Translations under genes and position numbers: made by a program | Assembly: GCA_043779265.1 (NCBI GenBank) | Contig: JAYWEM010000084.1 | Span: 3,768-67,767 of the forward strand | From: a bacterium | Lineage (GTDB): Bacteria > Eisenbacteria > RBG-16-71-46 | DNA length: 64,000 bases | Direction: 5' to 3' | Notes under the pieces: generated by a model | Databases searched by the model: none | What the model was told of the DNA's origin: nothing | Seen by the model: only the letters and a program-made list of their open reading frames with translations | Part shown: positions 1 to 64,000 of the stretch, piece after piece | Layout: every line of letters begins with the position of its first letter | Numbering within the stretch: the stretch's first letter is position 1

Positions 1-1642
1 CGAGGGGCGTGCACCCGACGCGCGCTCCAAGGAGGACGATGCCGCCGAGGCGGCGATGAGCGTGGAGCAGAAGCTCCACTTCCAGATCCTGCACCGCAAA
101 CCCGCCGGCATCGAGGCGCTGGTCGATGAGGCGGTCAAGCGGCAGGACCCGGTCGTCGTGCTCAATACCGTTCTGCTGCCGGCGATGAAGGAAGTCGGCG
201 ACAAGTTCGGCTCCGGCGAGTTGATCCTGCCGTTCGTGCTGCAGAGCGCCGAGGTGATGAAGAAGGCGGTGGCTCAACTCGAGCGCTATCTGGAGAAGAG
301 CGGCGATGTGACCAAGGGCCGCGTGGTGCTCGCCACGGTGTTCGGCGACGTGCACGACATCGGCAAGAACCTGGTCAAGACGATCCTGAGCAACAACGGT
401 TACACCGTCTACGATCTGGGCAAGCAGGTGCCGGTGCAGCGCATCCTCGAGAAGGCGCAGGAGGTCGGGGCCACCGCCATCGGCCTGTCGGCGTTGCTCG
501 TCTCGACGAGCAAGCAGATGCCGATCTGCGTCGGCGAGCTGCATCGCCTGAGTCTCGAGTACCCGCTGCTGATCGGCGGCGCGGCGATCAACCGCAACTT
601 CGGGCGGCGTGCCGCGCTGATCGGCGGCGAGGTTCTGTACGCGCCTGGCGTCTACTACTGCAAGGACGCGTTCGAGGGCCTCGATGTCATGAACGCGCTG
701 ACCGACCCAGTGGAGGCTCCCAAGCTGATCGAGCGTTCCAAGCGCGAGGCGTTCGAGTTCAAGACCAAGTCCGCCGAGTTGGAGCAGCGCGCCGCCGCAT
801 CGAGCGCGCAGCAGAAGGACTTCAAGGTCACGGTCTCGCGCGATGTCACCATCCCGGCGCCGCCGTTCTGGGGCCCGCGCGTCACCACCAGCAAGCAGGT
901 CCCGTTCGCCGGCATGTACGAGGGGATGGACCTGAAGACCCTGTACCGGCTCCACTGGGGCGCTCGTGGCACGGGAGCGCCGTACGATGCGCTCATCGCC
1001 AGCGACTTCGAGCCGCGACGCCTCAAGCTCCAGCACGAGGCCGAGCACAAGGGCTGGCTGCGGCCGATCGCCTCGTACGGCTACTTCCCGTGCCAGAGCG
1101 AGGGCCAGGATCTCGTCGTCTATGACGCGACTGCGTTCCACCCTGGCTCGCTCACACCGCGCGGCAAGATCGAGGAAGTGGCGCGATTCACGTTCCCGCG
1201 TCAGGAGGACCGAGAGGGGCTTTGCCTTTCGGACTACTTCCTGCCGGCGGATGGCTCCAAGTTCGATGTGATCGCGTTCCAGATCGTCACCGTCGGCAGC
1301 GGTGCAGATGAACTGTGCGCTGCGCTCAACGCGCGTGGCGAGTACGCCGACGCGCTGTTCATCCACGGGCTCGCGATGGCCGCCACCGAAGGCCTCGCCG
1401 AGTGGCACCACCGCCACATGCGCGCCGAGCTCGGATTGGGCGCCGACCGCGGCAAGCGCTACTCGTTCGGCTACAGCGCCTGCCCCGATCTGGCCGACCA
1501 GGCCAAGCTGTTCCAGCTGCTGCAGCCCGACACCTCGATCGGCGTGACGCTGACGAGCGCCTTCCAGCTGGTGCCGGAGGCCTCGACGAGCGCGTTGGTC
1601 GTGCACCACCCCGAAGCGCTCTACTACATGGTGCGCGAGTAG
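1..1642 (+). CDS. metH: methionine synthase MetH, C-terminal part (B12-binding and AdoMet-reactivation domains). The 5' end lies beyond the window start; the reading frame is open from position 2.
   Basis: DxHxxG-type cobalamin-binding motif (GDVHDIGKNLV) followed by a Rossmann-like B12 domain and a C-terminal activation domain ending VHHPEALYYMVRE. The frame stays open to the left window edge. Confidence 0.85.
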   Translation, partial: EGRAPDARSKEDDAAEAAMSVEQKLHFQILHRKPAGIEALVDEAVKRQDPVVVLNTVLLPAMKEVGDKFGSGELILPFVLQSAEVMKKAVAQLERYLEKSGDVTKGRVVLATVFGDVHDIGKNLVKTILSNNGYTVYDLGKQVPVQRILEKAQEVGATAIGLSALLVSTSKQMPICVGELHRLSLEYPLLIGGAAINRNFGRRAALIGGEVLYAPGVYYCKDAFEGLDVMNALTDPVEAPKLIERSKREAFEFKTKSAELEQRAAASSAQQKDFKVTVSRDVTIPAPPFWGPRVTTSKQVPFAGMYEGMDLKTLYRLHWGARGTGAPYDALIASDFEPRRLKLQHEAEHKGWLRPIASYGYFPCQSEGQDLVVYDATAFHPGSLTPRGKIEEVARFTFPRQEDREGLCLSDYFLPADGSKFDVIAFQIVTVGSGADELCAALNARGEYADALFIHGLAMAATEGLAEWHHRHMRAELGLGADRGKRYSFGYSACPDLADQAKLFQLLQPDTSIGVTLTSAFQLVPEASTSALVVHHPEALYYMVRE

Positions 1643-1673
1643 CGTTTCGGCGCCGCTGCCAGAGGAGCTCGGG

Positions 1674-2270
1674 ATGCCGGGATTCGACGTGGTGCCGGTC
1701 ACGCTCGAGGGCGAGCACGTTCGCATGGAGCCGCTCGATCTGGCGCGGCATGGCGCCGGGCTCGAGGCGATCGGGCTCGAGCCCTCGCTGTGGGCGTTCA
1801 CGATGAACCAGGTCCGGAGCCTCGGGGACCTGCGCGCCTATCTGCGGACAGCGGTCGATGAACGGCGAGACGGCGTCTCGCTGCCGTTCGCCACGATCCA
1901 TCGCGCGAGCGGCGAGGTCGCCGGGTGCACCCGGTTCGGGAGCATCGTCGTGCCGCACCGGCGCGTCGAGATCGGCTGGACCTGGGTGGGCGCCGCATAC
2001 CGCCGAACCGCCGTCAACACCGAGGCCAAGCGCCTCATGCTCCGTCACGCCTTCGAGGTCTGGGGCGTGAACCGCGTGGAGCTGAAGACCGGCGCGCTCA
2101 ACTGGCCGTCCCGCAATGCGATGACGCGGCTGGGGCTGGTGGAGGAGGGCACGCTGCGCCAACACGTGGTGCAGGACGACGGATCCACGCGCGACAACGT
2201 CTACTTCAGCATCGTGCGCGAGGAATGGCCGGCGATGGACGCACGACTCGCGGCGATGCTCGCGCGCTGA
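1674..2270 (+). CDS. GNAT family N-acetyltransferase
   Basis: 198-aa ORF with an acetyl-CoA binding core (RVEIGWTWVGAAYRRTAVNTEAKRLMLRHAFEVWGVNRVEL), typical of RimJ/RimL-like GNATs. GGAGC lies upstream of the ATG. Confidence 0.8.
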   Translation: MPGFDVVPVTLEGEHVRMEPLDLARHGAGLEAIGLEPSLWAFTMNQVRSLGDLRAYLRTAVDERRDGVSLPFATIHRASGEVAGCTRFGSIVVPHRRVEIGWTWVGAAYRRTAVNTEAKRLMLRHAFEVWGVNRVELKTGALNWPSRNAMTRLGLVEEGTLRQHVVQDDGSTRDNVYFSIVREEWPAMDARLAAMLAR

Positions 2271-2274
2271 TCGC

Positions 2275-5200
2275 TCAGCGACCGGTGGCCACGAACGCGG
2301 CCCAGTAGAACGGATGCGTGCTGCGCTTGGCGTCGCGCCGCGCCGCGAGCACACGCGAGTGCGCGCGGCGGATCGCAGCCGCCGCCTCGGTGACGCCGGC
2401 AGCACGCGCGTCGTAGAGCTCGCGCATCCACTCCCGCGTGGCCGCATCCTCGACGGCCCACAGGCTGGCGATCACCGTGCGCGCACCGCTGAGCTGGAAT
2501 GCGCGCCGCATTCCCAGCGAGCCCTGATGCGGCCATTGCGACGCCATGCCGGCGTGGCACGCGGAGAGCACCACCCAGTCGACGGCGCGCAGGTCGAGCA
2601 GCGAGACCTCCTCGGCCGTGAGCCAGCCATCGGAGTCAGCGACCCCGCGGTCTTCGGCGCCAGCCTCACCGGTGAGCGCCAACAGCACACGACGCCCCAG
2701 CCAAGGCAGCTCGGCCGGCTCCGGCCGCGTCGGCTTTGCCAAGACACCCGGATGCCGCCGTGCTGTCGCGGAGGCCTCGACGCGCGACACGCCTCCCACG
2801 CCGCGCATCCCCACCGAGGGCGTGCGGCAGGTGTCCTCGAGTACGACGCCATGGGTCGCCAGGTGCAGGATCGTGCTGCGGGGCGCCTCGCGACGGAACG
2901 CCATCTCCGAGGCCTGAGCGCCCACCAGTGCCACCGCGTGGCCGCCCCGTTGTGTCCAGGCGAGCGCCAAGTCGGCGACTTCGAGGCGGGCGGACGGCAG
3001 TGACTCGAGCCGAGCACGCGTCACGGGCGTGCAATCGGACGAGCCATCACGCAGGGCCAAGAGCTCCCCGGTTCGCGAGGCGCGAGCGCCTCTCTCGCCG
3101 AACTCGGGATCTCCCAGTGCCAGGAGCTGGCCATCGGATCGAGTCGCTGCCGTGCGCAGACGCTCGCGTTCGGACGAGAGCACGCGAAGGGCCGGTCCGG
3201 ACTCGACGAGGAAGCGCCCCGCGTCGGTGGGAAGAGCGCCCCAGGGCAGGTCCAACACCAGTCCGTCCTCGACGACGTCGATGTGAGTCGTCGGCCCCAG
3301 GGCCGCGACCACCGGGTCCCAGAGCCGCTCGCGCACCGCCATCCCCGCAGCGCGACACGCTCGCTCTGCGCGGGTCCGCCCCTGCGCCGACTGCGCCGGG
3401 CTCGCCTCGAGTTGGTCCCGCCATGCATCGACCAGCGCGCGCAGTTCGGCCGTCGGTCCGAGGTCGATGCAGCGGGGCGTGCGGTCCTCTCCCGTGGCCA
3501 GCAATGCGAGCAGACGCTCGCGGCCTCGCCCGATACTCACGTCCGCGAACGAGACGATGGCTTCATCGGAGGCAAGCGTTCCGAGCACACCCTGCAGGCT
3601 GGCGGCGGTCTCCGGAGCGCTCGCGCGTTCACCGGCGAGCCGGACGTAGCGGCGTTCCTCCTCCTCGGCCGTGACGCGAGCTGCATCGGCGCGCTCGCGC
3701 CAGGCGGCGCCATGCTCGGCGGCGCCCGGGGCCACGATGAGGCGAGCGAGCCGACGTTGCGCCGCTGCCCAGGAGCGATGGGCGTCACGCAGTGCCGGGT
3801 CATCGTCTGTGGGGGTTCGCAGTCGCGCGATCTCGTCCTGGACGGCGCCGCGCCACCCGACGAGCCGGTCCCATGCCGTCGCCAGACGGCCACTCGGTGC
3901 GTCGGCGGCGAGCCAGAGCAGGACATCGAGCGAGCTCGACAGCTGATGCGCGAGCTCGAGTGCGCGGGACTCGGGCATGCCGCGAGCGTCGGAGAGCGCC
4001 TTGATGAGCGCCAGCGAGTCGGTCGTGAACGCGTGCGCCCAAGCGTCCTCCACGAGTCCGACGCGAGCCTCGGCTCGGGCACGCGCCAACTGGACGGACG
4101 AGAACACGTTGTTGCGGCGCAATCCGGTCGAGTCCGCGATGCGCTCGAATGCCATCCCCAGCTCCCGGACTTTCACGGCCTGTCCCGTGACCTCCGACAG
4201 TTCGAAGAGCCCCCGCACGAGCTCCGCCCGGATCGTGCCGCGTTCATCTTGAGTATGCGAGGCGCGTTCGAGAGCGAGCTCGAGATCCGTGCGCGCCGCA
4301 TCAGGCTGCGCCCTTCCGGCGCGGATACCGGCGTGCACATGTCGGATGAACAGCAGGTTCGAGTCGTGGCGAATCGAATCGGCCATCGCGAGCCGGCGCG
4401 CCTCCTCGAGGAGCAGGAGCGCACCCGTTGTGTCCCCGATCATGCTGCGTGCCTCGGCGCGGTAGATCGTGTTGTTGACGGCGAGGAAGTGGTCCGGTCC
4501 GAGATTCCGGCTCAGCAATGCGACGGCACGCGCGAACTCGCGTTCGGCCGCACGCCAGTCGCTGACGAGCGCCAGCCGCAAGCCGAGCAGTGCGTGCAGC
4601 CGCCCGACGGCGAGCGTCGAGTCGCCCTCGGCGCGCCGAGTCAGCTCGAGCGCGCGTTGAGCGAAATCGACGGATTCACTCAGGTCCCCGAGGTTGCGCG
4701 CCAGGATCGAGAGGCTGCGGTAGAGAGGACCCAGAGTCCGCGCATGCGCGATCGGATCGCCCTCGAGGATCTGCCGCGCCTCGTGAAGTGCGGCCAGCGC
4801 GCTGTCGTAATCGGCCGCGGCTGTTGCGGCCACACCCAGGTCGGTGAGCATCTCGCCGACGCGCTGCAGGTTCCCGGGACGCGTCCGGTCGAGCATGCTG
4901 GCACCGGCTCGCATGCCATGCATCGCGGGCGACCACTGACGAAGCATCGCCTGTGCGCGACCCCGCAGGAAGGCGCACTCGCCGCGCAGCGAGTCGTCGT
5001 GGATCGCACGCGGCTCGAGCCCGGCGAGCATGAGGAGCGCGCTGTCGGGCTGTCCCCATCCGATTCGCAGGGCGGCGCCGATCAGACGCATGCGGGCAGC
5101 GGTGCTGGCCTGCCCAGGCAGGCGATCATGGAGTTCCGCTGCGATTCGCACGCTCGCGATCGCTGCATCGCGGCGCGGTGTGCGCCCCGTCCACGCGATT

Positions 5201-5451
5201 TCGGCACGTTCCCTGTGCACTCTGGCCAGCAGCGCGGTGTCGCGGCTGGCCAGCGATGCGAGGTGCGCGAGCAGGTCGCGCGCAAGGCTGTCCGCGAGCA
5301 CGAGCTGACGAGCCTCTCGCGCTGCACGGATCTGGCCGAGATCCGGGTCAGCTGCACTCCCACGCGGCGCGAGTAGAAGAAGCCCCATCACGGCCATCAA
5401 AGCGAATCGGACACACGTGGTGCGGCGGTGTGTGCTCCCCGCCCGGGTCAT
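2275..5451 (-). CDS. secreted TPR-repeat protein with a C-terminal CHAT (caspase-like) domain
   Basis: The ORF is open up to 6384, but I place the start at the ATG at 5449-5451, which overlaps the kinase stop (ATGA). That start gives an N-terminal signal peptide (MTRAGSTHRRTTCVRFALMAVMGLLLLAPRGSAADP). The middle is a long helical, TPR-like region. The C-terminus has the CHAT signature (His/Cys dyad context VLSACHAG, ending PFYWAAFVATGR). Confidence 0.75.
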   Translation of the reverse strand: MTRAGSTHRRTTCVRFALMAVMGLLLLAPRGSAADPDLGQIRAAREARQLVLADSLARDLLAHLASLASRDTALLARVHRERAEIAWTGRTPRRDAAIASVRIAAELHDRLPGQASTAARMRLIGAALRIGWGQPDSALLMLAGLEPRAIHDDSLRGECAFLRGRAQAMLRQWSPAMHGMRAGASMLDRTRPGNLQRVGEMLTDLGVAATAAADYDSALAALHEARQILEGDPIAHARTLGPLYRSLSILARNLGDLSESVDFAQRALELTRRAEGDSTLAVGRLHALLGLRLALVSDWRAAEREFARAVALLSRNLGPDHFLAVNNTIYRAEARSMIGDTTGALLLLEEARRLAMADSIRHDSNLLFIRHVHAGIRAGRAQPDAARTDLELALERASHTQDERGTIRAELVRGLFELSEVTGQAVKVRELGMAFERIADSTGLRRNNVFSSVQLARARAEARVGLVEDAWAHAFTTDSLALIKALSDARGMPESRALELAHQLSSSLDVLLWLAADAPSGRLATAWDRLVGWRGAVQDEIARLRTPTDDDPALRDAHRSWAAAQRRLARLIVAPGAAEHGAAWRERADAARVTAEEEERRYVRLAGERASAPETAASLQGVLGTLASDEAIVSFADVSIGRGRERLLALLATGEDRTPRCIDLGPTAELRALVDAWRDQLEASPAQSAQGRTRAERACRAAGMAVRERLWDPVVAALGPTTHIDVVEDGLVLDLPWGALPTDAGRFLVESGPALRVLSSERERLRTAATRSDGQLLALGDPEFGERGARASRTGELLALRDGSSDCTPVTRARLESLPSARLEVADLALAWTQRGGHAVALVGAQASEMAFRREAPRSTILHLATHGVVLEDTCRTPSVGMRGVGGVSRVEASATARRHPGVLAKPTRPEPAELPWLGRRVLLALTGEAGAEDRGVADSDGWLTAEEVSLLDLRAVDWVVLSACHAGMASQWPHQGSLGMRRAFQLSGARTVIASLWAVEDAATREWMRELYDARAAGVTEAAAAIRRAHSRVLAARRDAKRSTHPFYWAAFVATGR

Positions 5452-7175
5452 CGCACTGGATTCTCCAAGGTCACCTGTCGCACCCACACGCCGCGGACAT
5501 CGCGTTCGCGGCCGGCGAGCGAGTGGAAGCGGTCGAACGTCCCGGCGCGCTGCGGTGCGGCATCGGAGGGCACGGCGCTCACGCCGCCGACTCCACGCAG
5601 ACGCTCGACCGACGCGGCCGGGATCATGGCGTAGCGAGGCGCGCGGCCGGGCGTGGGCGCGGGCAGGCGCGCCAGCTCGGCCTCCAGCTCCGAGACGGGT
5701 TCGAGGCTGGCGATCACCAGGAAGTGCTCGCGTCCGCCGCGGCTCGTGACGGTCCAGGCACTCACGTCGCCGCCCATGGTGCCGGGGAGCAGGAGCGTGG
5801 TGTCGGCGGGCAGCGGATTCTGCAGCTCGAAGAGCGGCTGCGGGAAGAGCAGATAGGACTCGCCCCGCTCGTCTTCGTTGAGCAAGTAGACATGCGCCGG
5901 ACGAGTGGCGCGGAACTCGAGCGCCAGCTGGTCGCCGGGTCCGACACGATCTCCCGTCGAGAGGCGCGCGCGCTGGCCGTCGTTGCGGCGGACGATCGAG
6001 GCTTCGAGGTCGAACGTCGGCAGGGCAGTGGACACCGAGGTGGCCGCGGGAATCGGCGCCGGGGCCTTGGCGGGCTGTCGCAGCACGAGCCAGCCCGCGA
6101 ACACCATGGCGGCTGCGGCCGCGACGGTGAGCAGCATGCGCACTGGCGAAGGCTCGACGCGAGGTGGCACGAGCGCCATCTCGAGCGCGGTGCCCATCTC
6201 CTCGGCGTTGGCGAAGCGCGCCTCGGGCGAAGCGGCCATCGCGCACTCGATCGTGGCGATGAGCCCGGCGGGGAGGTCGGGGCGTTCCTCGTGCAGCGAG
6301 CGCTTGGCGCCCGCGCTCGATTGCTCGCGCAGTTCTCCCATCGTCCGCGCGGTGAACGGCGGCCTGCCGGTGAGCGCGCACCACAAAGTGACGCCGAGCG
6401 CGTACAGGTCGGAGCGCGTCGTGGCCGATTCGCCCGAGAGCCGCTCCGGTGCCATGAACATGGGTGTGCCCGAGATGCGGAGCGGGTCATCGTCCTGGAG
6501 TGCGCGTCGCTGCCCGAGTCCGAAATCGGTGAGCACGACACGATGCTCCTCGGTGAGCACGACGTTCGCGGGCTTGATGTCGCGGTGCAGCAGGCCGCCG
6601 GCGTGCACGGCCGTGAGTGCGCGCGAGATCGCGACGCCGATGCGCACGACCTCGGCGGCGGGGAGCGGTCCCATGCGCTCGATCCGCTGCGCCAGATCCT
6701 CGCCACGGAGGAACTCCATCCACAGGCCGATCTGGCCCGCCTCCTCGCCGATTCCGTACACGCTCACCACCTCGGGGTGCCGGAGCCGAGCGAGCGCGCG
6801 AGCCTCCTCGAGGAGGGGATGGTCATTCCCCGCGAGTCCGGGGCGCATCAGCTTGAGCGCCACCTCGCGCTCGAGCGTGGGATCCCACGCTCGATACACC
6901 TCGCCGCTCGCGCCCGCGCCGACCTGTTCGAGCAGGAGCAGCGAACCCCAGCGTCGAGTCCCGGCTGCGGCCGCCGCCAAGGGCGACTTCGAGCCCGATG
7001 GGCTCCGTTGCAGCGCGCGATTGAACTCGACGATGCGGGCCACGTCACGAAGCGCATCGATCTGCGAGCGCTCGAGTGTGCTGCCCGGACGTTCGCTCTC
7101 GGCCTGCCAATCGACCGCGAGGCCCTCGGACACCGAGCTGAGAAGCGTGTCGAGCGGATCGTCAGGTGCGCTCAT
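5448..7175 (-). CDS. membrane Ser/Thr protein kinase with a C-terminal extracytoplasmic domain
   Basis: Hanks-type kinase motifs: glycine loop GAGASGEVY, VALK, HRDIKPANVVL and DFG. A transmembrane helix (LLTVAAAAAMVFAGWLVL) is followed by an extracytoplasmic domain of roughly 200 aa. The start overlaps the 3' end of the upstream sigma gene by 14 bp. Confidence 0.85.
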   Translation of the reverse strand: MSAPDDPLDTLLSSVSEGLAVDWQAESERPGSTLERSQIDALRDVARIVEFNRALQRSPSGSKSPLAAAAAGTRRWGSLLLLEQVGAGASGEVYRAWDPTLEREVALKLMRPGLAGNDHPLLEEARALARLRHPEVVSVYGIGEEAGQIGLWMEFLRGEDLAQRIERMGPLPAAEVVRIGVAISRALTAVHAGGLLHRDIKPANVVLTEEHRVVLTDFGLGQRRALQDDDPLRISGTPMFMAPERLSGESATTRSDLYALGVTLWCALTGRPPFTARTMGELREQSSAGAKRSLHEERPDLPAGLIATIECAMAASPEARFANAEEMGTALEMALVPPRVEPSPVRMLLTVAAAAAMVFAGWLVLRQPAKAPAPIPAATSVSTALPTFDLEASIVRRNDGQRARLSTGDRVGPGDQLALEFRATRPAHVYLLNEDERGESYLLFPQPLFELQNPLPADTTLLLPGTMGGDVSAWTVTSRGGREHFLVIASLEPVSELEAELARLPAPTPGRAPRYAMIPAASVERLRGVGGVSAVPSDAAPQRAGTFDRFHSLAGRERDVRGVWVRQVTLENPVR

Positions 7176-7797
7176 GTCCCATCTCCTCGGCGAGGCGCCG
7201 GAGCGCTCGCTTCACGGCCATCCGTACCGCGTCCCGGCTCGACCGCTCGGTCATGGCGGCGATCTCACCGTGGTCGTAGTCCAACTCGATGTGCAGGTGC
7301 AGCAGTTCGCGGTCTTCGGCGCTGAGTGTCTGCATCGCGCGCTCGTAGCGATCGACCACGTCGGACCCGATGGCGTCCTCGAGCGGGGACGGGGAGGGGT
7401 CGTGCAGATCCTCGGGAAGGCCGTCGGGCCCGGGCCGCCGATTCGCGTAGCGCACCTGGTCGCGGATCCGATTGAGCACCGCCTGGCGCACATAGGCCTG
7501 GAACCCGCCCGGCCCGCGCACCTCGATGCGATCGAGTCCCTGCACCGTCCGCATCAGGGTCTCCTGCACGAGGTCGTGTGTGTCGAGCAGTGAGCGGGCG
7601 CGCGACGGCAGCCGCCCGCTCGCCCAGCGCTGGAGGCGGGGGAGGTAGCGTGCCATGAGCGACTCGAGCGCCCGCGCATCGCCGGACTTGGCGCGCTGGA
7701 GCAGGTCGGTCGTGATGAGCAGGTCGTCCTCGGGTGAGCCCGAGGAGGGATCAGCGGGCAACAGGGCACCTCGAAGTGAGTCGGGTTCGAATCCCAC
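7162..7797 (-). CDS. ECF-type RNA polymerase sigma factor
   Basis: Sigma-70 region 2 (DLVQETLMRTVQGLDRI ... YVRQAVLNRIRD) and a region-4 HTH. It is the first gene of the sigma / kinase / CHAT operon. Confidence 0.8.
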   Translation of the reverse strand: MGFEPDSLRGALLPADPSSGSPEDDLLITTDLLQRAKSGDARALESLMARYLPRLQRWASGRLPSRARSLLDTHDLVQETLMRTVQGLDRIEVRGPGGFQAYVRQAVLNRIRDQVRYANRRPGPDGLPEDLHDPSPSPLEDAIGSDVVDRYERAMQTLSAEDRELLHLHIELDYDHGEIAAMTERSSRDAVRMAVKRALRRLAEEMGHERT

Positions 7798-7888
7798 TTC
7801 TGAGCATACCCGTCCGCTCGACCGCGCGTCGTGGGGGGTGTGTCGTCGAGTCGCATACCCTACTTACGCCCGAGGCCGGGCAGGCGAA

Positions 7889-7912
7889 CAGCCTCCCGCT
7901 TGCGGGAGGCCC
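7889..7912 (-). terminator. GC hairpin downstream of the alpha/beta-hydrolase gene and upstream of the ECF sigma promoter region
   Basis: cctcccgc-ttg-cgggagg inverted repeat between the two minus-strand genes. No T tract. Confidence 0.3.
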
Positions 7913-7932
7913 ACCGGGCGGCCCCATCGGAA

Positions 7933-8883
7933 TCACACGGTCCGCGATTTCCTCGCGATGCCCCTGGCCGCCGAGGCCACCTGCTCGATATGCGTGCGGA
8001 CAAGCCAATGGCCGGACTCGGGGAAGGTCTCGAGCGTCAGGCGTCCCGCCCGCGCCAGCGGCGCGGCATTCTCGCGCGACGGCGTGATCCGATCGCCTTC
8101 GCCGACCATGACGTGGGCGACGAGGCTCGCGGCCTTCAGGTCCTCGGTCAGGCGTGCGAGGTCGCCCTCCAGCGCCGCCAGGTTCCCGAGGGACGCCTGG
8201 ATCTGGATGGGCGAGAGAGGGAACGCCCGGGAGGCCGACCAGCCACCCGGCACCGGCGCGGGATGCCAGGCATCAGCACGAGTCCCGGGCGATGCGAACC
8301 GCCCCACCGGGACACCCAGTGCGAGCACGGCCGCATCGGCGAACCGACCGAGCCCTGAGAGCCCGACCCAGATGCGCGTACTGCCCGTGACGCGTCCGAT
8401 CGGGGCCACCGCGAGCACCCCCGCGATGCGATCGGGAGCATCGAGCGCCGTGCGCAGCACCAGAGCACCGCCATAGCTGTGACCGAGCAGATGCGCTCGC
8501 TGCACGCCGAGCGCATCGAGCAGTGAGATCACCGCGCGCGCCTCGCCGCTCAGGTCCAGTCGGCCCGTGATCGAGCGCCGACTGTGGCCGTGCCCGGGCC
8601 GATCCGGGACGATCACGCGGAAGTGGCGGGCGAGTTCGGAGATCAAGGCCTCGGGGAAGTCGGTCGCGTTGCCGTTCGCGCCATGCAGCAGCACGAGCAC
8701 GTCGCCTCGGCCCGCCTCGGTCACGTGCCGTGTGCCATCGACGGTCTCGACCATGCGACCGCGCGGCGGGTAGCGGCGTCGGACCGCGGCGTCATAGGCG
8801 AGCCCGATGGCGGCGAGTGCGCCGTACACCACTCCGGCGATGAGCAGGCCGTTCAAGCGGAACCCGGTTGCGCGACGACCCAC
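7933..8883 (-). CDS. alpha/beta-fold hydrolase
   Basis: HG oxyanion motif (VLLHGANGN) and nucleophile elbow GHSYGG, with the C-terminal catalytic His region. A GC hairpin (7889-7912) lies downstream of its stop. Confidence 0.75.
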   Translation of the reverse strand: MGRRATGFRLNGLLIAGVVYGALAAIGLAYDAAVRRRYPPRGRMVETVDGTRHVTEAGRGDVLVLLHGANGNATDFPEALISELARHFRVIVPDRPGHGHSRRSITGRLDLSGEARAVISLLDALGVQRAHLLGHSYGGALVLRTALDAPDRIAGVLAVAPIGRVTGSTRIWVGLSGLGRFADAAVLALGVPVGRFASPGTRADAWHPAPVPGGWSASRAFPLSPIQIQASLGNLAALEGDLARLTEDLKAASLVAHVMVGEGDRITPSRENAAPLARAGRLTLETFPESGHWLVRTHIEQVASAARGIARKSRTV

Positions 8884-8932
8884 CGGAGAGTTGCCCGGTG
8901 GGTCGCGTGCGATGCCGTCGGCCGAGCGAAGC

Positions 8933-11671
8933 TCAAGCGTCGCGCGGGTCGATCACGTCCGTCTCGATCCCGTACTCGCGGATCGCCTTGGCCACGACCG
9001 CCGCCTTCACCTTGCCGTCCTGCTGCAGCGCATGCAGCGTCGCGACGACCATGTGCTCGGCGTCGATCTCGAAGTGACGGCGCAGCGCCTCGCGCGTGTC
9101 GCTGCGACCGAACCCATCGGTGCCGAGCGCGACGAAACGATTGGGGATCCAGCGCGCCGGCATGTCGTTGACGGACTTCATCCAATCACTGGTCACGATG
9201 ACCGGACCCTCGGCCCCCTCGAGCGCCTGCGTCACGTAGGGCACGCGCGGCTTCTCGGTCGGGTGCAGACGATTCCAGCGCTCCGCACTCAGCGCATCGG
9301 TTCGCAGCAGTGAGTGGCTCGTGACGCTCCACACATCGGCCGCGACGCCCCACTTCTCGCCGAGCATCTCCTGCGCCCGCAGCGCCTGCAGCAGGATCGG
9401 GCCGCTGCCCCAGAGCTGCGCCTTGAGCGCGTGCTTGCCCTCGGCCACGCGGTAGCGATAGAGCCCCTTCAGGATGCCCGCTTCGACACCCTCCGGGCGC
9501 TTGGGCTGCGCGTAGTCCTGATTGTAGAGCGCCAAGTAGTAGAAGATGTCCTCGTTGTCGACGTACATGCGACGAAGACCATCCTGCACGATCGTCGCGA
9601 GCTCGAAGGCGAATGCCGGATCGTACGAGACGCAGTTCGGCACGGCCGAGGAGAGCAGCAGGCTGTGGCCATCCTCGTGCTGCAGGCCCTCGCCATTGAG
9701 CGTCGTGCGACCGGCAGTGGCGCCCAACAGGAAGCCGCGACCGCGCGCATCGCCGAACGCCCAGATCAGATCCATGGTCCGCTGGAAGCCGAACATCGAG
9801 TAGAAGATGTAGAACGGGATCGTCGTCTGGCCGTGGGTCGAGTAGCTCGTGCCCGCGGCGGTGAACGACGCCATCGAGCCCGACTCGGTGATGCCCTCTT
9901 CGAGCAACTGACCGTCGGCCTTCTCGGTGTAGGACAGCACCACCTTGGAGTCGACCGGCTCGTAGCGCTGGCCGAATGGAGCGTAGATCCCGATCTCGCG
10001 GAACAGCACTTCCAGGCCGAACGTGCGTGCCTCGTCGGGGATGATCGGCACGACGCGCTTGCCGTAATCGGCGTCTCGCAGCAGGTTGCGGAGCAGCTTG
10101 CCGAACACCATCGTGGTCGAGACCAACTGCTTCTCGCTGGTGCCGCCGTCGAACTCGGTGAACAGCTTGGCGGGCGCCTCGGGCATGGACTTCGTGCGCA
10201 CCACGCGCTTGGGGATGCTGCCGCCGAGTGCCTTGCGGCGCTCGAGCAGGTAGCGCACCTCGGGGCTGTCCGCACCCGGATGGAAGAACGGCGCGTGGTC
10301 GAGGTCGCGATCGGCGATCGGCAGCTCCAGGCGATCGCGGAACGTGCGCAGTTCCTCGAGGTCCAGCTTCTTCTTCTGGTGCGTCATGTTGCGCGCCTCG
10401 GAGGCGGAGCCGAGCGTCCAGCCCTTGACGGTCTTGGCGAGCACCACCGAGGGGCGGCCCTGTGTCGCAGTGGCCGCCGCGTAGGCGGCGTACACCTTGC
10501 GGTAGTCGTGGCCGCCGCGGCGCAGGTGCTTGATCTGATCGTCGCTCATCGACTCGACCATCTTGACGAGGCTCGGGTCGCGGCCGAACAGGTGCTCTCG
10601 GATGTAGGCGCCGGACTCGACGACGTACTTCTGCCACTCGCCATCGACGGTCTCGTTCATCGCGTCCACCAGGGCGCCGTCGTAGTCGCGCGCCAGCAGT
10701 GTGTCCCACTCGCGCGCCCACACGACCTTGATCACGTTCCAGCCGGCACCGGTGAACAGCGCCTCCATCTCCTGGATGATCTTGCCGTTGCCGCGCACCG
10801 GGCCGTCGAGTCGCTGCAGGTTGCAGTTGATGACGAACGTGAGGTTGTCGAGCCCCTCGCGCGCCGCGACCGTGAGTGCGCCCTGCGCCTCGACCTCGTC
10901 CATCTCGCCGTCGCCGAGGAAGGCCCACACGCGCGAACCCGAGGTGTCGGCGATGCCGCGAGCCGAGAGGTAGCGGTTGTAGCGCGCCTGATAGATGGCG
11001 TTGATGGGGCCGAGTCCCATCGAGACGGTGGGGAACTCCCAGAAGTCCGGCATCAGGCGCGGGTGCGGATAGCTCGAGAGCCCGACCCCGCGCGATTCGC
11101 GGCGGAAGTTGTCGAGTTGCGCCTCGGTCAGGCGCCCCTCGAGGAACGCGCGTGAATAGATGCCGGGGGCGGCATGGCCCTGGAAGAAGATCTGGTCGCC
11201 CGAGCTGCCATCGTCCTTGCCACGGAAGAAGTGGTTGAAGCCCACCTCATAGAGGCTGGCAGCCGACGCATAGGTGGAGAGGTGTCCGCCGAGCCCCGCG
11301 TCGCGATGATTGGCACGGATCACCATGACCGCCGCGTTCCAGCGGATGATGCGGCGGATGCGGAGCTCCATCGCCTCGTCGCCCGGGAACTCCGGCTCCT
11401 GCTCGGGCGAGATGGTGTTGATGTAGCGCGACTGCACCAGCCCCGGCAGCCCGACCTGCAACTGACGGGCGCGCTTGAGCACGCGGCGCAGCAGCCAGTC
11501 GGCGCGCTCGGGTCCCTGCGACTCGACCACGCCGTCCAGCGCGTCCAGCCACTCCTGCGTTTCGGTCTCATCGCCGTCCGGGAGGTGACGCTTGAACCCC
11601 GCGAGCAGGTTCAGGTGATAGCGCTCGGTCTCTCGCCGATCGCTCATGGGAGGCGGGTCCTTGAGGCTCAT
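8933..11671 (-). CDS. aceE: pyruvate dehydrogenase E1 component (homodimeric type)
   Basis: Strong E1 signature (HLSTYASAASLYEVGFNHFF ... GHAAPGIYSRAFLEGRL). I place the start at MSLKDPPPMSDRRETERYH, preceded by AAGGA. The longer ORF running to 12133 is low-complexity and not E1-like. Confidence 0.85.
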   Translation of the reverse strand: MSLKDPPPMSDRRETERYHLNLLAGFKRHLPDGDETETQEWLDALDGVVESQGPERADWLLRRVLKRARQLQVGLPGLVQSRYINTISPEQEPEFPGDEAMELRIRRIIRWNAAVMVIRANHRDAGLGGHLSTYASAASLYEVGFNHFFRGKDDGSSGDQIFFQGHAAPGIYSRAFLEGRLTEAQLDNFRRESRGVGLSSYPHPRLMPDFWEFPTVSMGLGPINAIYQARYNRYLSARGIADTSGSRVWAFLGDGEMDEVEAQGALTVAAREGLDNLTFVINCNLQRLDGPVRGNGKIIQEMEALFTGAGWNVIKVVWAREWDTLLARDYDGALVDAMNETVDGEWQKYVVESGAYIREHLFGRDPSLVKMVESMSDDQIKHLRRGGHDYRKVYAAYAAATATQGRPSVVLAKTVKGWTLGSASEARNMTHQKKKLDLEELRTFRDRLELPIADRDLDHAPFFHPGADSPEVRYLLERRKALGGSIPKRVVRTKSMPEAPAKLFTEFDGGTSEKQLVSTTMVFGKLLRNLLRDADYGKRVVPIIPDEARTFGLEVLFREIGIYAPFGQRYEPVDSKVVLSYTEKADGQLLEEGITESGSMASFTAAGTSYSTHGQTTIPFYIFYSMFGFQRTMDLIWAFGDARGRGFLLGATAGRTTLNGEGLQHEDGHSLLLSSAVPNCVSYDPAFAFELATIVQDGLRRMYVDNEDIFYYLALYNQDYAQPKRPEGVEAGILKGLYRYRVAEGKHALKAQLWGSGPILLQALRAQEMLGEKWGVAADVWSVTSHSLLRTDALSAERWNRLHPTEKPRVPYVTQALEGAEGPVIVTSDWMKSVNDMPARWIPNRFVALGTDGFGRSDTREALRRHFEIDAEHMVVATLHALQQDGKVKAAVVAKAIREYGIETDVIDPRDA

Positions 11672-11860
11672 TTCGTGGGTGTCCTTTCGAAACGGCCGAA
11701 GTCGCGGCCGGAGCTGCGGGCGAAGCCGCCGCGGGAGGTCGCGCGGCTTGTGCCCGGGCGGGTGCAAGCGGGCCTGATGGCGGTTCCCTGATCGTCCGGC
11801 AGGATAGCGCCCGCGCGAGAGCGGGGCCAAACGCCCGGGGCCCCTTCTGGCCGCATCCGT

Positions 11861-12032
11861 CGCGATTGCTTTGACCTGCGCGTCTCGTCGTGGTGGCCTG
11901 TCGTCTCCGTCGACCCCCTTGCTGCTCCCCGGAGGCCCCGATGCCCGTCTCTTCGCCCGCACACACCGTCGTCCACCCGGCCCGCAAGGGTCCTCGCCCG
12001 ATGGCCGCTGGGCGCTCGTGGCGGTTGGTGAG
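11861..12032 (+). repeat. degenerate direct-repeat copy of the S9 peptidase promoter and 5' coding end (compare 14098-14310)
   Basis: The core is about 87% identical to the start of the peptidase gene (ATGCCCGTCTC(T/A)TCGCCCGCACACACCGTC...CGCAAGGG) and carries a 54-bp internal deletion. It encodes the remnant MPVSSPAHTVVHPARKGPRPMAAGRSWRLVSSR*. Confidence 0.7.
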
Positions 12033-12138
12033 CTCGCGATGAACGGCGAAGAGCGCACTGGGCGCGGGCTCGGCCGGATCCGACACTGGCTCCTCGCTCT
12101 CCGGCGAGCTGGTCGGCCGATCGCGCTGCTCATCCTCG

Positions 12139-14058
12139 GTGTGTTCGGCGCTCAGTTCGCTCAGGCGCAGTCCGTGGCTCCTTTCGAACGAGTGTGGGGG
12201 GGGCGATACGGGCCTGCGCGTGTTCAGCGCGTACTCCGTGGCGAGCCATGGGATCGTGGGCGACGGACAGGGCGGAGCCTATGTGGCCGCGAGCCTCTAT
12301 GAGCCCAGCCTCGCGGATTCGCCCTTCGTCACGCGGATCCTTCGCGTCGATGCCCAGGGAAACCCGCATAGCGGTTGGCCTGCGGGAGGACTCGTGCTCC
12401 ACCGGAACGAGTCGTACGCCCCCTGGTTCGACCAACTGATCATCAGGCGCTCCCAGAATGGGAGCCTCTCCGTGAACGGCACGAAGCGCAGACACGGACA
12501 AGATCGGCTGGAGGCGATGGTGGTGGAGGATCCGGCGCCTCGAGTTGCCTGGGCGTCGTTCGATCGGAGACCCACTCAGCGGTTCGATCGCAGATTCGTA
12601 CCCACGCCGAGTGGCGATTGGTGGTCGCTCACCTTCGAATTCGACTCGCTCACCGTGCGACTGCGCAGGCCCAACGGCTCACCCGCACCGGGCTGGCCTG
12701 CGAGTGGTGTCTGCATCGACCGCGCCAGCCCCTCCGGAGTCACTCGCGAAGTCACCAGTCATTGGGAACCGCGAGTACTTCCCGACGGACGGATCGGGAT
12801 CCTCTATGAGAGCCTGGAGTATCCGCCCGGCCCGAGCGTGAGAAAGCTCCATTTGGTGAGGATCAGCCCATCCGGCGCAGCTATCGAACGCGATTCGTTG
12901 CCTCTCACGCCTTGGTTGGGCCGGCTCCGATCATGGACCACCGACGAGGTCGGGAGACCACTGCTCACATGGTCCGATATGAACAATCTGCAGGCTACCG
13001 GTCTCCAATGGGACGGTGCACGGCGTTGGTCCGATGCGCTGTACCCCGACTCGAGCTTCAACCTCTCGCTCGAGGCCTTCGCTGCTCCTGACGGAAACGG
13101 CGGGGCCTACATCGCTCACACCACCGAGGCTCCCTCGGAGTGGCTGTCGCAACTCCGATTGCTCCATCGGCAGGACGACGGCACGCTCGCTGTGGGCATC
13201 TATGCGCTCACTCCGATTCCCGGGACCACTCCCTTCGTAAGCAGTGCCTTCCGAGTCTGGGGGGACGCGCTGGGCCGCGCGGTGCTTTGTCTGCATTGCG
13301 ATGGAGAGAGCTCATTCGGGGCGCGCGGGGCGCCCCGGTTGCTGATCGTGGATTCGGACGGTCAGTTCGCCGGCTCCGATCCGGAGGGCACCAAGGTGTT
13401 CCCTGTGGGCTTCTACAGCTCGTTCCGTCTTGAGTCCGATTCCAATGGGGATGTGTTCGCGTCCTGCCTCGAGTTGGATGCAAGTGGCACGGCGAGGCAT
13501 GTGATCGCGCAGCGCATGCACGCCGACCAACCGGTGGCGACGCTCGCCTCGCGCGTCTCGGGCGGGCGCGTTCGTGGCGGGGTTGAGCTGACGTGGCAAC
13601 TGAGCGGCGACGCCGCGACCGTGGCGCTCGTCGAGCGCAGCGTGGGCGACATGCCGTACGAGGCGTTCGCGTCACTGGCGCCGGATGGCGACGGGCGTGT
13701 ACGCGTGCTCGACCTCGCTGCGCCGAGCGAGGCCCGCTTGCGCTACCGACTGTCGGTCGCGGGGCTGGTGCTCGACATCTGGGAGCTGACAGCGCACAGC
13801 CCGCCGGGGTTGTCGTTGGCACTCGGGCGCACCACTGACGGCGAGGTGGCCGCGCGGATCACGCTCGAGGGCGTTGGCGATGCCCGGCTCGACGTGTTCG
13901 ACGTGGCGGGACGACTCCAGCGCAGCGAGGACCTGAGCGACCGAGGCGCCGGCACACATGAGTTGGCGCTCCCCGGAGCCGGCCCGCCCGGGCTGCGGCT
14001 CGTGCGGCTGCGAGAGGGCGGAGCGCAGCGGGTCGTGCGGTACGCGAGCCTGCGCTGA
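12139..14058 (+). CDS. secreted protein with a T9SS / FlgD-Ig-like C-terminal domain; the N-terminal signal peptide is in another frame (apparent +1 frameshift at a G8 tract)
   Basis: The body ORF (frame 1) ends with LDVFDVAGRLQR...GAGTHELALPGAGPPGLRLVRLREGG..VVRYASL, typical of T9SS/FlgD-like C-terminal domains. A signal peptide ORF in frame 0 (ATG 12039; MNGEERTGRGLGRIRHWLLALRRAGRPIALLILGVFGAQFAQAQS) runs into the G8 run at 12196-12203. Removing one G fuses the two frames. Confidence 0.6.
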   Translation: MCSALSSLRRSPWLLSNECGGGDTGLRVFSAYSVASHGIVGDGQGGAYVAASLYEPSLADSPFVTRILRVDAQGNPHSGWPAGGLVLHRNESYAPWFDQLIIRRSQNGSLSVNGTKRRHGQDRLEAMVVEDPAPRVAWASFDRRPTQRFDRRFVPTPSGDWWSLTFEFDSLTVRLRRPNGSPAPGWPASGVCIDRASPSGVTREVTSHWEPRVLPDGRIGILYESLEYPPGPSVRKLHLVRISPSGAAIERDSLPLTPWLGRLRSWTTDEVGRPLLTWSDMNNLQATGLQWDGARRWSDALYPDSSFNLSLEAFAAPDGNGGAYIAHTTEAPSEWLSQLRLLHRQDDGTLAVGIYALTPIPGTTPFVSSAFRVWGDALGRAVLCLHCDGESSFGARGAPRLLIVDSDGQFAGSDPEGTKVFPVGFYSSFRLESDSNGDVFASCLELDASGTARHVIAQRMHADQPVATLASRVSGGRVRGGVELTWQLSGDAATVALVERSVGDMPYEAFASLAPDGDGRVRVLDLAAPSEARLRYRLSVAGLVLDIWELTAHSPPGLSLALGRTTDGEVAARITLEGVGDARLDVFDVAGRLQRSEDLSDRGAGTHELALPGAGPPGLRLVRLREGGAQRVVRYASLR

Positions 14059-14167
14059 ACGGTCGGCGTGGCGTTCCCCCGCACCCGTCACGAAGCGGTT
14101 GACCGCGGCGCCTGCGCATGGTGGCCTCCGGTGCCACTTCGCGCTCTACAAGCTCCCGGAGGCTCTA

Positions 14168-16174
14168 ATGCCCGTCTCATCGCCCGCACACACCGTCATC
14201 CACCCGGCTCGCAAGGGCCCCCGCCCCATGACCGCCGAGGATCTCTGGGACCTGCCGCGCGTCGGCTCGCCGCAGCCCTCGCCCGATGGTCGCTGGGCGC
14301 TCGTTCCGGTGGCGCACACCGACCTCGAGAAGAACGAGTCGCGCAACACGCTGTTCCTGGTCACGCTCGATGGCACCGCGGAGCCTCGCGCGCTCACCTC
14401 GCCCGAGCTGTCGGCCTCGGGCCCTCGCTGGGCTCCCGATGGGCGCCGCTTCACATTCCTCCGTAAGGACGCCGACTCGCGGATGCAGTTGCATCTGCTG
14501 TCGCTCGATGGCGGCGAGCCGCGCGTCCTGACGACGCTGCCACTCGGCGTCTCCGATGCGCTGTGGCTGCCGGACGGCAAGGGGCTGATCCTCGCGGCGC
14601 AGTTGATCAAGGGGCACCTGACGCCCGAGGCGACGCTCGCCGAGCGCGACCGCCGCGCCAAGGACCCGGTCAAGGCGCACGTCACCGAGGACCGCTTCTA
14701 TCGCTACTGGGACACGTGGATCGACACGGGCGAGGTGATGCATCTGTTCCACCTCGAGCTTGCGAGTGGTGCGGTGCGCGACCTGATCCCGGACTCGGAG
14801 CTGTGGTTCGAGTGGATGGACCCGACGGGGCAGTTCGACATCAGCCCCGATGGCGCCGAGGTGGCGTTCACGGGCACGTGGTTCGATGACGCGCGCTCGC
14901 TCATCGTCACTTCCGTGTTCACCGTGCCGATCACCGGCGGCACGCCGGCACGGCTCGTCCCGCCGCACACCGCCGACGACTTCCGCCCGCGCTATTCTCC
15001 GGACGGCACTCAGATCGTCTACGGACGCACGCTCGACCCGCTGTTCTACGCCGACCCGCCGCAGCTCATGCGCTACGAGCGTGCGAGCCGCCAGCACTTC
15101 ATGATCGTGACCGATTGGGACTTCTCGCCGACCGGTTGGGAGTTCAGCGACGACGGCTCGCTGGTGTTCGTGGCCGAGCAGCATGCGCGCGTGAAGTTGT
15201 TCGCCTGGAACGGCAAGGGCGAGCCGCAGGTGGTGGTCGGCGAGGGTGCGGTCAGCGGGATGTCGCCGGTCCGAGGCGGTCGGCTCGTCTACGCGCATCA
15301 GACGAACGCCTCGCCCACCGAGATCGAGGTGTGCGCCAAGGACGGCTCGAAGCGCCAGCGCATCACCCACTTCACCGACGCGGTCGTCGCGCGCTACGGG
15401 ACCGGCGAGGTGCGCGAGATGCTGTTCGAGGGCGCCGACGGCGAGACCGTTCAGATGCTCGTCGTGCTTCCTCCGGGCGCGGACGGCAGCCAGCCGCTGC
15501 CGCTGGTGCACATGATCCACGGCGGCCCGCACGGCATCTTCGGCGACCAGTGGCATGCGAGATGGAACCCGCATCTGTTCGCGGCGCCCGGTTACGTGGC
15601 GGCGATGGTCAACTTCCAGGGCTCGACGTCGTGGGGGAAGGACTTCGCCAAGCGCATCCAGGGCGAGTGGGCGAGGCGGCCGCACGAGGATGTGATGAAC
15701 GCGACCGACGTGCTGATCGCCGCGGGTATCGCCGATCCCGAGCGCATGGCAGCCACCGGTGGCAGCTACGGTGGCTACATGGCGACCTGGATCGCCGGCC
15801 ACACGGACCGCTTCAAGTGCATCATCTGCCACGCGGGCGTGAACGACCTGACCGGCCAGTACGCGAGCGACGTCACACAGGGGCGTGGCCAAGCGGCGGG
15901 CGGCGAGGCGTGGGACGGTCTCGAAGCGCAGGATCGCTGGTCGCCGATCCGCTATGCGAGCGCCATGAACACGCCGATGCTGGTGATCCACGGCGAGCGC
16001 GACTACCGCGTGCCGGTGGGGCAGGGACTGCTGCTCTACGGGATGCTCAAGGCCAAGGGCGTGCCCGCGAGGCTCGTGTACTTCCCGGACGAGAACCACT
16101 GGATCCTCAAGCCGAAGAACTCGCTCCTGTGGTGCGGCGAAGTGCAGAGCTGGTTGGGTCGCTGGCTCGGCTGA
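14168..16174 (+). CDS. S9 family serine peptidase (prolyl oligopeptidase / acylaminoacyl-peptidase-like) with an N-terminal beta-propeller
   Basis: Catalytic GGSYGGYM nucleophile motif and C-terminal Asp and His regions (IHGERDYRVP, ENHW). An alternative start is MTAEDL at 14228. The ORF-track start at 13958 overlaps the upstream gene and is rejected. Confidence 0.85.
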   Translation: MPVSSPAHTVIHPARKGPRPMTAEDLWDLPRVGSPQPSPDGRWALVPVAHTDLEKNESRNTLFLVTLDGTAEPRALTSPELSASGPRWAPDGRRFTFLRKDADSRMQLHLLSLDGGEPRVLTTLPLGVSDALWLPDGKGLILAAQLIKGHLTPEATLAERDRRAKDPVKAHVTEDRFYRYWDTWIDTGEVMHLFHLELASGAVRDLIPDSELWFEWMDPTGQFDISPDGAEVAFTGTWFDDARSLIVTSVFTVPITGGTPARLVPPHTADDFRPRYSPDGTQIVYGRTLDPLFYADPPQLMRYERASRQHFMIVTDWDFSPTGWEFSDDGSLVFVAEQHARVKLFAWNGKGEPQVVVGEGAVSGMSPVRGGRLVYAHQTNASPTEIEVCAKDGSKRQRITHFTDAVVARYGTGEVREMLFEGADGETVQMLVVLPPGADGSQPLPLVHMIHGGPHGIFGDQWHARWNPHLFAAPGYVAAMVNFQGSTSWGKDFAKRIQGEWARRPHEDVMNATDVLIAAGIADPERMAATGGSYGGYMATWIAGHTDRFKCIICHAGVNDLTGQYASDVTQGRGQAAGGEAWDGLEAQDRWSPIRYASAMNTPMLVIHGERDYRVPVGQGLLLYGMLKAKGVPARLVYFPDENHWILKPKNSLLWCGEVQSWLGRWLG

Positions 16175-16186
16175 GACGTGTGCGCC

Positions 16187-16215
16187 GCCGGGCCCCGCGA
16201 GAGCGGTGGCCCGGC
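16187..16215 (+). terminator. GC-rich hairpin downstream of the S9 peptidase gene (12-bp stem, GAGA loop)
   Basis: gccgggccccgc-gaga-gcggtggcccggc is a perfect inverted repeat, but there is no T tract, which is common in high-GC genomes. Confidence 0.35.
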
Positions 16216-16245
16216 TCGCCGATCCCGTTCTAGAGTGCGGGCACC

Positions 16246-16587
16246 ATGCCCCTGTCCGAGAAGCTGCTGCGCCTGCTCGCGGAGTGTGATGTCGAGACCT
16301 ATCGCGCCTCCGGGCCGGGCGGTCAGCATCGCAACAAGACCGAGTCGGCGGTGCGGTTGCGGCACAGGCCCTCGGGTCTGACCCGCATCGGGACCGAGGA
16401 GCGCTCGCAGCTGCGGAACAAGCAGCGGGCGCTCGAGCGCCTTCATGCCGCGCTCGAAGCCGCCAAGCGCAAGAAGAAGAAGCGCATCGCCACGAAGCCC
16501 ACGCGCTCGTCGCAGCTCGACCGCATGGACAGCAAGACGCGCCGGTCCAAGGTGAAGCGCCTGCGGAGTACGAGCTCCGACGACTGA
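16246..16587 (+). CDS. arfB: alternative ribosome-rescue factor ArfB (peptidyl-tRNA hydrolase, YaeJ family)
   Basis: GGQ motif ([16 protein letters not shown]) and a basic C-terminal tail ([12 protein letters not shown]...RRSKVKRLR). Confidence 0.85.
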
Positions 16588-16713
16588 GCCGGGCCGGGAC
16601 CCGCGCGGGCTGGCCGCCCGGCGCGGCTGGGGCTAGTGTCCCGTCTCGTGCCCGCGCGCGTGGCCACGCCGGAGACACGCCTGCCGACCGCCTGGAACGC
16701 CTCGGAGAACTCG

Positions 16714-17322
16714 ATGAATCCCACGCCCGGACCTGCCGATATCCACGAGAGCCCGAGAAGCGAACCCCGGCTCCCTCCGGGGCAGGTGCTGACCGAGAAG
16801 TGGCCAGTTCTCCACTACGGATCGGTGCCGACGGTGGACCTCGACACCTGGGATCTCACGGTGAACGGCCTCGTCGAGCACGAGCAGAAGTGGAATTGGT
16901 CGCAGTTCGAGCAGCTCCCGCGGGTGCAGGTGAGGTCGGACATCCACTGCGTCACACGGTGGAGTCGCTACGACAACCTGTGGGAAGGCGTTTCGATGCG
17001 TGACCTCCTGTCGCGCGTGGCCGTGAAGCCGGAGTGCCGGTTCGCGATCATCCACGCCGAGCAGGGGTTCACCACCAATCTCCCGATCGCGGAGCTCCTG
17101 CACGATGACGTCCTGCTCGCCGACCAGCACAGTGGCCAGCCGCTCACGCCCGAGCACGGGTGGCCGCTTCGGCTCGTCGTGCCCAAGCGCTACTTCTGGA
17201 AGAGCGCCAAGTGGGTGCGCCGGATCGAACTGGTGGGAGCCGATGTCCCCGGATTCTGGGAGCGCAATGGCTATCACAACGACGCCGATCCCTGGAGCGA
17301 GGAACGTTTCTCCGACTGGTGA
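16714..17322 (+). CDS. molybdopterin-dependent oxidoreductase (sulfite-oxidase-like Moco-binding domain)
   Basis: Resembles the sulfite-oxidase-type Moco-binding oxidoreductase fold (...HCVTRWS...WEGV...HGWPLRLVVPKRYFWKSAKWVRRIEL). The start is uncertain: GTG at 16636 or ATG at 16714. Confidence 0.65.
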   Translation: MNPTPGPADIHESPRSEPRLPPGQVLTEKWPVLHYGSVPTVDLDTWDLTVNGLVEHEQKWNWSQFEQLPRVQVRSDIHCVTRWSRYDNLWEGVSMRDLLSRVAVKPECRFAIIHAEQGFTTNLPIAELLHDDVLLADQHSGQPLTPEHGWPLRLVVPKRYFWKSAKWVRRIELVGADVPGFWERNGYHNDADPWSEERFSDW

Positions 17323-17340
17323 CCCGGCCGAGGAGGGGCG

Positions 17341-18735
17341 ATGAACGACGACGCTCGCGTCGCCCAGGCTCGCCGCTGGCTCGAAGAGCAGTTGGTCGGG
17401 CTCGCCGGCCTCCGCAACGCGCAGTCGCGCGATCCGGCCTTCAAGCACTGGCGCCAGAACACGCTCACCGTGCTCCAGCGCATCTGGCCGGATGATGCTG
17501 GCCACTCCGAGAACTTCCGGCGCATCCCGTTTTCGATGCCCGGCAACAAGACGACGCCGAAGGCGATTCGCGAGTGGTATTCGCGCGGCTGCACGGACGC
17601 GGCCAAGGTGCTGCGCATGCTGCTCGAGGAAGTCGACACCGTCGGCGTTCCCGATCCCAGCAAGGATCGTTCGCGCGAGATCGAGAATGAAGTCGTGGTC
17701 GGCGACTACCCCACGCTCGACCTGGCCTCGGGAGAGGCCGAGTCGGATTCGTCAGGCCCCGAAGTGGCGGACGAGATCATGCTCGACCTGGGTGCGCCGA
17801 GCACTCCGATCGGAGCTGCGACGGCCTCGATGCTCGATCGTGGGCCCGACGAACCGTTGCCTCCAACGCTCAAGGTCGCCGTTCCCAAGGCCGCGCCGCT
17901 CCCAGCTGCGACGAGCGACGAACTTCCGGTCGTGAAGGAGCGCGTGAGCGCTCAGCCGATTCCCAAGCGCCGTGCCTCGGCCAAGCCGAGCCGCAAGGAG
18001 CGCACACGCGGAGCCTCGCGCCAGAAGCTCAAGGACATGCTCGGCCTCGCTCGATTCGAAGCGGTCGAGGGTAGTGCGGCCGAGCCGGCGGCTGCAGCGA
18101 CGCCAGCCACACCGACCGCCGAGGCGGCGGCTCCGACCATGCAAGTCGGGAACGTCGAGGCCGCACCGCCCAAGCGCCGCTCCGGCTCGATCGTCGACCT
18201 GAACTCGATGATCGCCGCGGAGTTCCGCGATGCTCCGGCGGTCGAGCCGCGCCGAACGGCGGCCAAGTCGGTCGAAGCGCCGGTTCCCGCGAACGAGGAG
18301 GCGCCGGTCGCGGACGAGGCGCCTGCGCCTGCGATCGAGCAGGCTCCAATGGCGAGCACCGAGGACACTGCCGAATCGTCCGAGGATGGCCTCGACCCCG
18401 AGGCGTTCGCCCGTGCAACCGAGGCCTTCCTGCTGACGTCGCCGGTGCTGGGCTCGACCGGTCGGCCGGTGCAGCGTGTCTCGGATGGCACGTCGTTCAT
18501 GGATCCCGACGCCGTCGCCGTGGCGTCGCTGGCGAGCGAGGTCGGGCGGCTATCGGTGCCCGAACCCCAGCGCGCATCGCTTCGCGCTCACCTGATGGGT
18601 CTCGCGCGCCAGCTCGAGACCGGTGAGCTCGAGTGGGCACTGTTGCGTGAGTCGGTGACGCTTTCGATGGAGCATCCGGAGCTGGCGCGGCGACTCATGC
18701 CGATCCTGCTCCCGTGGCTCGACCGCGCCGCCTGA
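17341..18735 (+). CDS. hypothetical protein with an Ala/Pro/Glu-rich low-complexity central region
   Basis: 464-aa ORF with structured-looking N- and C-terminal segments flanking about 250 aa of A/P/E-rich sequence. It lies immediately upstream of clpB. No family is recognised. Confidence 0.5.
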   Translation: MNDDARVAQARRWLEEQLVGLAGLRNAQSRDPAFKHWRQNTLTVLQRIWPDDAGHSENFRRIPFSMPGNKTTPKAIREWYSRGCTDAAKVLRMLLEEVDTVGVPDPSKDRSREIENEVVVGDYPTLDLASGEAESDSSGPEVADEIMLDLGAPSTPIGAATASMLDRGPDEPLPPTLKVAVPKAAPLPAATSDELPVVKERVSAQPIPKRRASAKPSRKERTRGASRQKLKDMLGLARFEAVEGSAAEPAAAATPATPTAEAAAPTMQVGNVEAAPPKRRSGSIVDLNSMIAAEFRDAPAVEPRRTAAKSVEAPVPANEEAPVADEAPAPAIEQAPMASTEDTAESSEDGLDPEAFARATEAFLLTSPVLGSTGRPVQRVSDGTSFMDPDAVAVASLASEVGRLSVPEPQRASLRAHLMGLARQLETGELEWALLRESVTLSMEHPELARRLMPILLPWLDRAA

Positions 18736-18875
18736 GTGGCCGAGCAGACGCGCCCGCCGCGTCCCACATCGCGACGAAGTCGTCATGATCTGACCACGCT
18801 CAGAACTTCGCGTTGCAAGGTGTCACGCATCCGCTGTGCTACCGTCCGCATCGGAATGTGCGGAGGTATCCGGAC

Positions 18876-21485
18876 ATGAACTTCGATCGCTACACCATCA
18901 AGTCACGTGAAGCGGTGGACCGAGCGCAGCGCCTGGCGCGCGAACGCGGTCACCAGCAGCTCGAACCCGAGCACCTGCTGACCTCCCTCCTCGCCGAGAG
19001 CGAAGGGACCGTACTGGCCCTGTTCCAGAAGCTGGGCGCCCCTCGTGCCGACCTCCTGCGTGCCGTCGGCGCCGCGATCGAGCGGCTGCCGCGCGTCAGT
19101 GGCGCCTCGGGGCTCTATATGTCGAATGCGCTGCGCGAGGTGTTCGAGCGCGCGGATGCGCACGCCGAACGGCTCAAGGACGAGTTCATCAGTGTCGAGC
19201 ATCTGCTCGTCGCGCTGGCCGACCCGGCCCATGCGAATGGCGCCCAGCGTGTGCTCGCTCAGTCAGGTGTGACCGCCGAGGCGATCCTCTCGGCACTTCA
19301 GACGGTTCGAGGAGGCCAGCGAGTGACGGACGAGAGTCCCGAGGACAAGTACCAGGCCCTCTCCAAGTACGGTCGCGACCTGACGGCGGCTGCTCGCGCC
19401 GGCAAGCTCGACCCGGTGATCGGGCGTGACGATGAGATCCGCCGCGTGGTCCAGGTATTGGCGCGCCGGACCAAGAACAATCCCGTGCTGATCGGTGATC
19501 CGGGTGTGGGCAAGACCGCGATCGTCGAAGGCTTGGCGCAGCGCATCATCAGTGGTGACGTGCCGGAGTCGCTCAAGGACAAGCGCGTCATGGCACTCGA
19601 TCTGGGAGCGCTGATCGCCGGCTCCAAGTTCCGAGGTGAGTTCGAGGATCGGCTCAAGGCTGTGCTCAAGGAGGTCATCGATGCCGAGAACCGCATCGTC
19701 CTCTTCATCGATGAGCTGCACACGCTCGTTGGCGCTGGTGGCGCCGAAGGGGCTGTCGATGCCAGCAATCTGCTCAAGCCGGCGCTGGCGCGCGGCGAGC
19801 TGCACTGTGTCGGGGCGACGACGCTCGACGAGTATCGCAAATATATCGAGAAGGATGCCGCGCTCGAGCGGCGCTTCCAGCCGGTCGTCGTGGGGGAGCC
19901 CAGCGTCGAAGACGCCATCGCCATCCTGCGCGGGCTCAAGGAGCGCTACGAAGTGCACCACGGCATCCGCATCAAGGACTCGGCGCTGGTCGCGGCGGCG
20001 ACGCTGTCGGACCGCTACATCGCCGACCGCAAGCTGCCGGACAAGGCGATCGATCTGATCGACGAGGCGGCCTCACGGCTGCGCATGGAGATCGACTCGA
20101 TGCCGGTCGAACTCGATGAGATCGCACGTCGCGTGCGGCAACTCGAGATCGAGCGCATCGGGCTCGCCAAGGAGACGGACAAGGCGACGCAGGACCGCCT
20201 CGCTCGCCTGGACGATGAGTTGAAGCGGCTCAAAGCGGACAAGGCCAAACTCGACGAGCATTGGCAGAAGGAACGCACGTCGATCACCCGCATCAGCGAA
20301 CTGAAGGCGCAGCGCGAGACGCTCAAGACCGACGAGGCGCGCGCCGAGCGCGCCGGGGACCTCGAGCGTGTCGCCCGCATCCGGAACAACGACCTGCTCC
20401 TGCTCCAGCGCGAGCTCGAACAGCAGAGCGCGCGTCTCGCCGTGATCCAGACGCAGCAGAAGATGCTCAAGGAGGAGGTCGACGAGGAGGACGTCGCCGA
20501 GGTCGTCGCCAAGTGGACCGGCGTGCCGGTCACGCGACTGCTCGAGAGCGAGGTGCAGAAGCTGCTCCGCATGGAGGAGCGCCTGCACGACCGCGTCGTC
20601 GGTCAGGCCGAGGCCGTGCGCGTCGTCTCGGAGGCTGTGCGCCGGTCGCGCGCGGGTCTGCAGGACGCGAAGCGGCCGATCGGGTCGTTCCTCTTCCTCG
20701 GACCGACCGGGGTCGGCAAGACGGAGTTGGCGCGCGCCCTCGCGGAGTTCCTGTTCGATGACGAGCGCGCGATGATCCGACTCGACATGAGCGAGTACCT
20801 GGAGAAGCACTCGGTGGCGCGGATGATCGGTGCGCCTCCCGGGTACGTCGGCTACGAGGAGGGCGGCGCGCTCACCGAGTCGGTGAGGCGCAAGCCGTAC
20901 TCCGTCGTGCTCCTCGATGAGGTCGAGAAGGCGCATGTCGAGGTGCTGAATGTGTTGCTGCAGTTGCTCGACGATGGTCGGTTGACCGACGGGCAGGGGC
21001 GCACCGTGGATTTCCGCAACACCCTCGTCATCATGACGTCGAATCTCGGTTCGGACGCCATCCTCGAACTGGTGGAGCGCGATCGAGCCGAGATGGAAGC
21101 CCTGGTGCAGCGTGCGCTGCGCGAGCACTTCCGGCCCGAGTTCCTCAACCGACTCGATGAGATCGTGACGTTCCACCCGCTGAGTCGGGCCGACATCCGC
21201 CGCATCGTCGACCTCCAGGTCGAGCACCTCCGCATCCTGCTCGCCGAACGCGAGATCGGGCTGGTGCTCTCGGACGCGGCCAGCGACACGCTGGGCGACG
21301 AGGGCTACGATCCGCAGTTCGGCGCCCGGCCACTCAAGCGAGTCATCCAGCGCCGATTGCAGAACCCGCTCGCGATGAAGCTGCTGGCGGGCGAGTTCAA
21401 GGCGGGCGAGGTCGTCGAAGTGGGGATCGCGGATGGTGGCTACACCTTCCGCGTCGCCCGACCTGAGCCTGCGGGCGTCTCATGA
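18876..21485 (+). CDS. clpB: ATP-dependent chaperone ClpB
   Basis: Clp N-domain ([18 protein letters not shown]), two AAA+ modules ([10 protein letters not shown]; [11 protein letters not shown]) and the coiled-coil M-domain. GGAGG lies 9 nt upstream of the ATG at 18876. Confidence 0.9.
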
Positions 21486-21546
21486 TCGAGGGGGCTGTGT
21501 GAGTCAGAGGGGCGGAGTCGATGCACGCAGCAAGCTGGGCCGTGCC

Positions 21547-21744
21547 ATGTTCTCGCTGGTGGATGCCTCGCGGAAGCTCTCGGTCGACACGCGCACGCGG
21601 GTGGTCCGCGTGCGCAATGCCATCGAAGCCAATCCCGACGACGCGCTCACCCGGTTCTCGGTGCGAAGCGATCTCGACGTGCTGGGACGCGATCCCAAGC
21701 TGAATTCGATTGTGCGCATGCTGTGGAAGGCGATGGCGAGCTGA
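21547..21744 (+). CDS. small hypothetical protein (65 aa)
   Basis: Short ORF downstream of clpB (MFSLVDASRKLSVDTRTRVVRVRNAIEANPDDALTRF...). There is no family evidence and it may be non-coding. Confidence 0.25.
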   Translation: MFSLVDASRKLSVDTRTRVVRVRNAIEANPDDALTRFSVRSDLDVLGRDPKLNSIVRMLWKAMAS

Positions 21745-21750
21745 TCGCGA

Positions 21751-22962
21751 TCAGTCGCGGGCGAGGTCCTCGGCGCGAACGAAGTCCCGATGTTTGCCGC
21801 GACCGCGCCGCTCGAATCGCACGACCTCGATCAGCTCGACGTCGATGCCCAGCACTTCACGGACCTCGGCGACCAGCCGGGGCCGCCACTCGGCCGACCA
21901 CGCTGGCCCGGTCAACACGCGCAGCTCGATCCGCCCCTCGGGGAACTGGACGAACTGGTACTCGCGGATGCGGCCGTCGCGCCCGTGGGACTTGAAGACG
22001 TACGAGGGCTGATTGGCGTTGATGCGGCGACCATCGGGAAGCGTCAGTGTGTCGCCCGCGCGGCCCGAGACACGGCCCAGAAGCGGCAGCGCGCAGCGAG
22101 CGCCTGGAGGGAGCGGCCAGAAGTCGGGCGCGGTCGGATCTCCGATGGGCTCCACGAGATCGCCGACGCGATAGCGCAACATCGGCATGCGCAGGTTGTT
22201 CAGATCGGTGAGCAGGAGCGCCCAGTGCCCATCCTCGGTGCGCTCATGGTCGACCACTACGGACTCCACCGGGACGCGCATGCCGCCCTCGGGATGTTCG
22301 AAGCCGGCCACGCCGATCTCGGCACAGCCGTAGCTGTCGGCGACCGGACAACCGAACGCGGCGTGGATGCGCTCGCGTTGCGAGTCATGCAGAACCTCGG
22401 CGCTGGTGATCACCACACGCCAATCGAGCGAGCGTCCATCGAGACCCTGGGCGAGCACTTCGTCGGCGAACTGCGTGATCGCCGAGGGGTATCCGAACGC
22501 GAAGCGGACTCGGTTCGAGGACAGGCGCGTGTGCGCTTGACGCGCCCGTTCCGGGTCCATCGTGAACGCGGAGACGCGTACACGATTGAAGAAGCGGTCC
22601 TTGCGTTCGGCGACCGCGCGATCCTCGCTGGCGAGCGGGACGCCCCAGAAATACGCGTAAGGATCGCCGCAGTCGACGCCCCACCAATGCCAGCCGCGGA
22701 ACACCTGTGCATGCGCGTGCGCCCACGACAAGTGGCCGCGCTCGACCGCGACCGGTGTGCCCGAGGATCCGGAGGTCGCCGCCTTGAGACCCGCAGGGGC
22801 GGACTCCGAGAGCAATCGCTTCGCCGAGGTCTGAACCTCGGGCTTGCCGATCGACGGCAGCGCCCGCCAATCCTCCCACGACCGGATCGCGCCGGGCTCG
22901 ATGCCCAGTGCTCGCCAACTCTCGCGATAAAAGGGAACCGCGGCGGCGCAGTGGCGTATCAA
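21751..22962 (-). CDS. phenylacetate-CoA ligase-like adenylate-forming enzyme (PaaK / CapK / F390-synthetase family)
   Basis: AMP-binding core (SSGTPVAVERGH...) and a PaaK-like C-terminal domain. The conserved N-terminal region (YYGAQRWRGEAVDAVLRDIERTQTWDAERLRKLQWQRLQTL) lies upstream of the only candidate start (TTG), and no ATG or GTG occurs before an in-frame TAG. Confidence 0.7.
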   Translation of the reverse strand: MIRHCAAAVPFYRESWRALGIEPGAIRSWEDWRALPSIGKPEVQTSAKRLLSESAPAGLKAATSGSSGTPVAVERGHLSWAHAHAQVFRGWHWWGVDCGDPYAYFWGVPLASEDRAVAERKDRFFNRVRVSAFTMDPERARQAHTRLSSNRVRFAFGYPSAITQFADEVLAQGLDGRSLDWRVVITSAEVLHDSQRERIHAAFGCPVADSYGCAEIGVAGFEHPEGGMRVPVESVVVDHERTEDGHWALLLTDLNNLRMPMLRYRVGDLVEPIGDPTAPDFWPLPPGARCALPLLGRVSGRAGDTLTLPDGRRINANQPSYVFKSHGRDGRIREYQFVQFPEGRIELRVLTGPAWSAEWRPRLVAEVREVLGIDVELIEVVRFERRGRGKHRDFVRAEDLARD

Positions 22963-23465
22963 CGTCTGGAGGCGCTGCCACTGGAGCTTCCGGAGCCGCT
23001 CGGCATCCCAGGTCTGTGTCCGCTCGATGTCACGCAGGACGGCATCGACCGCTTCGCCGCGCCACCTCTGGGCACCGTAGTAAGCGAGTCTGTGGAGGAG
23101 AGGGATCAGGGAGGGCCTCGTGACGGGATCCGAGTGGCGCGGGTCCGGACGTTCCGCGCACGCTGCACACTACATCGGCCGGAGAGAGCGGGCAGTTGAA
23201 GCGCCAGCGCCTTGTTCGAGCGGTCCGTGGGAACGGGTGGCGGCTTGGAGCGAGGTGTTGCAGACTGCAAGCTGATTCCGGGCCCGGCCAGCCATCCGGC
23301 ACGCCGGCCCGTTCCGAGTGAGTGCCCTGGCCGGGCGTGAACCCTTGAAAACACAGCATCGTGAGCATCCGGACGCATATCCGGCTTTTGGCATGTGGAC
23401 TGCATGCCGACAACGGGCTCAGTCGACCCGACAGCTCTGCGCCCATCGACTCCGGGGAAGGTGAC

Positions 23466-25307
23466 ATGCCATTCCGGCAGCCTCTTGCGACAATCGCGAC
23501 TCTCCTGCTGCTGCTCGTCGTGGCATCGCCCGCGGCAGCGGCCACCTACTACGTGACGTCCACGGGTTCGTCCTCCAACCCGGGCACTCAGGGCTCGCCG
23601 TGGTCGATCTCGAAGGCGCTCACCACGGCTATCGCCGGGGACGTCATCCTGATCGCGGATGGCTCGTACACGGGTGACATGCGCCCCACCAACTCGGGCA
23701 ACTCGGGTGCGCGCATCTCGTTCATCGGAAACCTGGCGACGCCGACCAACGTTTCGTTCTCGGGGCACATCAACCTGACCGCCCGGTCGTACATCAGCGT
23801 CAAGGGCATCGCGGCGGTCGATCTGACGATGGATGCCACGTCCTCGACGGTTCGGCCCGAGCAGGACTCCGTCCTCTTCTGTCGCGCGACCGGCAGTCTG
23901 AACATGAGCGGTGCGCTGCGCTCCCACGTCGCCAACTGCACCATCGGCGCGATCACGGGCCAGCACCGTTGGTTCCTGGGGCCGAGTCCGATCCGCACGA
24001 CGCTCTGCACGTTCCGCAACAACACGATGTACTTCGGTGGAGTCATGGCGCAGCCGCACGCGGTCAAGTTCGATCGCCCGGTGGCCTGTGAGTTCACCGA
24101 CAACAAGGTGCTCGTGACGATGCCGGCGGGCGCGGTCGACGTGCATGGCCGCATCCAGTACGGCGTCCAGCACAGCCTGTTCCGCGGCAACAAGTGGATG
24201 CTCGACAACAAGACGGGGTACACGAACTACATCTTCGTGCAGCGCGACTCGTGCCGGTTCAACACGTATGAGCGCGACACCGTCATCGAGCTGGCCACGA
24301 GCAACGCCCCCGCCTACATCCGATTCGCGACCTCCGGGAGCTTTCCGGGAACGAACGGCTGGAACAAGTTCATCAACTGCTTCTTCAAGGCGAACACGAC
24401 GCTGGACTATCAGAACGACGTCCGCGGCGACGAGTGGTACGGCAGCACGCTGGTCAGTACCGGTCGCGCGATGGACTTCAGCCCATTGTTCTCGTTCGCC
24501 GACAGCGTGACGTTCCGTCACTGCACGTTCTACTCCTCATCGAGTTCGGGCATCACGATGGAGATGATGAAGAACACGAATCTCCGCTTCGTGAGCAATG
24601 TCGTGTACACGCGCGGAACGTTCTGTCCCGGGACGTTCATGCCGACCAGTGCCATCTCGGACAGCAACCTGTTCTTCCAGGCGGGCGGTTCATCGGGCAA
24701 CGTGATCGGCACATCCGGCGGCGCCTGCGGGCCGGTCGGTGCCGGTTCGGCTTGGTGCATCAATAATTCGGATGAGTGCCGCAGTAAGTGGGGAAGTCCG
24801 GCGTTCCTCGACTCGAGCTATGCCTCGTTCGATCCGTCACCGCGTGCGAACTCGCAGGCGCTTGGATCGTTCTGGAAGGCTGGCTACGTGGGAGCGCACC
24901 CTTTCGCAGGCGGGGCCACCGACGTGACGCCTCCAGGCCCCGTCGCTGATCTCGGCGTCTCGCAGCCTGCCGCACAGAGCCTGCTCGTCTCCTGGACCGC
25001 TCCCGGCGACGATGGCTCGACTGGCACGGCGACGATCTACGACCTCCGCCGCTCGACGTCGCTGATCACCTCGGCGAACTTCAACTCGGCCGCTGCCGTC
25101 GCTCCGCAGCCCTCACCCGCGGCCTCGGGCACGCCACAGAGTTTCGTGGCGCTGAATCTGACGGGCGGAACGACCTACTACTTCGCCATCAAGGCGAGGG
25201 ACGAGGCGGGCAACTGGTCGGTGATGAGTAACGTGGCCAGCGCTACGACGCTCGCGGACACGACTCCGCCCGCGGCGATCCAGGATCTGGGCGCCACTTC
25301 GCCCTAG
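23466..25307 (+). CDS. secreted right-handed beta-helix protein (pectin-lyase-fold-like) with a C-terminal fibronectin-III-like domain
   Basis: Signal peptide MPFRQPLATIATLLLLLVVASPAAAA. A TYYVTSTGSSSNPGT...AGDVILIADGSYTG start is typical of parallel beta-helix proteins. The C-terminus (SWTAPGDDGSTGTATIYDLRRS...TTYYFAIKARDEAGNWS) is FN3-like. GGAAGG RBS. Confidence 0.7.
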   Translation: MPFRQPLATIATLLLLLVVASPAAAATYYVTSTGSSSNPGTQGSPWSISKALTTAIAGDVILIADGSYTGDMRPTNSGNSGARISFIGNLATPTNVSFSGHINLTARSYISVKGIAAVDLTMDATSSTVRPEQDSVLFCRATGSLNMSGALRSHVANCTIGAITGQHRWFLGPSPIRTTLCTFRNNTMYFGGVMAQPHAVKFDRPVACEFTDNKVLVTMPAGAVDVHGRIQYGVQHSLFRGNKWMLDNKTGYTNYIFVQRDSCRFNTYERDTVIELATSNAPAYIRFATSGSFPGTNGWNKFINCFFKANTTLDYQNDVRGDEWYGSTLVSTGRAMDFSPLFSFADSVTFRHCTFYSSSSSGITMEMMKNTNLRFVSNVVYTRGTFCPGTFMPTSAISDSNLFFQAGGSSGNVIGTSGGACGPVGAGSAWCINNSDECRSKWGSPAFLDSSYASFDPSPRANSQALGSFWKAGYVGAHPFAGGATDVTPPGPVADLGVSQPAAQSLLVSWTAPGDDGSTGTATIYDLRRSTSLITSANFNSAAAVAPQPSPAASGTPQSFVALNLTGGTTYYFAIKARDEAGNWSVMSNVASATTLADTTPPAAIQDLGATSP

Positions 25308-25360
25308 CGCTCGAGGGGGCGGGCGGCCGAGCCTCGCTGCCCCGCTCCAGAGTTGCTAGG

Positions 25361-26590
25361 GTGCGCCGGATGCGCACGTTCCGTTCCCCTTGGGTGATTG
25401 CCGTCCTGCTGCTCGTGCTCCGCGCGATCCTGCTCGCGGTGACCTCCGATGGAAGCCGTTCCCTGCACGGGGATGAGCCCGCCTACGACGATGTCGCCCG
25501 CTCCCTGCTGGCGGGTCATGGATTCCTCTACCACGGCGAACCGTGGATCTGGAAGCCGCCGCTGTGGCCTGCGGTCCTGGCCGGGATCCGATCTGTGTTC
25601 GGGGATTGCCTGCGGACCACCGTGCTGTTCCAGGGGCTCTTCGATGCGGGCTCCACGCTCCTCATTGGCCTCACGGCGCATCGCGTGGTCGGAGCGCGTG
25701 CTGCATGGATCACGATGGCGGTCGTGGCGTTGTGGCCTCCGTTCCTGCGCGAGAGCCGCCTGATCCAGACCGAGCCACTCTTCACACTCCTCGTGTCGCT
25801 GACGCTCTTCCTCTTCGTCCGCTACGTCCTTCGGCCGACGCACCGAGCGGCGCTCCTCCTCGGAGTGGGCGCGGGGTTGGCGGCGATGATCCGCCCCAAT
25901 GGACTCATGCCGCTCGCCGGCTTCCTGCTCGCGTGGTGGTTGCTGGATCGTCGCGCTCGCGCGCACGCGCTGACGCTCGTGTCCGTCGCGCTCGGGGTCC
26001 TTGTGGTCATCTCGCCGTGGACGATCCGGAACGCGAAGGTGTTCCACACTCTCATCCCGTTCTCCTCGGGCGGCGGCGATGTGTTCGCCATGGGGACGTC
26101 AGTGGCGGCCAACGGGCGCTGGCACCATGTGATCTGGGTCAACGAGCGCACGGCGCTCATCCGAGCCGAGGAGGATCGAGTCGGCCGAACGCTTGATGTG
26201 GTCGAGCGTGACCGTGCACTCCTGGTGATCGGGGCGAAGCGGTGGCTCGAGGCGCCCGGTGCTCAGCTCAGGCTCTGGGGGCTGCGATTGTGGCGGACCC
26301 TGGCGCTGCCGTTGGAGGGTACGAATGAATGGCTCCGCTTCGGATTCGCCGGATCGCTCTTCGCGATCTATGCGCTCGCCTTGTTGCGGCTGCGGCGGGG
26401 GGCAGGAGAGGGCGAGGATCGGGAGCGTTTGGTTCCGGTGCTCCTCCTGGCATTCTGCCTCTATGCGCTCATGCTCTCGATCGTCGCCTCGAGCTCGAGG
26501 TACGTGGAGCCGATGCGCCCGGTCCCGATGATGCTGGCCGTGAGTGCCGTGCTCGGGCTGTGGGCGACACGCGTGTCGCGCCGGAACTGA
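25361..26590 (+). CDS. membrane glycosyltransferase, family GT39/GT83-like (ArnT / PMT-type)
   Basis: Multi-pass membrane protein with an N-terminal DE..Y motif (HGDEPAYDDVARSLLAGHGF), as in dolichyl/undecaprenyl-phosphate sugar transferases. Confidence 0.65.
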   Translation: MRRMRTFRSPWVIAVLLLVLRAILLAVTSDGSRSLHGDEPAYDDVARSLLAGHGFLYHGEPWIWKPPLWPAVLAGIRSVFGDCLRTTVLFQGLFDAGSTLLIGLTAHRVVGARAAWITMAVVALWPPFLRESRLIQTEPLFTLLVSLTLFLFVRYVLRPTHRAALLLGVGAGLAAMIRPNGLMPLAGFLLAWWLLDRRARAHALTLVSVALGVLVVISPWTIRNAKVFHTLIPFSSGGGDVFAMGTSVAANGRWHHVIWVNERTALIRAEEDRVGRTLDVVERDRALLVIGAKRWLEAPGAQLRLWGLRLWRTLALPLEGTNEWLRFGFAGSLFAIYALALLRLRRGAGEGEDRERLVPVLLLAFCLYALMLSIVASSSRYVEPMRPVPMMLAVSAVLGLWATRVSRRN

Positions 26591-26612
26591 AGCGACTCGC
26601 CCTCGTCGACGC

Positions 26613-27968
26613 CTAGTGCAGGCCGAACTTCTTCCCGGCCACTGCGCCGTGGAAGACGATCTGGTTCTTCGGCGGGCGCTTGGCCTTGAGCAACGCGGTA
26701 TTCGCGGCGCGCCACAGATCGGACGGGTTGTCCGCATGATCCGGGAACATCGCGACGCCGATGCTCACGGTCACATGCACGCGGTGCGAGCGGCCATCCA
26801 GGCCCTCGAGGCGGATGGCGGTGCGCTCGACCGCGCTGCGCAGTCGCTCGCTGATCGCGAGCACGTCCTCCTCGATGACCGGAGGCGTGAGCAACACGGC
26901 GAACTCCTCGCCGCCCCAGCGCGCCACCGTATCGAATGGGCGGACACCGGCGCGGAGCGTGGAAGCCACCTGCACCAGAACCTGATTGCCTGCTTCATAC
27001 CCGAACGAGGTGTTGAACGACTTGAAGTCGTCGATGTCGCAGATCAGAAGAGCCAGTGAACTCTGCTCGCGCTGGGCTCGCGCGATCTCGTTGCGGATCT
27101 GAAGGTCGTAGTAGGAGCGATTGTAGGAGCCGGTCATCGGGTCGACGAAGACGAGCTTCTCGATCCGGTTGGCGCGCTCGAGTACGCCGCCGCAGAAGTC
27201 GGCGAGTAGGGCGATCATGGCGAGGTCGGTGGCGTCGAACGCGTGCGACTCCGGACTCCGCACTTCGATGTGGCCCAGGGCCTCCCCATCGGATCCGAGC
27301 ACGGCACAGGCCACGAGCGATTGAGCCCCGCGACGCCGGGATTCGCGAGTCAGCGCGCTGGAGCGCTCGGTGTCGGGGCAGGAGAACAGCATGCCGTGAT
27401 GCTGCAGCACGTCGCTGGCGAGGCCGGCATCGATGGGCGTTTCGCCACCCTCCTCGGGTGCATCGTCCTTCCCGAAGTAGGTGACCTCTCCCGAACCGAG
27501 CAGTTCGCGCCCCGCCTGTTCCAGCTGCGAGAGCAGCCCGGCGCGAGTCGTCCCGGTACGTGGGTCCGAGAAGATGAGCGGATCGTCGAGGCGGACCAAA
27601 CGCCGAACCTGATCCAAACGAGCCGGCGCCTGCATCGGCAGCGCACTTCGATTCTGAACGGTGACGCCGTCGCGAACCTGCGGGCCCGGCATCTGCAGTG
27701 TGATCACGTCGACCCGGCCCGGCGCCTGATAGCGGACCACGGGGGAGGCGGCGGTGAGCTCGGCCGGCAGCCGGCGCAAAATGCCCTGCTGCTCCAGCAT
27801 CTCGATGGCATGCAGCGCGGCATGCTCGACCTCGAGTGCGAGTCCGGATCGGAGCGCGCGCTGGACGCGATGACGGTCCACCGGGGAAAGCTGCTCGACC
27901 GGGAGCAGGCGCTCCAGAAGGTCACGGAAACCGATGTTCTTCTGCTTCATGGCAGTACGCGCCTCCAT
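26613..27968 (-). CDS. GAF-domain diguanylate cyclase (GGDEF)
   Basis: C-terminal GGDEF domain (RYGGEEF variant: ARWGGEEFAVLL) preceded by a GAF-like sensor region. I place the start at MEARTAMKQKN. Confidence 0.8.
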   Translation of the reverse strand: MEARTAMKQKNIGFRDLLERLLPVEQLSPVDRHRVQRALRSGLALEVEHAALHAIEMLEQQGILRRLPAELTAASPVVRYQAPGRVDVITLQMPGPQVRDGVTVQNRSALPMQAPARLDQVRRLVRLDDPLIFSDPRTGTTRAGLLSQLEQAGRELLGSGEVTYFGKDDAPEEGGETPIDAGLASDVLQHHGMLFSCPDTERSSALTRESRRRGAQSLVACAVLGSDGEALGHIEVRSPESHAFDATDLAMIALLADFCGGVLERANRIEKLVFVDPMTGSYNRSYYDLQIRNEIARAQREQSSLALLICDIDDFKSFNTSFGYEAGNQVLVQVASTLRAGVRPFDTVARWGGEEFAVLLTPPVIEEDVLAISERLRSAVERTAIRLEGLDGRSHRVHVTVSIGVAMFPDHADNPSDLWRAANTALLKAKRPPKNQIVFHGAVAGKKFGLH

Positions 27969-28258
27969 GCGTGTATGCCGTTTGCCGTCCGAGCGAACGT
28001 CGGTCACGGGGATGCCTCGGAGGATGTCATGCGAGGGGGGAGATGCATCCGACCATTCTGTGCCGAGCGAGTGTAGCACAGCAGAACTCGCGCTCGACGA
28101 GCAAGTCGATCGTCCGAACCGACGGCTCACCGGTCGAGTGTCACGGCTCGCCGCAGGGCTGTGGAGTTGTGGCCGAATCCCTTGACGCACTTCAGTCGCG
28201 TCGATAAGTTGCGACCGCTGGCCCACTTGCGCTCTATCTCGTCATCCCGAGGTTGTCG

Positions 28259-28729
28259 ATGCGGCTCTCCGAACTGCTCGTCCCGCAGGCCGTCACCACG
28301 CGGCTCGCCGCCCGAACCAAGCGCGAGGCCATCGCGGAGTTGGTGGACCGCCTCGAATCGGCGCACGGACTCTCGAGTCAGGGTGAGATCCTCGATCGCG
28401 TGCTGCGACGTGAGGCGATGATGAGCACGGGCATCGGCAATGGCATCGCCATCCCGCACGGCAAGGCCCGGCAGCTCGATCGCATGGTCGCCGCTTGTGG
28501 CGTCTCGCGAGAGGGCCTCGAGTTCGAGACGGTTGATGGCGAGCCGGCGACCCTGTTCGTGATGCTCGTGGCCCCCGAGAGTGCAGGCGCCCTCCATGTG
28601 AAGGTGCTCGCCAACATCTCCCGGCTCCTCAAGGAGGAGTCGGTGCGCCGCACGCTGCGCGAGTCGGGCTCGCCCGAGGAGTTCCTCTCGGCCTTGAGAG
28701 CTGCGGAAGCCGCACACATCCCCGGCTGA
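28259..28729 (+). CDS. ptsN: PTS EIIA-type-2 domain protein (nitrogen regulatory EIIA-Ntr-like)
   Basis: PTS_EIIA_2 fold with the phosphorylatable His region (IGNGIAIPHGK). Confidence 0.75.
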   Translation: MRLSELLVPQAVTTRLAARTKREAIAELVDRLESAHGLSSQGEILDRVLRREAMMSTGIGNGIAIPHGKARQLDRMVAACGVSREGLEFETVDGEPATLFVMLVAPESAGALHVKVLANISRLLKEESVRRTLRESGSPEEFLSALRAAEAAHIPG

Positions 28730-28773
28730 TCCGGTCGTCGGCCGTTCCTCGCCGCGTTTCCAGCGGAGGCTGC

Positions 28774-29427
28774 ATGCACCTGCTCGACGCTTGGTTGACG
28801 CTCCCACCCGGCGACCTGCTCCGGCTGCTCCTGATGCCCATTGCGGCGGCACTGGCAACGTTTCTGCCGGGGCGTCGGATCGCGCGCTGGGCTGCCGTGC
28901 TGATGGCCGTGGGCTCCCTCGGATCAGCTGAGATCGGTGGCTCCTGGCTCGTGCGGGCGGGGTGGGCCGGGCTTTGGGCAGGACTCGCCTGGTGGGTGGG
29001 GCGAGAAGGTGCGGACTCGGAGTTGCACGAACCGAAGCGAGAGCGCTTCGAGGCGTGGGTGCTCGGGTTCCCGCTCGGCATCGGCGTCCTGCTCCTGCTC
29101 CTGGCGGCACTTTCGCGTCAGGTGCTTCCTGACGACGCGTCGCGTTCGGCGCAGATCGGTGTCTCGCTCCTCGCACTCGGAATGCTCCATCTGCTGACCC
29201 GTCGTCACATCCGTCGGGCGGTGCTCGCCTTCGCGTTCATCGCGTTCGGAATCGAGGCGCTGAGTGCTGCCGTTCGCGCGATCGATGTCCTCCAGGAGGG
29301 CTCACCCTCGGGTGCGGCCCTCGCCGGCGCGTTCGTCGTGTTCGCGCTGCTCATCCGACTCACGCACGCTCGCGAATCGCTGGCTCGCGCTCCGCTCGTC
29401 TCCGACGCGCACGATCTGCACGACTGA
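28774..29427 (+). CDS. hypothetical polytopic membrane protein
   Basis: Strongly hydrophobic 217-aa ORF. It is the first of three tightly linked membrane-protein genes and shares a TGATG overlap with the next gene. Confidence 0.4.
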   Translation: MHLLDAWLTLPPGDLLRLLLMPIAAALATFLPGRRIARWAAVLMAVGSLGSAEIGGSWLVRAGWAGLWAGLAWWVGREGADSELHEPKRERFEAWVLGFPLGIGVLLLLLAALSRQVLPDDASRSAQIGVSLLALGMLHLLTRRHIRRAVLAFAFIAFGIEALSAAVRAIDVLQEGSPSGAALAGAFVVFALLIRLTHARESLARAPLVSDAHDLHD

Positions 29428-30806
29428 TGCGGATCCGACGCTTCGCGCCGCCCTCGCCGGTCACGCTGGGAGCCGTTCTCGCTGCGGGTGCGCTGGTGCT
29501 CGTGCTCGCGCCGTCGCTGCTCGCGGCGGCCATCACCGTCGAGGCGCTGGCGCTGGCGTTCTGGTTGTGGGCGCGCGCTTCGGAGACACCCGTCGAGACA
29601 CTCCGGCGATGGACCTGGCTGCGGCGTCCGGCGATGGCGCTCTGGCTCGCCGTGGCGCTGTTGGCCGTTCTGCCCGAGCGAGCGGGGGTGTTCGATCCGA
29701 GCGGTCTCGCCGCGCAGGCGCCGGAACTCTCCGCGCCGGGGCCGCGCGATCCGCTGTCAGCCCCGCGAACGCTCGCGGCGTTCGCGATCCTGTGGGCGGC
29801 GCTCGAACTGCTCGCAGCCGCGCCACTGGCTCGTCCGTATCCCGATCTCACCGGGCCGTTGGTGCGCTCGGGTCCCTGGCTGCCGGCGCTGCTGCCGGTG
29901 ACGGGATTCCTCGTGCTCTGGCGGCACCGAGCGCTCTGGGGTGACGCGCCGTTCATGCATGAGGCGGCCAGCTTCGCGCTGCTCGCCGCGGCGTGGCTCG
30001 CCGTGCTCCGCGCCTTCGCGAGGCGCGGGTTCACGGCATCGACGCGCTGGCTCTCGGTCTATGACTCGGCACTCGCCGCGCTCCTATTGGCTCGCCAGAT
30101 CGTCGAGCCGGAGATCGTCTTGTTGCTGTGGGCAGCGGCCGCGGGCGGACGGTTCATGACGCTCGTGGCGGAGTCGCGCGGAGCCCTCGCGAGGCGCGGT
30201 CCCGTGCTGGCTCGCTTGTGGCGCGTGGCGAGTTGGTCGGCCGGAGCGTGTCTGGCATGGCCTCTGGTGGCCGGGGTCTCGTTCGCGGGAGGACGGTTCC
30301 GCCTGTTCGAGACGCTGCTCGTCTGCCTTCCGATCTTCCTCGCCGCGTTCCTCACGTGGCAGCGCCTGGTCGAGGTGCCCGAGCGTCGAGCCGCACGGCG
30401 ACTGGATCGACTCGCGGCCCTGAGCGCCGCGGCGGCGGCCGGCACGTTGATACTCGGCCCGCTCGCGCTGCTGGCGGCGTGGTGGAATGGGTTCGAGGTC
30501 CCCATGATCGCGGGCCTCCTGGCTGCAGCCCCGGCGCTGCTCGCGCTTCGGCCCACTCCGACGGGTGGAGAGGTGCCGGCGATGTTCCGGGTTCCGGCGG
30601 CGGCGGGAGCGAGCGCGCGCGACACCGCGGTCTCGATCTTCCGCACCGTGGTCGCCATGGAGCGCGAGTTGGCGCGCGCGCTCGGTGTGGCCGTTCGCGC
30701 GATCACCGCCCCGATCCGCGACCTCCACACCGGCGATGCGCAGGAGTATCTGCTGTTCCTCGCGGGTGTGGCGCTGCTCTCACTCCTCGTTCCGCTGATG
30801 AGATGA
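29427..30806 (+). CDS. hypothetical polytopic membrane protein (about 12 predicted helices)
   Basis: 459-aa hydrophobic ORF, translationally coupled to its neighbours. It may be a very divergent antiporter-like subunit. Confidence 0.45.
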   Translation: MRIRRFAPPSPVTLGAVLAAGALVLVLAPSLLAAAITVEALALAFWLWARASETPVETLRRWTWLRRPAMALWLAVALLAVLPERAGVFDPSGLAAQAPELSAPGPRDPLSAPRTLAAFAILWAALELLAAAPLARPYPDLTGPLVRSGPWLPALLPVTGFLVLWRHRALWGDAPFMHEAASFALLAAAWLAVLRAFARRGFTASTRWLSVYDSALAALLLARQIVEPEIVLLLWAAAAGGRFMTLVAESRGALARRGPVLARLWRVASWSAGACLAWPLVAGVSFAGGRFRLFETLLVCLPIFLAAFLTWQRLVEVPERRAARRLDRLAALSAAAAAGTLILGPLALLAAWWNGFEVPMIAGLLAAAPALLALRPTPTGGEVPAMFRVPAAAGASARDTAVSIFRTVVAMERELARALGVAVRAITAPIRDLHTGDAQEYLLFLAGVALLSLLVPLMR

Positions 30807-30816
30807 GGGACGCTCG

Positions 30817-32022
30817 GTGATCGCTCCTCTGACGACCCTGCTGGCACTCCTGACGCTGCTCGCCGCTCTTCTGCTGCGGCCGCGCCCCGAAGGCGAACCG
30901 CCGCGGACGCAATTGTTGGGCCTGGCGCTGTGGTTCATCGCCCTGCTGCCACTCGCCAGTGTCCTGCACTCCCCGCATGCGCTGGGACCAGCGGGCGTGC
31001 TGCTCACGTGGGCGCTCGTTCTGGCTCTACTGCTGCGGGACCTGCGGGATCCCTACTCGAGCGAAGCGGCGCTCAAGCTCGCGTGGGTGGGCGGCGCAGC
31101 GCTGGCGCTCTCGCTCGCCGGCGAGCACCTGCTCGCGCTGGCGGCGGGGACAGCGCGAGTGAGCGAGCAGGGCCCGGCCCTGACGCTCGGGCTGGACCCT
31201 TACGCACTGTGGGGCGTGGCGCTCGTGCTCAGTCTGATGGTCGGAGTCGTATTGCTCGCCGGTGTGCCCTTCCACTTCTGGGCCGCCGATCTCGCGCAGG
31301 GCGCGCCGCTCCACATCGCGCCTCTGGCGCTCGCCTCGCTCGCCGCGCTCGGCGCTGCGTGGCTGTCGCGCCGCCTTGCGGAAGTCGCGAACTTCCCCGA
31401 CGGACTCGACCGGGTCGGTGCGGTGCTCGCAGGTTCGGCAGTGCTCGCGCTGATCGGCGGCGGCGCTTCGCTCGCGTGGCAGAAGCGGCCCGATCGCCGA
31501 GTCGGCGTACTGGTCGGCGTGCAGGGCGCTCTGGTGCTGACGGCGCTGGCGATCGATCCTGGGCGCGCGCCCTTCACGTCGCTCTCGCAGGATGGGCTCG
31601 CAGCGTGGGCCATCCATCTCGGCCTCGCGCTGACCGGCGCCATCGCCTTCGCGCGATTCACGCCCGCCGACGTGCACGCGATCGAACCACCCGCCGTGCT
31701 GTTCCGTCGCCACCCGTGGGCGGGTTTCGCTGCGCTCTACGCGCTGCTGTCCTTGAGTGGGGCACCCGGCACGCCCGGCGCATCGCTCTGGTTCGTGACG
31801 GCTCGTCGCGCGATCGAGACCGGGCACTCCGGTTGGACGTTGGCCCTCGCGTTCGCCTGGGTCGCGTCGGTGGCGATGGTGATCAGCGAGGCGCGCCGGG
31901 CGTTCGGGATCCCCGCGAGTGGTCCGGCGCCGGAGGCGGAGGTCCCGCTCCGCGTTCGGGTCGCACTCTTCGCCGTGGCGGGCGGACTCGCGATGCTCGG
32001 TCTCGCCTGGATTCTCGTCTGA
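30817..32022 (+). CDS. membrane protein carrying a NuoN / Mrp-antiporter family signature (proton-conducting membrane transporter-like)
   Basis: Contains VPFHFWAADLAQGAP, matching the conserved NuoN/ND2/MnhD motif (PFHFWxPDxYxGAP). The protein is otherwise divergent and only 401 aa long. Confidence 0.55.
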   Translation: MIAPLTTLLALLTLLAALLLRPRPEGEPPRTQLLGLALWFIALLPLASVLHSPHALGPAGVLLTWALVLALLLRDLRDPYSSEAALKLAWVGGAALALSLAGEHLLALAAGTARVSEQGPALTLGLDPYALWGVALVLSLMVGVVLLAGVPFHFWAADLAQGAPLHIAPLALASLAALGAAWLSRRLAEVANFPDGLDRVGAVLAGSAVLALIGGGASLAWQKRPDRRVGVLVGVQGALVLTALAIDPGRAPFTSLSQDGLAAWAIHLGLALTGAIAFARFTPADVHAIEPPAVLFRRHPWAGFAALYALLSLSGAPGTPGASLWFVTARRAIETGHSGWTLALAFAWVASVAMVISEARRAFGIPASGPAPEAEVPLRVRVALFAVAGGLAMLGLAWILV

Positions 32023-32070
32023 AGGCGAACGGCCCGCCACGCGGTGCGTGACAGGCCGTTCGTACGAAGA

Positions 32071-32146
<76 letters not shown>

Positions 32147-32268
32147 ACGAGAGGCCGAGCACGATACGCACGGCCCCTTGCCGCGTCAAGCGCCCGCGTG
32201 CGAGAGCAAGCGCCAGCATGTTAGGTTCCCGCGCTCGACCGGATTCGAGCGACCTGGGGAGGAGTGCG

Positions 32269-32676
32269 ATGTCGGTGTTGGAGCGCGCAGGCGGCGTCCG
32301 CGTTGCGGGGATCCACTGGCTGCCCGTGCTCGTCTATGTCGCCCTCATCTTCATGCTGAGCGCCCAGCCGCGTCTGTCGCCGCCCTTCACCTTCCAGAAC
32401 TCGGACAAGGTGCTCCATCTGCTCGAGTACGCGGTGCTCGGCGTTCTGCTCGCCCGCGCGATCCGGCGCAGTTGGCCATGGCGGAGCATCGTGGCCGCGG
32501 CCGCACTCACACTGTTCGTCGGCCTCGCGGTGGCGGCCGGGGATGAATGGTTCCAGAGCACCGTGCCCGGCCGGGACTCGACGGTGTTCGACTGGTACGC
32601 GGATGGGTTCGGCCTCGTGCTGTCTCAACTCGTCGTCCTGACTCTCGGACGTGATCCCAGCGAGGCTCGGACATGA
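32269..32676 (+). CDS. VanZ-like family membrane protein
   Basis: Small membrane protein with the VanZ-like motifs (DKVLHLLEYAVLGVLLA ... GDEWFQSTVPGRDSTVFDWYADGFG). GGAGG RBS. Confidence 0.65.
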   Translation: MSVLERAGGVRVAGIHWLPVLVYVALIFMLSAQPRLSPPFTFQNSDKVLHLLEYAVLGVLLARAIRRSWPWRSIVAAAALTLFVGLAVAAGDEWFQSTVPGRDSTVFDWYADGFGLVLSQLVVLTLGRDPSEART

Positions 32677-33953
32677 GTCACAAGCACCAGGCTCCTCGCG
32701 GTACACGTGACCTGATGCCAGCGGACACGCGGCTGTGGCAGTGGGCGGAGGAGCGCGCCCGGAGCGTCCTGACGCACTACGGGTTCGGCGAGATGCGCAC
32801 CCCGATGTTCGAGGACTACGAGCTCTTCGCCCGCAGCTCCGGCGAATCGAGCGATGTGGTGCAGAAGGAGATGTACCGCTTCCAGGATCTGGGCGAGCGC
32901 GATCTCGCACTGCGTCCCGAGTTCACGGCGGGCGTGCTCCGAGCCTATCTGGAGCATGGCCTCGGCGGTCGTAGCCGCGTCCATCGCCTGTGGAGCATGG
33001 GACCGGTCTTCCGCTATGGCCGGCCGCAGAAGGGGCGCTATCGTCAGTTCAGTCAGTTGAATGCCGAGCTGATCGGATCGAGCGCCGCGGGCGCGGATGT
33101 CGAGGTGATCGCCCTGTTCGTGGATCTCTATGAGGCGTGGGGCTTCCGCGACCTCAGCGTGCTCGTCAACAGCGTCGGCCAACCCGCATCACGCCGCGCC
33201 TATGGGGAGCGGCTTCGCGCGTTGTTCGCACCGCATGCCTCGCGCCTCAGCGAGGACTCGCGTCGGCGTCTCGAGCACAACCCGCTCCGCGTGCTCGACA
33301 CGAAGGACGCCGGTGACCTCGAGCTGTTGCGGGAACTGTCCGATCGGATGCCGCGCCTGGTCGATGTGCTGGACGATGCCGACCGGGCGCACTGGGACGA
33401 AGTGCGTGCAGGGCTCGAGTCCGCCGGAGTGGCGTTCGAGATCGACCATGGCCTGGTGCGCGGGCTCGACTACTACTCGCGCACGGCCTTCGAGGTGCAT
33501 GACCGCTCGCTCGGCGCTCAGAGCGCGCTCGGCGGCGGTGGTCGCTACGATGGTCTCATCGAGATGCTGGGCGGCCCGGCCACGCCGGGGGTCGGTTTCG
33601 CGATCGGGATCGACCGGGCGCTGCTCGTGCTCGAGGAGCGCGGGTTCCAGCCTCCAGCGGCCGATACCGTGTATGTGGTCGCGATGGACTCCACCCGGAC
33701 GGCAGCTCAGGCGCTGGTGCGCCGGTTGCGCCGGGAGTTCACCATCGAGACCGACATCGAGGCGCGCGCCTTCGGGGCCCAGATGAAGTCCGCCGGCAAG
33801 GCGGGTGCCCGCATCCTGCTCATCGTCGGTGAGGAGGAGTGGAAGCAGGGCATCGTCGCACTCAAGGATTCCAAGACGGGTACGCAGCAGGCGGTTGCGA
33901 TCGATCGGCTCGCCGAGACGCTGCGGTCCATCCTCTCATCCCAGGAGACGTGA
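32673..33953 (+). CDS. hisS: histidine--tRNA ligase
   Basis: Class II aaRS motifs (GTRDLMP..., YRFQDLGERDLALRPEFTAGVLRAY) and a C-terminal anticodon-binding domain. Confidence 0.9.
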   Translation: MSHKHQAPRGTRDLMPADTRLWQWAEERARSVLTHYGFGEMRTPMFEDYELFARSSGESSDVVQKEMYRFQDLGERDLALRPEFTAGVLRAYLEHGLGGRSRVHRLWSMGPVFRYGRPQKGRYRQFSQLNAELIGSSAAGADVEVIALFVDLYEAWGFRDLSVLVNSVGQPASRRAYGERLRALFAPHASRLSEDSRRRLEHNPLRVLDTKDAGDLELLRELSDRMPRLVDVLDDADRAHWDEVRAGLESAGVAFEIDHGLVRGLDYYSRTAFEVHDRSLGAQSALGGGGRYDGLIEMLGGPATPGVGFAIGIDRALLVLEERGFQPPAADTVYVVAMDSTRTAAQALVRRLRREFTIETDIEARAFGAQMKSAGKAGARILLIVGEEEWKQGIVALKDSKTGTQQAVAIDRLAETLRSILSSQET

Positions 33954-33954
33954 G

Positions 33955-35769
33955 TTGGAGCACAGGCTGGAAGGCATCGGCGACTGGCGGCGCAGTCACA
34001 CGTGTGGCGCGCTCGTGGCGACGGACTCGGAGAAGACGGCCACGCTCATGGGCTGGGTGCATCGCTCGCGCGATCACGGCGGCGTGCTGTTCGTGGACCT
34101 GCGTGATCGGTACGGGCTGACTCAAGTCGTGTTCCGGCCGGAGTCCGGTGGGGCGGAGTTGCTCGACCGCGCCGCCCACCTGGGCAACGAATTCGTGATC
34201 GCTGTTCGCGGCGTGGTGGCCAAGCGTCCCGCCGAGGCGATCAACCGCGACATCGCGACCGGCGAGATCGAGCTCGAGGCGCGTGAACTCAAAGTGCTTT
34301 CGGCCTGTGATCCGCTCCCGTTCCAGGTCAACGAGGAGCACATGCTCGCGAGCGAGGATCTGCGCCTCAAGTATCGCTACCTCGACCTGCGGCGCTCCGA
34401 GATCTCGAACATGCTCGTGCTGCGCCACCATGCGGCGATGGCAGCGCGGAACTTCCTCAGCGGGCAGAGCTTCCTCGAGATCGAGACGCCGCTGTTGGTC
34501 AAGACGACGCCCGAGGGCGCTCGCGATTACGTCGTGCCCAGCCGCGTGCACCATGGCCGCTACTACGCGCTGCCGCAGAGCCCACAGCTCTACAAGCAGA
34601 CCCTCATGGTCGCGGGCGCCGATCGCTACTTCCAGCTGGCGCGCTGCCTCCGCGACGAGGACCTGCGCGCCGACCGACAGCCCGAACACACGCAGATCGA
34701 CCTCGAGATGAGCTTCGTCACCGAGGACGACGTATTCGATACGGTCGAGGGTCTGTTCGCGTCGCTGTGGAAGGAGTGCCTTGGCATCACCCTGCCGACT
34801 CCCTTCCCGCGCATCACCTATGACGAGGCGATGCGCACTTACGGTTCCGACAAGCCCGATCTCCGCTTCGCGCTCACGTTCACCGATGTCACCGAGCTGA
34901 GTGCGCAGTCCCCGCGCAATGTCATCGCCAATGGCGCCAAGGCGCCGGGCGGGACCGCGGTGGCGATTCGCATCCCCGGAGGCGCCGGGATCTCGGGGAC
35001 CCAGCTGCGCAAGTACGAGGACGTCGTCAAGGCGGCGGGCGCCGGCGGACTCACGTTCTTCAAAGTGCTGGCCTCCGATCGCGAGAAGCAGCAGGTGATC
35101 TTCCCCGGCGACCTGCTCGATCGCTTCCTCGCGCAGGTCGGCGCAGTCGAAGGCGATGCCGTTGTGTTCACGAATGGTCCCTGGGAGCGCACCTGCAAGG
35201 CGCTCGGTGTGCTGCGCTCGCACCTGGGCCAGGCCGAACTCGAGAAGCGCGGGCTGCTCGGTCGCACGGGCAGCGAGCAGGACTGGCAGTTCCTGTGGGT
35301 CCGGCAGTTCCCACTCTTCGAGTACAACGAGGATGCGAAACGCTGGGAGCCCAAGCATCACATGTTCACCATGCCCAATCCCGAGCACCTCGACCTGCTC
35401 GAGAGCGATCCGGGCCGCGTCATCGCCCAGCTCTACGACGTCGTGCTGAATGGCAACGAGCTCGGGTCGGGCTCGGTGCGCATCCATCGGCCCGACATCC
35501 AGGAGCGCGTGATGAAGGTGATCGGGCTGTCCCAGGAGCAGGCGCACGAGAAGTTCGGTTTCCTGCTCGAGGCCTACCGATTCGCCTCGCCTCCGCATGC
35601 GGGCATCGGCATCGGACTCGACCGTGTCATCATGCTGATGGGTGGTCGCGACTCGATTCGCGACGTGATCGCGTTCCCGAAGACCGCCTCGGCGACCAAT
35701 CTGATGGACGGCTCCCCGAGTGAGCCGGATCCCGACCAGTTGAAGGAGCTGGGTATCCGGCACGTGTAG
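33955..35769 (+). CDS. aspS: aspartate--tRNA ligase
   Basis: N-terminal OB fold (GWVHRSRDHGGVLFVDLRDRYG), class II catalytic core and the GAD insertion. The likely start is TTG at 33955, with AGGAG 8 nt upstream. The ORF-track start at 33805 overlaps hisS. Confidence 0.9.
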   Translation: MEHRLEGIGDWRRSHTCGALVATDSEKTATLMGWVHRSRDHGGVLFVDLRDRYGLTQVVFRPESGGAELLDRAAHLGNEFVIAVRGVVAKRPAEAINRDIATGEIELEARELKVLSACDPLPFQVNEEHMLASEDLRLKYRYLDLRRSEISNMLVLRHHAAMAARNFLSGQSFLEIETPLLVKTTPEGARDYVVPSRVHHGRYYALPQSPQLYKQTLMVAGADRYFQLARCLRDEDLRADRQPEHTQIDLEMSFVTEDDVFDTVEGLFASLWKECLGITLPTPFPRITYDEAMRTYGSDKPDLRFALTFTDVTELSAQSPRNVIANGAKAPGGTAVAIRIPGGAGISGTQLRKYEDVVKAAGAGGLTFFKVLASDREKQQVIFPGDLLDRFLAQVGAVEGDAVVFTNGPWERTCKALGVLRSHLGQAELEKRGLLGRTGSEQDWQFLWVRQFPLFEYNEDAKRWEPKHHMFTMPNPEHLDLLESDPGRVIAQLYDVVLNGNELGSGSVRIHRPDIQERVMKVIGLSQEQAHEKFGFLLEAYRFASPPHAGIGIGLDRVIMLMGGRDSIRDVIAFPKTASATNLMDGSPSEPDPDQLKELGIRHV

Positions 35770-35813
35770 CGAGATGGGGCTTTGAGATCGACTGCCCCGG
35801 AAGGAGTGCTCGC

Positions 35814-36911
35814 GTGATCAAGTTCATGTTGTTCATCGATGGCACCTGGCTCTATTCGAACACGCCGCGCCTGGTGGAGGCATCACGTGAGCCGAGCTTC
35901 GTGCTCGACTTCGGCAAGCTGCCCCAGGTTCTGGCCGCCGAAGTGGCCCAGCAACTCGGCCACACCGAGTACACCGTCGTGCGCACGCACCTGTTCGGGA
36001 GTTACGCCGACCATGCCGATGCGCGTGACAAGGAACCGATCCAGCGTCGACTCCACTTCTTCGCGATGCTCCGACAGCAGCATCACTACGAGGTCGAGGC
36101 CTTCCCGATCGATTTCCGGAACAAGCGGCTGCGCAAGTCGGACCGCGATCCCGCGGACACGTTCGAGCCCAAGGAGAAGTGCGTCGACATCGCGCTCGCG
36201 ACCTCGATGCTGTTCAGTGCGGCGATGCCCAATGCGTACGACGTCGCCATCGCGGTGCTGGGCGATCAGGACTTCAAACCCGTGCTGCAGAGTGTCCGCC
36301 GCCTCGGCAAACGAGTCGCCATCGCCAGTATCCACGGCGCGTGCTCGGGCGAGTACACGGACCCGGCTGACAAGGCGCGGGTGCGCGATCTCGATTTGAT
36401 CTGGCTCGAGGATCTGCTGCCCCGCCTCTCCAGGCGCTATGAGCCGCATCTGCTCGAATGCCTCTCGCCGATCCACGAGGGGGAGAGGCGCATGAGCACG
36501 ACCTACTACCCCAAGCGTGGCGAGCGCTTCTACTGCCCCGCGTGCCGCGACGCCTACGCCCGGCAGCGCTACGAGCGCGCTGCGTCCTCGTCGCCCGCGG
36601 TGGGTTCGGCCGGTCCGGCGGCGCCAGGCAATGGAAGCCCCGAGCCCGAGCCGCACTGGGCGCCTCCCGACACGCTGCTCTCGGGCGTGGTCAAGCACCG
36701 CCGCATGGACAAGAGCTACGGCTTCATCGAAGTGGATGGCTGCGGCGAGTGGGACGGCTCGGAGTACTTCTTCCACGAGACCGACATCAGCGACGGCACC
36801 CGCTTCATCGATCTCGCCGAGGGGACGATCGTGGAGTTCGCGGTCAAGGCCGAGGCTCCCGCCGGCAAGGCCCCACCCGCACGCGATGTTCGACGCAAGG
36901 TCGCCGTCTGA
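35814..36911 (+). CDS. NYN (LabA-like) nuclease-domain protein fused to a Zn-ribbon and a C-terminal cold-shock domain
   Basis: N-terminal NYN/LabA motif block (MIKFMLFIDGTWLYS ... KCVDIALATSML ... AIAVLGDQDFKPVL). A CPAC zinc ribbon is followed by a C-terminal cold-shock domain (GVVKHRRMDKSYGFIEVDG...EYFFHETDI...EGTIVEFAV). Confidence 0.7.
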   Translation: MIKFMLFIDGTWLYSNTPRLVEASREPSFVLDFGKLPQVLAAEVAQQLGHTEYTVVRTHLFGSYADHADARDKEPIQRRLHFFAMLRQQHHYEVEAFPIDFRNKRLRKSDRDPADTFEPKEKCVDIALATSMLFSAAMPNAYDVAIAVLGDQDFKPVLQSVRRLGKRVAIASIHGACSGEYTDPADKARVRDLDLIWLEDLLPRLSRRYEPHLLECLSPIHEGERRMSTTYYPKRGERFYCPACRDAYARQRYERAASSSPAVGSAGPAAPGNGSPEPEPHWAPPDTLLSGVVKHRRMDKSYGFIEVDGCGEWDGSEYFFHETDISDGTRFIDLAEGTIVEFAVKAEAPAGKAPPARDVRRKVAV

Positions 36912-36928
36912 CTCGCCTCGCGATCCTG

Positions 36929-37672
36929 GTGCTCGCGGGCGGCCTGCTCGTGTGTTCCGTGTCGGCTGCCGCGCTCGCGATCCCGGACACGGTGCAGGTG
37001 TCCCCCGATCTCGAGGTGATCCCGCTCACCGACGGCGTGTGGCGGCATCGTTCGTGGAACGTGCTCGGCGACGGCACGCGCTTTCCCTCGAACGGACTGC
37101 TCGTGCGAGATGGCGACGTGCTGGTGCTGATGGACACGGCGTGGGGGGACTCGCTGACCGAGGCTCTGCTCGTCTGGGCGGACTCGGCGCTCGCCTGGCC
37201 GATCGCGCGCGCGATTGCGACGCACTCGCACGACGATCGCGTGGGTGGAGCGGCGGCGCTCGCGCGTCGCGGCATCCCGCTGCACGTCTCGCCGGCGACG
37301 CATCGCCGCCTCAGCATCGCCGATGCCGCTCACGCGACCATGATCCGCCGACTTCGATCCCCCGGCTCCACGGCGCGAGTCGGCTCGCTGGAAGTTTTCG
37401 CCATGGGCGCGGCGCACGCGCCCGACAACATCGCGGTCTGGCTTCCGGGTCCTCGTGTCCTCTTCGGCGGCTGCGCTGTCAGGGCCGCCGCCAGTCGCTC
37501 GCTCGGGAACCTCGCGGATGCCGACACACTCGCGTGGGTCGACGCGATCTTCCGTCTCTCGCAGCGCTACGGCGGTGCTCGCATCGTCGTGCCCGGTCAT
37601 GGTGAGCCGGGCGGACCCGACCTGCTCGGCCACACGCGATCGCTCCTGCCGCGCTCGACTCACTCCCCCTGA
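36929..37672 (+). CDS. subclass B1-like metallo-beta-lactamase with a signal peptide
   Basis: HxHxD zinc motif (THSHDD), a GGC (Cys221-equivalent) and a GHG region. Long VIM/IMP-like blocks are conserved: VLVLMDTAWG, AHAPDNIAVWLPGPRVLFGGCAV, LGNLADAD and VVPGHGE. No in-frame ATG exists, so I use GTG at 36929 (CTG at 36908 is an alternative). The gene begins right at the NYN gene stop. Confidence 0.65.
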   Translation: MLAGGLLVCSVSAAALAIPDTVQVSPDLEVIPLTDGVWRHRSWNVLGDGTRFPSNGLLVRDGDVLVLMDTAWGDSLTEALLVWADSALAWPIARAIATHSHDDRVGGAAALARRGIPLHVSPATHRRLSIADAAHATMIRRLRSPGSTARVGSLEVFAMGAAHAPDNIAVWLPGPRVLFGGCAVRAAASRSLGNLADADTLAWVDAIFRLSQRYGGARIVVPGHGEPGGPDLLGHTRSLLPRSTHSP

Positions 37673-37679
37673 GCCCGTC

Positions 37680-38306
37680 TCAGTCGCGATAGCCGACGAT
37701 ACCCTTGCCGAGCACGATGTCGCGTCGCGCGAGCCACACCCCGTCGGCATTCCGGCTCGGCGTGGAGACGCCGACGCCGCCCCGGCCACTCGAGTGCGCA
37801 CGCCGCTGGGCAGGGGTGAGGCGAGGATCGTCCGTGAACACCAGATCGTCGATGTAGTACGTGCTGCGACCAGGCTCGAGGATGTGGAAGTGCACGTGCT
37901 GTGGGAGTGAGGTACCCGGGTAGCCGCCGGGGCGGATCGTGTCGAACGTGTAGCGCCCGTCGCGGTCGGTCCTCGCCCAGGCACGCAGTCGACCATGTCG
38001 CGTCGTCGTGGCACGAGCGGGCGGTGGATAGATCCCCTTCGCGTCCGTCTGATAGGCGTAGACGATCACGCCCGCGGCCGGTCGGCCCTTGGCATCGCGC
38101 ACGATGCCGTCGATGCGCATGGGTTCTCCCGGCTCCCGGCTCGGTGCGATCCGCGAGTGATGGGGGATCGAGTCCGGGATCCCCTCGAATACCGACTCGC
38201 AGCCCTCGCAGGGCCCGAGGATCCGGGCGCGCTCGGCGGCGGCGTTCGAGGCTGAAAGGGCCAGCGTCAGGCCGAGGATCAGGGCGGAGTATCGGAGGCG
38301 TCGCAT
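37680..38306 (-). CDS. secreted intradiol ring-cleavage dioxygenase-like protein
   Basis: Signal peptide MRRLRYSALILGLTLALSASNAAA. Protocatechuate-dioxygenase-like core with the HVHFH iron-ligand motif (GRV.DAKGRPAAGVIVYAYQTDAKG...DRDGRYTFDTIRPGGYP...HVHFHI). Confidence 0.65.
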   Translation of the reverse strand: MRRLRYSALILGLTLALSASNAAAERARILGPCEGCESVFEGIPDSIPHHSRIAPSREPGEPMRIDGIVRDAKGRPAAGVIVYAYQTDAKGIYPPPARATTTRHGRLRAWARTDRDGRYTFDTIRPGGYPGTSLPQHVHFHILEPGRSTYYIDDLVFTDDPRLTPAQRRAHSSGRGGVGVSTPSRNADGVWLARRDIVLGKGIVGYRD

Positions 38307-38545
38307 GCGCACAGTCTCCAGGCCGTCGTGCATCCGTGCACGCGCTCGCGGACGAACCGGGGAGGCCGGCTCACCGATGCGTCGACCCGGGCGACCGGCG
38401 CGGGGGAGGCAAGTGACCGCCTTTGAGGATGTTGGTGGGCTCTCCTGCCGCGAACCCGAGCGACCGAGACTCCAGGGGTCGGGGCCCGTGCGCGTGGTGG
38501 TGCGGCGCCCCATGAATCGGTCGTGTCACGCTGGGAGCGATTCGC

Positions 38546-41209
38546 ATGGATGCCGAACAGAGACGACTCGACGAGGATGTCGCGCGCACCCGCAATTGGA
38601 AGCGATGGGGCCCCTACCTCTCGGAGCGGCAGTGGGGCACCGTCCGCGAGGACTACTCCGAGAACGGGGACTCGTGGAACAACTTCCCGCACGATCATGC
38701 GAGGAGCCGCGCCTATCGCTGGGGTGAGGACGGGCTACTCGGCTTCTGCGATCGCGAGGGCCGACTGAATCTGGCGCTCGGGCTGTGGAACGAACGCGAC
38801 GGCCTGATCAAGGAGCGGCTGTACGGGCTCACCGGGCCGCAGGGGAATCACGGCGAGGACGTGAAGGAGGTCTACGCCTATCTGGACTCCTCGCCCACGC
38901 ACAGCTACGCACGCGCCGCCTACCACTATCCGCAGGCGGAGTTCCCCTACGCGCAGCTCGTGGCCGAGAACGCCTCGCGCGATCGCGGGGCTCGCGAGTT
39001 CGAGATCGAGGACACCGGCGTGTTCGCCGACGGCCGCTGGTTCGAAGTCATCGCCGAGTACGCCAAGGCCTCGCCGGATGATCTCCTGCTCCGCGTGCGC
39101 ATCACCAATCGCGGTCCCGAAGCGGCACCGCTGCACGTGCTCGGCCAGCTGTGGTTCCGAAACACGTGGAGTTGGGGCCGAACCGGGGAATCGTATCCCG
39201 AGCGGCCATCGCTCGAACGAGCCGGCGCCAGTGAGATCCGGACCGATCACGCGACCCTCGGGCGATTCCGGTTCTTCGCCGATCAGGGTCCTGGCAGCCG
39301 TGCCCCGCAGATGCTCTTCACCGAGAACGAGACGAATGCACAGGCGCTGTTCGGTTCTCCGAACGCCTCCCCATACGTGAAGGACGCGTTTCATCGCAGG
39401 CTCATCGAGGGCGATCGTTCGGCGGTCCATCCCGAGGAGCGGGGGACGAAGGCAGCCGCTTGGCACTCGCTGCATCTCGCTCCGGGCGAGACCCAGGAGT
39501 TGCGGTTCCGGCTGACGCCCGAGGCGGAGGTGTCTGGCGATCCGTTCGGCCCGGGCTTCGACGAGGTGTTCGCCGACCGACTCCGCGAGACCGACCTGCA
39601 CTACGAGCGCCACATCCCCCTGTCGCTCGATGCCGAGGAGCGCCGCGTCGCGCGCGAGGGCTATGCGGGGCTGCTGTGGAGCAAGCAGTTCTACTTCTAC
39701 GTCGTGAAGGAGTGGCTGGAGGGCGACCCGGCACAGCCGCAGCCGCCGGAATCACGGCGATCCGGACGCAATCGCGAGTGGTCGCACCTGCACGCGCGCG
39801 ATGTGCTGTCGATGCCCGATGCCTGGGAGTATCCGTGGTTCGCCGCGTGGGATCTGGCGTTCCACATGCTGCCGTTCGCGCGGATCGACGTGGACTTCGC
39901 CAAGCACCAGCTGCAGTTGTTCCTCCGAGAGTGGTACATGCATCCGAACGGACAGGCGCCCGCCTACGAGTGGCACTTGGGCGACGTCAACCCGCCGGTG
40001 CATGCCTGGGCGGCGTGGCGCGTGTACAAGCACACGGGTGTGAAGGGCAAGCGCGACCGGCTGTTCCTGCGGCGCATCTTCCAGAAGTTGCTGTTGGACT
40101 TCACGTGGTGGGTGAATCGCAAGGACCTCGAGGGCAACAACCTGTTCGCGGGCGGCTTCCTCGGCCTCGACAACATCGGTGTGTTCGACCGCAGCAAGCC
40201 GCTCCCCGGGGGTCGGCTCGAACAAGCCGATGGCACGGCATGGATGGCGTTCTACTGCGGCACCATGCTCTCGATCGCACTCGAGCTCGCCGCGGAGGAC
40301 CCGGCATACGAGGATCTGGCGAGCAAGTTCTTCGAGCACTTCATCTCGATCGCCGACGCGATGAACCACATGGGCGGCACCGGGCTGTGGGATGAGGAGA
40401 GCGGCTTCTACCATGACCGCCTGCACCTCGACGGCCACACGCAGCCGCTGCAACTGCGCTCGGTGGTCGGACTCCTGCCCCTGATCGCGGTCGAGGTCCT
40501 GGAGCAGGATGTCATCGACCGGCTGCCGGGATTCAAGAAGCGCATGCAGTGGTTCATCGACAATCGTCAGGATCTCTCGCAGCACATCGCCTACCTCGAT
40601 GCGCGCCAGAACGGCAAGGCGCACCGGCTTCTCGCGATCCCGTCGCGCGAGCGACTCGAACGGGTTCTGCGCGTGATGCTCGACGAGAACGAGTTCCTTT
40701 CGCCACACGGCATCCGCTCCATGTCGCGCGCCCACCTGGAGCACCCGTTCGAGTTCGTGCTCGGCGACCAGACGCACAGCGTCCGCTACACTCCGGGCGA
40801 GAGCGACAATGGGTTGTTCGGCGGAAACTCCAACTGGCGTGGTCCCGTATGGTTCCCGGTCAACTACCTGCTCATCGAGGCGCTGGAGCGCTACCATCAC
40901 TTCTACGGCGACACGCTGAAGGTCGAGTGTCCGACCGGATCGGGTCAGTGGATGGATCTGCGCGAGGTGTCCAACGAACTCTCGCGCCGACTGGTGCAGC
41001 TGTTCGTGCCGGGCAAGGACGGGCGCAGGCCGTTCCAGTCCTACGAGGCGCTGGCCGGGCATCCGGCGAGCGCGGATCTGCTCCAGTTCCACGAGTACTT
41101 CGATGGGGACACGGGGCGCGGTTGCGGCGCAAGTCATCAGACGGGCTGGACGGCACTCGTCACGCGCTGTCTCGAGAAGCTCGCGGAGTCGCGCGACCGA
41201 GCCGCCTGA
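38546..41209 (+). CDS. glycoside hydrolase, GH63 family-like (MGH1 / processing alpha-glucosidase homologue)
   Basis: The N-terminal WKRWGPYLSERQWGTVREDYS motif and the (alpha/alpha)6 barrel organisation are typical of bacterial GH63 and mannosylglycerate-hydrolase-like enzymes. 887 aa. Confidence 0.75.
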   Translation: MDAEQRRLDEDVARTRNWKRWGPYLSERQWGTVREDYSENGDSWNNFPHDHARSRAYRWGEDGLLGFCDREGRLNLALGLWNERDGLIKERLYGLTGPQGNHGEDVKEVYAYLDSSPTHSYARAAYHYPQAEFPYAQLVAENASRDRGAREFEIEDTGVFADGRWFEVIAEYAKASPDDLLLRVRITNRGPEAAPLHVLGQLWFRNTWSWGRTGESYPERPSLERAGASEIRTDHATLGRFRFFADQGPGSRAPQMLFTENETNAQALFGSPNASPYVKDAFHRRLIEGDRSAVHPEERGTKAAAWHSLHLAPGETQELRFRLTPEAEVSGDPFGPGFDEVFADRLRETDLHYERHIPLSLDAEERRVAREGYAGLLWSKQFYFYVVKEWLEGDPAQPQPPESRRSGRNREWSHLHARDVLSMPDAWEYPWFAAWDLAFHMLPFARIDVDFAKHQLQLFLREWYMHPNGQAPAYEWHLGDVNPPVHAWAAWRVYKHTGVKGKRDRLFLRRIFQKLLLDFTWWVNRKDLEGNNLFAGGFLGLDNIGVFDRSKPLPGGRLEQADGTAWMAFYCGTMLSIALELAAEDPAYEDLASKFFEHFISIADAMNHMGGTGLWDEESGFYHDRLHLDGHTQPLQLRSVVGLLPLIAVEVLEQDVIDRLPGFKKRMQWFIDNRQDLSQHIAYLDARQNGKAHRLLAIPSRERLERVLRVMLDENEFLSPHGIRSMSRAHLEHPFEFVLGDQTHSVRYTPGESDNGLFGGNSNWRGPVWFPVNYLLIEALERYHHFYGDTLKVECPTGSGQWMDLREVSNELSRRLVQLFVPGKDGRRPFQSYEALAGHPASADLLQFHEYFDGDTGRGCGASHQTGWTALVTRCLEKLAESRDRAA

Positions 41210-41226
41210 CGCTCGCAACCGTCACG

Positions 41227-42135
41227 GTGCTGATGTCGCTGGCTGCAGCGGCAGATCCGGTGCAAGCCGCTTCGGTGCCGCATGCCACGCTCGACTCGCT
41301 GTTGCAGCGCCACGTGCGCGAGGAGCGCGTCGACTATCTGACGCTGCGCGATGAGGACGGCGCGCGTCTCGATGCCCACTTGAGCCGTCTGGCCGCCGTC
41401 GATGCGGCGTCGCTCGGTGCGGCCGAGCGGCTGGCGTTCGAGATCGATCTCTACAATGCCACCATGCTGCGGGCGGTGTGCGATCGCTACCGCGAGGGCT
41501 GGACCCCGGCAGCCGACGACTTCGCCGTGTTCAAGGCGCCACTCGTGCGACTGCGGACGGGAGTGATCTCGCTCGATGACCTCGAGCATCGTGTCATCCG
41601 GCCGAGGGTCAAGGACGCTCGCGTCCACGTGGCGCTCGTCTGCGCGGCGAGGTCCTGTCCGCCGATCCAGCCGCGTGCGTGGGTCGGCGTCGACCTCGAG
41701 AGCCAACTCGATCGGAGGATGCGCGCATTCGTCACGGACACGTTGCGCAACCGCATCGACCGCTCCGCCGGCCGACTCCGCCTCTCGAGACTCTTCGAGT
41801 GGTTCGCCGAGGACTTCGGAGGCGCGAGCGCGGTGGCCGATTACGTCAGTCGGTGGACGGAGCGCACGGTCGACGCCCTTCAGGTCTCGTTCCTCGACTA
41901 CGACTGGTCACTCAATCTGGCGCGCCCACGAGCCGGCCTGTGGCGCACTGTGGCCGCACAGCAGGCGGCGGTCCATCCCGGCGCCAGCGGTGCGCCGGGA
42001 CCGCGGAGCCTTTCGCGCGGGGAGGTCGTGCGAGAACTGGGCCTCCGAGGTGCGCGCGTTCGGGTCGTGCTTCCGGGCGGGGGCGAGGGCTGGATCGAGC
42101 GCACCGCACTCCGGCCCTGGCGCGCGCCGCGCTGA
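41227..42135 (+). CDS. DUF547-domain protein with a short signal peptide
   Basis: DUF547 core (LAFEIDLYNATMLRAV ... VHVALVCAARSCPPI ... RLRLSRLFEWF). I take the start as GTG at 41227 or ATG at 41233. The ORF-track extension to 40549 overlaps the GH63 gene and is rejected. Confidence 0.6.
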   Translation: MLMSLAAAADPVQAASVPHATLDSLLQRHVREERVDYLTLRDEDGARLDAHLSRLAAVDAASLGAAERLAFEIDLYNATMLRAVCDRYREGWTPAADDFAVFKAPLVRLRTGVISLDDLEHRVIRPRVKDARVHVALVCAARSCPPIQPRAWVGVDLESQLDRRMRAFVTDTLRNRIDRSAGRLRLSRLFEWFAEDFGGASAVADYVSRWTERTVDALQVSFLDYDWSLNLARPRAGLWRTVAAQQAAVHPGASGAPGPRSLSRGEVVRELGLRGARVRVVLPGGGEGWIERTALRPWRAPR

Positions 42136-42165
42136 GGGACCGCGTTCGTCACTTGGCGACACAAA

Positions 42166-42813
42166 GTGCTTGACGGGGCTTCACGACAGGCGGACTCTCG
42201 GTCCATGTCCGATCCAACGGCTCGCGATCCGAGGCCCCCCATCCCGCTGCACGCTCACGCCGCGGATGACCTGCGCTACATCCGCTCGACACTCGAGCGT
42301 GCGACCGCCTTCACCAGCATCTCCGGTTGGGGCGAGGTCGCCGTCGGACTCACGGCCCTCGGTGCGGCGGCCTTCACCTGGCGGCTCGCGGATCCCGATC
42401 GCTGGCTCGTCGCGTGGTTGTTCGAGGCGAGCATCGCGATGGCTTTGAGCGTCGGCGCCGCTGCACTCAAGGCGCAGCGACTGCGCGTCGCACTCTTCGG
42501 CGTCGCCGGCCAGCGATTCGCGTTGGCATTCGCGGCGCCGGCGGTGACCGGAGCCGTGCTCACGGTCGCGCTGGTGCGAAGCGGACAGTTCTCGCTCCTG
42601 CCCGGCATGTGGCTCCTGACTTACGGCGCAGCGGTCGCCAGCGGCGGGGCGTTTTCCGTCCGTCCGGTGCCGTTGTTGGGAGCGGTGTGCATCGCGTGTG
42701 GCATCGGCGCGGTCGCCACGCCCGCCGCCTGGAGCACCGCCTGGCTCGCCGCCGGCTTCGGACTGGCGCACGTCGGGTTCGGCTGGTGGATCGCGCGGAG
42801 GCACGGTGGCTGA
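42166..42813 (+). CDS. hypothetical integral membrane protein
   Basis: Four to five predicted transmembrane helices. Its stop overlaps the downstream HTH regulator start by 8 bp. Confidence 0.5.
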   Translation: MLDGASRQADSRSMSDPTARDPRPPIPLHAHAADDLRYIRSTLERATAFTSISGWGEVAVGLTALGAAAFTWRLADPDRWLVAWLFEASIAMALSVGAAALKAQRLRVALFGVAGQRFALAFAAPAVTGAVLTVALVRSGQFSLLPGMWLLTYGAAVASGGAFSVRPVPLLGAVCIACGIGAVATPAAWSTAWLAAGFGLAHVGFGWWIARRHGG

Positions 42814-43159
42814 CGCGGCGAGGCGGACGAGGCGAGCGAGCGAACCTCGAATCGAACAGACGGCGCAGAGCCTCGATCGCATCATCCATGAGCGAGCGCG
42901 TCTGGCGCTGGTGAGCGCCCTCGCCGTGCACGCAAGGCTCACGCACAACGAACTGAAGAGCCTCCTGAGCCTGACCGACGGCAACCTCAGCGTTCACGCG
43001 CGACGGCTGGAGGAGGCGGGCTACGTCACCTGCCACAAGTCCTTCGAGGGGCGCCTCCCGCGCACCGAGTACACGCTGACCGGTCCGGGTCGTCGCGCGC
43101 TCGATCGCTACCTCGCCCACATGGAGGCCCTCATCCGAGCCACGAGGGAGCGGGCATGA
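42806..43159 (+). CDS. winged-helix transcriptional regulator (HTH_34 / PadR-like wHTH)
   Basis: LDRIIHERARLALVSALAVHARLTHNELKSLLSLTDGNLSVHARRLEEAGYVTCHKSFEGRLPRTEYTLTGPGRRALDRY matches winged-helix regulators that are often paired with membrane proteins. GTG start overlapping the upstream gene. Confidence 0.6.
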   Translation: MADAARRTRRASEPRIEQTAQSLDRIIHERARLALVSALAVHARLTHNELKSLLSLTDGNLSVHARRLEEAGYVTCHKSFEGRLPRTEYTLTGPGRRALDRYLAHMEALIRATRERA

Positions 43160-43606
43160 CGTCGCCCTTCAACTCCCGGGGCCCGAGGCCGATACCTCGG
43201 GCGCAGGTTCGATCCGATCGCCGAGTCCAGCCCCCTTCGAGGAGAGCCGACGATGCATGAACGACGCAAACCGACGCGTGTCGCTCGACCGCGCCGCACG
43301 CGGCATGGAAACCCCAACGAGAGCGATCGTTCCTCCCCGAGGCCGATGCATGTCCCGATCGAGGACCGAGTCGAGGTCGCGGTTCTGGGTGCGCTCAGCC
43401 GACTTGCACGGCGCCTCGGCGCGTCGCCCTTCTCCGTCGCGCGCTGATCCTCCGCGACGCATTCGGCCACCCGAGCGGCTACAACTGACTCCCGCGATTC
43501 GGCGTAGTAGGGTGTGAATCCGCCTCCAGGAGTCCCCCAGCCGTGCCACGCCGGAAGTTCCGGAGGCCGAGGGGGCCGCACTCCGGAGCGCTGAAGGAGC
43601 ACACCC

Positions 43607-44164
43607 ATGCTGAGATGGAGCCGTTGGGTCACCGTGACGTCCACGCTCGCCCTCATTGCCACGTCGGTCGTCGCGATCGCAGCCGTCTCGGGCAAGAAGG
43701 CCGGAGTCCGCGACAAGCAGGTGGAGCGTGGGTTGTACCTGAGCGTCCTCATGGGGTGCGGCGACTGTCACACGCCGGGCTACCTCTACGGCGCGCCGGA
43801 CCACGAGCGGCATCTCTCGGGTAGTGAGCTGGGTTGGACGGGTCCCTGGGGCGTGTCGTTCCCGCGCAACCTGACGCCCGACATGGAGACCGGACTCGGC
43901 AAGTGGTCCGAGAGGGAGATCGTCACCGCGCTCCGTACGGGCACACGGCCCGACGGGTCGACGCTCCTGCCTCCCATGCCGTGGCAGAACTTCACCGTGA
44001 TGACCGACGCGGATGCCTACGCGCTGGCGGCCTATCTCAAGTCGCTCAAGCCGGTCCGCCACGAGATGCCCAGAACCGTTCCTCCGGGCGAGAAGTACGA
44101 TGGCGCGACGATCGTGATGCCGCCGCCTCCCGCGTGGGACGTGCCGCCACCTGCTGGGCAGTGA
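43607..44164 (+). CDS. membrane-anchored mono-haem c-type cytochrome
   Basis: N-terminal signal anchor (VTVTSTLALIATSVVAIAAV), a single CGDCH haem-binding motif and a distal Met region. GAAGGAG RBS. Confidence 0.7.
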   Translation: MLRWSRWVTVTSTLALIATSVVAIAAVSGKKAGVRDKQVERGLYLSVLMGCGDCHTPGYLYGAPDHERHLSGSELGWTGPWGVSFPRNLTPDMETGLGKWSEREIVTALRTGTRPDGSTLLPPMPWQNFTVMTDADAYALAAYLKSLKPVRHEMPRTVPPGEKYDGATIVMPPPPAWDVPPPAGQ

Positions 44165-44234
44165 GCGCGCTCGAATCGGAATCGCCCGGCCGGAGAGCCT
44201 CCGGCCGGGCGTAATTCGTTCGAGAGGGCAGGGC

Positions 44235-45287
44235 TCAGGGCTGACGAGTCAGTTGCACTGCGCCCGAGCCGGTGTCGATGACGACGCGCGAGCGGCCATC
44301 GCCGATACGGCCGGCCAGCGAGTTGCGACTGCGCTCGCGAACCGTCACGGGCATCCCGGTGTGGATGCCGCCCGAGCCCGTCGAGATGCGCAGATCGGCG
44401 CCGAAACCGTGCGGGATCGTGAGCCGCACGCCGCCCGAGCCGGTGTCGATGAGCACGTCCGTCTTGGTCGCGAGCAGGGAGGCGGTCACGGCGCCGGATC
44501 CCGTGTCGATGTGCAGACGGTCCGAGTCGACACCATCGACGCGCACCGCACCCGAGCCCGTATCCACGATGAGCTCCAGGCACCGGATGGCACTGCACGA
44601 GACACTCCCCGAGCCGGTGTCGAATGAGACGCGCTCGCCCTGGATGTCGTTGGCGCGGATGTCGCCGGATCCCGTGTCGATCAGCAGGCCCCCGACGTGG
44701 CGCGAGACTCGGACCGTGCCGGAGCCGACATCGACCGAGAGTGAGCCTCGCGTGCCCTCGGAGATGAATGAAGTCGCGCCGCCATCGAACAAGATGTCCG
44801 CATCGGTCCCGGACTGCTGCCCATCCCCGACCGCCAGATAGAGCTCGAGCTTGACTCCCTTGGGCACCTGCACGCGCAGGTTCGCGTGCGCCTCGAGTCC
44901 TCGTCCGCCCGAACCGACCGTCACACGGCGTCCACTCCAGCCTTTCTGATTCCCCCAGGTACCGTCGTCGCGCAGCCGCACGGTGGACTGAGAGCCGCTG
45001 CGACTCCCAGGACGGTTGTAGGCCACGCGATCGGCGTCGTAGAGGATGCGAAGGCGCGAGCCACCGACCATGCGATCGGTCATCAGCTTGAGCTTGGCGG
45101 CATCGCGGCCGCCGCGCTCCACGAGGACCACGATATCGGGACCGGTGCCGGATTCGATGATCGCCTGGCCGGCCAGGTTCCAGATCGCCACGCTGCCGCC
45201 CGAGAGCGTCAGTTTCTCGGCCGCGAGAGCGGGCGCGTGGGCGAGCGCGACGAGGGTGAGAGCCGAGAGAGCTTGGCGGATTCGCAT
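44235..45287 (-). CDS. DUF4097-family (putative adhesin / LiaG-like beta-repeat) secreted protein
   Basis: Signal peptide MRIRQALSALTLVALAHAPALA followed by many IDTGSG(A/G)V beta-strand repeats typical of DUF4097. GAAGGAG RBS. It is divergently oriented from the ECF sigma operon. Confidence 0.65.
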   Translation of the reverse strand: MRIRQALSALTLVALAHAPALAAEKLTLSGGSVAIWNLAGQAIIESGTGPDIVVLVERGGRDAAKLKLMTDRMVGGSRLRILYDADRVAYNRPGSRSGSQSTVRLRDDGTWGNQKGWSGRRVTVGSGGRGLEAHANLRVQVPKGVKLELYLAVGDGQQSGTDADILFDGGATSFISEGTRGSLSVDVGSGTVRVSRHVGGLLIDTGSGDIRANDIQGERVSFDTGSGSVSCSAIRCLELIVDTGSGAVRVDGVDSDRLHIDTGSGAVTASLLATKTDVLIDTGSGGVRLTIPHGFGADLRISTGSGGIHTGMPVTVRERSRNSLAGRIGDGRSRVVIDTGSGAVQLTRQP

Positions 45288-45418
45288 GCGGTGCTCCTTC
45301 AAGAGGCGGCGAAAGGGGAGGCGAGGGCATGCCACGGTCAGCATCCCCTATGCATGAGAACGGCCAAGGGACCGAGAAGGTTGCATCCCCTTGACCTGGG
45401 CCGATGCGAGGCGGCACC

Positions 45419-45454
45419 GGAGCCGCGCCTGGAGCCGCGCCCGGAGCCGCGCCC
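45419..45454. repeat. 3 x 12-bp perfect or near-perfect tandem direct repeat (GGAGCCGCGCC(T/C)) in the divergent promoter region
   Basis: ggagccgcgcct ggagccgcgccc ggagccgcgccc sits immediately upstream of a GGAAC (-35-like) element at 45460-45464, about 95 bp before the ECF sigma start. Confidence 0.6.
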
Positions 45455-45547
45455 GTGAGGGAACCGGGCGCGCCCGCCCATCGGGGCTTTCCGCGGTCGG
45501 CCTTCGGGTCCAAACCTTATCGGGGTTCGGCCCGTCCCATCATTCGG

Positions 45548-46171
45548 ATGTCACTCACCCTGACCATGCCATCACGAGCCCTGAACCTGGACACTCCCGC
45601 TCTGTCCTCGAGTCGAGATGCCGACGACGTGGCCCTCGCGGCACGGGGGGACACGCGTGCCTTCCAACGCCTCTACCACGAGCACAAGGACCGGGTGTAC
45701 GCCCTGGCGAGGCGGATGGCCGGTGTGGATCGGGCCGCGGAGATGACCCAGGACGTCTTCGTCCGGGCGTGGCAGAAGCTCGGGACCTTCCGTGGCGAGG
45801 CGCGGTTCTCCACTTGGCTGCACCGACTCGCCGTCAATCTCATCATCAGTCGGCGATCGAGTGACACCACTCGACGCTCCCGCTTCATCGAGGACGAGTC
45901 ACGCATCGAGTCCGCTGCCGCTCGGCCCGTTCACCGCGAGCTGGTTCTGGACCTCGAGGCCGCGATCGAGCGGTTGCCCTCCGGGGCGCGGGCGGTGTTC
46001 GTGCTCCACGATGTCGAAGGCTACAAGCACGAGGAGGTCGGCCGTCTCCTCGGGATCAGCACCGGCACCACCAAAGCCCAGTTGCATCGTGCGCGCATGC
46101 TGCTGCGCCGACATCTCGAGCCCGTGACGGTGAGCAGTCCTGCGCCCCTGCAGAAGGATCGAAGCCGATGA
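45548..46171 (+). CDS. ECF-type RNA polymerase sigma factor (RpoE-like)
   Basis: Region 2 (AFQRLYHEHKDRVYALARRMAG...DVFVRAWQKLGTFRGEARFSTWLHRLAVNL) and region 4 (AVFVLHDVEGYKHEEVGRLLGISTGTTKAQLHRAR). ATGA overlap with the downstream anti-sigma gene. Confidence 0.85.
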   Translation: MSLTLTMPSRALNLDTPALSSSRDADDVALAARGDTRAFQRLYHEHKDRVYALARRMAGVDRAAEMTQDVFVRAWQKLGTFRGEARFSTWLHRLAVNLIISRRSSDTTRRSRFIEDESRIESAAARPVHRELVLDLEAAIERLPSGARAVFVLHDVEGYKHEEVGRLLGISTGTTKAQLHRARMLLRRHLEPVTVSSPAPLQKDRSR

Positions 46172-46848
46172 GCGACCGCTGGACCGACATGCTCTCCGAC
46201 CATCTCGATGGTGACCTCGCTCGCAGCGAAGCCGAAGCGCTGAAGCGGCATCTCGAAGCGTGCGAGGAATGCAGCCGGACTCTCGAGGAGCTGCGCCGAC
46301 TCAAGGCGCGCGCTCGTGCACTCGTGGACCCGTCCGCGCCCGACGATCTCTGGGCGGGGATCGCGCGACAGATCGGTGCGGCGGGTCCCACGAGTGCGAC
46401 GTCCGAGGCGCCGATCATCGCGATGCCCCCGCGGCTCCGGCGGGACTGGCCGCTGCCGCAGCTGGTGGCCGCCGGCTTCGCCGCGCTTCTGATCGGCGCT
46501 GCCGCCATCTGGATGGTGCGCAGCCAGAGCGCACCGGTGGCGCAGGTGGTGCCGACTAGGACCTCGACGCCCGTCGCTGCGCTCGCGACGTTCGATGCCG
46601 AGCAGGTCGCGGGCGAGATCGCACAGCTGCAGGCGGCGCTCCAGCGTGGGCGCGAGAAGCTCGACCCGCGCACGGTCGAAGTGCTCGAGCGCAACCTCGC
46701 GCTCATCCAGCAGGCGACTGCGGATGCCAAGGCCGCCTTGGCGGCGGATCCGGCGAATGCCGCCCTTCAGAGTTATTTCGCGGTGAACGTCCAGCGGAAG
46801 CTCGTGTTGATGCGTCAGGCGACACAACTGGCGGGAGTCGGGTCATGA
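46168..46848 (+). CDS. zinc-finger (zf-HC2-like) transmembrane anti-sigma factor
   Basis: N-terminal HLEACEECS motif, a single transmembrane helix (LPQLVAAGFAALLIGAAAIWMV) and a periplasmic C-terminal domain. It is translationally coupled on both sides. Confidence 0.7.
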   Translation: MSDRWTDMLSDHLDGDLARSEAEALKRHLEACEECSRTLEELRRLKARARALVDPSAPDDLWAGIARQIGAAGPTSATSEAPIIAMPPRLRRDWPLPQLVAAGFAALLIGAAAIWMVRSQSAPVAQVVPTRTSTPVAALATFDAEQVAGEIAQLQAALQRGREKLDPRTVEVLERNLALIQQATADAKAALAADPANAALQSYFAVNVQRKLVLMRQATQLAGVGS

Positions 46849-47924
46849 TCGAGACTCTGTTCGCTTTGAGCCTCCTGTGCAGCACGCCGGTCTCGGATGA
46901 CGGACCGCCTCATGTCCATCATGAGGACTGCGGCCCGCACGAGGTGATCGAGTGGGCCGCGCAACGAGGTGGAGCCCTCGTCGGGCGCAGCGACACGACG
47001 ATCACCGTGGAGCGGGGCCTCACGCTCGTGTTGCAGGGACTCGACGGCGACATCCAGGTCGGCACGTGGCCCCGGCAGCAGTTGCGTGTCGAGGCCGAGC
47101 ATGGCCGCCGGGACAGACTGGTGCTCCGGCGCGAGGGTCGTCGCCTGCATGTCGAGGCCGTGCGCCCCAACAGCATCGCGGCGCACGTCGAGTGGAAGCT
47201 CACGGTGCCCGAGTGGCTCCCGCTCCAGATCTCCTGCCTCGGCGGGGACGTGACGGTCGAGGGGACGCAGGGCCGACTCGAGGTCTCGGCCCTCAGTGGG
47301 GATGTGAAGGTGCAGGGCGCGCGAGGTCCGCTCAGCCTCAACTCGGTCGAGGGCCAGGTGCAGGTGCTCGATACCGAGGGCACCATCCGAGCGAGCTCGA
47401 TCAACAACGACGTGCGTCTCACTCGGATCGTGGGTGAGGTCGACGCGCAATCGGTCAATGGCAGCATCCGGATGGAGTACCTGCGCGCGCTTCACGTGGT
47501 GGCGAGTTCGGTCAACGGCCGCGTGTGGTTCGTGGGCCCGCTGCAGCCGCAGGGCCGCTACAACCTGTCGTCGCACAATGGCGAGATGTTGATCGGTCTG
47601 CCCGACGGACAGGACGCCCAGATGCGTGTCACGACGCATCAGGGGGAGGTCCAATCGGACCTGCCCGGTTGGACCGTGCCATCACCTTCCACCTCGCGCA
47701 GCTTCACCTTCAAGCTGGGGGCCGGCGGCAGCGAGGTCGACCTGGAGTCGTTCAACGGACTCATCCAACTGCTCCAGTTGAAGGACGTCGAGCTGAAACT
47801 ACAGCGGGTCGACGAACGTATCCGTGAACGTGTCCGGCAGCGGAGCGCACCGCGCGCGCCGCGCGTGCCGAGGCCAGCGGGCACGCCCCCGCCCGCGCCT
47901 GAGGCGCCCAAGGAGGATCGCTGA
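46845..47924 (+). CDS. DUF4097-family protein
   Basis: Repeated GDV.V.G / VNGS beta-strand units (LSGDVKVQGARGPLSLNSVEGQVQVLDTEGTIRASSINNDVRLTRIVGEVDAQSVNGSIRM). The tail is Pro/Arg-rich. Confidence 0.65.
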   Translation: MIETLFALSLLCSTPVSDDGPPHVHHEDCGPHEVIEWAAQRGGALVGRSDTTITVERGLTLVLQGLDGDIQVGTWPRQQLRVEAEHGRRDRLVLRREGRRLHVEAVRPNSIAAHVEWKLTVPEWLPLQISCLGGDVTVEGTQGRLEVSALSGDVKVQGARGPLSLNSVEGQVQVLDTEGTIRASSINNDVRLTRIVGEVDAQSVNGSIRMEYLRALHVVASSVNGRVWFVGPLQPQGRYNLSSHNGEMLIGLPDGQDAQMRVTTHQGEVQSDLPGWTVPSPSTSRSFTFKLGAGGSEVDLESFNGLIQLLQLKDVELKLQRVDERIRERVRQRSAPRAPRVPRPAGTPPPAPEAPKEDR

Positions 47925-48730
47925 TGCCCTCGCTCGTCCGACGTCTGCTGCCGTTCTCGTTCGCCTTCGCTCTGGCCGCTCTCACTGCGGCACCTGTCCA
48001 GGCCGATGTGGTCTTCGGCTCGAGCCGCACTTGGGAACACAGCGCTCGGGTCGAGCGCGGCCAGACCATCTGGATCCATGGGGTCAACGGCGGGATCCGA
48101 GCCGAGGCCACGACGGGCGACCAGGTCATCGTCGAGGCGACGATCAAGGGGCGGACGTCCGACCCTCGGGACGTCGATATCCGCGTCGTCCCCGACTCCG
48201 ATGGCATCGCGTTCTGCGCGATCTACCCGGGTTCTCGCAGCGTGTGTGAGAGCGGGCGCTACGAGATGCCCGTCAAGAACAACGACGTTCAGGTGTCGTT
48301 CGTCGTGCGAGTGCCCGCTGGCGTGAAGTTGCAGGCCTCGACCGTCAATGGGGGGATCATCGTGCGCGGCCTCGATGCCCCGGTTCGCGCGGTCACGGTC
48401 AACGGCAGCTGCGAGATCGCGACGACCTCGAGCGGTGAGGCTCGCACCGTCAACGGCAGCGTTCGCGCGAGCCTCGGCCGCATCGCCGTCACGGACGCGC
48501 TCGAGTTCTCGACCGTGAACGGCAGCGTGACCTTGCACGTGGAGGGCCCGCTCGACGCCGAGATCTCGGCCCGCACGGTCAATGGACGCGTGCGCTCGGA
48601 GTTCGACGTGGCGAACAGCCGACGCCGGGGTGGCCGCACGTTGGAGGGCACGATCGGACGAGGCGGCGCCCGCATCGACATGAGCTGCGTCAATGGATCG
48701 ATCTCGCTCAAGCGCGGCACCGAGCTCTAG
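47924..48730 (+). CDS. DUF4097-family secreted protein
   Basis: Signal peptide MPSLVRRLLPFSFAFALAALTAAPVQA followed by TVNGG/TVNGS beta-repeats. Its start overlaps the upstream stop (TGATG). Confidence 0.65.
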   Translation: MPSLVRRLLPFSFAFALAALTAAPVQADVVFGSSRTWEHSARVERGQTIWIHGVNGGIRAEATTGDQVIVEATIKGRTSDPRDVDIRVVPDSDGIAFCAIYPGSRSVCESGRYEMPVKNNDVQVSFVVRVPAGVKLQASTVNGGIIVRGLDAPVRAVTVNGSCEIATTSSGEARTVNGSVRASLGRIAVTDALEFSTVNGSVTLHVEGPLDAEISARTVNGRVRSEFDVANSRRRGGRTLEGTIGRGGARIDMSCVNGSISLKRGTEL

Positions 48731-48912
48731 AGCGACCCGACATCTCCGGCCCTGGGCCCCATGCCCCGTGGCAGGAGAGCGAGACGCCGGTCCCCTCGAG
48801 AGGCCGGCGTTCTCATTTCCGCGCGGCGAGTGTCCGGTCATGGGACGATGCAGTCCCACGACCGGACACTCATGCGGACCCGATCGCTCAGGCGACGGCG
48901 TAACTCCTTGCC

Positions 48913-50244
48913 GTGCTTCTCACCGGTGGCCAGCGCAATTGGAACGATTCTTCCCTTGTATCCGTACCGAGCAGAACGGATGCGAACTTCGAGGGAGGTC
49001 GTCTGGACATCGCACGCGAGAAGAAGCCCACACGCCGGGTCCCGATCCTCATCGCCGCCATCACGCTGATCCTGGCCGGAAGCGTCGCACTCTCGCAGCT
49101 GAAGCCCGCGGCCCCGACGCTGGAGCGCGCGACGCTGTGGATCGACACCGTGGCCAAGGGCGAGATGCTCCGGCAGGTGCGAGGCAATGGAACGCTGGTG
49201 CCCGAGGATCTCCGTATCGTCTCGGCGATGACGGCCGGACGCGTCGAGCGCGTGATCATCCGGGCCGGGGCCAAGGTCGAGGCGGAGACCGTGCTCCTCC
49301 AGCTGTCGAACCCGGATGTCCAACTGCAGGCCCTGGATGCCGATCGGCAGGTCAAGCTCGCCGAAGCCGAACTGGCGCAGCAGCGCGCGGTGCTCGAGAC
49401 GCAGCGACTCTCGTCCGTGACTTCGCTCGCCAGTGCCCGCCGCGAGTTCCGCGAGGCCGAGCGCGCGGTGCGCGTCGCCGAGCGGCTGGCGAGTGAGGGC
49501 CTGGCCTCGGCGATGGAGATCGAGCGCGCCAAGGACCACGAGACCGAGGCCCGCGAGCGATTCGACAGCGAGACGCGCCGTCTCGAGGTCTCGACCGACG
49601 CTGTGAAGGCGCAGTTGGTGTTGCGCGAGTCCGAAGTCGACCGGCTGCGATCGATCGCGGGATTCCATCGCGAACGCGTCGCGAGCATGACCGTGCGTGC
49701 CGGCCAGGCTGGCGTGGTGCAGACGCTCACGCTGCAGCCAGGCGAGTGGGTGAACCCCGGTCAGGAAATGGCCCGCGTCGCGGGACAGGACCGGCTCAAA
49801 GCGGTCGTGCGCGTTCCCGAGACGCAGGCACGTGACCTGACGCTGGGGCTGCCCGCCGAGGTGGACACGCGCAACGGCGTGGTGAAGGGCCGGGTTTCGC
49901 GCGTGGACCCCTCGGTGCAGGGCGGCACGGTCGCCGTCGACATCCAACTCGAGGGCGTCCTCCCGAAGGGAGCGCGTCCGGATCTCTCGATCGATGCCGT
50001 CGTCGAGATCGAGCGCCTTGCCGACGTGCTGCACGTGGGCCGTCCCGCGAACGGATCGAGTGAGGCGACCGTCGGGTTGTTCCGACTCGACCGCGATGGA
50101 CGGTTCGCCACGCGAGTGAGCGTGGAACTCGGCCGCGGCTCGGCCGATCGCATCGAAGTGCGCTCCGGCCTTGAGCCGGGCGACCAGATCATCCTGTCGG
50201 AGATGTCGCGCTGGGACGGAGTCGAGCGCGTGAGGCTCAAGTGA
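48913..50244 (+). CDS. efflux-transporter periplasmic adaptor subunit (HlyD/MFP family, MacA-like)
   Basis: N-terminal membrane anchor, a long coiled-coil hairpin (QLQALDADRQVKLAEAELAQQRAVLETQRL...) and lipoyl/beta-barrel domains. ATGA overlap with the downstream ABC ATPase. Confidence 0.8.
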   Translation: MLLTGGQRNWNDSSLVSVPSRTDANFEGGRLDIAREKKPTRRVPILIAAITLILAGSVALSQLKPAAPTLERATLWIDTVAKGEMLRQVRGNGTLVPEDLRIVSAMTAGRVERVIIRAGAKVEAETVLLQLSNPDVQLQALDADRQVKLAEAELAQQRAVLETQRLSSVTSLASARREFREAERAVRVAERLASEGLASAMEIERAKDHETEARERFDSETRRLEVSTDAVKAQLVLRESEVDRLRSIAGFHRERVASMTVRAGQAGVVQTLTLQPGEWVNPGQEMARVAGQDRLKAVVRVPETQARDLTLGLPAEVDTRNGVVKGRVSRVDPSVQGGTVAVDIQLEGVLPKGARPDLSIDAVVEIERLADVLHVGRPANGSSEATVGLFRLDRDGRFATRVSVELGRGSADRIEVRSGLEPGDQIILSEMSRWDGVERVRLK

Positions 50245-51023
50245 ACACAGCTCCCCCTGAAGGAGGACGCATGACCATCACCACGACCGATCGTCCCGCC
50301 GCCTCACCGTCCGCGTCGCGTCCGAGCAGCAGCGGCCAGTCGTTGCTGCGACTCGAGGACGTCAAGAAGGTCTTCTACACCGAGGAGGTCGAGACCCACG
50401 CGCTCTCCGGTGTGCATCTCGAAATCGAGCGCGGCGAGTTCGTCTCGATCTCGGGTCCGTCGGGTTGTGGCAAGTCGACCCTGTTGTCGATCCTCGGGCT
50501 GCTCGACACGCCGAGTGAGGGGCTCTATTGGCTGGACGGCAAGCCCGTTCAGAGCCTTGGCTTCGCGGAGCGCGCTCGCATCCGCAATCGCGAGATCGGC
50601 TTCATCTTCCAGAGCTTCAACCTGATCGGCGATCTCACGGTGTACGAGAACGTCGAGCTGCCGCTCACGTATCGCGGCATGGCCGCCTCCGAGCGCAAGC
50701 GCCGCGTCGGCGAGGCGCTCGAGCGCGTCAGCATGGCGCATCGCAGCAAGCACCTGCCCTCGCAGCTCTCGGGTGGTCAACAGCAGCGTGTCGCCGTGGC
50801 GCGGGCGCTCGCCGGCGATCCGCTCATCCTGCTCGCTGATGAGCCCACCGGGAATCTCGACTCGTCCAATGGCGACGCCGTGATGGAGTTGCTCAAGGAC
50901 CTGCACGCGATGGGCTCGACCATCTGCATGGTGACCCACGATCCGCGGTTCGCCCGCTCGGCCGATCGCACGATCCATCTGTTCGACGGTCGGGTGGTGG
51001 ACGACAAGTCGCCCGCCGCGTGA
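50241..51023 (+). CDS. ABC transporter ATP-binding protein (MacB/LolD/FtsE-type)
   Basis: Walker A GPSGCGKST, signature LSGGQQQRVAVARAL, Walker B ILLADEPTGNLD and the H-loop. Confidence 0.9.
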   Translation: MNTAPPEGGRMTITTTDRPAASPSASRPSSSGQSLLRLEDVKKVFYTEEVETHALSGVHLEIERGEFVSISGPSGCGKSTLLSILGLLDTPSEGLYWLDGKPVQSLGFAERARIRNREIGFIFQSFNLIGDLTVYENVELPLTYRGMAASERKRRVGEALERVSMAHRSKHLPSQLSGGQQQRVAVARALAGDPLILLADEPTGNLDSSNGDAVMELLKDLHAMGSTICMVTHDPRFARSADRTIHLFDGRVVDDKSPAA

Positions 51024-51024
51024 G

Positions 51025-53475
51025 GTGACCATGTTCGACGGTCTGCTCCAGGACCTGCGGGATGCGGCTCGCTCGTTGGGTCGCCACAAGGTGGTCACCG
51101 CGATCGCCGTCGCGTCGCTGGCACTTGCCATCGGTGCGAACTCGGCGCTGTTCACGGTCGTGGACACCTATGTGCTTCGAGGCACGGGCGCCCCGGAGCC
51201 CGAGCGGCTGGTTCGCATCTACCAGAGCGAGTCGAGCGGCGAGCCGTGGGGGACGTTCTCCTACCTCGGCTTCGCCGATCACGAGCGCCAGGCGAAGTCG
51301 CTGTCGCACTTGGCCGTCGAGGCGCCCCGTCCGATGAACCTCTCCGTCTCCGACCGCGGCGAGCGCATCCTCGGTGCGATGGTCTCGGGAAGTTACTTCC
51401 CGCTGCTTCAGCGTCCGGCCGCCGTCGGCCGCTTTATCGGTCGCGGAGATGATGAACTCGCCTCGCCCTCGGCGGTGGCCGTGCTGGGCGAGCGATTCTG
51501 GCGACGGCGATTCGCTGCGGATCCGAACATCGTCGGCCGCGACGTGCATCTGAACGGCCGGGTGTTCCGCATCATCGGCGTTGCGCCGACCGGTTTCTCG
51601 GGCACCATCGCCCCACTCACACCCGATGTCTACGTTCCGGTCACGACGGCGGGCCTGCTCGATCCCACCGAGAGCGACATGGCCAATCGGGGTGGCCGCT
51701 GGCTCATGGCGATGGGTCGACTCGCGCCGGGCGCGACGAGACAGCAGGCTGAAGCGGAACTCGGAGCCATCACGCGCGCCCTCGGCCGGGAATTCCCCGC
51801 CGACAGTGGACGCATGGTGAGCGTCATCGCCGAACACGAGGGTCGCGTGTTCCCCGCGGCCAAGGGCATCGTGCTCGGGTTCCTCGGCATGCTGTTCGCG
51901 GTCATCACGCTGGTGCTGCTGGTCGCCTGCGCGAACGTGGCGAGCCTGCTGCTCGCTCGGGGCGAAGCGAGGCGTCAGGAGTTCGCCGTGCGAGCCGCTC
52001 TCGGTGCTGGTCGCGGTCGCCTGATCAGGCAGTTGCTCATGGAGAGCGGGCTCATCGGGATGGGAGGAGCGGTCGTCGGCTTCGCGATCGCCCACGTCCT
52101 CTGTCGCCTCCTGACGCGGTTCCAGCCGCCCATTCCGATCCCGATGACGTTCTCCCTGCAGCCGGATGCCCGAGTCCTGGCCTTCGCGATCGCAATCGGT
52201 TTTGCGACCAGTCTGATCTTCGGCCTCATGTCCGGGATCCAGTCGACCTCGGTCGGCCTGCTGAGCCGTGTGCGCGATGGCGGCCTGACCTCAACGCGTC
52301 GCTCGCGGCTCCGCCGTGCGCTGGTCGTCGTGCAGCTCGCCACGACGCTCGTGCTGCTGGGGGGAGCGGGACTCTTCATGCGTGCGCTCGTGCGTGCGCA
52401 GACGCTCGATCCGGGTTTCGACATCGAGCATGTCGGCATGGCGTCGCTCGATTTCAAGCTGAGCGGGTACCGGCTCGAAGCCGGTCGACAGTTCGCCGAG
52501 CAAGTCGCCGAACGCCTTCGCCAGCGCCCGGACGTGTCCGATGTGGCGATCACCGATCAGGCGCCGCTCGGGCTCGCGTGGTCGAACCGCGGCTTGATGG
52601 TCGAGGGTGCGGCGGTCGCCACGGGGAACGATGCGGAGTGTGCGATCCAGTCGATCGGCCCCAGCTACCTGGGCACCGTGGGAATCGCACTGCTGCGCGG
52701 TCGTGATTTCAATGCAGCCGATCGCGACAGCGCACCGCTCGTCGTCATCGTCAACGAGGCGTTCGCCAAGCACCATTGGGGAGGCGAGGATCCGATCGGC
52801 CGCCGGATCAACTGGGATCCGTCCGGCGAAGGCCCGTGGGTGACCGTTGTCGGAATGACAGCCACCACCTCGACGCGCTCGCTGGCCGAGGAACCGCGTC
52901 CCTTCCTTTATGTGCCCTACGCCCAGGAGGGGGAGGCCAGTCTGACGATGGTCGCTCGAGGGACAGGGGACGCTGAGGTGCTCGCTGCGACCATCGCGGA
53001 GACGGCGCGTGAGTTGGACCCGGACCTCCTGGTCTACGACGCGAAGAGCATGGCGAGGCATCTCGGCGTCGCGCTCCTGCCGGTGCGCATCGCCAGCACG
53101 GCGTTCGGTGCGCTGGGATTGCTCGCGCTCGCGCTTTCGCTGCTCGGCCTGTTCGGTGTGATCGCCTACTCGGTCAGCCAGCGGACGCGCGAGATCGGGC
53201 TGCGCATGGTGTTCGGCGCCACTCGTGAGGACATCCTCCGGCTCGTCTTGGGCGAGGGGATGCGGCTGGTCACGATCGGCGTCGTCATCGGCTTCGCCCT
53301 CGTTCTGGCGATGGGGCAGCTCGTGCGCGGCTTCCTCTACGGCGTGCCGCCGGCCGACCCCGTCGCACTCGGCAGTGTCGTCGCTCTGCTGGCGATCGCG
53401 GCCCTCATCGCGGCATGGCTCCCCGCCCACCGCGCCACGCGCATCGAGCCCTCGATCGCGCTTCGGCAGGACTAG
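51025..53475 (+). CDS. ADOP-family ABC permease (duplicated FtsX/MacB-type permease), copy 1
   Basis: N-terminal MFDGLLQDLRDAARSL prefix motif and two FtsX-like 4-helix modules, each after a large periplasmic domain. 816 aa. Confidence 0.85.
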   Translation: MTMFDGLLQDLRDAARSLGRHKVVTAIAVASLALAIGANSALFTVVDTYVLRGTGAPEPERLVRIYQSESSGEPWGTFSYLGFADHERQAKSLSHLAVEAPRPMNLSVSDRGERILGAMVSGSYFPLLQRPAAVGRFIGRGDDELASPSAVAVLGERFWRRRFAADPNIVGRDVHLNGRVFRIIGVAPTGFSGTIAPLTPDVYVPVTTAGLLDPTESDMANRGGRWLMAMGRLAPGATRQQAEAELGAITRALGREFPADSGRMVSVIAEHEGRVFPAAKGIVLGFLGMLFAVITLVLLVACANVASLLLARGEARRQEFAVRAALGAGRGRLIRQLLMESGLIGMGGAVVGFAIAHVLCRLLTRFQPPIPIPMTFSLQPDARVLAFAIAIGFATSLIFGLMSGIQSTSVGLLSRVRDGGLTSTRRSRLRRALVVVQLATTLVLLGGAGLFMRALVRAQTLDPGFDIEHVGMASLDFKLSGYRLEAGRQFAEQVAERLRQRPDVSDVAITDQAPLGLAWSNRGLMVEGAAVATGNDAECAIQSIGPSYLGTVGIALLRGRDFNAADRDSAPLVVIVNEAFAKHHWGGEDPIGRRINWDPSGEGPWVTVVGMTATTSTRSLAEEPRPFLYVPYAQEGEASLTMVARGTGDAEVLAATIAETARELDPDLLVYDAKSMARHLGVALLPVRIASTAFGALGLLALALSLLGLFGVIAYSVSQRTREIGLRMVFGATREDILRLVLGEGMRLVTIGVVIGFALVLAMGQLVRGFLYGVPPADPVALGSVVALLAIAALIAAWLPAHRATRIEPSIALRQD

Positions 53476-53483
53476 GAGACCGC

Positions 53484-55892
53484 ATGGACAGTTGGATCCA
53501 CGACATCCGCACCGCCGCTCGGTCGCTGCGACGTGCGCCGGGATTCTCGATGCTCGTCATCGTGATGATGGCGCTCGGCATCGGCGTCAACGCGATGATC
53601 TACACCGTCGTCCAGGGCATCCTGTTCCATCAGCAGCCTTTCCCCGAGCCCGCCCGCATCGTCACGATCGACTCGTGGCAGGGGCGGCAGGATGATCTCG
53701 ACGAACTCTCGCCCCCCGACTTCCTGGATCTGAAGGACCGAACTCGAACGCTCTCGGCGTTCGCCGTCTACAACGAGAGCATGCTCTACCTCACGATCGG
53801 CCAGGATCCGCAGCGATTCCAGTCGGCGTGGGCGAGTGCCGAGCTGCTCGATGTACTCCAGGTCCAGCCCATCCTCGGTCGATGGTTCTCCGAGGAGGAG
53901 TGCACGGAGGGGCGGCAATACGAGTCCGTGGTGCTCGGACATCGGCTGTGGACGGAGCGATTCGGCGGGGATCCGCAGATCCTCGGGCGCACGCTGCGGA
54001 TGAGTGGGCGGACCCGCACCGTGATCGGCGTGTTGCCCGAGGGCCTGCGCTTCCCCGAAGTCGCGGAGCTGTACATCCCGATCGTGGTCGACCCGAACGA
54101 AGAGGAGCGGGGGAGCCACTATCTGGAGTCAGTCGCGCGCTTGGCCCCAGGCGTCTCGATCGAGCAGGCACAGGCAGAGTTCCGCACGCTTGGCGCACAG
54201 CTCGAGCAAGAACACCCGGTCAAGGGCAAGGGCAAGGGATTCCGGCCGACGATCCTGAGCGAGGCGCTCGTGCGGGACATCCGGCCGATGATGCTGATGC
54301 TGGCGCTGGCCGTGTTGTTCGTGCTCCTGATCGCGTGCGCGAACATCGCCAATCTGACACTGGCACGCGCGACGAATCGCCTGCGTGAACTCGGCGTACG
54401 CATGGCGCTCGGAGCGGGCCGGGGTCGGGTCATTCGCCAGTTGCTGCTGGAGAGCGTGCTGCTCGGCATCGTCGGCGGGCTCGGTGGATTCTTCGTCGCG
54501 CAGTGGGGTTTGGAGCTCACGACACGTGCCATTCCGATCGAGCTGCCGTACTGGATGACGTTCGAGGTGGATGGCCGCGTGTTCGCCACCACGCTCCTCC
54601 TGTCCATCGTCGCGGGCATGGCGGCGGGGCTCGTGCCCGCCCTGCAATTGGGAGGATCGGATCTGATCACTCCGCTTCGCGAGGGGTCTTCGGGCGGAGG
54701 GGACAGCCCGACACGCCGACGCATCCGCAATGGTCTTGTCATCAGCGAGATCGCAATCGCCGTGCTGATGCTGGTCGGCTCGGGCCTCATGGTGCGCACG
54801 TTCCTGAATCTCGCCGAGCAGCGGCGCGGCCTGCAGCCGAAGGGCGTGCTGACCGGCCAGGTCACCCTGCCCGTGGCGGTCTACCCGGCGGACTGGCAGA
54901 AGAGCGCCTTCTTCCAGGAGTTCCGCGACGCGATCGCCGAGCTTCCGGGAGTCACGGCCGCAGGCGGCGTATCCGCCCTGCACCTGGGGCGCAGTTCCAC
55001 GGCGCGGACGATCCAGCGTAAGGGCATCGACAGCGACGATGCGACGAGCCCGCCCGTCTCCCAGACGAACATCATCACGCCCGGCTATCTCGAGTCGGTG
55101 GGGATCCCGCTGCTGCGAGGACGCTCGTTCACAGCCGACGACGACTCGGGCAGCATGCGCGTCGTGCTCGTGAATCGCTTCGCGGCCGAGATGCTGTGGC
55201 CCGGGCAGGAGCCCATCGGCAAGCGCATCCGCTACGGCAGTCGCGACAGCCTGTGGAAGACCGTGGTCGGGGTCATCGGCGACGTCCGTCAACACGTGTC
55301 GCGCTCGGAGACGCTGGCGGAGGTGCTGGCGCCACATGCGCAACCCCCGGTGCAGACGATGACCTGGACCATCCGCACCGAGGGCGACATGGGTACGCTG
55401 TCCGGCGCCGTTCGCTCGCTGCTCCGCTCGCGCGATGCCGACTTGCCGTTCTACGAAGCGCGCTCGCTCGAGGAACATCTGCGGCGGGCACTCTGGGAGG
55501 AGCGCCTCTACGCCTGGCTGTTCGGGGCGTTCTCGGCCCTGGCCCTGGTGATCGCGGCGGTCGGCATCTACGGCGTCATGGCCTATGCCGTCGCGCAGCG
55601 GACGCGTGAGATCGGCATCCGCATGGCGCTTGGGGCTGCTCGCGGGGAGGTGCAGCGCATGGTCGTGTTCCAGGCGATGCGGCTTTCGGCGATCGGCCTG
55701 GGGCTCGGCCTCGCCGCCGCTTTCGTGCTCACTCGATTCATGGTCGGCATGTTGTTCGGCATCCGGCCGGATGATCCGCCCACCTACATCGTCGTCGTCT
55801 CGATCCTGGCGATGAGCGCTCTTCTCGCCGCGTGGGTCCCGGCGGCGCGCGCGACGCGCGTCGACCCGATGATCGCACTCCGTCACGAATAG
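53484..55892 (+). CDS. ADOP-family ABC permease, copy 2
   Basis: MDSWIHDIRTAARSLRRAPGF prefix and two FtsX modules. It is preceded by AGGAGAC, and the junction sequence matches that of copy 3. Confidence 0.85.
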   Translation: MDSWIHDIRTAARSLRRAPGFSMLVIVMMALGIGVNAMIYTVVQGILFHQQPFPEPARIVTIDSWQGRQDDLDELSPPDFLDLKDRTRTLSAFAVYNESMLYLTIGQDPQRFQSAWASAELLDVLQVQPILGRWFSEEECTEGRQYESVVLGHRLWTERFGGDPQILGRTLRMSGRTRTVIGVLPEGLRFPEVAELYIPIVVDPNEEERGSHYLESVARLAPGVSIEQAQAEFRTLGAQLEQEHPVKGKGKGFRPTILSEALVRDIRPMMLMLALAVLFVLLIACANIANLTLARATNRLRELGVRMALGAGRGRVIRQLLLESVLLGIVGGLGGFFVAQWGLELTTRAIPIELPYWMTFEVDGRVFATTLLLSIVAGMAAGLVPALQLGGSDLITPLREGSSGGGDSPTRRRIRNGLVISEIAIAVLMLVGSGLMVRTFLNLAEQRRGLQPKGVLTGQVTLPVAVYPADWQKSAFFQEFRDAIAELPGVTAAGGVSALHLGRSSTARTIQRKGIDSDDATSPPVSQTNIITPGYLESVGIPLLRGRSFTADDDSGSMRVVLVNRFAAEMLWPGQEPIGKRIRYGSRDSLWKTVVGVIGDVRQHVSRSETLAEVLAPHAQPPVQTMTWTIRTEGDMGTLSGAVRSLLRSRDADLPFYEARSLEEHLRRALWEERLYAWLFGAFSALALVIAAVGIYGVMAYAVAQRTREIGIRMALGAARGEVQRMVVFQAMRLSAIGLGLGLAAAFVLTRFMVGMLFGIRPDDPPTYIVVVSILAMSALLAAWVPAARATRVDPMIALRHE

Positions 55893-55900
55893 GAGACCCC

Positions 55901-58321
55901 ATGGAGACCATCCTGCAGGACCTGCGATTCGCCTTCCGGTCACTCCGCAGAAGCCCCGGATTCACCGCCGTCGTGGTCGTCGTCATGGCGCTGGGGATCG
56001 GCGTCAATGCCATGGTGTTCTCGATGGTCTACGGCATCATGTGGCGGCCGTGGCCGTTGCCCGAGTTCTCCCGCGTCCTGACGATCGAGGAGCGTAACCC
56101 CAAGCTCGGTGACAACGAGATGAACGTGTCGTACCTCAACTACGTCGATCTGAGGGACCGTGCCCAGTCGTTCGAGTCGATCGGGGCGTTCTACGACATC
56201 AACGCCCTCGTCGTACTGGACCAGGATCCCGAGCGCTTCTACGGCTGCAACATCTCGTCCTCGCTGCTGCCGTCCCTGGGGATCCAACCGGTGCTCGGTC
56301 GCAACTTCACGCCCGACGAGGAGGTGCGCGGCCAGAACTGGAGCACGGTCCTCGTCAGTCATCGCATCTGGCAGTCGCGCTACGGCGGTTCGCCGGATGT
56401 GCTCGGCCGCACGATTCGAATGAACGGGCTGGTCCGGACCATCATCGGAGTGCTACCGCCCGGGTTCCAATGGCCCGAGATCCAGGACTTCTACATCCCG
56501 CTGGCCCCCGACCCCGCGGACACGGAGACACGGGAGGATCACCTGGCGAAGGTGACCGCGCGGCTCAAGCCGGGGGTGTCGAGGGAGCAGGCGGCGGCTG
56601 AGGTGGCCACGATGTACCGCCAGCTCCAGCTCGAGCATCCCGAGCACCTGAAGGACATCGAGGCGGGAGTCCTCGGCTATCAGGAATCGTGGACCGAGGG
56701 TCCGGGTCCGCTCATGTACATCATCCTGATCGCCGTCGTCTTCGTGCTCCTGATCGCGTGCGCGAACGTGGCCAACCTGATGCTGGCGCGCACCGCCGCG
56801 AGGCGGCGCGAGATCAGTGTGCGCATGGCGCTGGGCGCGAGCCGCGGCCGCGTCGTGAGGCAGCTGTTCACCGAGAGCCTGGTCCTCGCCCTGTTCGGGG
56901 CCGGAGTCGGTGTGCTGTTGGCGCTGTGGGGCAATCAGTTGTGGATCGCAGCGATTCCGCTCGAGAAACCCTTCTACATGGATTTCACGATCGACGCGCC
57001 CGTGCTGCTCTACACGGCGGGTATCTCGATGCTGGCTGCGATCGTGTTCGGCGTCACCCCCGCCATGCATGCCACCGATCGCCGGCTCTCTCAGTCGTTG
57101 CGCGAGGGCGGTGCACAGTCCGGCACGGCCCGCAGCGGCCGACGGTTCCGGAACTCGCTCATCGTGGCCGAGGTGGCGCTGTCGATCGTGCTGCTGATCG
57201 GCACCGGTCTCATGCTGCGCAGCTTCATGAAGCTGTCGGCTCAGGGCGACCGGCTCCACACCGAGCAGGTGCTGACTGCGGGGCTTCTGCTGCCCGTGGC
57301 GAGTTTCCCGAACGACTCCGCGCGCCGGGTGACGGCGGACATGGTGATGCAGCGAGTGCGTGACCTTCCCGGGGTTCGGCAGGCGAGCCTCACGACGTTG
57401 ATGCCGATGGGACGAAACAGTCAGAACAACCGGTTGATCACCGAGAGCGGCGCCCATACCGACAAGAACCGCTCGCTCGAGTCGAACGTCGCGAGGATCT
57501 ACCCGGGCTCGTTCGAGACGCTGGGGTGGGTTCTGCATCGGGGGCGTGATTTCAACGATGCCGATGAGGCGACGACCCAGCCCGTCGCGATCGTGAATGA
57601 GGCCCTCGCCAAGTCGCTGTGGCCCGGCGAGGACCCGCTCGGCAAGCGCATCCAGGTGGTCGCGGATGACCGGAAACTCGGATGGCGAGTGGTCGTCGGC
57701 CTTGTTCAGGACATCCCGATCAACGTCGATGGTGGCAAGCACCTGCGCACCGCGTTCGTGCCGCACCGGCAGGAGCCCAACCAGTGGCTCAACCTGCTGG
57801 TGCGAGCCGAGGGCGACCCGGCCTCGCTGGCGCAGCCGCTCCGCAGTTCGATGCGAGAAGTGCTGCCGGATCTGCCCCTGCTCGACGTGCGCACGTTCAG
57901 CGAGCACACGAAATTCTCGTTCTGGGTCCGACGCTTGTTCGCATCGATGATGCTGGTATTCTCCGTGATCGCACTGCTCATCGCGGCCGTCGGGCTCTAC
58001 GGCGTGATGGCGTTCGCCGTCACCCAGCGGACGCAGGAGATCGGCATCCGCATGGCACTCGGGGCGGAGCGGGGCTCCGTGCTGCGCATGGTGCTGGGCG
58101 ATGCCATGAAGCTCACGGTGCTGGGTTCCGGAATTGGCTTGGTGATCGCCTTCGCGGTGACCCGTTTCATGGCGACGGTGCTGTTCGATGTGAGTCCCAC
58201 CGACCCTCCCACCTTCGCCATCGTCGCCCTCATTCTCACGACCAGTGCGGCCATCGCCTCGCTGGTGCCGGCTCTGCGGGCGACTCGCGTCGACCCGATG
58301 GTCGCGCTGCGTTCGGATTGA
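55901..58321 (+). CDS. ADOP-family ABC permease, copy 3
   Basis: METILQDLRFAFRSLRRSPGF prefix and two FtsX modules. It is preceded by AGGAGAC. Confidence 0.85.
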   Translation: METILQDLRFAFRSLRRSPGFTAVVVVVMALGIGVNAMVFSMVYGIMWRPWPLPEFSRVLTIEERNPKLGDNEMNVSYLNYVDLRDRAQSFESIGAFYDINALVVLDQDPERFYGCNISSSLLPSLGIQPVLGRNFTPDEEVRGQNWSTVLVSHRIWQSRYGGSPDVLGRTIRMNGLVRTIIGVLPPGFQWPEIQDFYIPLAPDPADTETREDHLAKVTARLKPGVSREQAAAEVATMYRQLQLEHPEHLKDIEAGVLGYQESWTEGPGPLMYIILIAVVFVLLIACANVANLMLARTAARRREISVRMALGASRGRVVRQLFTESLVLALFGAGVGVLLALWGNQLWIAAIPLEKPFYMDFTIDAPVLLYTAGISMLAAIVFGVTPAMHATDRRLSQSLREGGAQSGTARSGRRFRNSLIVAEVALSIVLLIGTGLMLRSFMKLSAQGDRLHTEQVLTAGLLLPVASFPNDSARRVTADMVMQRVRDLPGVRQASLTTLMPMGRNSQNNRLITESGAHTDKNRSLESNVARIYPGSFETLGWVLHRGRDFNDADEATTQPVAIVNEALAKSLWPGEDPLGKRIQVVADDRKLGWRVVVGLVQDIPINVDGGKHLRTAFVPHRQEPNQWLNLLVRAEGDPASLAQPLRSSMREVLPDLPLLDVRTFSEHTKFSFWVRRLFASMMLVFSVIALLIAAVGLYGVMAFAVTQRTQEIGIRMALGAERGSVLRMVLGDAMKLTVLGSGIGLVIAFAVTRFMATVLFDVSPTDPPTFAIVALILTTSAAIASLVPALRATRVDPMVALRSD

Positions 58322-58336
58322 GAGGCAGGAGACACT

Positions 58337-59057
58337 CATGTTCACGAAATCCACCTCGCGCATCGCTCCGGCCGAACTCCCACCGGGTGTGCCGCTCGTC
58401 CGGCTGGAGCAGATCGAGAAGTCCCACGATCACGGTGGGGGCCGCTTCCACGTGCTGCGGCGCATCGATCTGTCGATCGAACCGGGTGAGTTCGTCTCGG
58501 TGATGGGCCCCTCGGGTGCGGGCAAGAGCACCCTGCTTCACCTGCTCGGGCTGCAGGACTCCGAGTGGGAGGGGCGCTATCACCTGGCTGGCGTCGCCGT
58601 GCATGAGTTGGGTGAGCGCGAGCGCGGCAGGCTGCGCAACGAGACGGTCGGGTTCGTGTTCCAGAGCTACCATCTGCTCGATGACCTGACGGTCGCCGAG
58701 AACCTCGAGGTCCCGCTCGGCTACCGCGACATGCCGCGTTCCGAACGCGAGGCGAGAGTGGCCGAGACCCTCGACCGCTTCGGATTGGCCGCTCGGGCGG
58801 ATCTTCACCCGCGCCAGCTCTCGGGCGGGCAGCAGCAACTGGTGGGCGTGGCGCGCGCCGTGATCGGGCAGCCGCGGCTCCTGCTGGCGGACGAGCCCAC
58901 GGGCAATCTCCATTCCGAGCAGGCGCGTGAGGTCATGCAGCTGTTCCAGCGCTTGAACGCCCAGGGCATGACGATCGTGCAGGTGACCCACTCCGAGGAC
59001 AACGCCGCCTTCGGCAAGCGCACGATCCGGTTGCGCGATGGCTGGCTCGAGGACTGA
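58337..59057 (+). CDS. ABC transporter ATP-binding protein (MacB-type ATPase)
   Basis: Walker A GPSGAGKST, signature LSGGQQQLVGVARAV and Walker B LLLADEPTGNLH. GGAG RBS. Confidence 0.85.
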
Positions 59058-59152
59058 CGCAGCCCTGACACCGGGGCCCCTCGGTCGAATGCTAGAATCG
59101 GGGCCGCCCGTGCGGACCCGCCGGGCGAATTCAGCTTCCGGGGAGACTGTCG

Positions 59153-59635
59153 ATGCCGCGCTGGGTGCCGATCCTCACGCTAGCACTGGTCTCGTTCGCG
59201 GCCGCTCCGGCGCCGGCTCAGACGCTGGCCGACGAGGCGTTCCCGCCCCCCGCGTCCTCGCGTTTCACTTGAGAGCCGATCCGGGTCCCGTCGGGACCCA
59301 TCGTCGACTCCGAGTTCGCGCTCTTCCATCTGAAGCGGGCGCTGTGGGATCCGGTCGATCCGAATCGGCTGGGGGCGCTGATCGCGGATCTACAATTCCG
59401 CGTCAATGGCGAGGTCTATCGCTTCGCCGAGGAGCGCACGCTGCGCCGGTTCATGATGCATCCGGAGCTGTGGTGTGGGGAACTCCGCGACCCGGTCTCG
59501 GGGGTGCGCTTCCGCCCATCCTCGAACTCGCCTCAGGCCTACTGGGTGGGCGGGCCGTATTTCTTCGAGAGCGAAGACACCAAAACCGCCTTCGTCGACG
59601 ACCCGCACAAGTTCCAGGTCGTCCGCGCGCTCTAG
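59153..59635 (+). CDS. small secreted protein with two cysteine-less YHS-like repeats, interrupted by an in-frame TGA (possible pseudogene, recoding site or sequence error)
   Basis: Signal peptide ORF (MPRWVPILTLALVSFAAAPAPAQT..., GGGAG RBS) ends at TGA 59270-59272. The same frame continues with no further stop through a YHS-like domain (LRDPVSGVRFRP...YWVGGPYFFESEDTKTAFVDDPHKF). The first internal ATG is at 59450. Confidence 0.4.
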
Positions 59636-59692
59636 GCCGCGGGCGAGCGTCGGGACTCTTGCCGCCGTGCGCCGCATGCTAGGCTCGCCGCG

Positions 59693-60514
59693 ATGACCGA
59701 CGCGCGTACGACCTACGTCCACGGCACGCATCCCGAGGAGCAACAGCGCCTCGCCGATCTCAATGCGCTGATCAACGCGCACTCGCTGGCCGCGCTCGAG
59801 CCGCGGCTGGGCGAGCGGATGGTCGACTTCGGCAGCGGGCTCGGGCAGTTCTCGCTCGCGGTCGCGCGCGCGACGGGCGCTCCCGTGATCGGCATCGAGC
59901 GCAGCGACGAGCAACGCGCCAGGGCCGTGGACCTCGCCCGCGAACTCGGGGAGAGCGCCAACGTCGAATTCCGGTGCGGTGATGCGGCGGTGCCACCGCT
60001 GACCTCGGCCGAGCAGGGCAGCTTCGACGTCGCGCACGCACGTTTCCTGCTGGAGCACGTGCAGGACCCACTCGCTGTCGTGCGCGCCATGGCGGCAGCG
60101 GTTCGCAGTGGTGGGCGAGTCGTGATCGAGGACGATGACCACGAGGTCTTCCGTCCATGGCCCGAGCCGCCCGGCGTGATGCTCGTGTGGCGCGCCTACA
60201 TGCGCACCTACGACCGCCTCGGCATGGACCCGCACGTCGGACGCCGGTTGGTGCAGTTGCTGGCGCAGGCGGGCCTGCGCCCATCGCGCTCGCGTCTGCT
60301 GCCATTCGGCGCGTGTTCGGGCGAACCCTCGTTCGTGCCGCTCGTGCGCAACCTCGCGAGCATCTTCACGGGCGCGCGAAACGCGATTCTCGCGACCGGC
60401 GGCGCGACCGAAGCCGAGTTCGAACTGGCGCTGCGTTCGCTCGCCGAGTTCGAGACGCGAGGTGACGGTGTGTTCTGGTACACGATCAGCTGGGCCGAGG
60501 GCCGCAAGCCGTGA
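59693..60514 (+). CDS. class I SAM-dependent methyltransferase
   Basis: Motif I VDFGSGLGQ plus post-I acidic and motif II/III regions (GSFDVAHARFLLEHV ... GGRVVIED). Confidence 0.75.
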   Translation: MTDARTTYVHGTHPEEQQRLADLNALINAHSLAALEPRLGERMVDFGSGLGQFSLAVARATGAPVIGIERSDEQRARAVDLARELGESANVEFRCGDAAVPPLTSAEQGSFDVAHARFLLEHVQDPLAVVRAMAAAVRSGGRVVIEDDDHEVFRPWPEPPGVMLVWRAYMRTYDRLGMDPHVGRRLVQLLAQAGLRPSRSRLLPFGACSGEPSFVPLVRNLASIFTGARNAILATGGATEAEFELALRSLAEFETRGDGVFWYTISWAEGRKP

Positions 60515-61872
60515 GCGAGACCGCGCCCCGGATCCTCGTCGCCGACGACGACACCGACGTCCTGACCGCGCTCCAGTTGCTGCTCAAGAGCGAGGGAATC
60601 GTCAGCGAGACGGCGACGTCGCCCGCTCTGGCGATGCAGGCGCTCGAAGCGCGCGAGTTCGACGCGGCACTACTCGACCTGAACTATGCGCGCGACACGA
60701 CGTCGGGCCGTGAAGGACTCGACCTGATCGACCGCATCCGCGCGCTCGACCCGACGCTGCCGGTGGTGGTGATGACCGCGTGGGGCAGTGTCGAGGGGGC
60801 GGTGACGGCGGTGCGCAAGGGTGCGCGCGACTACGTGCAGAAGCCCTGGGACAACGCCCGATTGCTGCAGACGCTGCGCACTCAGGTCGAACTGGGCCGC
60901 GCGCTGCGGGTGGGCCAGCGGCTGGAGCACGAGAATCGCCTGTTGCGTCGCGCGGGCGTCCCCGAGATGGTGGCGAACGCTCCCTCGATGCAGCCCGTGC
61001 TCGAGCTGATGCATCGCATCGGACCCAGCGAGGCGAACGTTCTCGTCACGGGTGAGCATGGCACGGGCAAGGAACTGGTCGCCCGTTGGCTCCATTCCGC
61101 CTCGGCTCGTTCGGGCCGCGCGCTCATCACGGTGAACGTCGGCGGGCTCGCCGAGACCGTGTTCGAGAGTGAGATGTTCGGTCACGTGAAGGGGGCCTTC
61201 ACCGGCGCCCAGGGCGATCGTGCCGGACGATTCGAACTGGCCGACGGGGGCACGCTGTTCCTCGATGAGATCGCCAATGTCCCGCTCGCCCAACAGGCCA
61301 AGCTGCTGCGGGTGATCCAGACCGGGGAGTTCGAGCGCGTGGGTAGTTCGCGTTCGAGGCGTGTCGACGTGAGGTTGGTGTGCGCGACCAATGCCGACCT
61401 CGCCGCCGAGGTCGCGGCCGGACGGTTCCGCGAGGATCTGCTGTTCCGCATCAACACGGTCGAGATCGCGCTTCCCTCCCTGCGCGAGCGGCGCGAGGAC
61501 ATCGCCTCGCTCGCGGCGCTCTTCCTCAAACGCTACGCCCAGCGCTATCGGCGGCCACTCGAGCGATTCGAGGACGATGCGATCGGCTTGTTGCTCTCGC
61601 ACCCTTGGCCCGGGAACGTGCGCGAGTTGGATCATGCCATCGAACGCGCGGTGCTCATGGCGCGCGAGCCGATCGTCCGCGCCAACGACCTCGGGCTGAG
61701 ACGTGCGGATGGCCCGGCGCCGACGCTCGAGGACCTGACCCTCGATGAGGTCGAGCGCGTGCTCATCACCAAGGCCCTGCAGCGGCACGACGGCAACGTG
61801 AGTGAGGCGGCCAAGGCGCTGGGCCTCTCGCGCAGCGCCCTCTACCGGCGTCTCGAGCGCCACGGTCTCTGA
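60511..61872 (+). CDS. sigma-54-dependent response regulator (NtrC family)
   Basis: Receiver domain (ILVADDD...D...), AAA+ sigma-54 activator domain ([18 protein letters not shown]-like, ESELFGH) and a C-terminal Fis-type HTH ([21 protein letters not shown]). The GTG start overlaps the upstream stop. Confidence 0.9.
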
Positions 61873-61879
61873 GCGAATC

Positions 61880-63235
61880 GTGGCCGGCCCGCACGCCTCG
61901 CGCCCCGCGACTCCCCGTCGCCGACTCGCACCCGAGACGCGCATGTTGTGGCTCGCGCTGCTGGGCGGGGCCCCGGCTGTCGCCATGGCCGTCTGGGCTT
62001 TGTGGCGTCCGCCGTTCGATCCGCTGCTGAGGTGGACGCTGCTGCTGGTCATCCTCGGATTCTGGTGGGGGTTCGCGCTCTCGGTTCGCGAGCGATTCAT
62101 GCGGCCGATGCAGACGCTCTCGAACCTGCTGGCGGCGATGCGAGAGGGTGACACTTCGATCCGCGCCCGAGGCGCCGACACCGAGAGTGCGCTGGGGCTC
62201 GCGATGTGGGAGGTCAACGCGCTCACCGACACCGTGGGTCGCCAGCGATTGGACGCGGTGGAGGCGACGGCGCTCCTCGCACGCGTCATGGACTCGATCG
62301 ATGTCGCGGTGTTCGCATTCGATCCTGCGCACAAGCTGCGATTGATGAATCGCGAGGCCGAGGTCCTGCTCGGCATGCCGGCCGAGCGCGCCCTCGGCCG
62401 CGACGCCGCATCGCTCGGACTCGGAGATGCGCTGGGCGGCGAGACCCCACGGCTCGCCGAGCTGACGCTGCCCGGCCGCACCGGGCGCTGGGAGCTGCGC
62501 CGCGGTCGCTATCGCCACGATGGTCGTCCGCACGATCTGATCGTGCTCTCGGATCTCTCACGAGCGCTGCGAGAGGAGGAGCGGCAGGCGTGGCAGCGTC
62601 TGATCCGCGTGCTCTCGCACGAGATCAACAACTCGTTGGCACCGATCCAGAGTCTGGCGGGCAGCCTGCAGACGCTGATCGAGCGCGGCCCTCGCACTCC
62701 GGAGGAGTCCGTGAGCGTGATGAACGGACTCTCGGTGATCGAGTCGCGGGCCCAGGCGCTCGGACGCTTCATGCATGCCTACGCCCGGCTCGCCCGGCTG
62801 CCGGCCCCGCGGCGCACCGCCGTGCCGGTGGAGGCGTGGGTCAGGCGCGTGGCGGCGCTCGAGACGCGCATGCCGGTGCAGGTGGCCGGGGGGCCCGACG
62901 CCACGCTGCAGGCCGATGCCGATCAACTCGAGCAGATGCTGATCAATCTCGTGCAGAACGCAGCCGACGCCGCGCTCGAGACGCGGGGGGACGTGGCGAT
63001 CCACTGGTCGCTTGGCAACGGCGTGCTCGAGTTGCGCATCGAGGACGATGGTCCGGGTCTCTCGGACACCGCCAACCTCTTCGTTCCGTTCTTCACCACC
63101 AAGGAGGACGGCACCGGCATCGGATTGGCGCTGAGCCGGCAGATCGCCGAGGCGCACGGCGGCTCGCTGTCGCTCGAGAACCGTGGCCTCGTCCGCGGCT
63201 GTGTGGCGAAGGTGCGGCTGCCGGTTTCAGCCTAG
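61880..63235 (+). CDS. sensor histidine kinase (NtrB-like, membrane-anchored, PAS-containing)
   Basis: Two N-terminal transmembrane helices, a PAS-like region, HisKA H-box LSHEINNSLAPI and HATPase_c G-boxes (DDGPGL, GTGIGLALSRQIAEAHGG). Start is GTG at 61880 or ATG at 61933. Confidence 0.8.
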   Translation: MAGPHASRPATPRRRLAPETRMLWLALLGGAPAVAMAVWALWRPPFDPLLRWTLLLVILGFWWGFALSVRERFMRPMQTLSNLLAAMREGDTSIRARGADTESALGLAMWEVNALTDTVGRQRLDAVEATALLARVMDSIDVAVFAFDPAHKLRLMNREAEVLLGMPAERALGRDAASLGLGDALGGETPRLAELTLPGRTGRWELRRGRYRHDGRPHDLIVLSDLSRALREEERQAWQRLIRVLSHEINNSLAPIQSLAGSLQTLIERGPRTPEESVSVMNGLSVIESRAQALGRFMHAYARLARLPAPRRTAVPVEAWVRRVAALETRMPVQVAGGPDATLQADADQLEQMLINLVQNAADAALETRGDVAIHWSLGNGVLELRIEDDGPGLSDTANLFVPFFTTKEDGTGIGLALSRQIAEAHGGSLSLENRGLVRGCVAKVRLPVSA

Positions 63236-64000
63236 CGCTTGGCCGCCGCGATCTCCGCGCGCAGGTCGTGCGGCAGCTTGGGCGCGCCGAGCAGTTCGCG
63301 ATAGAGCGCCCAGCGCTTCTGCGGTTGGTCGGCCGTGCCGCCTCGGGCCTCGAGCCACTCCATCACGAGCTTCTTGCCGAGTCCGTAGTTCACGACGTAG
63401 CTCCGGTAGTTCTCGGCGAAGCGCACCGTCCGATCGGCCTGCTCGGGCGGGCGGAGCCCATAGCGCACGACGGCGGCGAGCGCCTCGTCTCGCGTGCGGC
63501 GGCCATCGAGGTACTCGCGCGCATTGTCGATGGTCCAGCCGCTGAGCGAGTCCCTCGCGGCGCTCAACTCGCGATTCCGTGCGTGGAGCGACGTATCGAG
63601 GCCGGCCAGTGGGTAGAGCACGCGCTTCTCGAAGGCGGCGCGTTCGCCACCCGGGAACGCCACTTCAAGGGCGGCGACGGCGGTGCCCTCGGCGATCGGG
63701 CCGAGCGGTGAGCGCAGCGGGTAGACGGTGAACTCGACCCAGCCGCGCTTGCGCACGAGTTCGGTCTCGAACTGCACCCCATACACGTGGTGACCGGGAT
63801 AGCCCTCGTGACAGGCGAGGTCGAGGAAGCGGTCCACATGGAGCGGGAACGTGGTGTTGACCTGGATGAGGCTGCGATGGCCGCCCTGGTACCAGTTGTA
63901 GGCGCCCCACGGCACGTGCTTCACGTACTCGACGGTGAACGATTCGTCCGCGGGCAGCTCCATGTGCTCGCGCGTGCGGCGTCGGCACTCGGCGAGGGCC
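63232..64000 (-). CDS. DUF885-family protein (partial; the N-terminus lies beyond the window end)
   Basis: HEGYPGHH motif and the surrounding DUF885 conservation. The ORF is open at the right window edge. Confidence 0.65.
   Translation of the reverse strand, partial: ALAECRRRTREHMELPADESFTVEYVKHVPWGAYNWYQGGHRSLIQVNTTFPLHVDRFLDLACHEGYPGHHVYGVQFETELVRKRGWVEFTVYPLRSPLGPIAEGTAVAALEVAFPGGERAAFEKRVLYPLAGLDTSLHARNRELSAARDSLSGWTIDNAREYLDGRRTRDEALAAVVRYGLRPPEQADRTVRFAENYRSYVVNYGLGKKLVMEWLEARGGTADQPQKRWALYRELLGAPKLPHDLRAEIAAAKR

Follow-up and report, generated by a model that had tools for sequence, protein, structure and literature searches.

How is an ECF sigma factor controlled when its gene has no anti-sigma gene beside it and overlaps the first of two genes for a membrane kinase and a caspase-like protein? 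We examined such a locus within a 64-kb window (the whole stretch of DNA analysed). The reading that we favour, to which we give a probability of about 0.5, is that the three proteins constitute an envelope module in which an ECF sigma factor is governed by its cognate membrane Hanks-type kinase, and an exported TPR-CHAT cysteine protease is the periplasmic partner of the Ig-like DUF4384 ectodomain of that kinase, with the signal passing from protease to kinase to sigma factor.

Organisation of the locus

The anatomy of the genes, the identities of their domains and the integrity of their catalytic residues are firm. Three open reading frames, all on the minus strand, encode an ECF sigma factor (7162-7797; 211 aa from GTG 7797), a membrane Hanks-type Ser/Thr kinase (5448-7175; 575 aa) and an exported TPR-CHAT protein (2275-5451; 1058 aa). 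The sigma stop codon (TGA, 7164-7162) falls within the kinase reading frame (ATG 7175), giving an overlap of 14 nt, and the kinase stop (TGA, 5450-5448) and CHAT start (ATG, 5451-5449) form an ATGA junction. An earlier reading of the locus, made from the sequence without database searches (hereafter the sequence-only reading), had described these overlaps, and the exact coordinates agree with it. Its domain calls likewise all reach or exceed profile thresholds, and its claim that no classical anti-sigma gene is present holds for the flanking genes, among which (metH, a GNAT gene, an alpha/beta hydrolase gene and aceE) Pfam and NCBIfam searches found none.

The sigma factor matches Pfam Sigma70_r2 (33.6 bits, cutoff 24) and Sigma70_r4_2 (25.7 bits, cutoff 25.7), the profile Sigma70_ECF (28.9 bits, cutoff 21.1) and NCBIfam TIGR02937 (64.5 bits, cutoff 42.9). 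TTG 7761, giving 199 aa, appears a likelier start than GTG 7797, because homologs are about 199 aa long and a conserved -10-like box lies just upstream. This box (TATGCT at around 7806-7811, shortly before GTG 7797) recurs 5' of sigma genes throughout the family. The intergenic region in which it lies (7798-7932, minus strand) also contains a GC-rich hairpin (7891-7910) 3' of the hydrolase gene, and no ECF-type promoter was recognised in this region upstream of the sigma gene.

The kinase has the layout previously proposed for it, i.e. a cytoplasmic Hanks domain, one transmembrane helix and an ectodomain. A Pkinase match (144 bits, aa 82-282) lies within a catalytic domain placed by Pfam and motif positions at aa 81-343 (6147-6935), in which the motifs VALK (105-108), HRDIKPAN (197-204) and DFG (217-219) are intact. 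A hydrophobic stretch marks the single transmembrane helix (aa 347-365; 6081-6137), and DUF4384 (55.3 bits, cutoff 27; aa 413-493, nt 5697-5939) forms part of an Ig-like beta-sandwich in the extracytoplasmic domain (aa 366-575; 5451-6080). This sandwich is predicted to be followed by a helix and then by a disordered loop, after which a C-terminal helix and beta-hairpin (GVWVRQVTLENP, nt 5457-5492) would pack back onto the sandwich. At the other end of the protein, a conserved region (aa 14-56, SVSEGLAVDW to ALRDVARIVEFNRALQ; 7008-7136) is common in alignment to all sigma-linked kinases regardless of ectodomain, and 61 of 86 full-length representatives contain its motif; this is a putative sigma-docking region.

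The third protein also conforms to the earlier description of a partner of about 1,050 aa with a signal peptide, TPRs and a CHAT domain. Its N-terminus, MTRAGSTHRRTTCVRFALMAVMGLLLLAPRGSA followed by AD, resembles a signal peptide, as do those of most homologs; the predicted peptide (about aa 1-33, ending LLLLAPRGSA before AD; 5353-5451) rests on sequence, homolog N-termini and a low-confidence N-terminal helix in the model. The region of TPRs and helical repeats that follows (about aa 36-610; 3622-5346) has a TPR_12 match (39.7 bits, cutoff 30.1) and is modelled as all-helical across 36-609, and the caspase-like CHAT domain (158 bits, cutoff 24; aa 702-1057, 2281-3348) retains both catalytic residues, H867 (HLATHG, nt 2851-2853) and C965 (LSACHAG, nt 2557-2559), a dyad that is strictly conserved among homologs. 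The domain has two additional cysteines, C807 and C875, that do not vary within this CHAT subfamily and may pair as a disulfide. Both these cysteines and the conserved signal-peptide-like N-termini support export of the protein, which should consequently share an extracytoplasmic compartment with the kinase ectodomain, as had been suggested. The closest PDB structures to the AlphaFold2 model (pLDDT 85.5) are DdvA, Csx29 and separase, with DdvA (8rw5/8rot) as the top match (E = 8e-13).

Conservation of the neighbourhood

The three-gene set recurs in soil bacteria, and its conserved core is the sigma-kinase pair. The sigma gene adjoins a DUF4384-type kinase gene in 70 of 71 related loci with room for a neighbour, and sigma homologs in genomes have a kinase beside them at about 24 of 25 loci; this conservation supports a kinase, rather than an anti-sigma factor, as the partner of the sigma factor, in keeping with the earlier proposal. 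Of 12 loci that encode a DUF4384-type kinase and have 4 kb or more of sequence on each side, 11 contain a CHAT gene (8/9 such loci, plus 3/3 further long-contig loci); all of these loci were found via sigma or kinase queries and not via CHAT queries. This linkage occurs in four arrangements (sigma-kinase-CHAT, CHAT-sigma-kinase, divergent and convergent), and persists across divergent lineages at about 30% CHAT sequence identity. It is specific to kinases of the DUF4384 ectodomain type, and a CHAT gene was never found near sigma-kinase pairs with other ectodomains. The survey of neighbourhoods thus supports the association but not the obligatory pairing that had been claimed, since at least at L028 and the syntenic L031/32 the locus sequence covered contains a DUF4384-type kinase gene and no CHAT gene.

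A Peptidase_C11 (clostripain-family) gene separates the CHAT and sigma genes in Acidobacteria-type loci, namely in 21 from metagenomes or genomes and in 3 on long contigs. No obvious signal peptide was seen in these C11 proteins.

A motif shared by kinase and protease

The kinase ectodomain and the CHAT protein contain an identical heptapeptide, RGVGGVS (chance of a shared 7-mer in this pair, p about 0.014). In the kinase (L526-R-G-V-G-G-V-S533; 5577-5600) it lies where a helix ends and the disordered loop starts, and in the CHAT protein (M882-R-G-V-G-G-V-S889; 2785-2808) within a subfamily-specific disordered insert just past the catalytic His (aa 873-910; 2722-2835), the motif Arg being about 16 residues beyond that His. 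LRGVGG(V/L) is nearly invariant in kinase ectodomains, with the Arg and second Gly invariant among 121 sequences, and LRGVGG is near-universal in 92 loci and 136 cluster representatives; every cognate CHAT protein has R-(G/S/A)-(V/I)-G-G in the insert that opens directly after the catalytic His. The motif is absent from kinases with other ectodomains, and a matching motif is absent from the 29 unrelated TPR-CHAT proteins examined (one weak regex match, P0145), most of which also lack the insert. Both motifs open predicted disordered loops (residues 165-178 of the ectodomain model; CHAT 873-910) in otherwise confident AlphaFold2 models, which leave the two loops undocked.

Where the motif departs from the consensus, the rare variants agree between the two proteins of a pair, as with GVGEIG (L047), GGVEP (L054), RGIGGLS (L095), RS(V/I)GGL (L010) and GGVA (L034). 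In a permutation test on kinase/CHAT motif pairs, which are not phylogenetically independent, identity was seen at 99 of 152 positions, where 79.4 would be expected (p about 1e-5); the result holds in the Eisenbacteria-like clade alone (p = 0.002), and is not significant in the Acidobacteria-like clade alone (p = 0.19). Together with the four arrangements and the divergent lineages, this shared, co-varying motif strengthens the case, made previously, for a functional tie between the CHAT protease and the kinase. The kinases of L028 and L031/32 retain RGVGG; the gene for their CHAT partner may lie elsewhere, unless the motif there serves another purpose.

A proposed relay from protease to sigma factor

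We propose the R527-G528 position of the kinase as a site of recognition or cleavage by the CHAT protein. Under the favoured reading, the CHAT protease would recognise the exposed LRGVGG(V/L) loop near the ectodomain C-terminus and probably cut it after the invariant Arg, which would uncouple or destabilise the C-terminal beta-hairpin; as this hairpin is part of the sandwich, cleavage would be expected to alter kinase activity. The kinase may in turn control the sigma factor by phosphorylation at either of two candidate sites, or by docking through its conserved N-terminal region. The first candidate, T73, lies in region 2.2 (DTHDLVQET, aa 72-80; 7558-7584); among 73 family members it is 99% conserved. 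The second, S137, lies in the sigma2-sigma4 linker (PSPSPLE, aa 134-140; 7378-7398), at a position occupied by Ser or Thr in all of the same 73 (100%). Export of the protease, the cut after Arg, the direction in which the signal runs, both phosphosites, and the biological input and regulon are inferred.

The RGVGG insert of the CHAT protein itself may be an autoprocessing site, or a pseudosubstrate beside the catalytic His that would hold the protease in a latent state, to be released when a ligand binds to the TPR array. Separase, which cuts after Arg, also cleaves itself and is restrained by a pseudosubstrate, a parallel to the role proposed for this internal loop. Structure comparison also shows a common architecture of helical repeats and a CHAT-type caspase-like fold, although separase is eukaryotic and cytoplasmic or nuclear, with unrelated substrates and regulation.

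A rather unlikely alternative is that the RGVGG loop is bound without being cut, as a peptide ligand of the TPR array or another CHAT surface, so that the CHAT protein would bind either its own loop (latent) or that of the kinase (signalling complex); the true protease substrates would then be other envelope or foreign proteins, with the kinase reporting the state of the protease. Short peptides are the usual ligands of TPR arrays, and co-variation between the two proteins is equally compatible with a single shared binding site. The strong conservation of the hairpin past the motif, and its integral place in the ectodomain fold, also speak against its being removed. However, a motif that begins with an invariant Arg in disordered loops, and that in the CHAT protein lies so close to the catalytic His, is typical of cleavage or pseudosubstrate sites, and the catalytic dyad is strictly conserved.

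Relation to known systems

ECF43 pairs (V. parahaemolyticus EcfP/PknT; X. citri EcfK/PknS) likewise combine a sigma factor with a co-encoded single-pass membrane Ser/Thr kinase of variable ectodomain, with no anti-sigma gene, but lack the family-specific N-terminal region of the kinases described here. We know of no protease partner described for ECF43. The two regions that contain T73 and S137 are also those of EcfK T51 and T106, and it is by analogy with T106 that S137 is a candidate (PMC13147305). Nevertheless, the sigma factor retains an intact acidic DxxDxxQE in region 2.2, in contrast to the uncharged QTTA of ECF43 (PMC13147305, PMC8999054). This rules out an ECF43-type phospho-switch; the charge-switch mechanism is therefore not implied, and the kinase-to-sigma mechanism demonstrated for ECF43 is not directly transferable.

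DdvA is the periplasmic TPR-CHAT anti-sigma of the ECF sigma factor DdvS, and its TPR-CHAT part is proposed to cut an exposed extracytoplasmic juxtamembrane linker (PMC11506125). [quoted passage not shown] The cleavage site proposed here is distal to the membrane, some 160 residues away, and a simple DdvA-style model of site-1/site-2 proteolysis therefore does not fit.

Type III-E Craspase (Cas7-11 with Csx29 TPR-CHAT, Csx30, Csx31 and RpoE) shares with our locus a TPR-CHAT protease, a DUF4384 domain and an ECF sigma output. Csx29 controls the sigma factor by cutting Csx30 in the linker that leads to its C-terminal domain (DUF4384 in one Csx30 group); the cut falls between Met427 and Lys428, and Arg at P1 is thus not a rule for CHAT enzymes (bioRxiv 10.1101/2022.08.17.504292). 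Craspase differs in being cytoplasmic and RNA-guided, in having a sigma-binding regulator (Csx30) that is not a kinase, and in a Met-Lys rather than the Arg-Gly site proposed here.

That the nearest solved structures, DdvA and Csx29, belong to defence systems controlling ECF sigmas (PMC11506125; bioRxiv 10.1101/2022.08.17.504292) raises the question of whether this module is an anti-phage or abortive-infection sensor whose sigma factor turns on defence genes, a proposal concerning biological role that is compatible with the favoured mechanism. We consider this role unlikely: the CHAT protein, sigma factor and C11 peptidase match no PADLOC model and the kinase matches only generic kinase-domain models; no cas or CBASS genes were found among the neighbours examined; and, whereas DdvA controls a CBASS/CRISPR island, this locus lies between the housekeeping genes aceE and metH, with synteny conserved in several genomes, and not in a defence island.

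The SAVED-CHAT/PCaspase cluster co-encodes a sigma factor and a Ser/Thr kinase, with a caspase-like protease hypothesised to switch on that kinase (bioRxiv 10.1101/2023.06.23.546230). The likeness to a CHAT protease, sigma factor and kinase encoded together is one of gene content, and the CHAT-plus-C11 combination of Acidobacteria-type loci also resembles its two-protease cascade. That system is, however, cytoplasmic, senses cA3 via SAVED and is CRISPR/CBASS-linked, in contrast to the TPR sensor, predicted signal peptide and membrane kinase found here.

Alternatively, both RGVGG loops might be cut by another Arg-specific protease, e.g. the C11 peptidase, in a cascade like that from SAVED-CHAT to PCaspase. 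Clostripain cuts after Arg, and the possibility that the C11 peptidase of Acidobacteria-type loci is the Arg-specific enzyme instead counts against the favoured reading. Such a third-party protease has the cascade as precedent (bioRxiv 10.1101/2023.06.23.546230), but seems quite improbable, given that a C11 homolog is absent both from the window and from Eisenbacteria-type loci, which keep both motifs, and that C11 proteins without an obvious signal peptide would not reach the kinase ectodomain. Finally, that the CHAT gene is a mere neighbour of the sigma-kinase pair and acts independently, as the loci without it and one CHAT gene without sigma or kinase (L036) might indicate, is already disfavoured as very improbable by linkage that survives four gene orders or orientations and low CHAT identity, by its confinement to one ectodomain type, and by a co-varying motif specific to this CHAT subfamily.

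The system had been considered uncharacterised; it has close relatives in DdvA/DdvS, Craspase and SAVED-CHAT/PCaspase, while for a protease-to-kinase-to-sigma relay of this kind we found no description in the literature. What is new here is the RGVGG motif common to the kinase ectodomain and its cognate CHAT protein, whose co-variation suggests such a relay in this family.

Organisation of the module

The module comprises three minus-strand ORFs, encoding an ECF sigma factor (7162-7797, 211 aa), a Hanks kinase (5448-7175, 575 aa) and a TPR-CHAT protein (2275-5451, 1058 aa from ATG 5451). The overlaps between them that had been proposed in the sequence-only reading were verified: the sigma stop codon (7164-7162) falls 14 nt within the kinase ORF, and the kinase stop and CHAT start form an ATGA at 5451-5448. 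Every one of the proposed domain calls likewise scored above its Pfam or NCBIfam threshold. The sigma factor matches Sigma70_r2 (33.6 bits, cutoff 24), Sigma70_r4_2 (25.7, cutoff 25.7), Sigma70_ECF (28.9, cutoff 21.1) and TIGR02937 (64.5, cutoff 42.9) and possesses sigma2 and sigma4 domains only, identifying it as an ECF (group 4) sigma-70 factor; its match to the Planctomycete-type TIGR02984 is sub-threshold (67 bits, cutoff 184). Region 2.2 reads D72-T-H-D75-L-V-Q78-E79, with DxxDxxQE intact, and has the family consensus lDT.DlVQ.T over 73 sequences. Two hydroxyl residues stand out across the family, T73 within DTxD being 99% conserved, and position 137 (S137 in the linker PSPLE) being Ser or Thr in 100% of members.

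A conserved -10-like box sits directly 5' of GTG 7797, and homologs of the sigma factor are about 199 aa long, for which reasons translation probably begins at TTG 7761 instead. A consensus scan upstream of the sigma gene found no promoters or terminators. Despite a G+C content of about 70% in this region, alignment of about 57 upstream regions revealed a conserved sigma-70-like box, TAT(G/C)(A/C)T, located at 7806-7811 in the window and at equivalent sites in the other loci, which in Acidobacteria-type loci often reads TATGATAGGCAC. The box resembles a -10 element of the housekeeping type, and the aligned regions have no conserved -35 element to go with it. An autoregulatory ECF promoter was rejected, as no ECF-type promoter was recognised in either the scan or the alignment, and this arrangement weakly fits constitutive expression combined with control at the post-translational level. 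Additionally, GGGTATGC is present twice in the intergenic region of the window (about 7805-7812 and 7853-7860), and a GC-rich hairpin (GCCTCCCGC-AA-GCGGGAGGC) without a T-run, possibly a terminator or else a structural element, occurs at 7891-7910, just 3' of the alpha/beta hydrolase gene and ahead of the sigma promoter region.

The kinase domain (Pkinase, 144 bits, aa 82-282) retains its catalytic motifs VALK (105-108), HRDIKPAN (197-204) and DFG (217-219), and H(R/G)D.K..N and DFG are kept by family representatives, so that by its catalytic Lys, HRD loop and DFG the protein is assigned to the Hanks-type Ser/Thr kinases. A single hydrophobic helix (aa 347-365) precedes an ectodomain that contains DUF4384 (PF14326, 55.3 bits, cutoff 27, aa 413-493). 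The ectodomain model (pLDDT 86.6) is an Ig-like sandwich followed by a helix ending at L-R, a disordered stretch (model residues 165-178, kinase aa 530-543), a further helix and, packed on the sandwich, a C-terminal beta-hairpin that is conserved (GVWVRQxTLENP). This ectodomain family is widespread, its profile recovering about 850 clusters (50% identity, E of 1e-30 or better). Ectodomains of sigma-linked kinases vary (DUF4384-type, TPR or other), but common to them all is a stretch of about 60 aa in the N-terminal part, SxxDGxx(V/I)DW ... LRxxxxIAxFxRxLQ, which has no Pfam match and which, we infer, docks the sigma factor.

The third protein carries a CHAT domain (158 bits, cutoff 24, aa 702-1057) and TPR_12, also above threshold, and its catalytic residues H867 and C965 do not vary among 35 aligned sequences. 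It thus belongs by HMM and His-Cys dyad to the CHAT (caspase-like, clan CD) family, and is a putative protease. Its model (pLDDT 85.5, pTM 0.84) consists of a long helical-repeat solenoid and then a caspase-like domain with a disordered insert (aa 873-910), and its best PDB matches are DdvA (8rw5, 8rot), Csx29 and human separase. The protein, like most homologs, begins with a signal-peptide-like segment, and together with two further cysteines that are invariant in the subfamily (C807 and C875) this would fit an oxidising, extracytoplasmic location.

Conservation of the gene neighbourhood

The module is flanked by metH, a GNAT gene, an alpha/beta hydrolase gene and aceE (Pfam/NCBIfam), none of which encodes an anti-sigma factor, in agreement with the sequence-only reading. 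No second paralog and no Peptidase_C11 gene was found in the window. The closest genomes are Candidatus Eisenbacteria MAGs. The sigma family is large and unusually well conserved (3439 matches, the best 120 all at least 67% identical), and sources among those best 120 include Eisenbacteria, Binatia and Sulfotelmatobacter. By comparison, a word-indexed search with the CHAT protein returned only 7 relatives at E of 1e-40 or better, 6 of them at 41-54% identity and one (P0127) at about 27-33%, the next match being P0128 (26-32%, E = 2.5e-49); we attribute this scarcity to the protease diverging much faster than the sigma factor.

Exact sigma peptide patterns located only 27 genome loci, in which a Hanks kinase adjoins the sigma gene in about 24 of the 25 with room for one. 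A metagenome search using an alignment of the DUF4384-type ectodomain yielded 80 loci, and all loci were then scanned with HMMs; kinases of this type have an adjacent sigma gene in 70 of 71 loci. A TPR-CHAT gene occurs in 8 of the 9 loci that sigma or kinase queries recovered with 4 kb or more of sequence on each side, and in 3 of 3 further long-contig loci (11/12 in total). The CHAT gene takes four positions: on the strand of the other two genes it may lie downstream, as in the window, or upstream, and otherwise it is either divergent upstream or convergent downstream. The triad is retained down to about 30% CHAT identity (L037). We never found a CHAT gene beside sigma-kinase pairs with other ectodomain types. 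The association is therefore conserved, as had been supposed, but the pairing is not obligatory: one locus lacks a CHAT gene despite flanks of 10 kb and 8 kb (L028), another also lacks one (L049), and in L031/L032 (sigma 10001-10612, kinase 10609-12390, metH convergent) the aceE ... metH synteny of the window and a kinase LRGVGGVA motif are kept in a natural CHAT-less variant. Given these exceptions, we regard the linkage as strong and specific, yet facultative.

Several individual loci have further peculiarities. At the syntenic aceE/hydrolase ... metH site of L036, where sigma and kinase genes are absent, a long ORF (9605-14458, +) encodes a degenerate fragment of CHAT, in which HIATRG has lost the catalytic His to a substitution but is still followed by TRGVGGVE, and then a complete TPR-CHAT protein; this locus was set aside because of the degenerate extra fragment and because its assembly is error-prone and apparently frameshift-rich (metH is fragmented). 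In L034, a second ECF sigma-kinase pair with a TPR ectodomain (10546-13621, -) lies about 2 kb past the CHAT gene on the opposite strand, indicating that such genomes hold several paralogous sigma-kinase modules. Within the window, the ORF at 56-1642 (+) opens with an ATG at 56 after an in-frame stop and covers no more of methionine synthase than its B12-binding and activation domains (metH positions 645-1182), so that either metH is split or its N-terminal half lies past the window edge in another frame. The longest aceE ORF (8933-12133, -; 1066 aa) has about 180 residues ahead of the region matching TIGR00759, and its true start is probably further downstream.

In Acidobacteria-type loci, a gene for a clostripain-family Peptidase_C11 separates the CHAT gene from the divergent sigma gene (all minus strand: L010 8517-9812; L107 6146-7960; L118 6907-8151; L119 6568-7761; L120 6799-7971), and in L118-L120 the CHAT-sigma interval also contains a short ORF (107-196 aa) that has no Pfam match. 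The C11 cluster is found in 21 loci and 3 long contigs. A CHAT gene follows C11 wherever at least 2.8 kb of sequence lies beyond it (8 of 8 divergent loci); C11, CHAT, sigma and kinase share one strand in L082, and the available sequence beyond C11 in L078 shows the TPR region alone. C11 proteins have no obvious signal peptide, and may represent a second clan-CD protease of the module. The C-terminal end of the L107 C11 ORF (about 6146-6400, -) repeats the hexapeptide FADFGR about 8 times, the opposite strand reading as repeated PKSANR.

A motif shared by kinase and protease

A further feature of the module is a short motif common to the kinase and CHAT proteins. In the kinase it reads L526-R-G-V-G-G-V-S533, C-terminal to DUF4384; its Arg and second Gly are invariant in 121 ectodomain sequences, and the core LRG(V/I)G is near-universal across 92 loci and 136 cluster representatives. 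In the CHAT protein it reads M882-R-G-V-G-G-V-S889, within an insert beginning right after the catalytic His (HLATHGVVLEDTCRTPSVGMRGVGGVS). All CHAT proteins encoded beside such kinases have an insert with R-(G/S/A)-(V/I)-G-G. Conversely, no matching motif was found in 29 unrelated TPR-CHAT proteins from the match list, with the exception of one weak regular-expression match (P0145), and most of these proteins lack the insert altogether; the motif is also absent from kinases of other ectodomain types.

Variants of the motif are matched between partners encoded at the same locus: LRGVGEIG in the kinase with MRGVGEIG in the CHAT protein (L047), RSVGGL with RSIGGL (L010), and GGVEP (L054), RGIGGLS (L095) or GGVA (L034) in both. 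Furthermore, both proteins have GGV in the Eisenbacteria-like clade and GGL in the Acidobacteria-like clade. When partners were shuffled, a mean of 79.4 identical positions was obtained against 99 observed (p about 1e-5, for pairs that are not phylogenetically independent), with p = 0.002 for shuffling within the Eisenbacteria-like clade and p = 0.19 within the Acidobacteria-like clade. For the window pair alone, the chance of a shared 7-mer is p about 0.014.

Proposed mechanism

The most economical reading of this pattern is that a single CHAT site would recognise two copies of the RGVGG loop, its own in cis and that of the kinase ectodomain. The most far-reaching reading, to which we tentatively assign a probability of about 0.35, is that the module is a bacterial protease-gated receptor kinase, in which an exported TPR-CHAT protein kept latent by its internal pseudosubstrate or autoprocessing loop would cut the matching RGVGG sequence in the Ig-like kinase ectodomain, so that proteolysis outside the cytoplasm would lead to Ser/Thr phosphorylation and activation of the ECF sigma factor. 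This would constitute a three-tier cascade, widespread in soil phyla (Eisenbacteria, Acidobacteriota and others), distinct from anti-sigma proteolysis.

The main rival is docking without cleavage, whereby the RGVGG loop is bound and not cut. Three observations argue against it and in favour of cleavage: an invariant Arg opens the motif, both copies sit in flexible loops, and the one in the protease adjoins the catalytic His. Site-1/site-2 (RIP) proteolysis in the style of DdvA was set aside, since the motif is about 160 residues from the membrane.

Under cleavage, which we favour, the cut in the kinase ectodomain would fall after Arg527, the shared motif placing Arg at the putative P1 position, and the internal CHAT copy could serve as an autoprocessing or pseudosubstrate site. 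Such a cut would break the chain between the sandwich and its C-terminal hairpin, potentially altering ectodomain conformation or oligomerisation and thereby kinase activity. The kinase would then act on the sigma factor, with T73 and S137 as candidate sites; this is the least certain part of the mechanism, and the ECF43 charge-switch cannot be assumed given the intact DxxDxxQE.

Relationship to known systems

Kinase-associated ECF groups are documented (ECF43, 59-62, 217, 267 and 283; PMC7826278), of which ECF43 has been characterised (PMC8999054, PMC13147305). The module resembles ECF43 (EcfP/EcfK) in its co-encoded Hanks kinase (14-nt overlap; adjacent in 70 of 71 loci) and lack of an anti-sigma gene, and T73 and S137 fall within the two regions in which EcfK is phosphorylated (PMC13147305). 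However, ECF43 is defined by replacement of the acidic DAED/DxxD of sigma region 2.2 with an uncharged QTTA-like motif bearing a phospho-Thr (PMC13147305, PMC8999054), whereas the window sigma factor keeps the acidic DxxDxxQE and has no QTTA-like motif, ruling out membership.

DdvA, the best PDB fold match to the CHAT protein, is a periplasmic TPR-CHAT protein fused to an anti-sigma factor in the DdvA/DdvS system, where it is proposed to cleave its own linker (PMC11506125). In that fusion the TPR-CHAT part is joined to a zinc-binding anti-sigma domain at the N-terminus and to a transmembrane helix, whereas the window protein passes directly from its signal-peptide-like segment to TPR and has no anti-sigma domain match. 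In the H. ochraceum cluster, genes for a sigma factor and a Ser/Thr kinase accompany those for SAVED-CHAT and PCaspase, and the kinase has been hypothesised to be activated by a protease (bioRxiv 10.1101/2023.06.23.546230); there the CHAT N-terminus is SAVED, not TPR as here, and the partner is the C14 PCaspase, whereas the window has no caspase or C11 gene. Craspase (Csx29) differs in that Cas7-11, Csx30/Csx31 and a CRISPR array are not among the neighbours within about 6 kb of the module. PADLOC gave no match for the CHAT protein, sigma factor or C11 peptidase and only generic kinase-domain matches for the kinase, so that no known defence system is indicated, and the position of the locus in conserved housekeeping synteny is a mild argument against a mobile defence island.

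Full-text searching of an incomplete body of literature yielded no account of an ECF sigma factor combined with a membrane kinase and a secreted TPR-CHAT protein, or of the shared motif. The initial claim that the module is without known precedent was overstated, as DdvA/DdvS, Craspase and the H. ochraceum cluster are related to it; apart from this and the obligatory pairing, the sequence-only interpretation was largely right.

Implications

The module combines known kinds of component, namely sigma-kinase pairs and CHAT proteases controlling ECF sigma factors. It bears on the control of kinase-associated ECF sigma factors outside ECF43, on what their kinase ectodomains sense, and on exported TPR-CHAT proteins, which are abundant in bacteria and, to our knowledge, essentially uncharacterised. 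The module provides a concrete, testable link between these subjects: a single operon encodes an identified protease, an identified receptor and, at R527 of the kinase and R883 of the protease, a specific candidate recognition site that co-varies. If confirmed, caspase-like proteolysis would feed Hanks-kinase signalling in the bacterial envelope, and the pairing of CHAT proteins with ECF sigma factors (Craspase, DdvA, SAVED-CHAT) would extend past phage-defence islands to chromosomal signalling.

Follow-up and report, generated by a model that had tools for sequence, protein, structure and literature searches.

How did a gene for a secreted-type protein come to lie between two copies of the promoter region and 5′ end of its downstream neighbour? 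The question is raised by a locus in a 64-kb stretch of bacterial DNA (the window). To the left lies aceE (8933-11671, minus strand), which encodes the 912-residue E1 component of pyruvate dehydrogenase, as judged from its matches to Pfam PDH_E1_M (E = 2e-89), Transketolase_N and Transketolase_C_1; its start, MSLKDPPP, is kept in relatives. To the right, a plus-strand gene (14168-16174) encodes a serine peptidase of 668 residues, Dpp5-like or acylaminoacyl-peptidase-like and without a signal peptide, that matches Pfam Peptidase_S9 (PF00326, E = 1e-53) and PD40. With a Peptidase_S9 catalytic domain and an N-terminal β-propeller it belongs to the S9 family; against the NCBIfam Dpp5 equivalog model it scores 351 bits, under that model's cut-off of 900. 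The middle gene (12039-14058, plus strand) separates the two, and the copies of the peptidase 5′ region flank it.

The repeat is direct, both copies being on the plus strand, and runs from ~11830 to 12031 (copy A) and from ~14058 to 14312 (copy B), with an offset of 2227-2228 bp. The original prediction had set 11861-12032 against 14098-14310, with about 87% identity in the core. The repeat is real: the core, 11928-12008 versus 14155-14235, is 88% identical, and the local alignment score is 73 as compared to 12.9 ± 2.1 in dinucleotide shuffles (z = 29; 0 of 500 shuffles reached 73), which is not the chance-level similarity of high-GC low-complexity DNA. Its left end, however, lies farther out than predicted, at ~11830, matching 14058. 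That edge is the first base after the stop codon of the middle gene, a junction common to the window and to two relatives, L083 and L084, and the sequence across it, TGAACGG, is the same in both of them. The promoter-like part of the repeat displays a weak yet significant similarity (z = 6.1-7.0). As predicted, the repeat takes in the peptidase ATG and about 20 codons, and also the Shine-Dalgarno sequence: TTGACC (11871-11876 in copy A, 14099-14104 in copy B), TGGTGGCCT (11891-11899 and 14119-14127), GGAGG (11931-11935 and 14158-14162) and ATG (11941 and 14168) are found in both copies. A scan with the sigma-70 consensus found no promoter in either of them, and it is conservation that leads us to call these regions putative promoters. 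No Rfam family matched the repeated leader at E ≤ 1, and no terminator was found by scanning between the middle gene and the peptidase gene.

The coding part of copy A comprises peptidase codons 1 to ~18, a deletion at ~11993-12005 and then ~30 nt matching peptidase nt 118-145; in the alignment, the second block, 11978-12025, pairs with 14263-14310 at an offset of 2285. The deletion is thus 58 bp long and not 54 bp as initially thought, and therefore shifts the reading frame. It sits between two imperfect internal repeats, CCCGCCCCATGACCGC and CCTCGCCCGATGGTCGC. The repeated reading frame gives MPVSSPAHTVVHPARKGPRP in copy A and ...VIHPARKGPRP in copy B. At 12031/12032, 7 nt upstream of the middle-gene ATG, the similarity to the peptidase 5′ region breaks off sharply, and alignment of 12000-12045 with 14285-14330 makes this point a putative illegitimate junction. 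The sequence around it has no similarity to the native leader of L083. The repeat is not an assembly artefact, because the longest exact word common to A and B is 18 nt, the junction is without homology, and two further assemblies (L081 and L082) carry the same sequence at this locus, although all three may stem from related samples.

Comparison with relatives indicates which of the two copies is in its original place. In 10 Candidatus Eisenbacteria genomes (L004-L006, L088, L090, L094 and L165-L168), four of which (L165-L168; in this order GCA_964568385.1, ERZ926026, GCA_902826705.1 and JGI 3300015615) are the closest relatives by peptidase identity (75-82%), aceE and the peptidase gene are adjacent and divergent. 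This had been presumed to be the original layout and, judged from these gene orders, it is the ancestral one. The closer relatives came from a protein collection, a scan of JGI metagenomes having given none closer than 65%. In relatives without the middle gene the two start codons are 268-286 nt apart; the distance from the aceE ATG to the ATG of copy A is 269 nt, and positions 11672-12000 align end to end with the whole aceE-peptidase intergenic regions of these relatives. By this spacing and collinearity, copy A occupies the ancestral position of the peptidase start. The promoter-proximal leader of aceE (11672-11829), delimited by collinear alignment with L083 and L165-L168, is common to all genus-level relatives. 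Within it AGGATA (11801-11806) and GGCCAA (11825-11830), which read on the minus strand as -10 and -35, are conserved, and the pair recurs in the distant relatives L001, L002 and L087. Although a consensus promoter scan gave no match in this leader, such conservation suggests that the two motifs are aceE promoter elements. It had been proposed that the middle gene captured a copy of the peptidase promoter; the position, collinearity and conservation of copy A point the other way, to the original allele of one genome.

The pattern of divergence between the copies leads to the same view. A and B are 0.57 identical upstream and 0.90 identical over about the first 20 codons (20 or 21, depending on the count), and pairs of true orthologues behave alike (upstream/coding identity of 0.67/0.90 for L083-L165 and 0.60/0.92 for L167-L168). 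In codons 1-20, five of the six differences between A and B are synonymous (P ~0.01 if neutral, with n=6 only), and all three changes polarised to the A branch in the coding part are synonymous (P ~0.03). At conserved columns copy A has mismatches in 15 of 69 and copy B in 12 of 74, to be compared with 8-23 of 71-78 in orthologues, and both TTGACC and TGGTGGCCT are retained in copy A. The promoter part of copy A, called degenerate in the original prediction, is therefore not so, its conserved columns being kept as in true orthologues. Taken at face value, these sequences differ as orthologues of two species do, and so appear to be alleles of different genomes, with purifying selection acting on both. 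Two other readings of copy A were rejected. One is that the excess of changes on the A branch of the spacer (35 versus 5) reflects decay of A; A is no more divergent than five orthologous promoters, and the outlier among the compared promoters is the similarity between B and L083. The other is that A is a mosaic of the native L083 leader and copy B, for which a permutation test gave z = 2.1 (34 of 500 shuffles reach it); in the same kind of test, the L083 leader had no significant similarity to L083's own spacer.

This same evidence bears on another explanation, namely that a segment was duplicated in situ, as in promoter capture, within one genome that already possessed the middle gene. Template switching would have copied the spacer and the peptidase 5′ end ahead of the middle gene, or else the 2.2-kb unit would have been duplicated in tandem and its first gene copy then lost; the coding part would since have been kept alike by gene conversion, or by selection on the leader ORF, whereas the promoter part would have diverged. 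Over codons 1-20 the two copies are indeed each other's closest relatives (0.90 versus 0.79-0.83), both edges of the repeat lie at the ends of the middle gene, as a tandem array of 1.1 units predicts, and, since L083 and L084 carry the middle gene without copy A, the latter would have arisen within gene-carrying lineages. However, divergence is very uneven, the changes on the A branch being 35 of 101 in the spacer and 3 of 60 in the coding part, and the mutual closeness of the copies is confined to codons 1-20; the spacer of A is at least as far from that of B (0.57) as from that of any orthologue (0.58-0.62). Moreover, copy A keeps its conserved columns like a functional orthologue, the 269-nt ancestral spacing and the collinearity would have to be recreated by chance, and both conversion and accelerated promoter evolution are extra assumptions. 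We therefore regard duplication in situ as rather unlikely. An analogue is the rnk-citT module of the E. coli long-term evolution experiment, where a promoter was reportedly captured by tandem duplication. There too a gene was reportedly placed behind the promoter and 5′ end of a neighbour and a short direct repeat was left; in promoter capture the copies come from one genome, are identical at birth and result from duplication of the whole unit, whereas here the 5′ region alone is doubled and the copies differ like alleles of different species.

The origin of copy B is indicated by L083. This genome (SRR17068071) has the same gene order with an orthologous middle gene (59-60% amino-acid identity), an unrelated leader of 158 nt and no copy A. 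The same gene order without the repeat, which had been thought to speak against acquisition, is thus found in a relative; we do not take it as a refutation, since it is the layout of the partner that carries the middle gene. The spacer of copy B pairs with the L083 spacer between middle gene and peptidase gene at 82% identity, all other pairs being at 51-71%, and informative spacer sites group B with L083 in 10 cases versus 2 for A with B, an excess that could in part be due to long-branch attraction between A and L084. Neither in peptidase nor in aceE comparisons do the window and L083 come out as sister taxa. Within the genus the peptidase gene is mosaic (chi-square P = 0.01), with a breakpoint that is not assignable to this event; recombination between diverged relatives therefore does occur at this locus. 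The middle gene itself is only 60% identical to that of L083 as against 82% for the adjacent spacer, so either the module is not a recent import from an L083-like genome, or it is a mosaic or evolves fast.

The explanation that we favour, and that we hold to be probable by a modest measure, is that the repeat is the scar of a single recombination event, akin to homology-facilitated illegitimate recombination (HFIR), between two congeneric genomes of these soil bacteria, Candidatus Eisenbacteria, with the middle gene on the incoming DNA. One genome would have had the layout of L083, i.e. aceE, its own leader, the β-propeller gene, a spacer of 110 bp and the peptidase gene, and the other the ancestral layout, with aceE and the peptidase gene adjacent. 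Because such a scar joins DNA of two congeneric genomes, A and B would be the alleles that these possessed of the peptidase promoter and 5′ region, and not a duplicate and its source. The incoming DNA would begin 7 nt upstream of the middle-gene ATG, continue via the spacer into the peptidase gene, and would have entered a recipient without the middle gene. On the right, homologous recombination within the peptidase gene would have anchored it; on the left, it would have been joined illegitimately to the resident peptidase gene at a point near codon 48. A circularised fragment that integrated via one crossover would leave an identical structure. Copy A, now a relic, with the promoter, the Shine-Dalgarno sequence and the first codons of the resident, would have been left in place, in front of the incoming gene, which it may now help to transcribe, and the functional peptidase gene would be served by the incoming promoter, copy B. 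Later, a 58-bp slippage deletion between the internal imperfect repeats would have shifted the frame of the relic ORF, so that its end overlaps the new start codon as ATGA. The rearrangement origin that was initially suggested is borne out to this extent: the repeat would be a by-product of the rearrangement that united the middle gene and a peptidase 5′ region.

A transfer in the opposite direction would lead to the same product, and the allele-type evidence fits it equally well. Here the resident would have had the L083 layout, and a fragment from a congener without the middle gene (aceE, intergenic region and first ~200 nt of the peptidase gene) would have been anchored by homology in aceE or the leader, and would have taken the place of the native leader (~158 nt) through illegitimate joining of its far end 7 nt upstream of the middle-gene ATG; copy A would then be foreign and copy B resident. 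The insertion of ~260 nt with deletion of ~150 nt that this implies is a usual outcome of HFIR, in which insertions and deletions are of similar size (PMC3240628). The 82% identity between the B and L083 spacers would reflect orthology in the same context, and the common stop/spacer junction vertical descent. However, such identity is unexpectedly high for plain orthology, since other orthologous upstream regions reach 51-71%; vertical inheritance of the middle gene would require several losses in L165-L168, the window and L083 not being sisters; and no tract of unusual affinity was seen in the 5′ part of aceE, nor any imported or donor tract elsewhere in that gene, although the test is weak. 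On these grounds we consider the opposite direction unlikely.

Another possibility is that a mobile element or a site-specific recombinase inserted the middle gene, the repeat being a target-site duplication or a pair of att sites. The slot between aceE and the peptidase gene does hold different cargo in different relatives, and the block inserted in L083 lies between AGCG and AACG. But, in agreement with what had been noted at first, Pfam detects no transposase or integrase among the called genes between about -8 kb and +9 kb, the middle gene lacks flanking inverted repeats, the closest tRNA is 18 kb off, and distant members of the middle-gene family sit in unrelated contexts. A repeat of ~200-250 bp with 57-90% identity fits neither a target-site duplication nor an att pair, and this explanation is thus very improbable. 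Base composition had been suggested as a check for foreign origin. The GC content is 63-66% in the middle gene versus 65-72% in the flanks; this dip is inside the aceE range and hence uninformative, so that foreignness is not evident from it and the argument was dropped.

If recombination between two congeners is retained as the preferred reading, the process has parallels. HFIR has been described for natural transformation in Streptococcus pneumoniae, Acinetobacter baylyi and Pseudomonas stutzeri and for conjugation in E. coli; homology serves to join the DNA on one side, and on the other the joining is illegitimate, at 3-10 bp of microhomology (PMC3240628). The resemblance lies in one end being joined via homology in a conserved gene and the other non-homologously, in mobile-element genes not being required, and in a product where a foreign segment abuts resident DNA and sequence is inserted or deleted at the point of illegitimate joining. 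The present case differs in that the event, in an uncultured phylum, would be deduced from comparative genomics and was not observed, and in that the putative illegitimate junction is within the homologous gene itself, which is why a partial duplication would have resulted rather than a simple insertion-deletion. Circularisation of incoming linear DNA followed by a single crossover is also a documented fate (PMC3240628). Such Campbell-type integration likewise gives a homology segment, an insert and a second homology segment, one repeat being derived from the resident and one from the incoming DNA; it would need a circular intermediate of ~2.3 kb, and the locus has no replicon or recombinase. 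HFIR has also been invoked to account for displaced orphan remnants of genes in T6SS effector-immunity arrays and in Rhs/CDI loci (PMC5361080). There too an incoming module that shares a conserved stretch displaces the resident sequence, which survives alongside as a relic that differs as alleles do (PMC5361080). Those orphans are 3′ ends or immunity genes, located downstream and accumulating in arrays (PMC5361080), whereas ours is a single 5′ relic, located upstream, that may drive the neighbouring gene, and no toxin-immunity logic is involved. On this reading the locus is a tidy instance of a known, ordinary process, and no new mechanism or system.

What the middle gene would encode is a secreted-type β-propeller protein. 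Its predicted signal peptide (nt 12039-12170, plus strand) has RRAGRP as n-region, IALLILGVFGA as h-region and AQA followed by Q, and aligns with those of L083 and L084. The ATG at 12039 and the signal peptide had been identified correctly, but the frame opened by this ATG runs into a stop at 12300-12302; the +1 frame holds the long ORF, 12139-14058, and the switch is a run of eight Gs (G8, 12196-12203, plus strand), located 14 codons after the cleavage site. The orthologues P0001 (L083, 59-60%) and P0002 (L084, 41%) align across the frameshift, and the product would be 672 residues long if the run were G7. This frameshift, which makes the gene non-functional as sequenced, had previously been missed. 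In an AlphaFold model (pLDDT 78) the protein has a signal helix, an all-β body (residues 59-493) and two β-sandwich domains, ending in a β-sandwich at residues 592-670; a fold search gave generic β-propeller matches only and no specific function. The T9SS/FlgD-Ig-like C-terminal domain that had been proposed was not detected, since the whole protein has no such match in Pfam or NCBIfam at curated thresholds; with the C-terminal 179 residues alone, FlgD_ig gives E = 0.0016 and 18.8 bits, the cut-off being 27. Four of 11 family members match Por_Secre_tail (PF18962, TIGR04183; best E = 5e-5), so homologues, rather than the protein itself, suggest a T9SS tail.

The G8 run is the only homopolymer longer than 6 in the window, where an i.i.d. 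model expects 15.6 runs of ≥8. Orthologues have the same W-G-D motif with no run (L083) or with G6 (L084). Phase-variable genes with a homopolymer switch carry a frame-setting tract of ≥7-8 nt in the 5′ part of the coding sequence, and G8 is such a tract; its length is G8 in all three assemblies (window, L081 and L082), though minority lengths may exist among the reads. Because the run puts the middle gene out of frame as read here, the secreted product would not be made unless the run slips to G7.

Upstream of it, the relic ORF (plus strand, ATG 11941 to TGA 12040-12042) translates into 33 codons, MPVSSPAHTVVHPARKGPRPMAAGRSWRLVSSR*, and its TGA overlaps the ATG of the middle gene (12039) as ATGA. 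We rejected the overlap as a sign of designed coupling: it is not significant alone, because any upstream ORF in that frame, a chance of ~1 in 3, ends there and because L083 also has a similar, unrelated ORF upstream of its middle gene. Translational coupling via ATGA might nevertheless operate. One may speculate that the relic was co-opted as an expression module (peptidase promoter, Shine-Dalgarno sequence and 33-codon leader ORF) and that, combined with G8 as an ON/OFF switch, it gives two-layer control, a proposal that we hold to be improbable. If it were true, the signals that govern transcription and translation of the peptidase would also govern those of the secreted β-propeller protein, and slippage in the G8 tract, which closely follows the signal peptide, would turn its production ON or OFF. 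We know of no description of phase variation or leader-ORF coupling in the phylum Candidatus Eisenbacteria.

There is also a caution for annotation here: a repeated promoter and 5′ end need not mean duplication, and copies called degenerate should be checked against orthologues. If the preferred reading is right, the locus is an unusually legible natural example of a gene moving between related genomes without a mobile element: relatives where aceE and the peptidase gene are adjacent show the locus before the middle gene is present, L083 shows the donor-type state, and the relic can be recognised as a second allele and not as a duplicate. For Candidatus Eisenbacteria, this would mean that the repertoire of secreted, probably T9SS, proteins is shaped by recombination between diverged relatives.

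The direct repeat of the original prediction is real. It brackets the middle gene (12039-14058, encoding a β-propeller-type protein), and local alignment of the entire copy A, which precedes this gene, with copy B, at the 5′ end of the S9 peptidase gene, gave a score of 73, compared to 12.9 ± 2.1 for dinucleotide shuffles (z = 29). The repeat search revealed an 81-nt core (11928-12008 versus 14155-14235; 88% identity, offset 2227) and a second block (11978-12025 versus 14263-14310; 81% identity, offset 2285). Since the region 5′ of the Shine-Dalgarno sequence is also weakly but significantly similar, in register, to copy B (z = 6.1) and to the corresponding spacer of L083, a relative possessing an orthologous middle gene (z = 7.0), the repeat begins at about 11830, matching 14058, i.e. 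the first base past the stop codon of the middle gene, and not at 11861/14098 as initially proposed. Similarly, the offset of the second block means that the deletion in copy A is of 58 bp, and therefore frame-shifting, instead of 54 bp; the deletion is flanked by two imperfect repeats internal to the peptidase 5′ end. An assembly chimera was excluded: the junction has no shared k-mer, the longest exact word common to both copies is 18 nt and other assemblies show the identical sequence.

The window belongs to Candidatus Eisenbacteria. On the left of the middle gene is aceE (11671-8933, minus strand) and on its right the peptidase gene (14168-16174, plus strand), the product of which is Dpp5-like, yet under the Dpp5 equivalog cut-off. 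These two genes were presumed to be ancestrally adjacent and divergent, and this is indeed what is seen in L004, L005, L006, L088, L090 and L094, as well as in the four closest relatives found, via the protein collection, L165-L168 (peptidase identity to the window of 82% for L165, 81% for L166, and 75% for L167 and L168), with an ATG-to-ATG distance of 268-286 nt in these four. From the annotation of L081 (another assembly with the window's sequence), L167 and L168, the wider neighbourhood (4169-23165) is syntenic in the latter two, except for the middle gene, present in the window only; it comprises genes for a CHAT/TPR protein, a Ser/Thr kinase, an ECF sigma factor, an α/β hydrolase, aceE, the peptidase, an RF-1-domain (ArfB-like) protein, a molybdopterin oxidoreductase and ClpB. 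L081 has one additional C relative to the window at 9893, splitting aceE into two called ORFs, a difference that reflects either an indel introduced at assembly or strain variation in an essential gene. The cargo of the aceE-peptidase slot varies among relatives: an NMO-like 490-aa gene in L001 (1272-5583, together with a Ser/Thr kinase gene) and L002 (810-2764), an unrelated insert of 1.8 kb, including an ORF for a secreted-looking product, in L087 (1229-2995), and a distant middle-gene paralogue, 24 nt before the peptidase ATG, in L003 (937-2886). The cargo is located past the conserved -35-like element of aceE wherever the promoter elements of this gene are traceable (L001, L002, L087, L083 and the window). 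True orthologues of the middle gene were found in L083 (59-60%) and L084 (41%) only. Comparison with relatives did reveal the same gene order without the repeat: L083 has aceE, the middle gene and the peptidase gene, with a 110-bp spacer 82% identical to that of copy B, copy A is absent, and the L083 leader, of 158 nt, is related neither to copy A nor to that spacer. In L083, AGCG and AACG border the leader and middle-gene block (1038-3161); as the TGA of the gene straddles the right-hand junction, the block has almost no 3′ flank. Upstream of the gene, an ORF of 18 codons (1143-1199), which has a GGAGG Shine-Dalgarno, overlaps the middle-gene ATG (1196) as ATGA; the start proposed there by the gene caller, at 1220, is probably wrong.

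Copy A had been viewed as a captured, degenerate copy of the peptidase 5′ end. This part of the prediction was wrong, while an acquisition-type rearrangement stands. In the window, the copy-A ATG is 269 nt away from that of aceE, as in relatives without the middle gene, and 11672-12000 is collinear with their full intergenic region. When seven upstream regions of the peptidase gene were aligned, mismatches at conserved columns were 15/69 for copy A, 12/74 for copy B and 8-23 of 71-78 for true orthologues. An inert in-situ copy of B does not fit these sequence comparisons, because it should be closest to B along its full length and decay evenly. A and B share an identity of 0.57 upstream, rising to 0.90 over the first 63 nt of coding sequence, the same pattern as between orthologues of different species (0.67 and 0.90 for L083-L165; 0.60 and 0.92 for L167-L168). 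In the spacer, copy A is no nearer to copy B than to any orthologue (0.58-0.62), the outlier being the B-L083 pair at 0.82; informative sites there group B with L083 in 10 cases and A with B in 2, a ratio possibly inflated by long-branch effects. Over codons 1-20, six differences separate A from B, of which all but one, a V/I replacement, are synonymous (P ∼0.01 if unconstrained); the changes polarised to the A branch are synonymous in 3/3 cases (P ∼0.03).

The right-hand insertion junction (TGA/ACGG) is common to the window, L083 and L084, and the window arrangement is unlike theirs only on the left, where an uninterrupted ancestral intergenic region, continued by about the first 48 peptidase codons, reaches to 7 nt from the middle-gene ATG. 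The most likely, and simplest, route is recombination between a carrier and a non-carrier of the gene. An earlier insertion would have placed a block, made of a leader and the middle gene, between the -35-like element of aceE (GGCCAA) and the promoter of the peptidase gene; a carrier genome would then have recombined with a congener lacking the gene, through one homologous and one illegitimate junction, which fits the definition of homology-facilitated illegitimate recombination (HFIR; PMC3240628). Another fate of incoming linear DNA is circularisation followed by single-crossover integration (PMC3240628); this would give an identical product at the locus. The displaced relics of T6SS and Rhs loci (PMC5361080) are comparable to copy A. 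Recombination among relatives at this locus is supported by the mosaic nature of the peptidase gene (14168-16171) relative to L083, L165 and L166 (chi-square P = 0.01): the window groups with L166 over nt 400-600 (14 sites versus 1 and 3) and with L083 over nt 800-1000 (12 sites versus 2 and 5). As to direction, the version slightly favoured has the middle gene and copy B entering a genome without the gene, because the gene has a scattered distribution within a star-like genus, L083 is not the sister of the window, and the B-L083 spacer similarity exceeds that of every orthologous pair. The mirror-image event, with copy A imported and anchored in aceE, is a somewhat less probable alternative; no donor tract was seen in aceE, although this is a weak test. 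In-situ duplication followed by gene conversion is possible with a lower probability, and a mobile-element origin is disfavoured.

As predicted, ATG 12039 is the start of the middle gene and is followed by a plausible Sec signal peptide. The frame is nevertheless interrupted: read from this ATG, it terminates at 12300-12302, and the +1 frame contains the long ORF (12139-14058), the switch occurring at a G8 run (12196-12203), 14 codons past the signal-peptide cleavage site. The L083 and L084 orthologues align unbroken across this position, and thus the frameshift is in the DNA itself; L083 has no run there and L084 has G6. The G8 run is identical in two further assemblies, and no other homopolymer of the 64 kb exceeds a length of 6, against about 15 runs of at least 8 expected under an i.i.d. 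model. The run is a candidate for a slippage switch or a recent pseudogenisation; for the gene, out of frame as sequenced, we rank a recent slippage frameshift (a pseudogene) above phase variation, and the latter above a consensus error. The protein has no match in Pfam or NCBIfam. The ‘secreted, T9SS-type’ label is plausible through homology, since 4 of 11 homologues match the T9SS sorting domain, while the protein's own FlgD_ig match (C-terminal 179 aa, E = 0.0016) is under threshold. In an AlphaFold model (pLDDT 78), a signal helix precedes a large all-β body, with two β-sandwich domains at the C-terminal end; Foldseek retrieved generic β-propeller proteins only. Two distant family members, P0005 and P0008 (23-24% identity; L169 1396-7980 and L171 1469-7992), adjoin not the peptidase but a FlgD-Ig-tailed, Kelch/glyoxal-oxidase-like protein of about 1400-1470 aa; in L169, a phage-integrase-family gene is 1.5 kb off.

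The divergent promoter architecture is conserved (11801-11830, 11871-11899 and 14099-14127). On the aceE side, AGGATA and GGCCAA (-10 and -35, minus strand) are kept even in distant relatives; upstream of the peptidase gene, TTGACC, a spacer of about 15 nt and (C/G)(A/G)TGGTGGCCT are kept in 6/7 genus-level sequences, L168 having a variant. In a sigma-70 -10 consensus scan, neither set of elements matched. Copy A has kept TTGACC and TGGTGGCCT, as well as a GGAGG Shine-Dalgarno, and we infer that it is the sole candidate promoter for the middle gene, the peptidase gene being presumably served by copy B; no terminator-like site was found between the two genes. The relic ORF of copy A (ATG 11941 to TGA 12040-12042, plus strand, 33 codons), the stop of which overlaps the next ATG as ATGA, could couple translation to the middle gene. 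The locus most probably represents an already described type of phenomenon, an HFIR-like scar left by the recombination of diverged relatives; tidy and well documented as it is, the case holds little surprise and is of modest interest.

Follow-up and report, generated by a model that had tools for sequence, protein, structure and literature searches.

Positions 12039-14058 on the forward strand of the window, by which we mean the whole 64-kb stretch of DNA analysed, hold one secreted-protein gene that is split between two reading frames at a run of eight G residues (G8). Frame 0 is opened by the ATG at 12039 (MNGEERTGRGLGRIRHWLLALRRAGRPIALLILGVFGAQFAQAQSVAPFERVWGG...) and encodes the start codon and signal peptide at 12039-12167 (+ strand), which were recognised by inspection and by alignment to the signal peptides of the orthologues, where this segment is conserved. 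The signal peptide displays an arginine-rich n-region, the h-region IALLILGVFGAQF and A-Q-A, with predicted cleavage ahead of QS. The first mature residues, QSVAPFERVW, are also in frame 0 (12168-12197, + strand), and the orthologues keep APF.R.W. The G8 run, GGGGGGGG, lies at 12196-12203 (+ strand), 10 codons past the predicted signal-peptidase cleavage site. Frame 0 then continues for 97 nt beyond the run before translation ends at a TGA (12300-12302, + strand), and its product in the sequence as given is 87 aa. In frame +1 no stop occurs between 12043 and the terminating codon at 14056-14058; its first start codon is GTG 12139, which defines a 639-codon ORF with its stop at 14058. Deleting one G joins the two frames through ...FERVWGGDTGLRVF... 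into a continuous 672-aa product, and the frame is kept with a run of G7 (TGG GGG GGC, encoding W-G-G) or G10 and lost with G8. The initial annotation had described the same run coordinates, signal-peptide frame, long ORF and effect of a one-G deletion, and all of these hold. Once the signal peptide is removed, the gene product is a Sec-exported protein of ~650 aa.

The two frames cross within the run itself, as had been claimed. Codon statistics upstream of G8 favour frame 0 (+0.12 vs -0.14 and -0.54 for the other two frames), and those downstream favour frame +1 (+0.24 vs -0.41 and -0.60). We identified two orthologues, 59% and 41% identical to the protein, and each is a single ORF through the site equivalent to G8. 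When the protein of the closer one, L001, is compared with the whole window, its residues 9-31 match frame 0 at 12129-12197 (52% identity, E 0.02) and its residues 33-653 match frame +1 at 12205-14055 (60% identity), confining the frame shift to 12198-12204. L001 has TGG AGC GAC at the site and no tract, and the orthologue L002 has TGG GGG GAC with a G6 run; both come from species different from that of the window. A homopolymer count found that G8 is the only run of at least seven bases across the 64-kb window, the next longest being ten G6 runs, among them 13259-13264 and 26397-26402, and three C6 runs. Since the sole run of this length is also where homology switches frame, with codon statistics in agreement, the frame change at the junction is not a coincidence.

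We also considered whether the body of the protein might have a start of its own at GTG 12139 or GTG 12220. Both were rejected: the products would have no export signal, and the orthologues do not start there. The body past the shift comprises 617 codons and is without the start that supplies the export signal. It is fully open and keeps the family-invariant residues. An independent start in frame +1, which the initial annotation had raised for the orthologues, is present in neither of them; signal peptide and body share one frame in both. A further candidate, the extra Gly of W-G-G-D relative to W-S-D and W-G-D in the orthologues, was dismissed as a sign of tract expansion because distant relatives have W-x-P-D with equal spacing.

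The repaired 672-aa protein consists of the signal peptide, a β-propeller, an FN3-like domain and a divergent T9SS-type C-terminal domain. The AlphaFold2 model of the body is all-β (pLDDT 80, pTM 0.67), and a Foldseek search with it returned matches to propeller domains. Model and search together place the β-propeller at 12205-13524 (frame +1, + strand) and, with an alignment to residues 475-560 of the relative P0003, an FN3/Ig-like β-sandwich domain at 13546-13794 (frame +1, + strand). The remaining segment, 13813-14058 (+ strand, including the stop codon), resembles a T9SS type A domain by profile homology: hhalign of the window C-terminal-domain profile against the C-terminal domains of P0003-P0009 gave a probability of 98% (E 1.5e-13), and BLASTP of the window protein against P0003 residues 475-651 gave E 5e-16. 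The relatives P0003, P0004 and P0009 pass the TIGR04183 cut-off. The T9SS-type assignment made in the initial annotation stands through this homology to relatives, but Pfam and NCBIfam searches gave no direct match of the window protein's C-terminal domain to TIGR04183 or PF18962. Pfam returned for this domain only FlgD_ig below threshold (E 0.02, 15.3 bits vs a cut-off of 27), and NCBIfam at E up to 1 returned nothing for the window protein, P0001 or P0002.

The protein thus resembles T9SS type A cargo in having an N-terminal Sec signal peptide (by inspection), a propeller and FN3-like passenger, and a C-terminal β-sandwich of ~80 aa that is profile-homologous to domains passing TIGR04183. 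It differs in that this protein and its two orthologues fall below the thresholds of those families and have no PNP motif in the C-terminal domain. No T9SS component was found among the window proteins scanned against Pfam and NCBIfam, which represent part of the genes in the 64-kb window. The family, which combines a signal peptide, propeller and FN3-like domain with a divergent T9SS-like tail, has not been characterised and corresponds to no curated family.

In this uncultured soil bacterium, a relative of Candidatus Eisenbacteria, the gene lies between two intact neighbours. Divergent from it and upstream is aceE (pyruvate dehydrogenase E1; 8933-11671, - strand, from translation), which anchors synteny and taxonomy: the nearest relatives of AceE are from Candidatus Eisenbacteria MAGs (79% and 75% identity), and over its N-terminal 289 aa the identity to the L001 neighbour gene is 94%. 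Downstream is an S9 prolyl-oligopeptidase-family gene (14168-16174, + strand; Pfam Peptidase_S9, E 1.2e-53) whose product is 78.5% identical to that of the downstream gene in L001. While these flanking genes are 94% and 78.5% identical to their L001 counterparts, the split gene is only 59% identical, indicating fast evolution, and its GC3 is 0.78 vs ~0.85 in neighbouring genes. The two closest Candidatus Eisenbacteria MAG loci, L008 and L009, have no orthologue beside aceE. We found no second copy of the species: the best match in the protein search was the 59% one, a profile scan of genome contigs gave no match, and in metagenome contigs the scan picked up just five remote matches, all to the C-terminal domain. 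Searching for AceE as an exact sequence, from either of two alternative starts, likewise gave no match.

Just upstream of the split gene is a 180-nt lineage-specific duplicate, which forms a uORF overlapping the start codon. This copy A (11845-12025, + strand; detected by blastn, alignment and repeat analysis) is a diverged direct repeat that covers the upstream region of the S9 peptidase gene together with its RBS, ATG and first codons. The functional upstream region and 5' end of that gene constitute copy B (14073-14310, + strand; repeat alignment). Against the S9 5' region, copy A is 87% identical over 85 nt (E 2e-24) and 96% over 28 nt by blastn; it retains TTGACC, GGAGG and ATG and has a 41-nt internal deletion. 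The direct repeat families D1 and D2 have a spacing of 2227 nt. By blastn, the duplicate is absent from the orthologous locus L001, and the 5' region of the gene has been rearranged recently. The uORF made by the duplicate has 33 codons (MPVSSPAHTVVHPARKGPRPMAAGRSWRLVSSR*; 11941-12042, + strand, read from the sequence), and its TGA overlaps the ATG of the gene (cgATGAac), an arrangement in which the two may be translationally coupled. A promoter and terminator scan of 11600-14300 gave no useful result.

The rest of the window is clean. No other gene is frameshifted in its ~57 kb of coding sequence, ~50 genes are intact, and Pfam domains are covered end to end in AspRS, HisRS, ClpB, S9 and MacB-type permeases. 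No frame is broken at any of the 13 G6/C6 or 55 G5/C5 runs. Codon scores computed in six frames pointed to possible frameshifts on the same strand at 28.5-30.8 kb and 45.4-47.9 kb, and these proved to be separate genes, namely ATGA-coupled membrane proteins and a set encoding an ECF sigma, an anti-sigma and a DUF4097 protein. With no other frameshift in the window, the assembly is not generally error-prone.

Nor is the length of the run beyond what chance would give. A first-order Markov model predicts ~1.3 G and 0.8 C runs of at least eight bases in 64 kb, and one was observed; the excess over base composition that typifies contingency tracts is thus not seen in the 64 kb tested. GGG makes up 19.5% of Gly codons, and 6/32 W-G pairs use it. 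In a genome of 68% GC, there is nothing unusual in W-G-G being encoded as the in-frame G7. The window contains neither a paralogue of the gene nor a second long tract.

We favour, with a probability of about 45%, a recent and real +1 G slippage allele as the explanation of G8, a figure whose division between real allele and artefact rests on rough prior rates and not on data from the locus, which is represented by a single consensus sequence. The W-G-G codons TGG GGG GGC form a seven-G run, and the eighth G carried by the window produces the +1 shift. The extra G would be real DNA, inserted by unprogrammed replication slippage at the most slippage-prone site of the region; the dominant genotype in the sequenced population would carry it, and a further slip could restore the frame. 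On this view the run would be a by-product of codon choice and not a switching tract under maintenance, and the outcome would be a null allele or an early pseudogene. G8 is implicated causally because it is the sole homopolymer of at least seven bases in 64 kb, and with no damage elsewhere in the gene the insertion must have happened recently. Slippage is also in keeping with a type of gene that is often lost or silenced, as seen in its absence beside aceE in L008 and L009, its fast evolution, its GC3 and its rearranged 5' region. Against it, an error of base calling or consensus would leave the very same picture, an otherwise intact gene with a one-base lesion at the longest homopolymer.

Such an error is nearly as probable, and likewise short of an even chance. 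The organism would carry G7 (or G10, under-called by two) and an intact gene, the extra G having entered at consensus calling. The window's single frameshift coincides with its single homopolymer of at least seven bases, and the remainder of the gene is undamaged and conserved, with the start codon, uORF overlap and signal peptide intact. The public genomes of related Eisenbacteria include nanopore-era MAGs with very long contigs (894 kb in L009), data of a type in keeping with the present contig of at least 64 kb. Homopolymer indels are a known residual error of long-read assemblies and cause frameshifts; read-level accuracy is uneven and consensus accuracy falls at run lengths of 8-9, C/G runs above all, and polishing is needed for bins with less than ~40x coverage (PMC9262707). 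A one-base length error at the longest run that splits an intact gene resembles these indels in nanopore and PacBio assemblies, but the same study found that most runs shorter than 11 are resolved correctly at the consensus level (PMC9262707). Long-read assemblies of this kind usually show several broken genes, whereas the window shows only this one. Its many shorter runs without a further frameshift exclude a generally homopolymer-prone assembly and argue against a platform with general homopolymer errors, and the artefact reading is weakened by this clean remaining coding sequence. Short-read consensus errors at a G8 are rare. We consider it very improbable that G8 is genomic and that programmed +1 ribosomal frameshifting or RNA-polymerase slippage on the run yields the full-length protein. 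In favour of this reading, slipping forward by one base within GGG GGG leaves a tRNA-Gly perfectly paired; the run is followed in the zero frame by CGA, a minor codon that accounts for 11% of Arg codons here; and the run of G is similar to a Shine-Dalgarno sequence, a feature shared with prfB. The likeness to prfB-type frameshifting extends to the requirement for a +1 shift at a G-rich, Shine-Dalgarno-like site; unlike in prfB, the shift is not conserved in the orthologues, both single ORFs with no need of a frameshift, and the shift site lacks an in-frame stop or any other defined stimulator. Rfam at the gathering threshold found only a tRNA-Lys at 32071-32146, and no recoding signal or RNA family at G8. 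Transcriptional slippage is known to be efficient chiefly on A/T runs of at least 9. A peptide spanning FERVWGGDTGLR, if present with a genomic G8, would point to recoding.

That the poly-G tract has been kept because slipped-strand one-G changes toggle the exported protein, with the window capturing the OFF state, we regard as unlikely. The layout is the classical one, with a poly-G tract in the 5' coding part just past the signal peptide of a fast-evolving exported protein gene. The tract is placed so that unit changes switch the reading frame, as at a contingency locus, with the frame restored by one step (to G7) or two steps (to G10). The G6 of L002 at the same codons is a further point in favour, yet composition predicts tracts as long and as frequent as this one, the usual codon choice for W-G-G accounts for it, the closest orthologue lacks it, and the window contains no paralogues or other long tract. 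The poly-G/poly-C contingency loci of Neisseria, Haemophilus and Campylobacter undergo slipped-strand phase variation. They share with this locus a 5' coding G tract in a gene for an exported protein, where one-G changes toggle between the full-length product and early termination. Tracts in those genera are over-represented, recur across families of surface genes and vary in length between cells or strains, whereas here there is one tract of chance length, absent from the closest orthologue and known from one consensus sequence. A precedent in another high-GC bacterium is the glpK 7C run of M. tuberculosis, likewise a coding run of 7-8 G/C of ordinary appearance in which a +1 insertion is a reversible null allele; there, recurrence and reversion were shown across thousands of isolates and experimentally, whereas here we have a single consensus sequence from an uncultured bacterium (10.1101/717272, PMC6667613, PMC10334774). 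Our literature search found no report linking T9SS cargo with homopolymeric phase variation. It is improbable that the run is a working phase switch of a T9SS-type propeller protein in Eisenbacteria with the recently duplicated promoter and uORF leader as part of a rapid re-wiring of its expression. If true, homopolymer contingency loci would also occur in a free-living, high-GC member of the FCB group and would include T9SS cargo genes, a combination of which we found no report.

Recent unselected slippage is at least as likely as either of the two options offered by the initial annotation, a contingency site or a sequencing error. That proposal was right that the gene is split at G8, but the contingency features we tested were not found, and this third reading was omitted. 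For annotation, 12039-14058 should be treated as one gene, either with a frameshift or in need of correction by one base, and not as a 639-aa protein that lacks a signal peptide. The biological stakes are modest. If the reads hold no mixture of G7 and G8, the locus would be a routine pseudogene or consensus error; if the two lengths are mixed, it would rank among the rare cases in which a secreted protein of an uncultured soil phylum is switched by a homopolymer.

The split secreted β-propeller protein gene (12039-14058, + strand) changes frame at a run of eight G residues at 12196-12203 (...GAACGAGTGTGGGGGGGGCGATAC...), and the positions that the initial annotation gave for the run, the ATG and the two frames all agree with our re-reading of the sequence. 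Frame 0, opened by the ATG at 12039, encodes MNGEERTGRGLGRIRHWLLALRRAGRPIALLILGVFGAQFAQAQSVAPFERVWGG and then continues out of frame until a TGA at 12300-12302. Frame +1 stays open between 12043 and its stop codon at 14056-14058, with GTG 12139 as its earliest start codon (639 codons), and no start codon in this body frame of the window gives an export signal. Removal of one G produces GTG TGG GGG GGC GAT ACG (V-W-G-G-D-T) and a 672-aa single reading frame, bearing out the proposal that a one-base deletion would yield a continuous secreted protein.

A protein search with the repaired protein found two full-length relatives, P0001 (59% identical) and P0002 (41%), and the same architecture in eight further, more distant proteins of ~660 aa. 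The genes for the two orthologues, at loci L001 and L002, encode signal peptide and body in one frame: the true start in L001 is ATG 1196, with the N-terminus MTRIGAVALVLGCVFAPASQAQ/PLAPFQRMWSDSGVRVF, and P0002 begins with MEARAWRAWRVVSCRFLLALVGVVSATRVRGEVALAPHTPMWGDGVQL. An independent frame +1 start in the orthologues, which the initial annotation had named among the findings that would refute its reading, is found in neither locus. When the L001 protein was searched against the window with tblastn, it matched as two colinear segments: in frame 0, residues 9-31 correspond to 12129-12197 at 52% identity (LVLGCVFAPASQAQPLAPFQRMW against LILGVFGAQFAQAQSVAPFERVW; E 0.02 for a search of the entire window), and in frame +1, residues 33-653 correspond to 12205-14055 at 60% identity. 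As the first segment ends at 12197 and the second resumes at 12205, the indel lies within 12198-12204, that is, in the run. Codon statistics favor frame 0 upstream of the run (+0.12 versus -0.14 and -0.54) and frame +1 downstream of it (+0.24 versus -0.41 and -0.60). We conclude with high confidence that this is a single gene, interrupted by a one-base length change of a coding G run through slippage there.

The G8 run is by itself not unusual for the composition of the window: a first-order Markov model (68% GC) predicts ~1.3 G runs and ~0.8 C runs of at least 8 bases, and one is seen. It is the only homopolymer of at least 7 bases in the 64 kb, followed by ten G6 and three C6 runs, and independent evidence places the shift inside it; chance falls far short of explaining why the frame should change exactly at this run.

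Elsewhere, ~50 genes occupy 89% of the window. When codon scores were scanned in all six frames, a few frame changes on the same strand stood out, and all of them turned out to reflect separate genes (an ECF sigma/anti-sigma/DUF4097 set and ATGA-coupled membrane proteins). None of the 13 G6/C6 runs or 55 G5/C5 runs in the window disrupts a frame, and AspRS, HisRS, ClpB, the S9 peptidase, three MacB-type permeases, a CHAT protein and others match their Pfam profiles over the full length, so homopolymer errors are not a general feature of this assembly. The sole break coincides with the sole long run.

The gene lies between aceE (8933-11671, - strand) and an S9 prolyl-oligopeptidase-family gene (14168-16174), an order kept in L001. 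Identity between the window and L001 is 94% for the AceE N-terminus and 78.5% for the S9 gene but 59% for the gene itself (12039-14058 versus 1196-3157), which indicates fast evolution or relaxed constraint; its GC3 is 0.78, versus ~0.85 in neighboring genes. The nearest AceE homologs in a one-genome-per-species GTDB set are from two Candidatus Eisenbacteria MAGs (79% and 75% identity), and neither locus has a copy of the gene next to aceE, so the gene is restricted to a narrow lineage. The window contains no paralog of it.

The 180 nt directly upstream of the start codon (copy A, 11845-12025) duplicate, in diverged form and direct orientation, the segment 14073-14310 (copy B), which contains the S9 gene upstream region, its GGAGG ribosome-binding site, ATG and first codons. 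The copies share 87% identity over 85 nt (E 2e-24) and 96% over 28 nt, two blocks separated by a 41-nt deletion, and form a direct repeat that flanks the gene at a spacing of 2227 nt. Copy A retains TTGACC, GGAGG and ATG and forms a 33-codon uORF (11941-12042) whose TGA overlaps the ATG of the gene as ATGA; it would now supply the promoter and translational coupling. The duplicate is absent from the orthologous locus in L001 and is therefore lineage-specific and recent, which shows a recent remodeling of the gene's 5′ end. L001 carries an unrelated 18-codon uORF (1143-1199) that has a strong GGAGGG site and likewise overlaps the gene start as ATGA, and the two arrangements suggest that translational coupling to a leader uORF may recur in the gene family.

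Other loci were also observed. Directly 3′ of the S9 peptidase gene, 16246-16587 encodes a 113-aa protein with an RF-1 domain (ArfB-like peptidyl-tRNA hydrolase). An intact HlyD-type membrane-fusion gene (48913-50244) lies upstream of three intact tandem MacB_PCD + FtsX permease genes (51031-58321, ~805 aa each). A large TPR + CHAT-domain protein (2278-5448, - strand, ~1057 aa), an adjoining Ser/Thr kinase with DUF4384 (5451-7175, - strand) and an ECF sigma factor (7165-7761) that adjoins this group could be a signaling or defense-like module.

What caused the length change is less certain than its position. We slightly prefer a real, recent, unselected +1 G allele (probability roughly 0.45): the rest of the assembly is clean, most platforms seldom make consensus errors at runs of 8 (PMC9262707), and a gene that is accessory, evolves fast and carries a G7 run is a likely target of inactivation. 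The same cleanliness and rarity count against a sequencing or assembly artefact, which nonetheless follows close behind as a credible explanation, because read-level long-read accuracy drops at C/G runs of 8-9, bins at low coverage require polishing (PMC9262707), and single-base damage to a gene has the appearance of an error. The protein, genome and metagenome collections searched contained no further assembly of the same species for comparison.

An evolved phase switch is possible, though we consider it improbable. The initial annotation read the run as either a contingency site or an error, and the split does fall at the run in a layout like that of contingency loci, directly behind the signal-peptide codons of a gene whose product is exported and evolves fast; nothing besides this layout speaks for a switch. 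The tract shows no excess in the 64 kb, no clear conservation in the two orthologues and no family of tract-bearing genes in the window: the orthologous site is TGG AGC GAC, with no run, in L001 and TGG GGG GAC (G6) in L002, and with GGG accounting for 19.5% of Gly codons in the window and used in 6 of 32 W-G pairs, TGG-GGG-GGC (G7) is an unremarkable codon outcome. Among high-GC organisms, the best precedent comes from M. tuberculosis glpK and its 7C run (10.1101/717272; PMC6667613; PMC10334774), and our literature search found no report joining T9SS cargo to homopolymeric phase variation. Programmed recoding is very unlikely, since the L001 and L002 genes are already in a single frame and have no need for a frameshift. 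The frameshift is of a known kind, and its interest is modest unless reads show tract-length heterogeneity.

The secreted-protein gene itself is uncharacterized. Neither its product nor the two orthologs significantly match Pfam or NCBIfam; the sole match, FlgD_ig (E 0.02), is under the cut-off. From a 10-sequence alignment, AlphaFold2 models the 617-aa body as all-β (pLDDT 80, pTM 0.67), with a predicted propeller at body residues ~1-440 followed by two β-sandwich domains (448-530 and 537-615), and Foldseek against the PDB matched it to propellers (acylaminoacyl peptidase, PLL lectin, SorCS2) and FN3 arrays. The initial annotation assigned the protein a T9SS-type C-terminal domain. This domain (13813-14055) and those of P0001 and P0002 fall below the TIGR04183 and PF18962 thresholds and lack the PNP motif, but homology links the last 90 residues to the C-terminal domains of the more distant relatives P0003-P0009 (hhalign probability 98%, E 1.5e-13), of which P0003, P0004 and P0009 pass the cut-off of TIGR04183 (T9SS type A sorting domain). 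By profile homology, the domain would at best be a divergent T9SS-type member, and in Eisenbacteria-like genomes current models may overlook a sorting-domain variant that diverges in this way.
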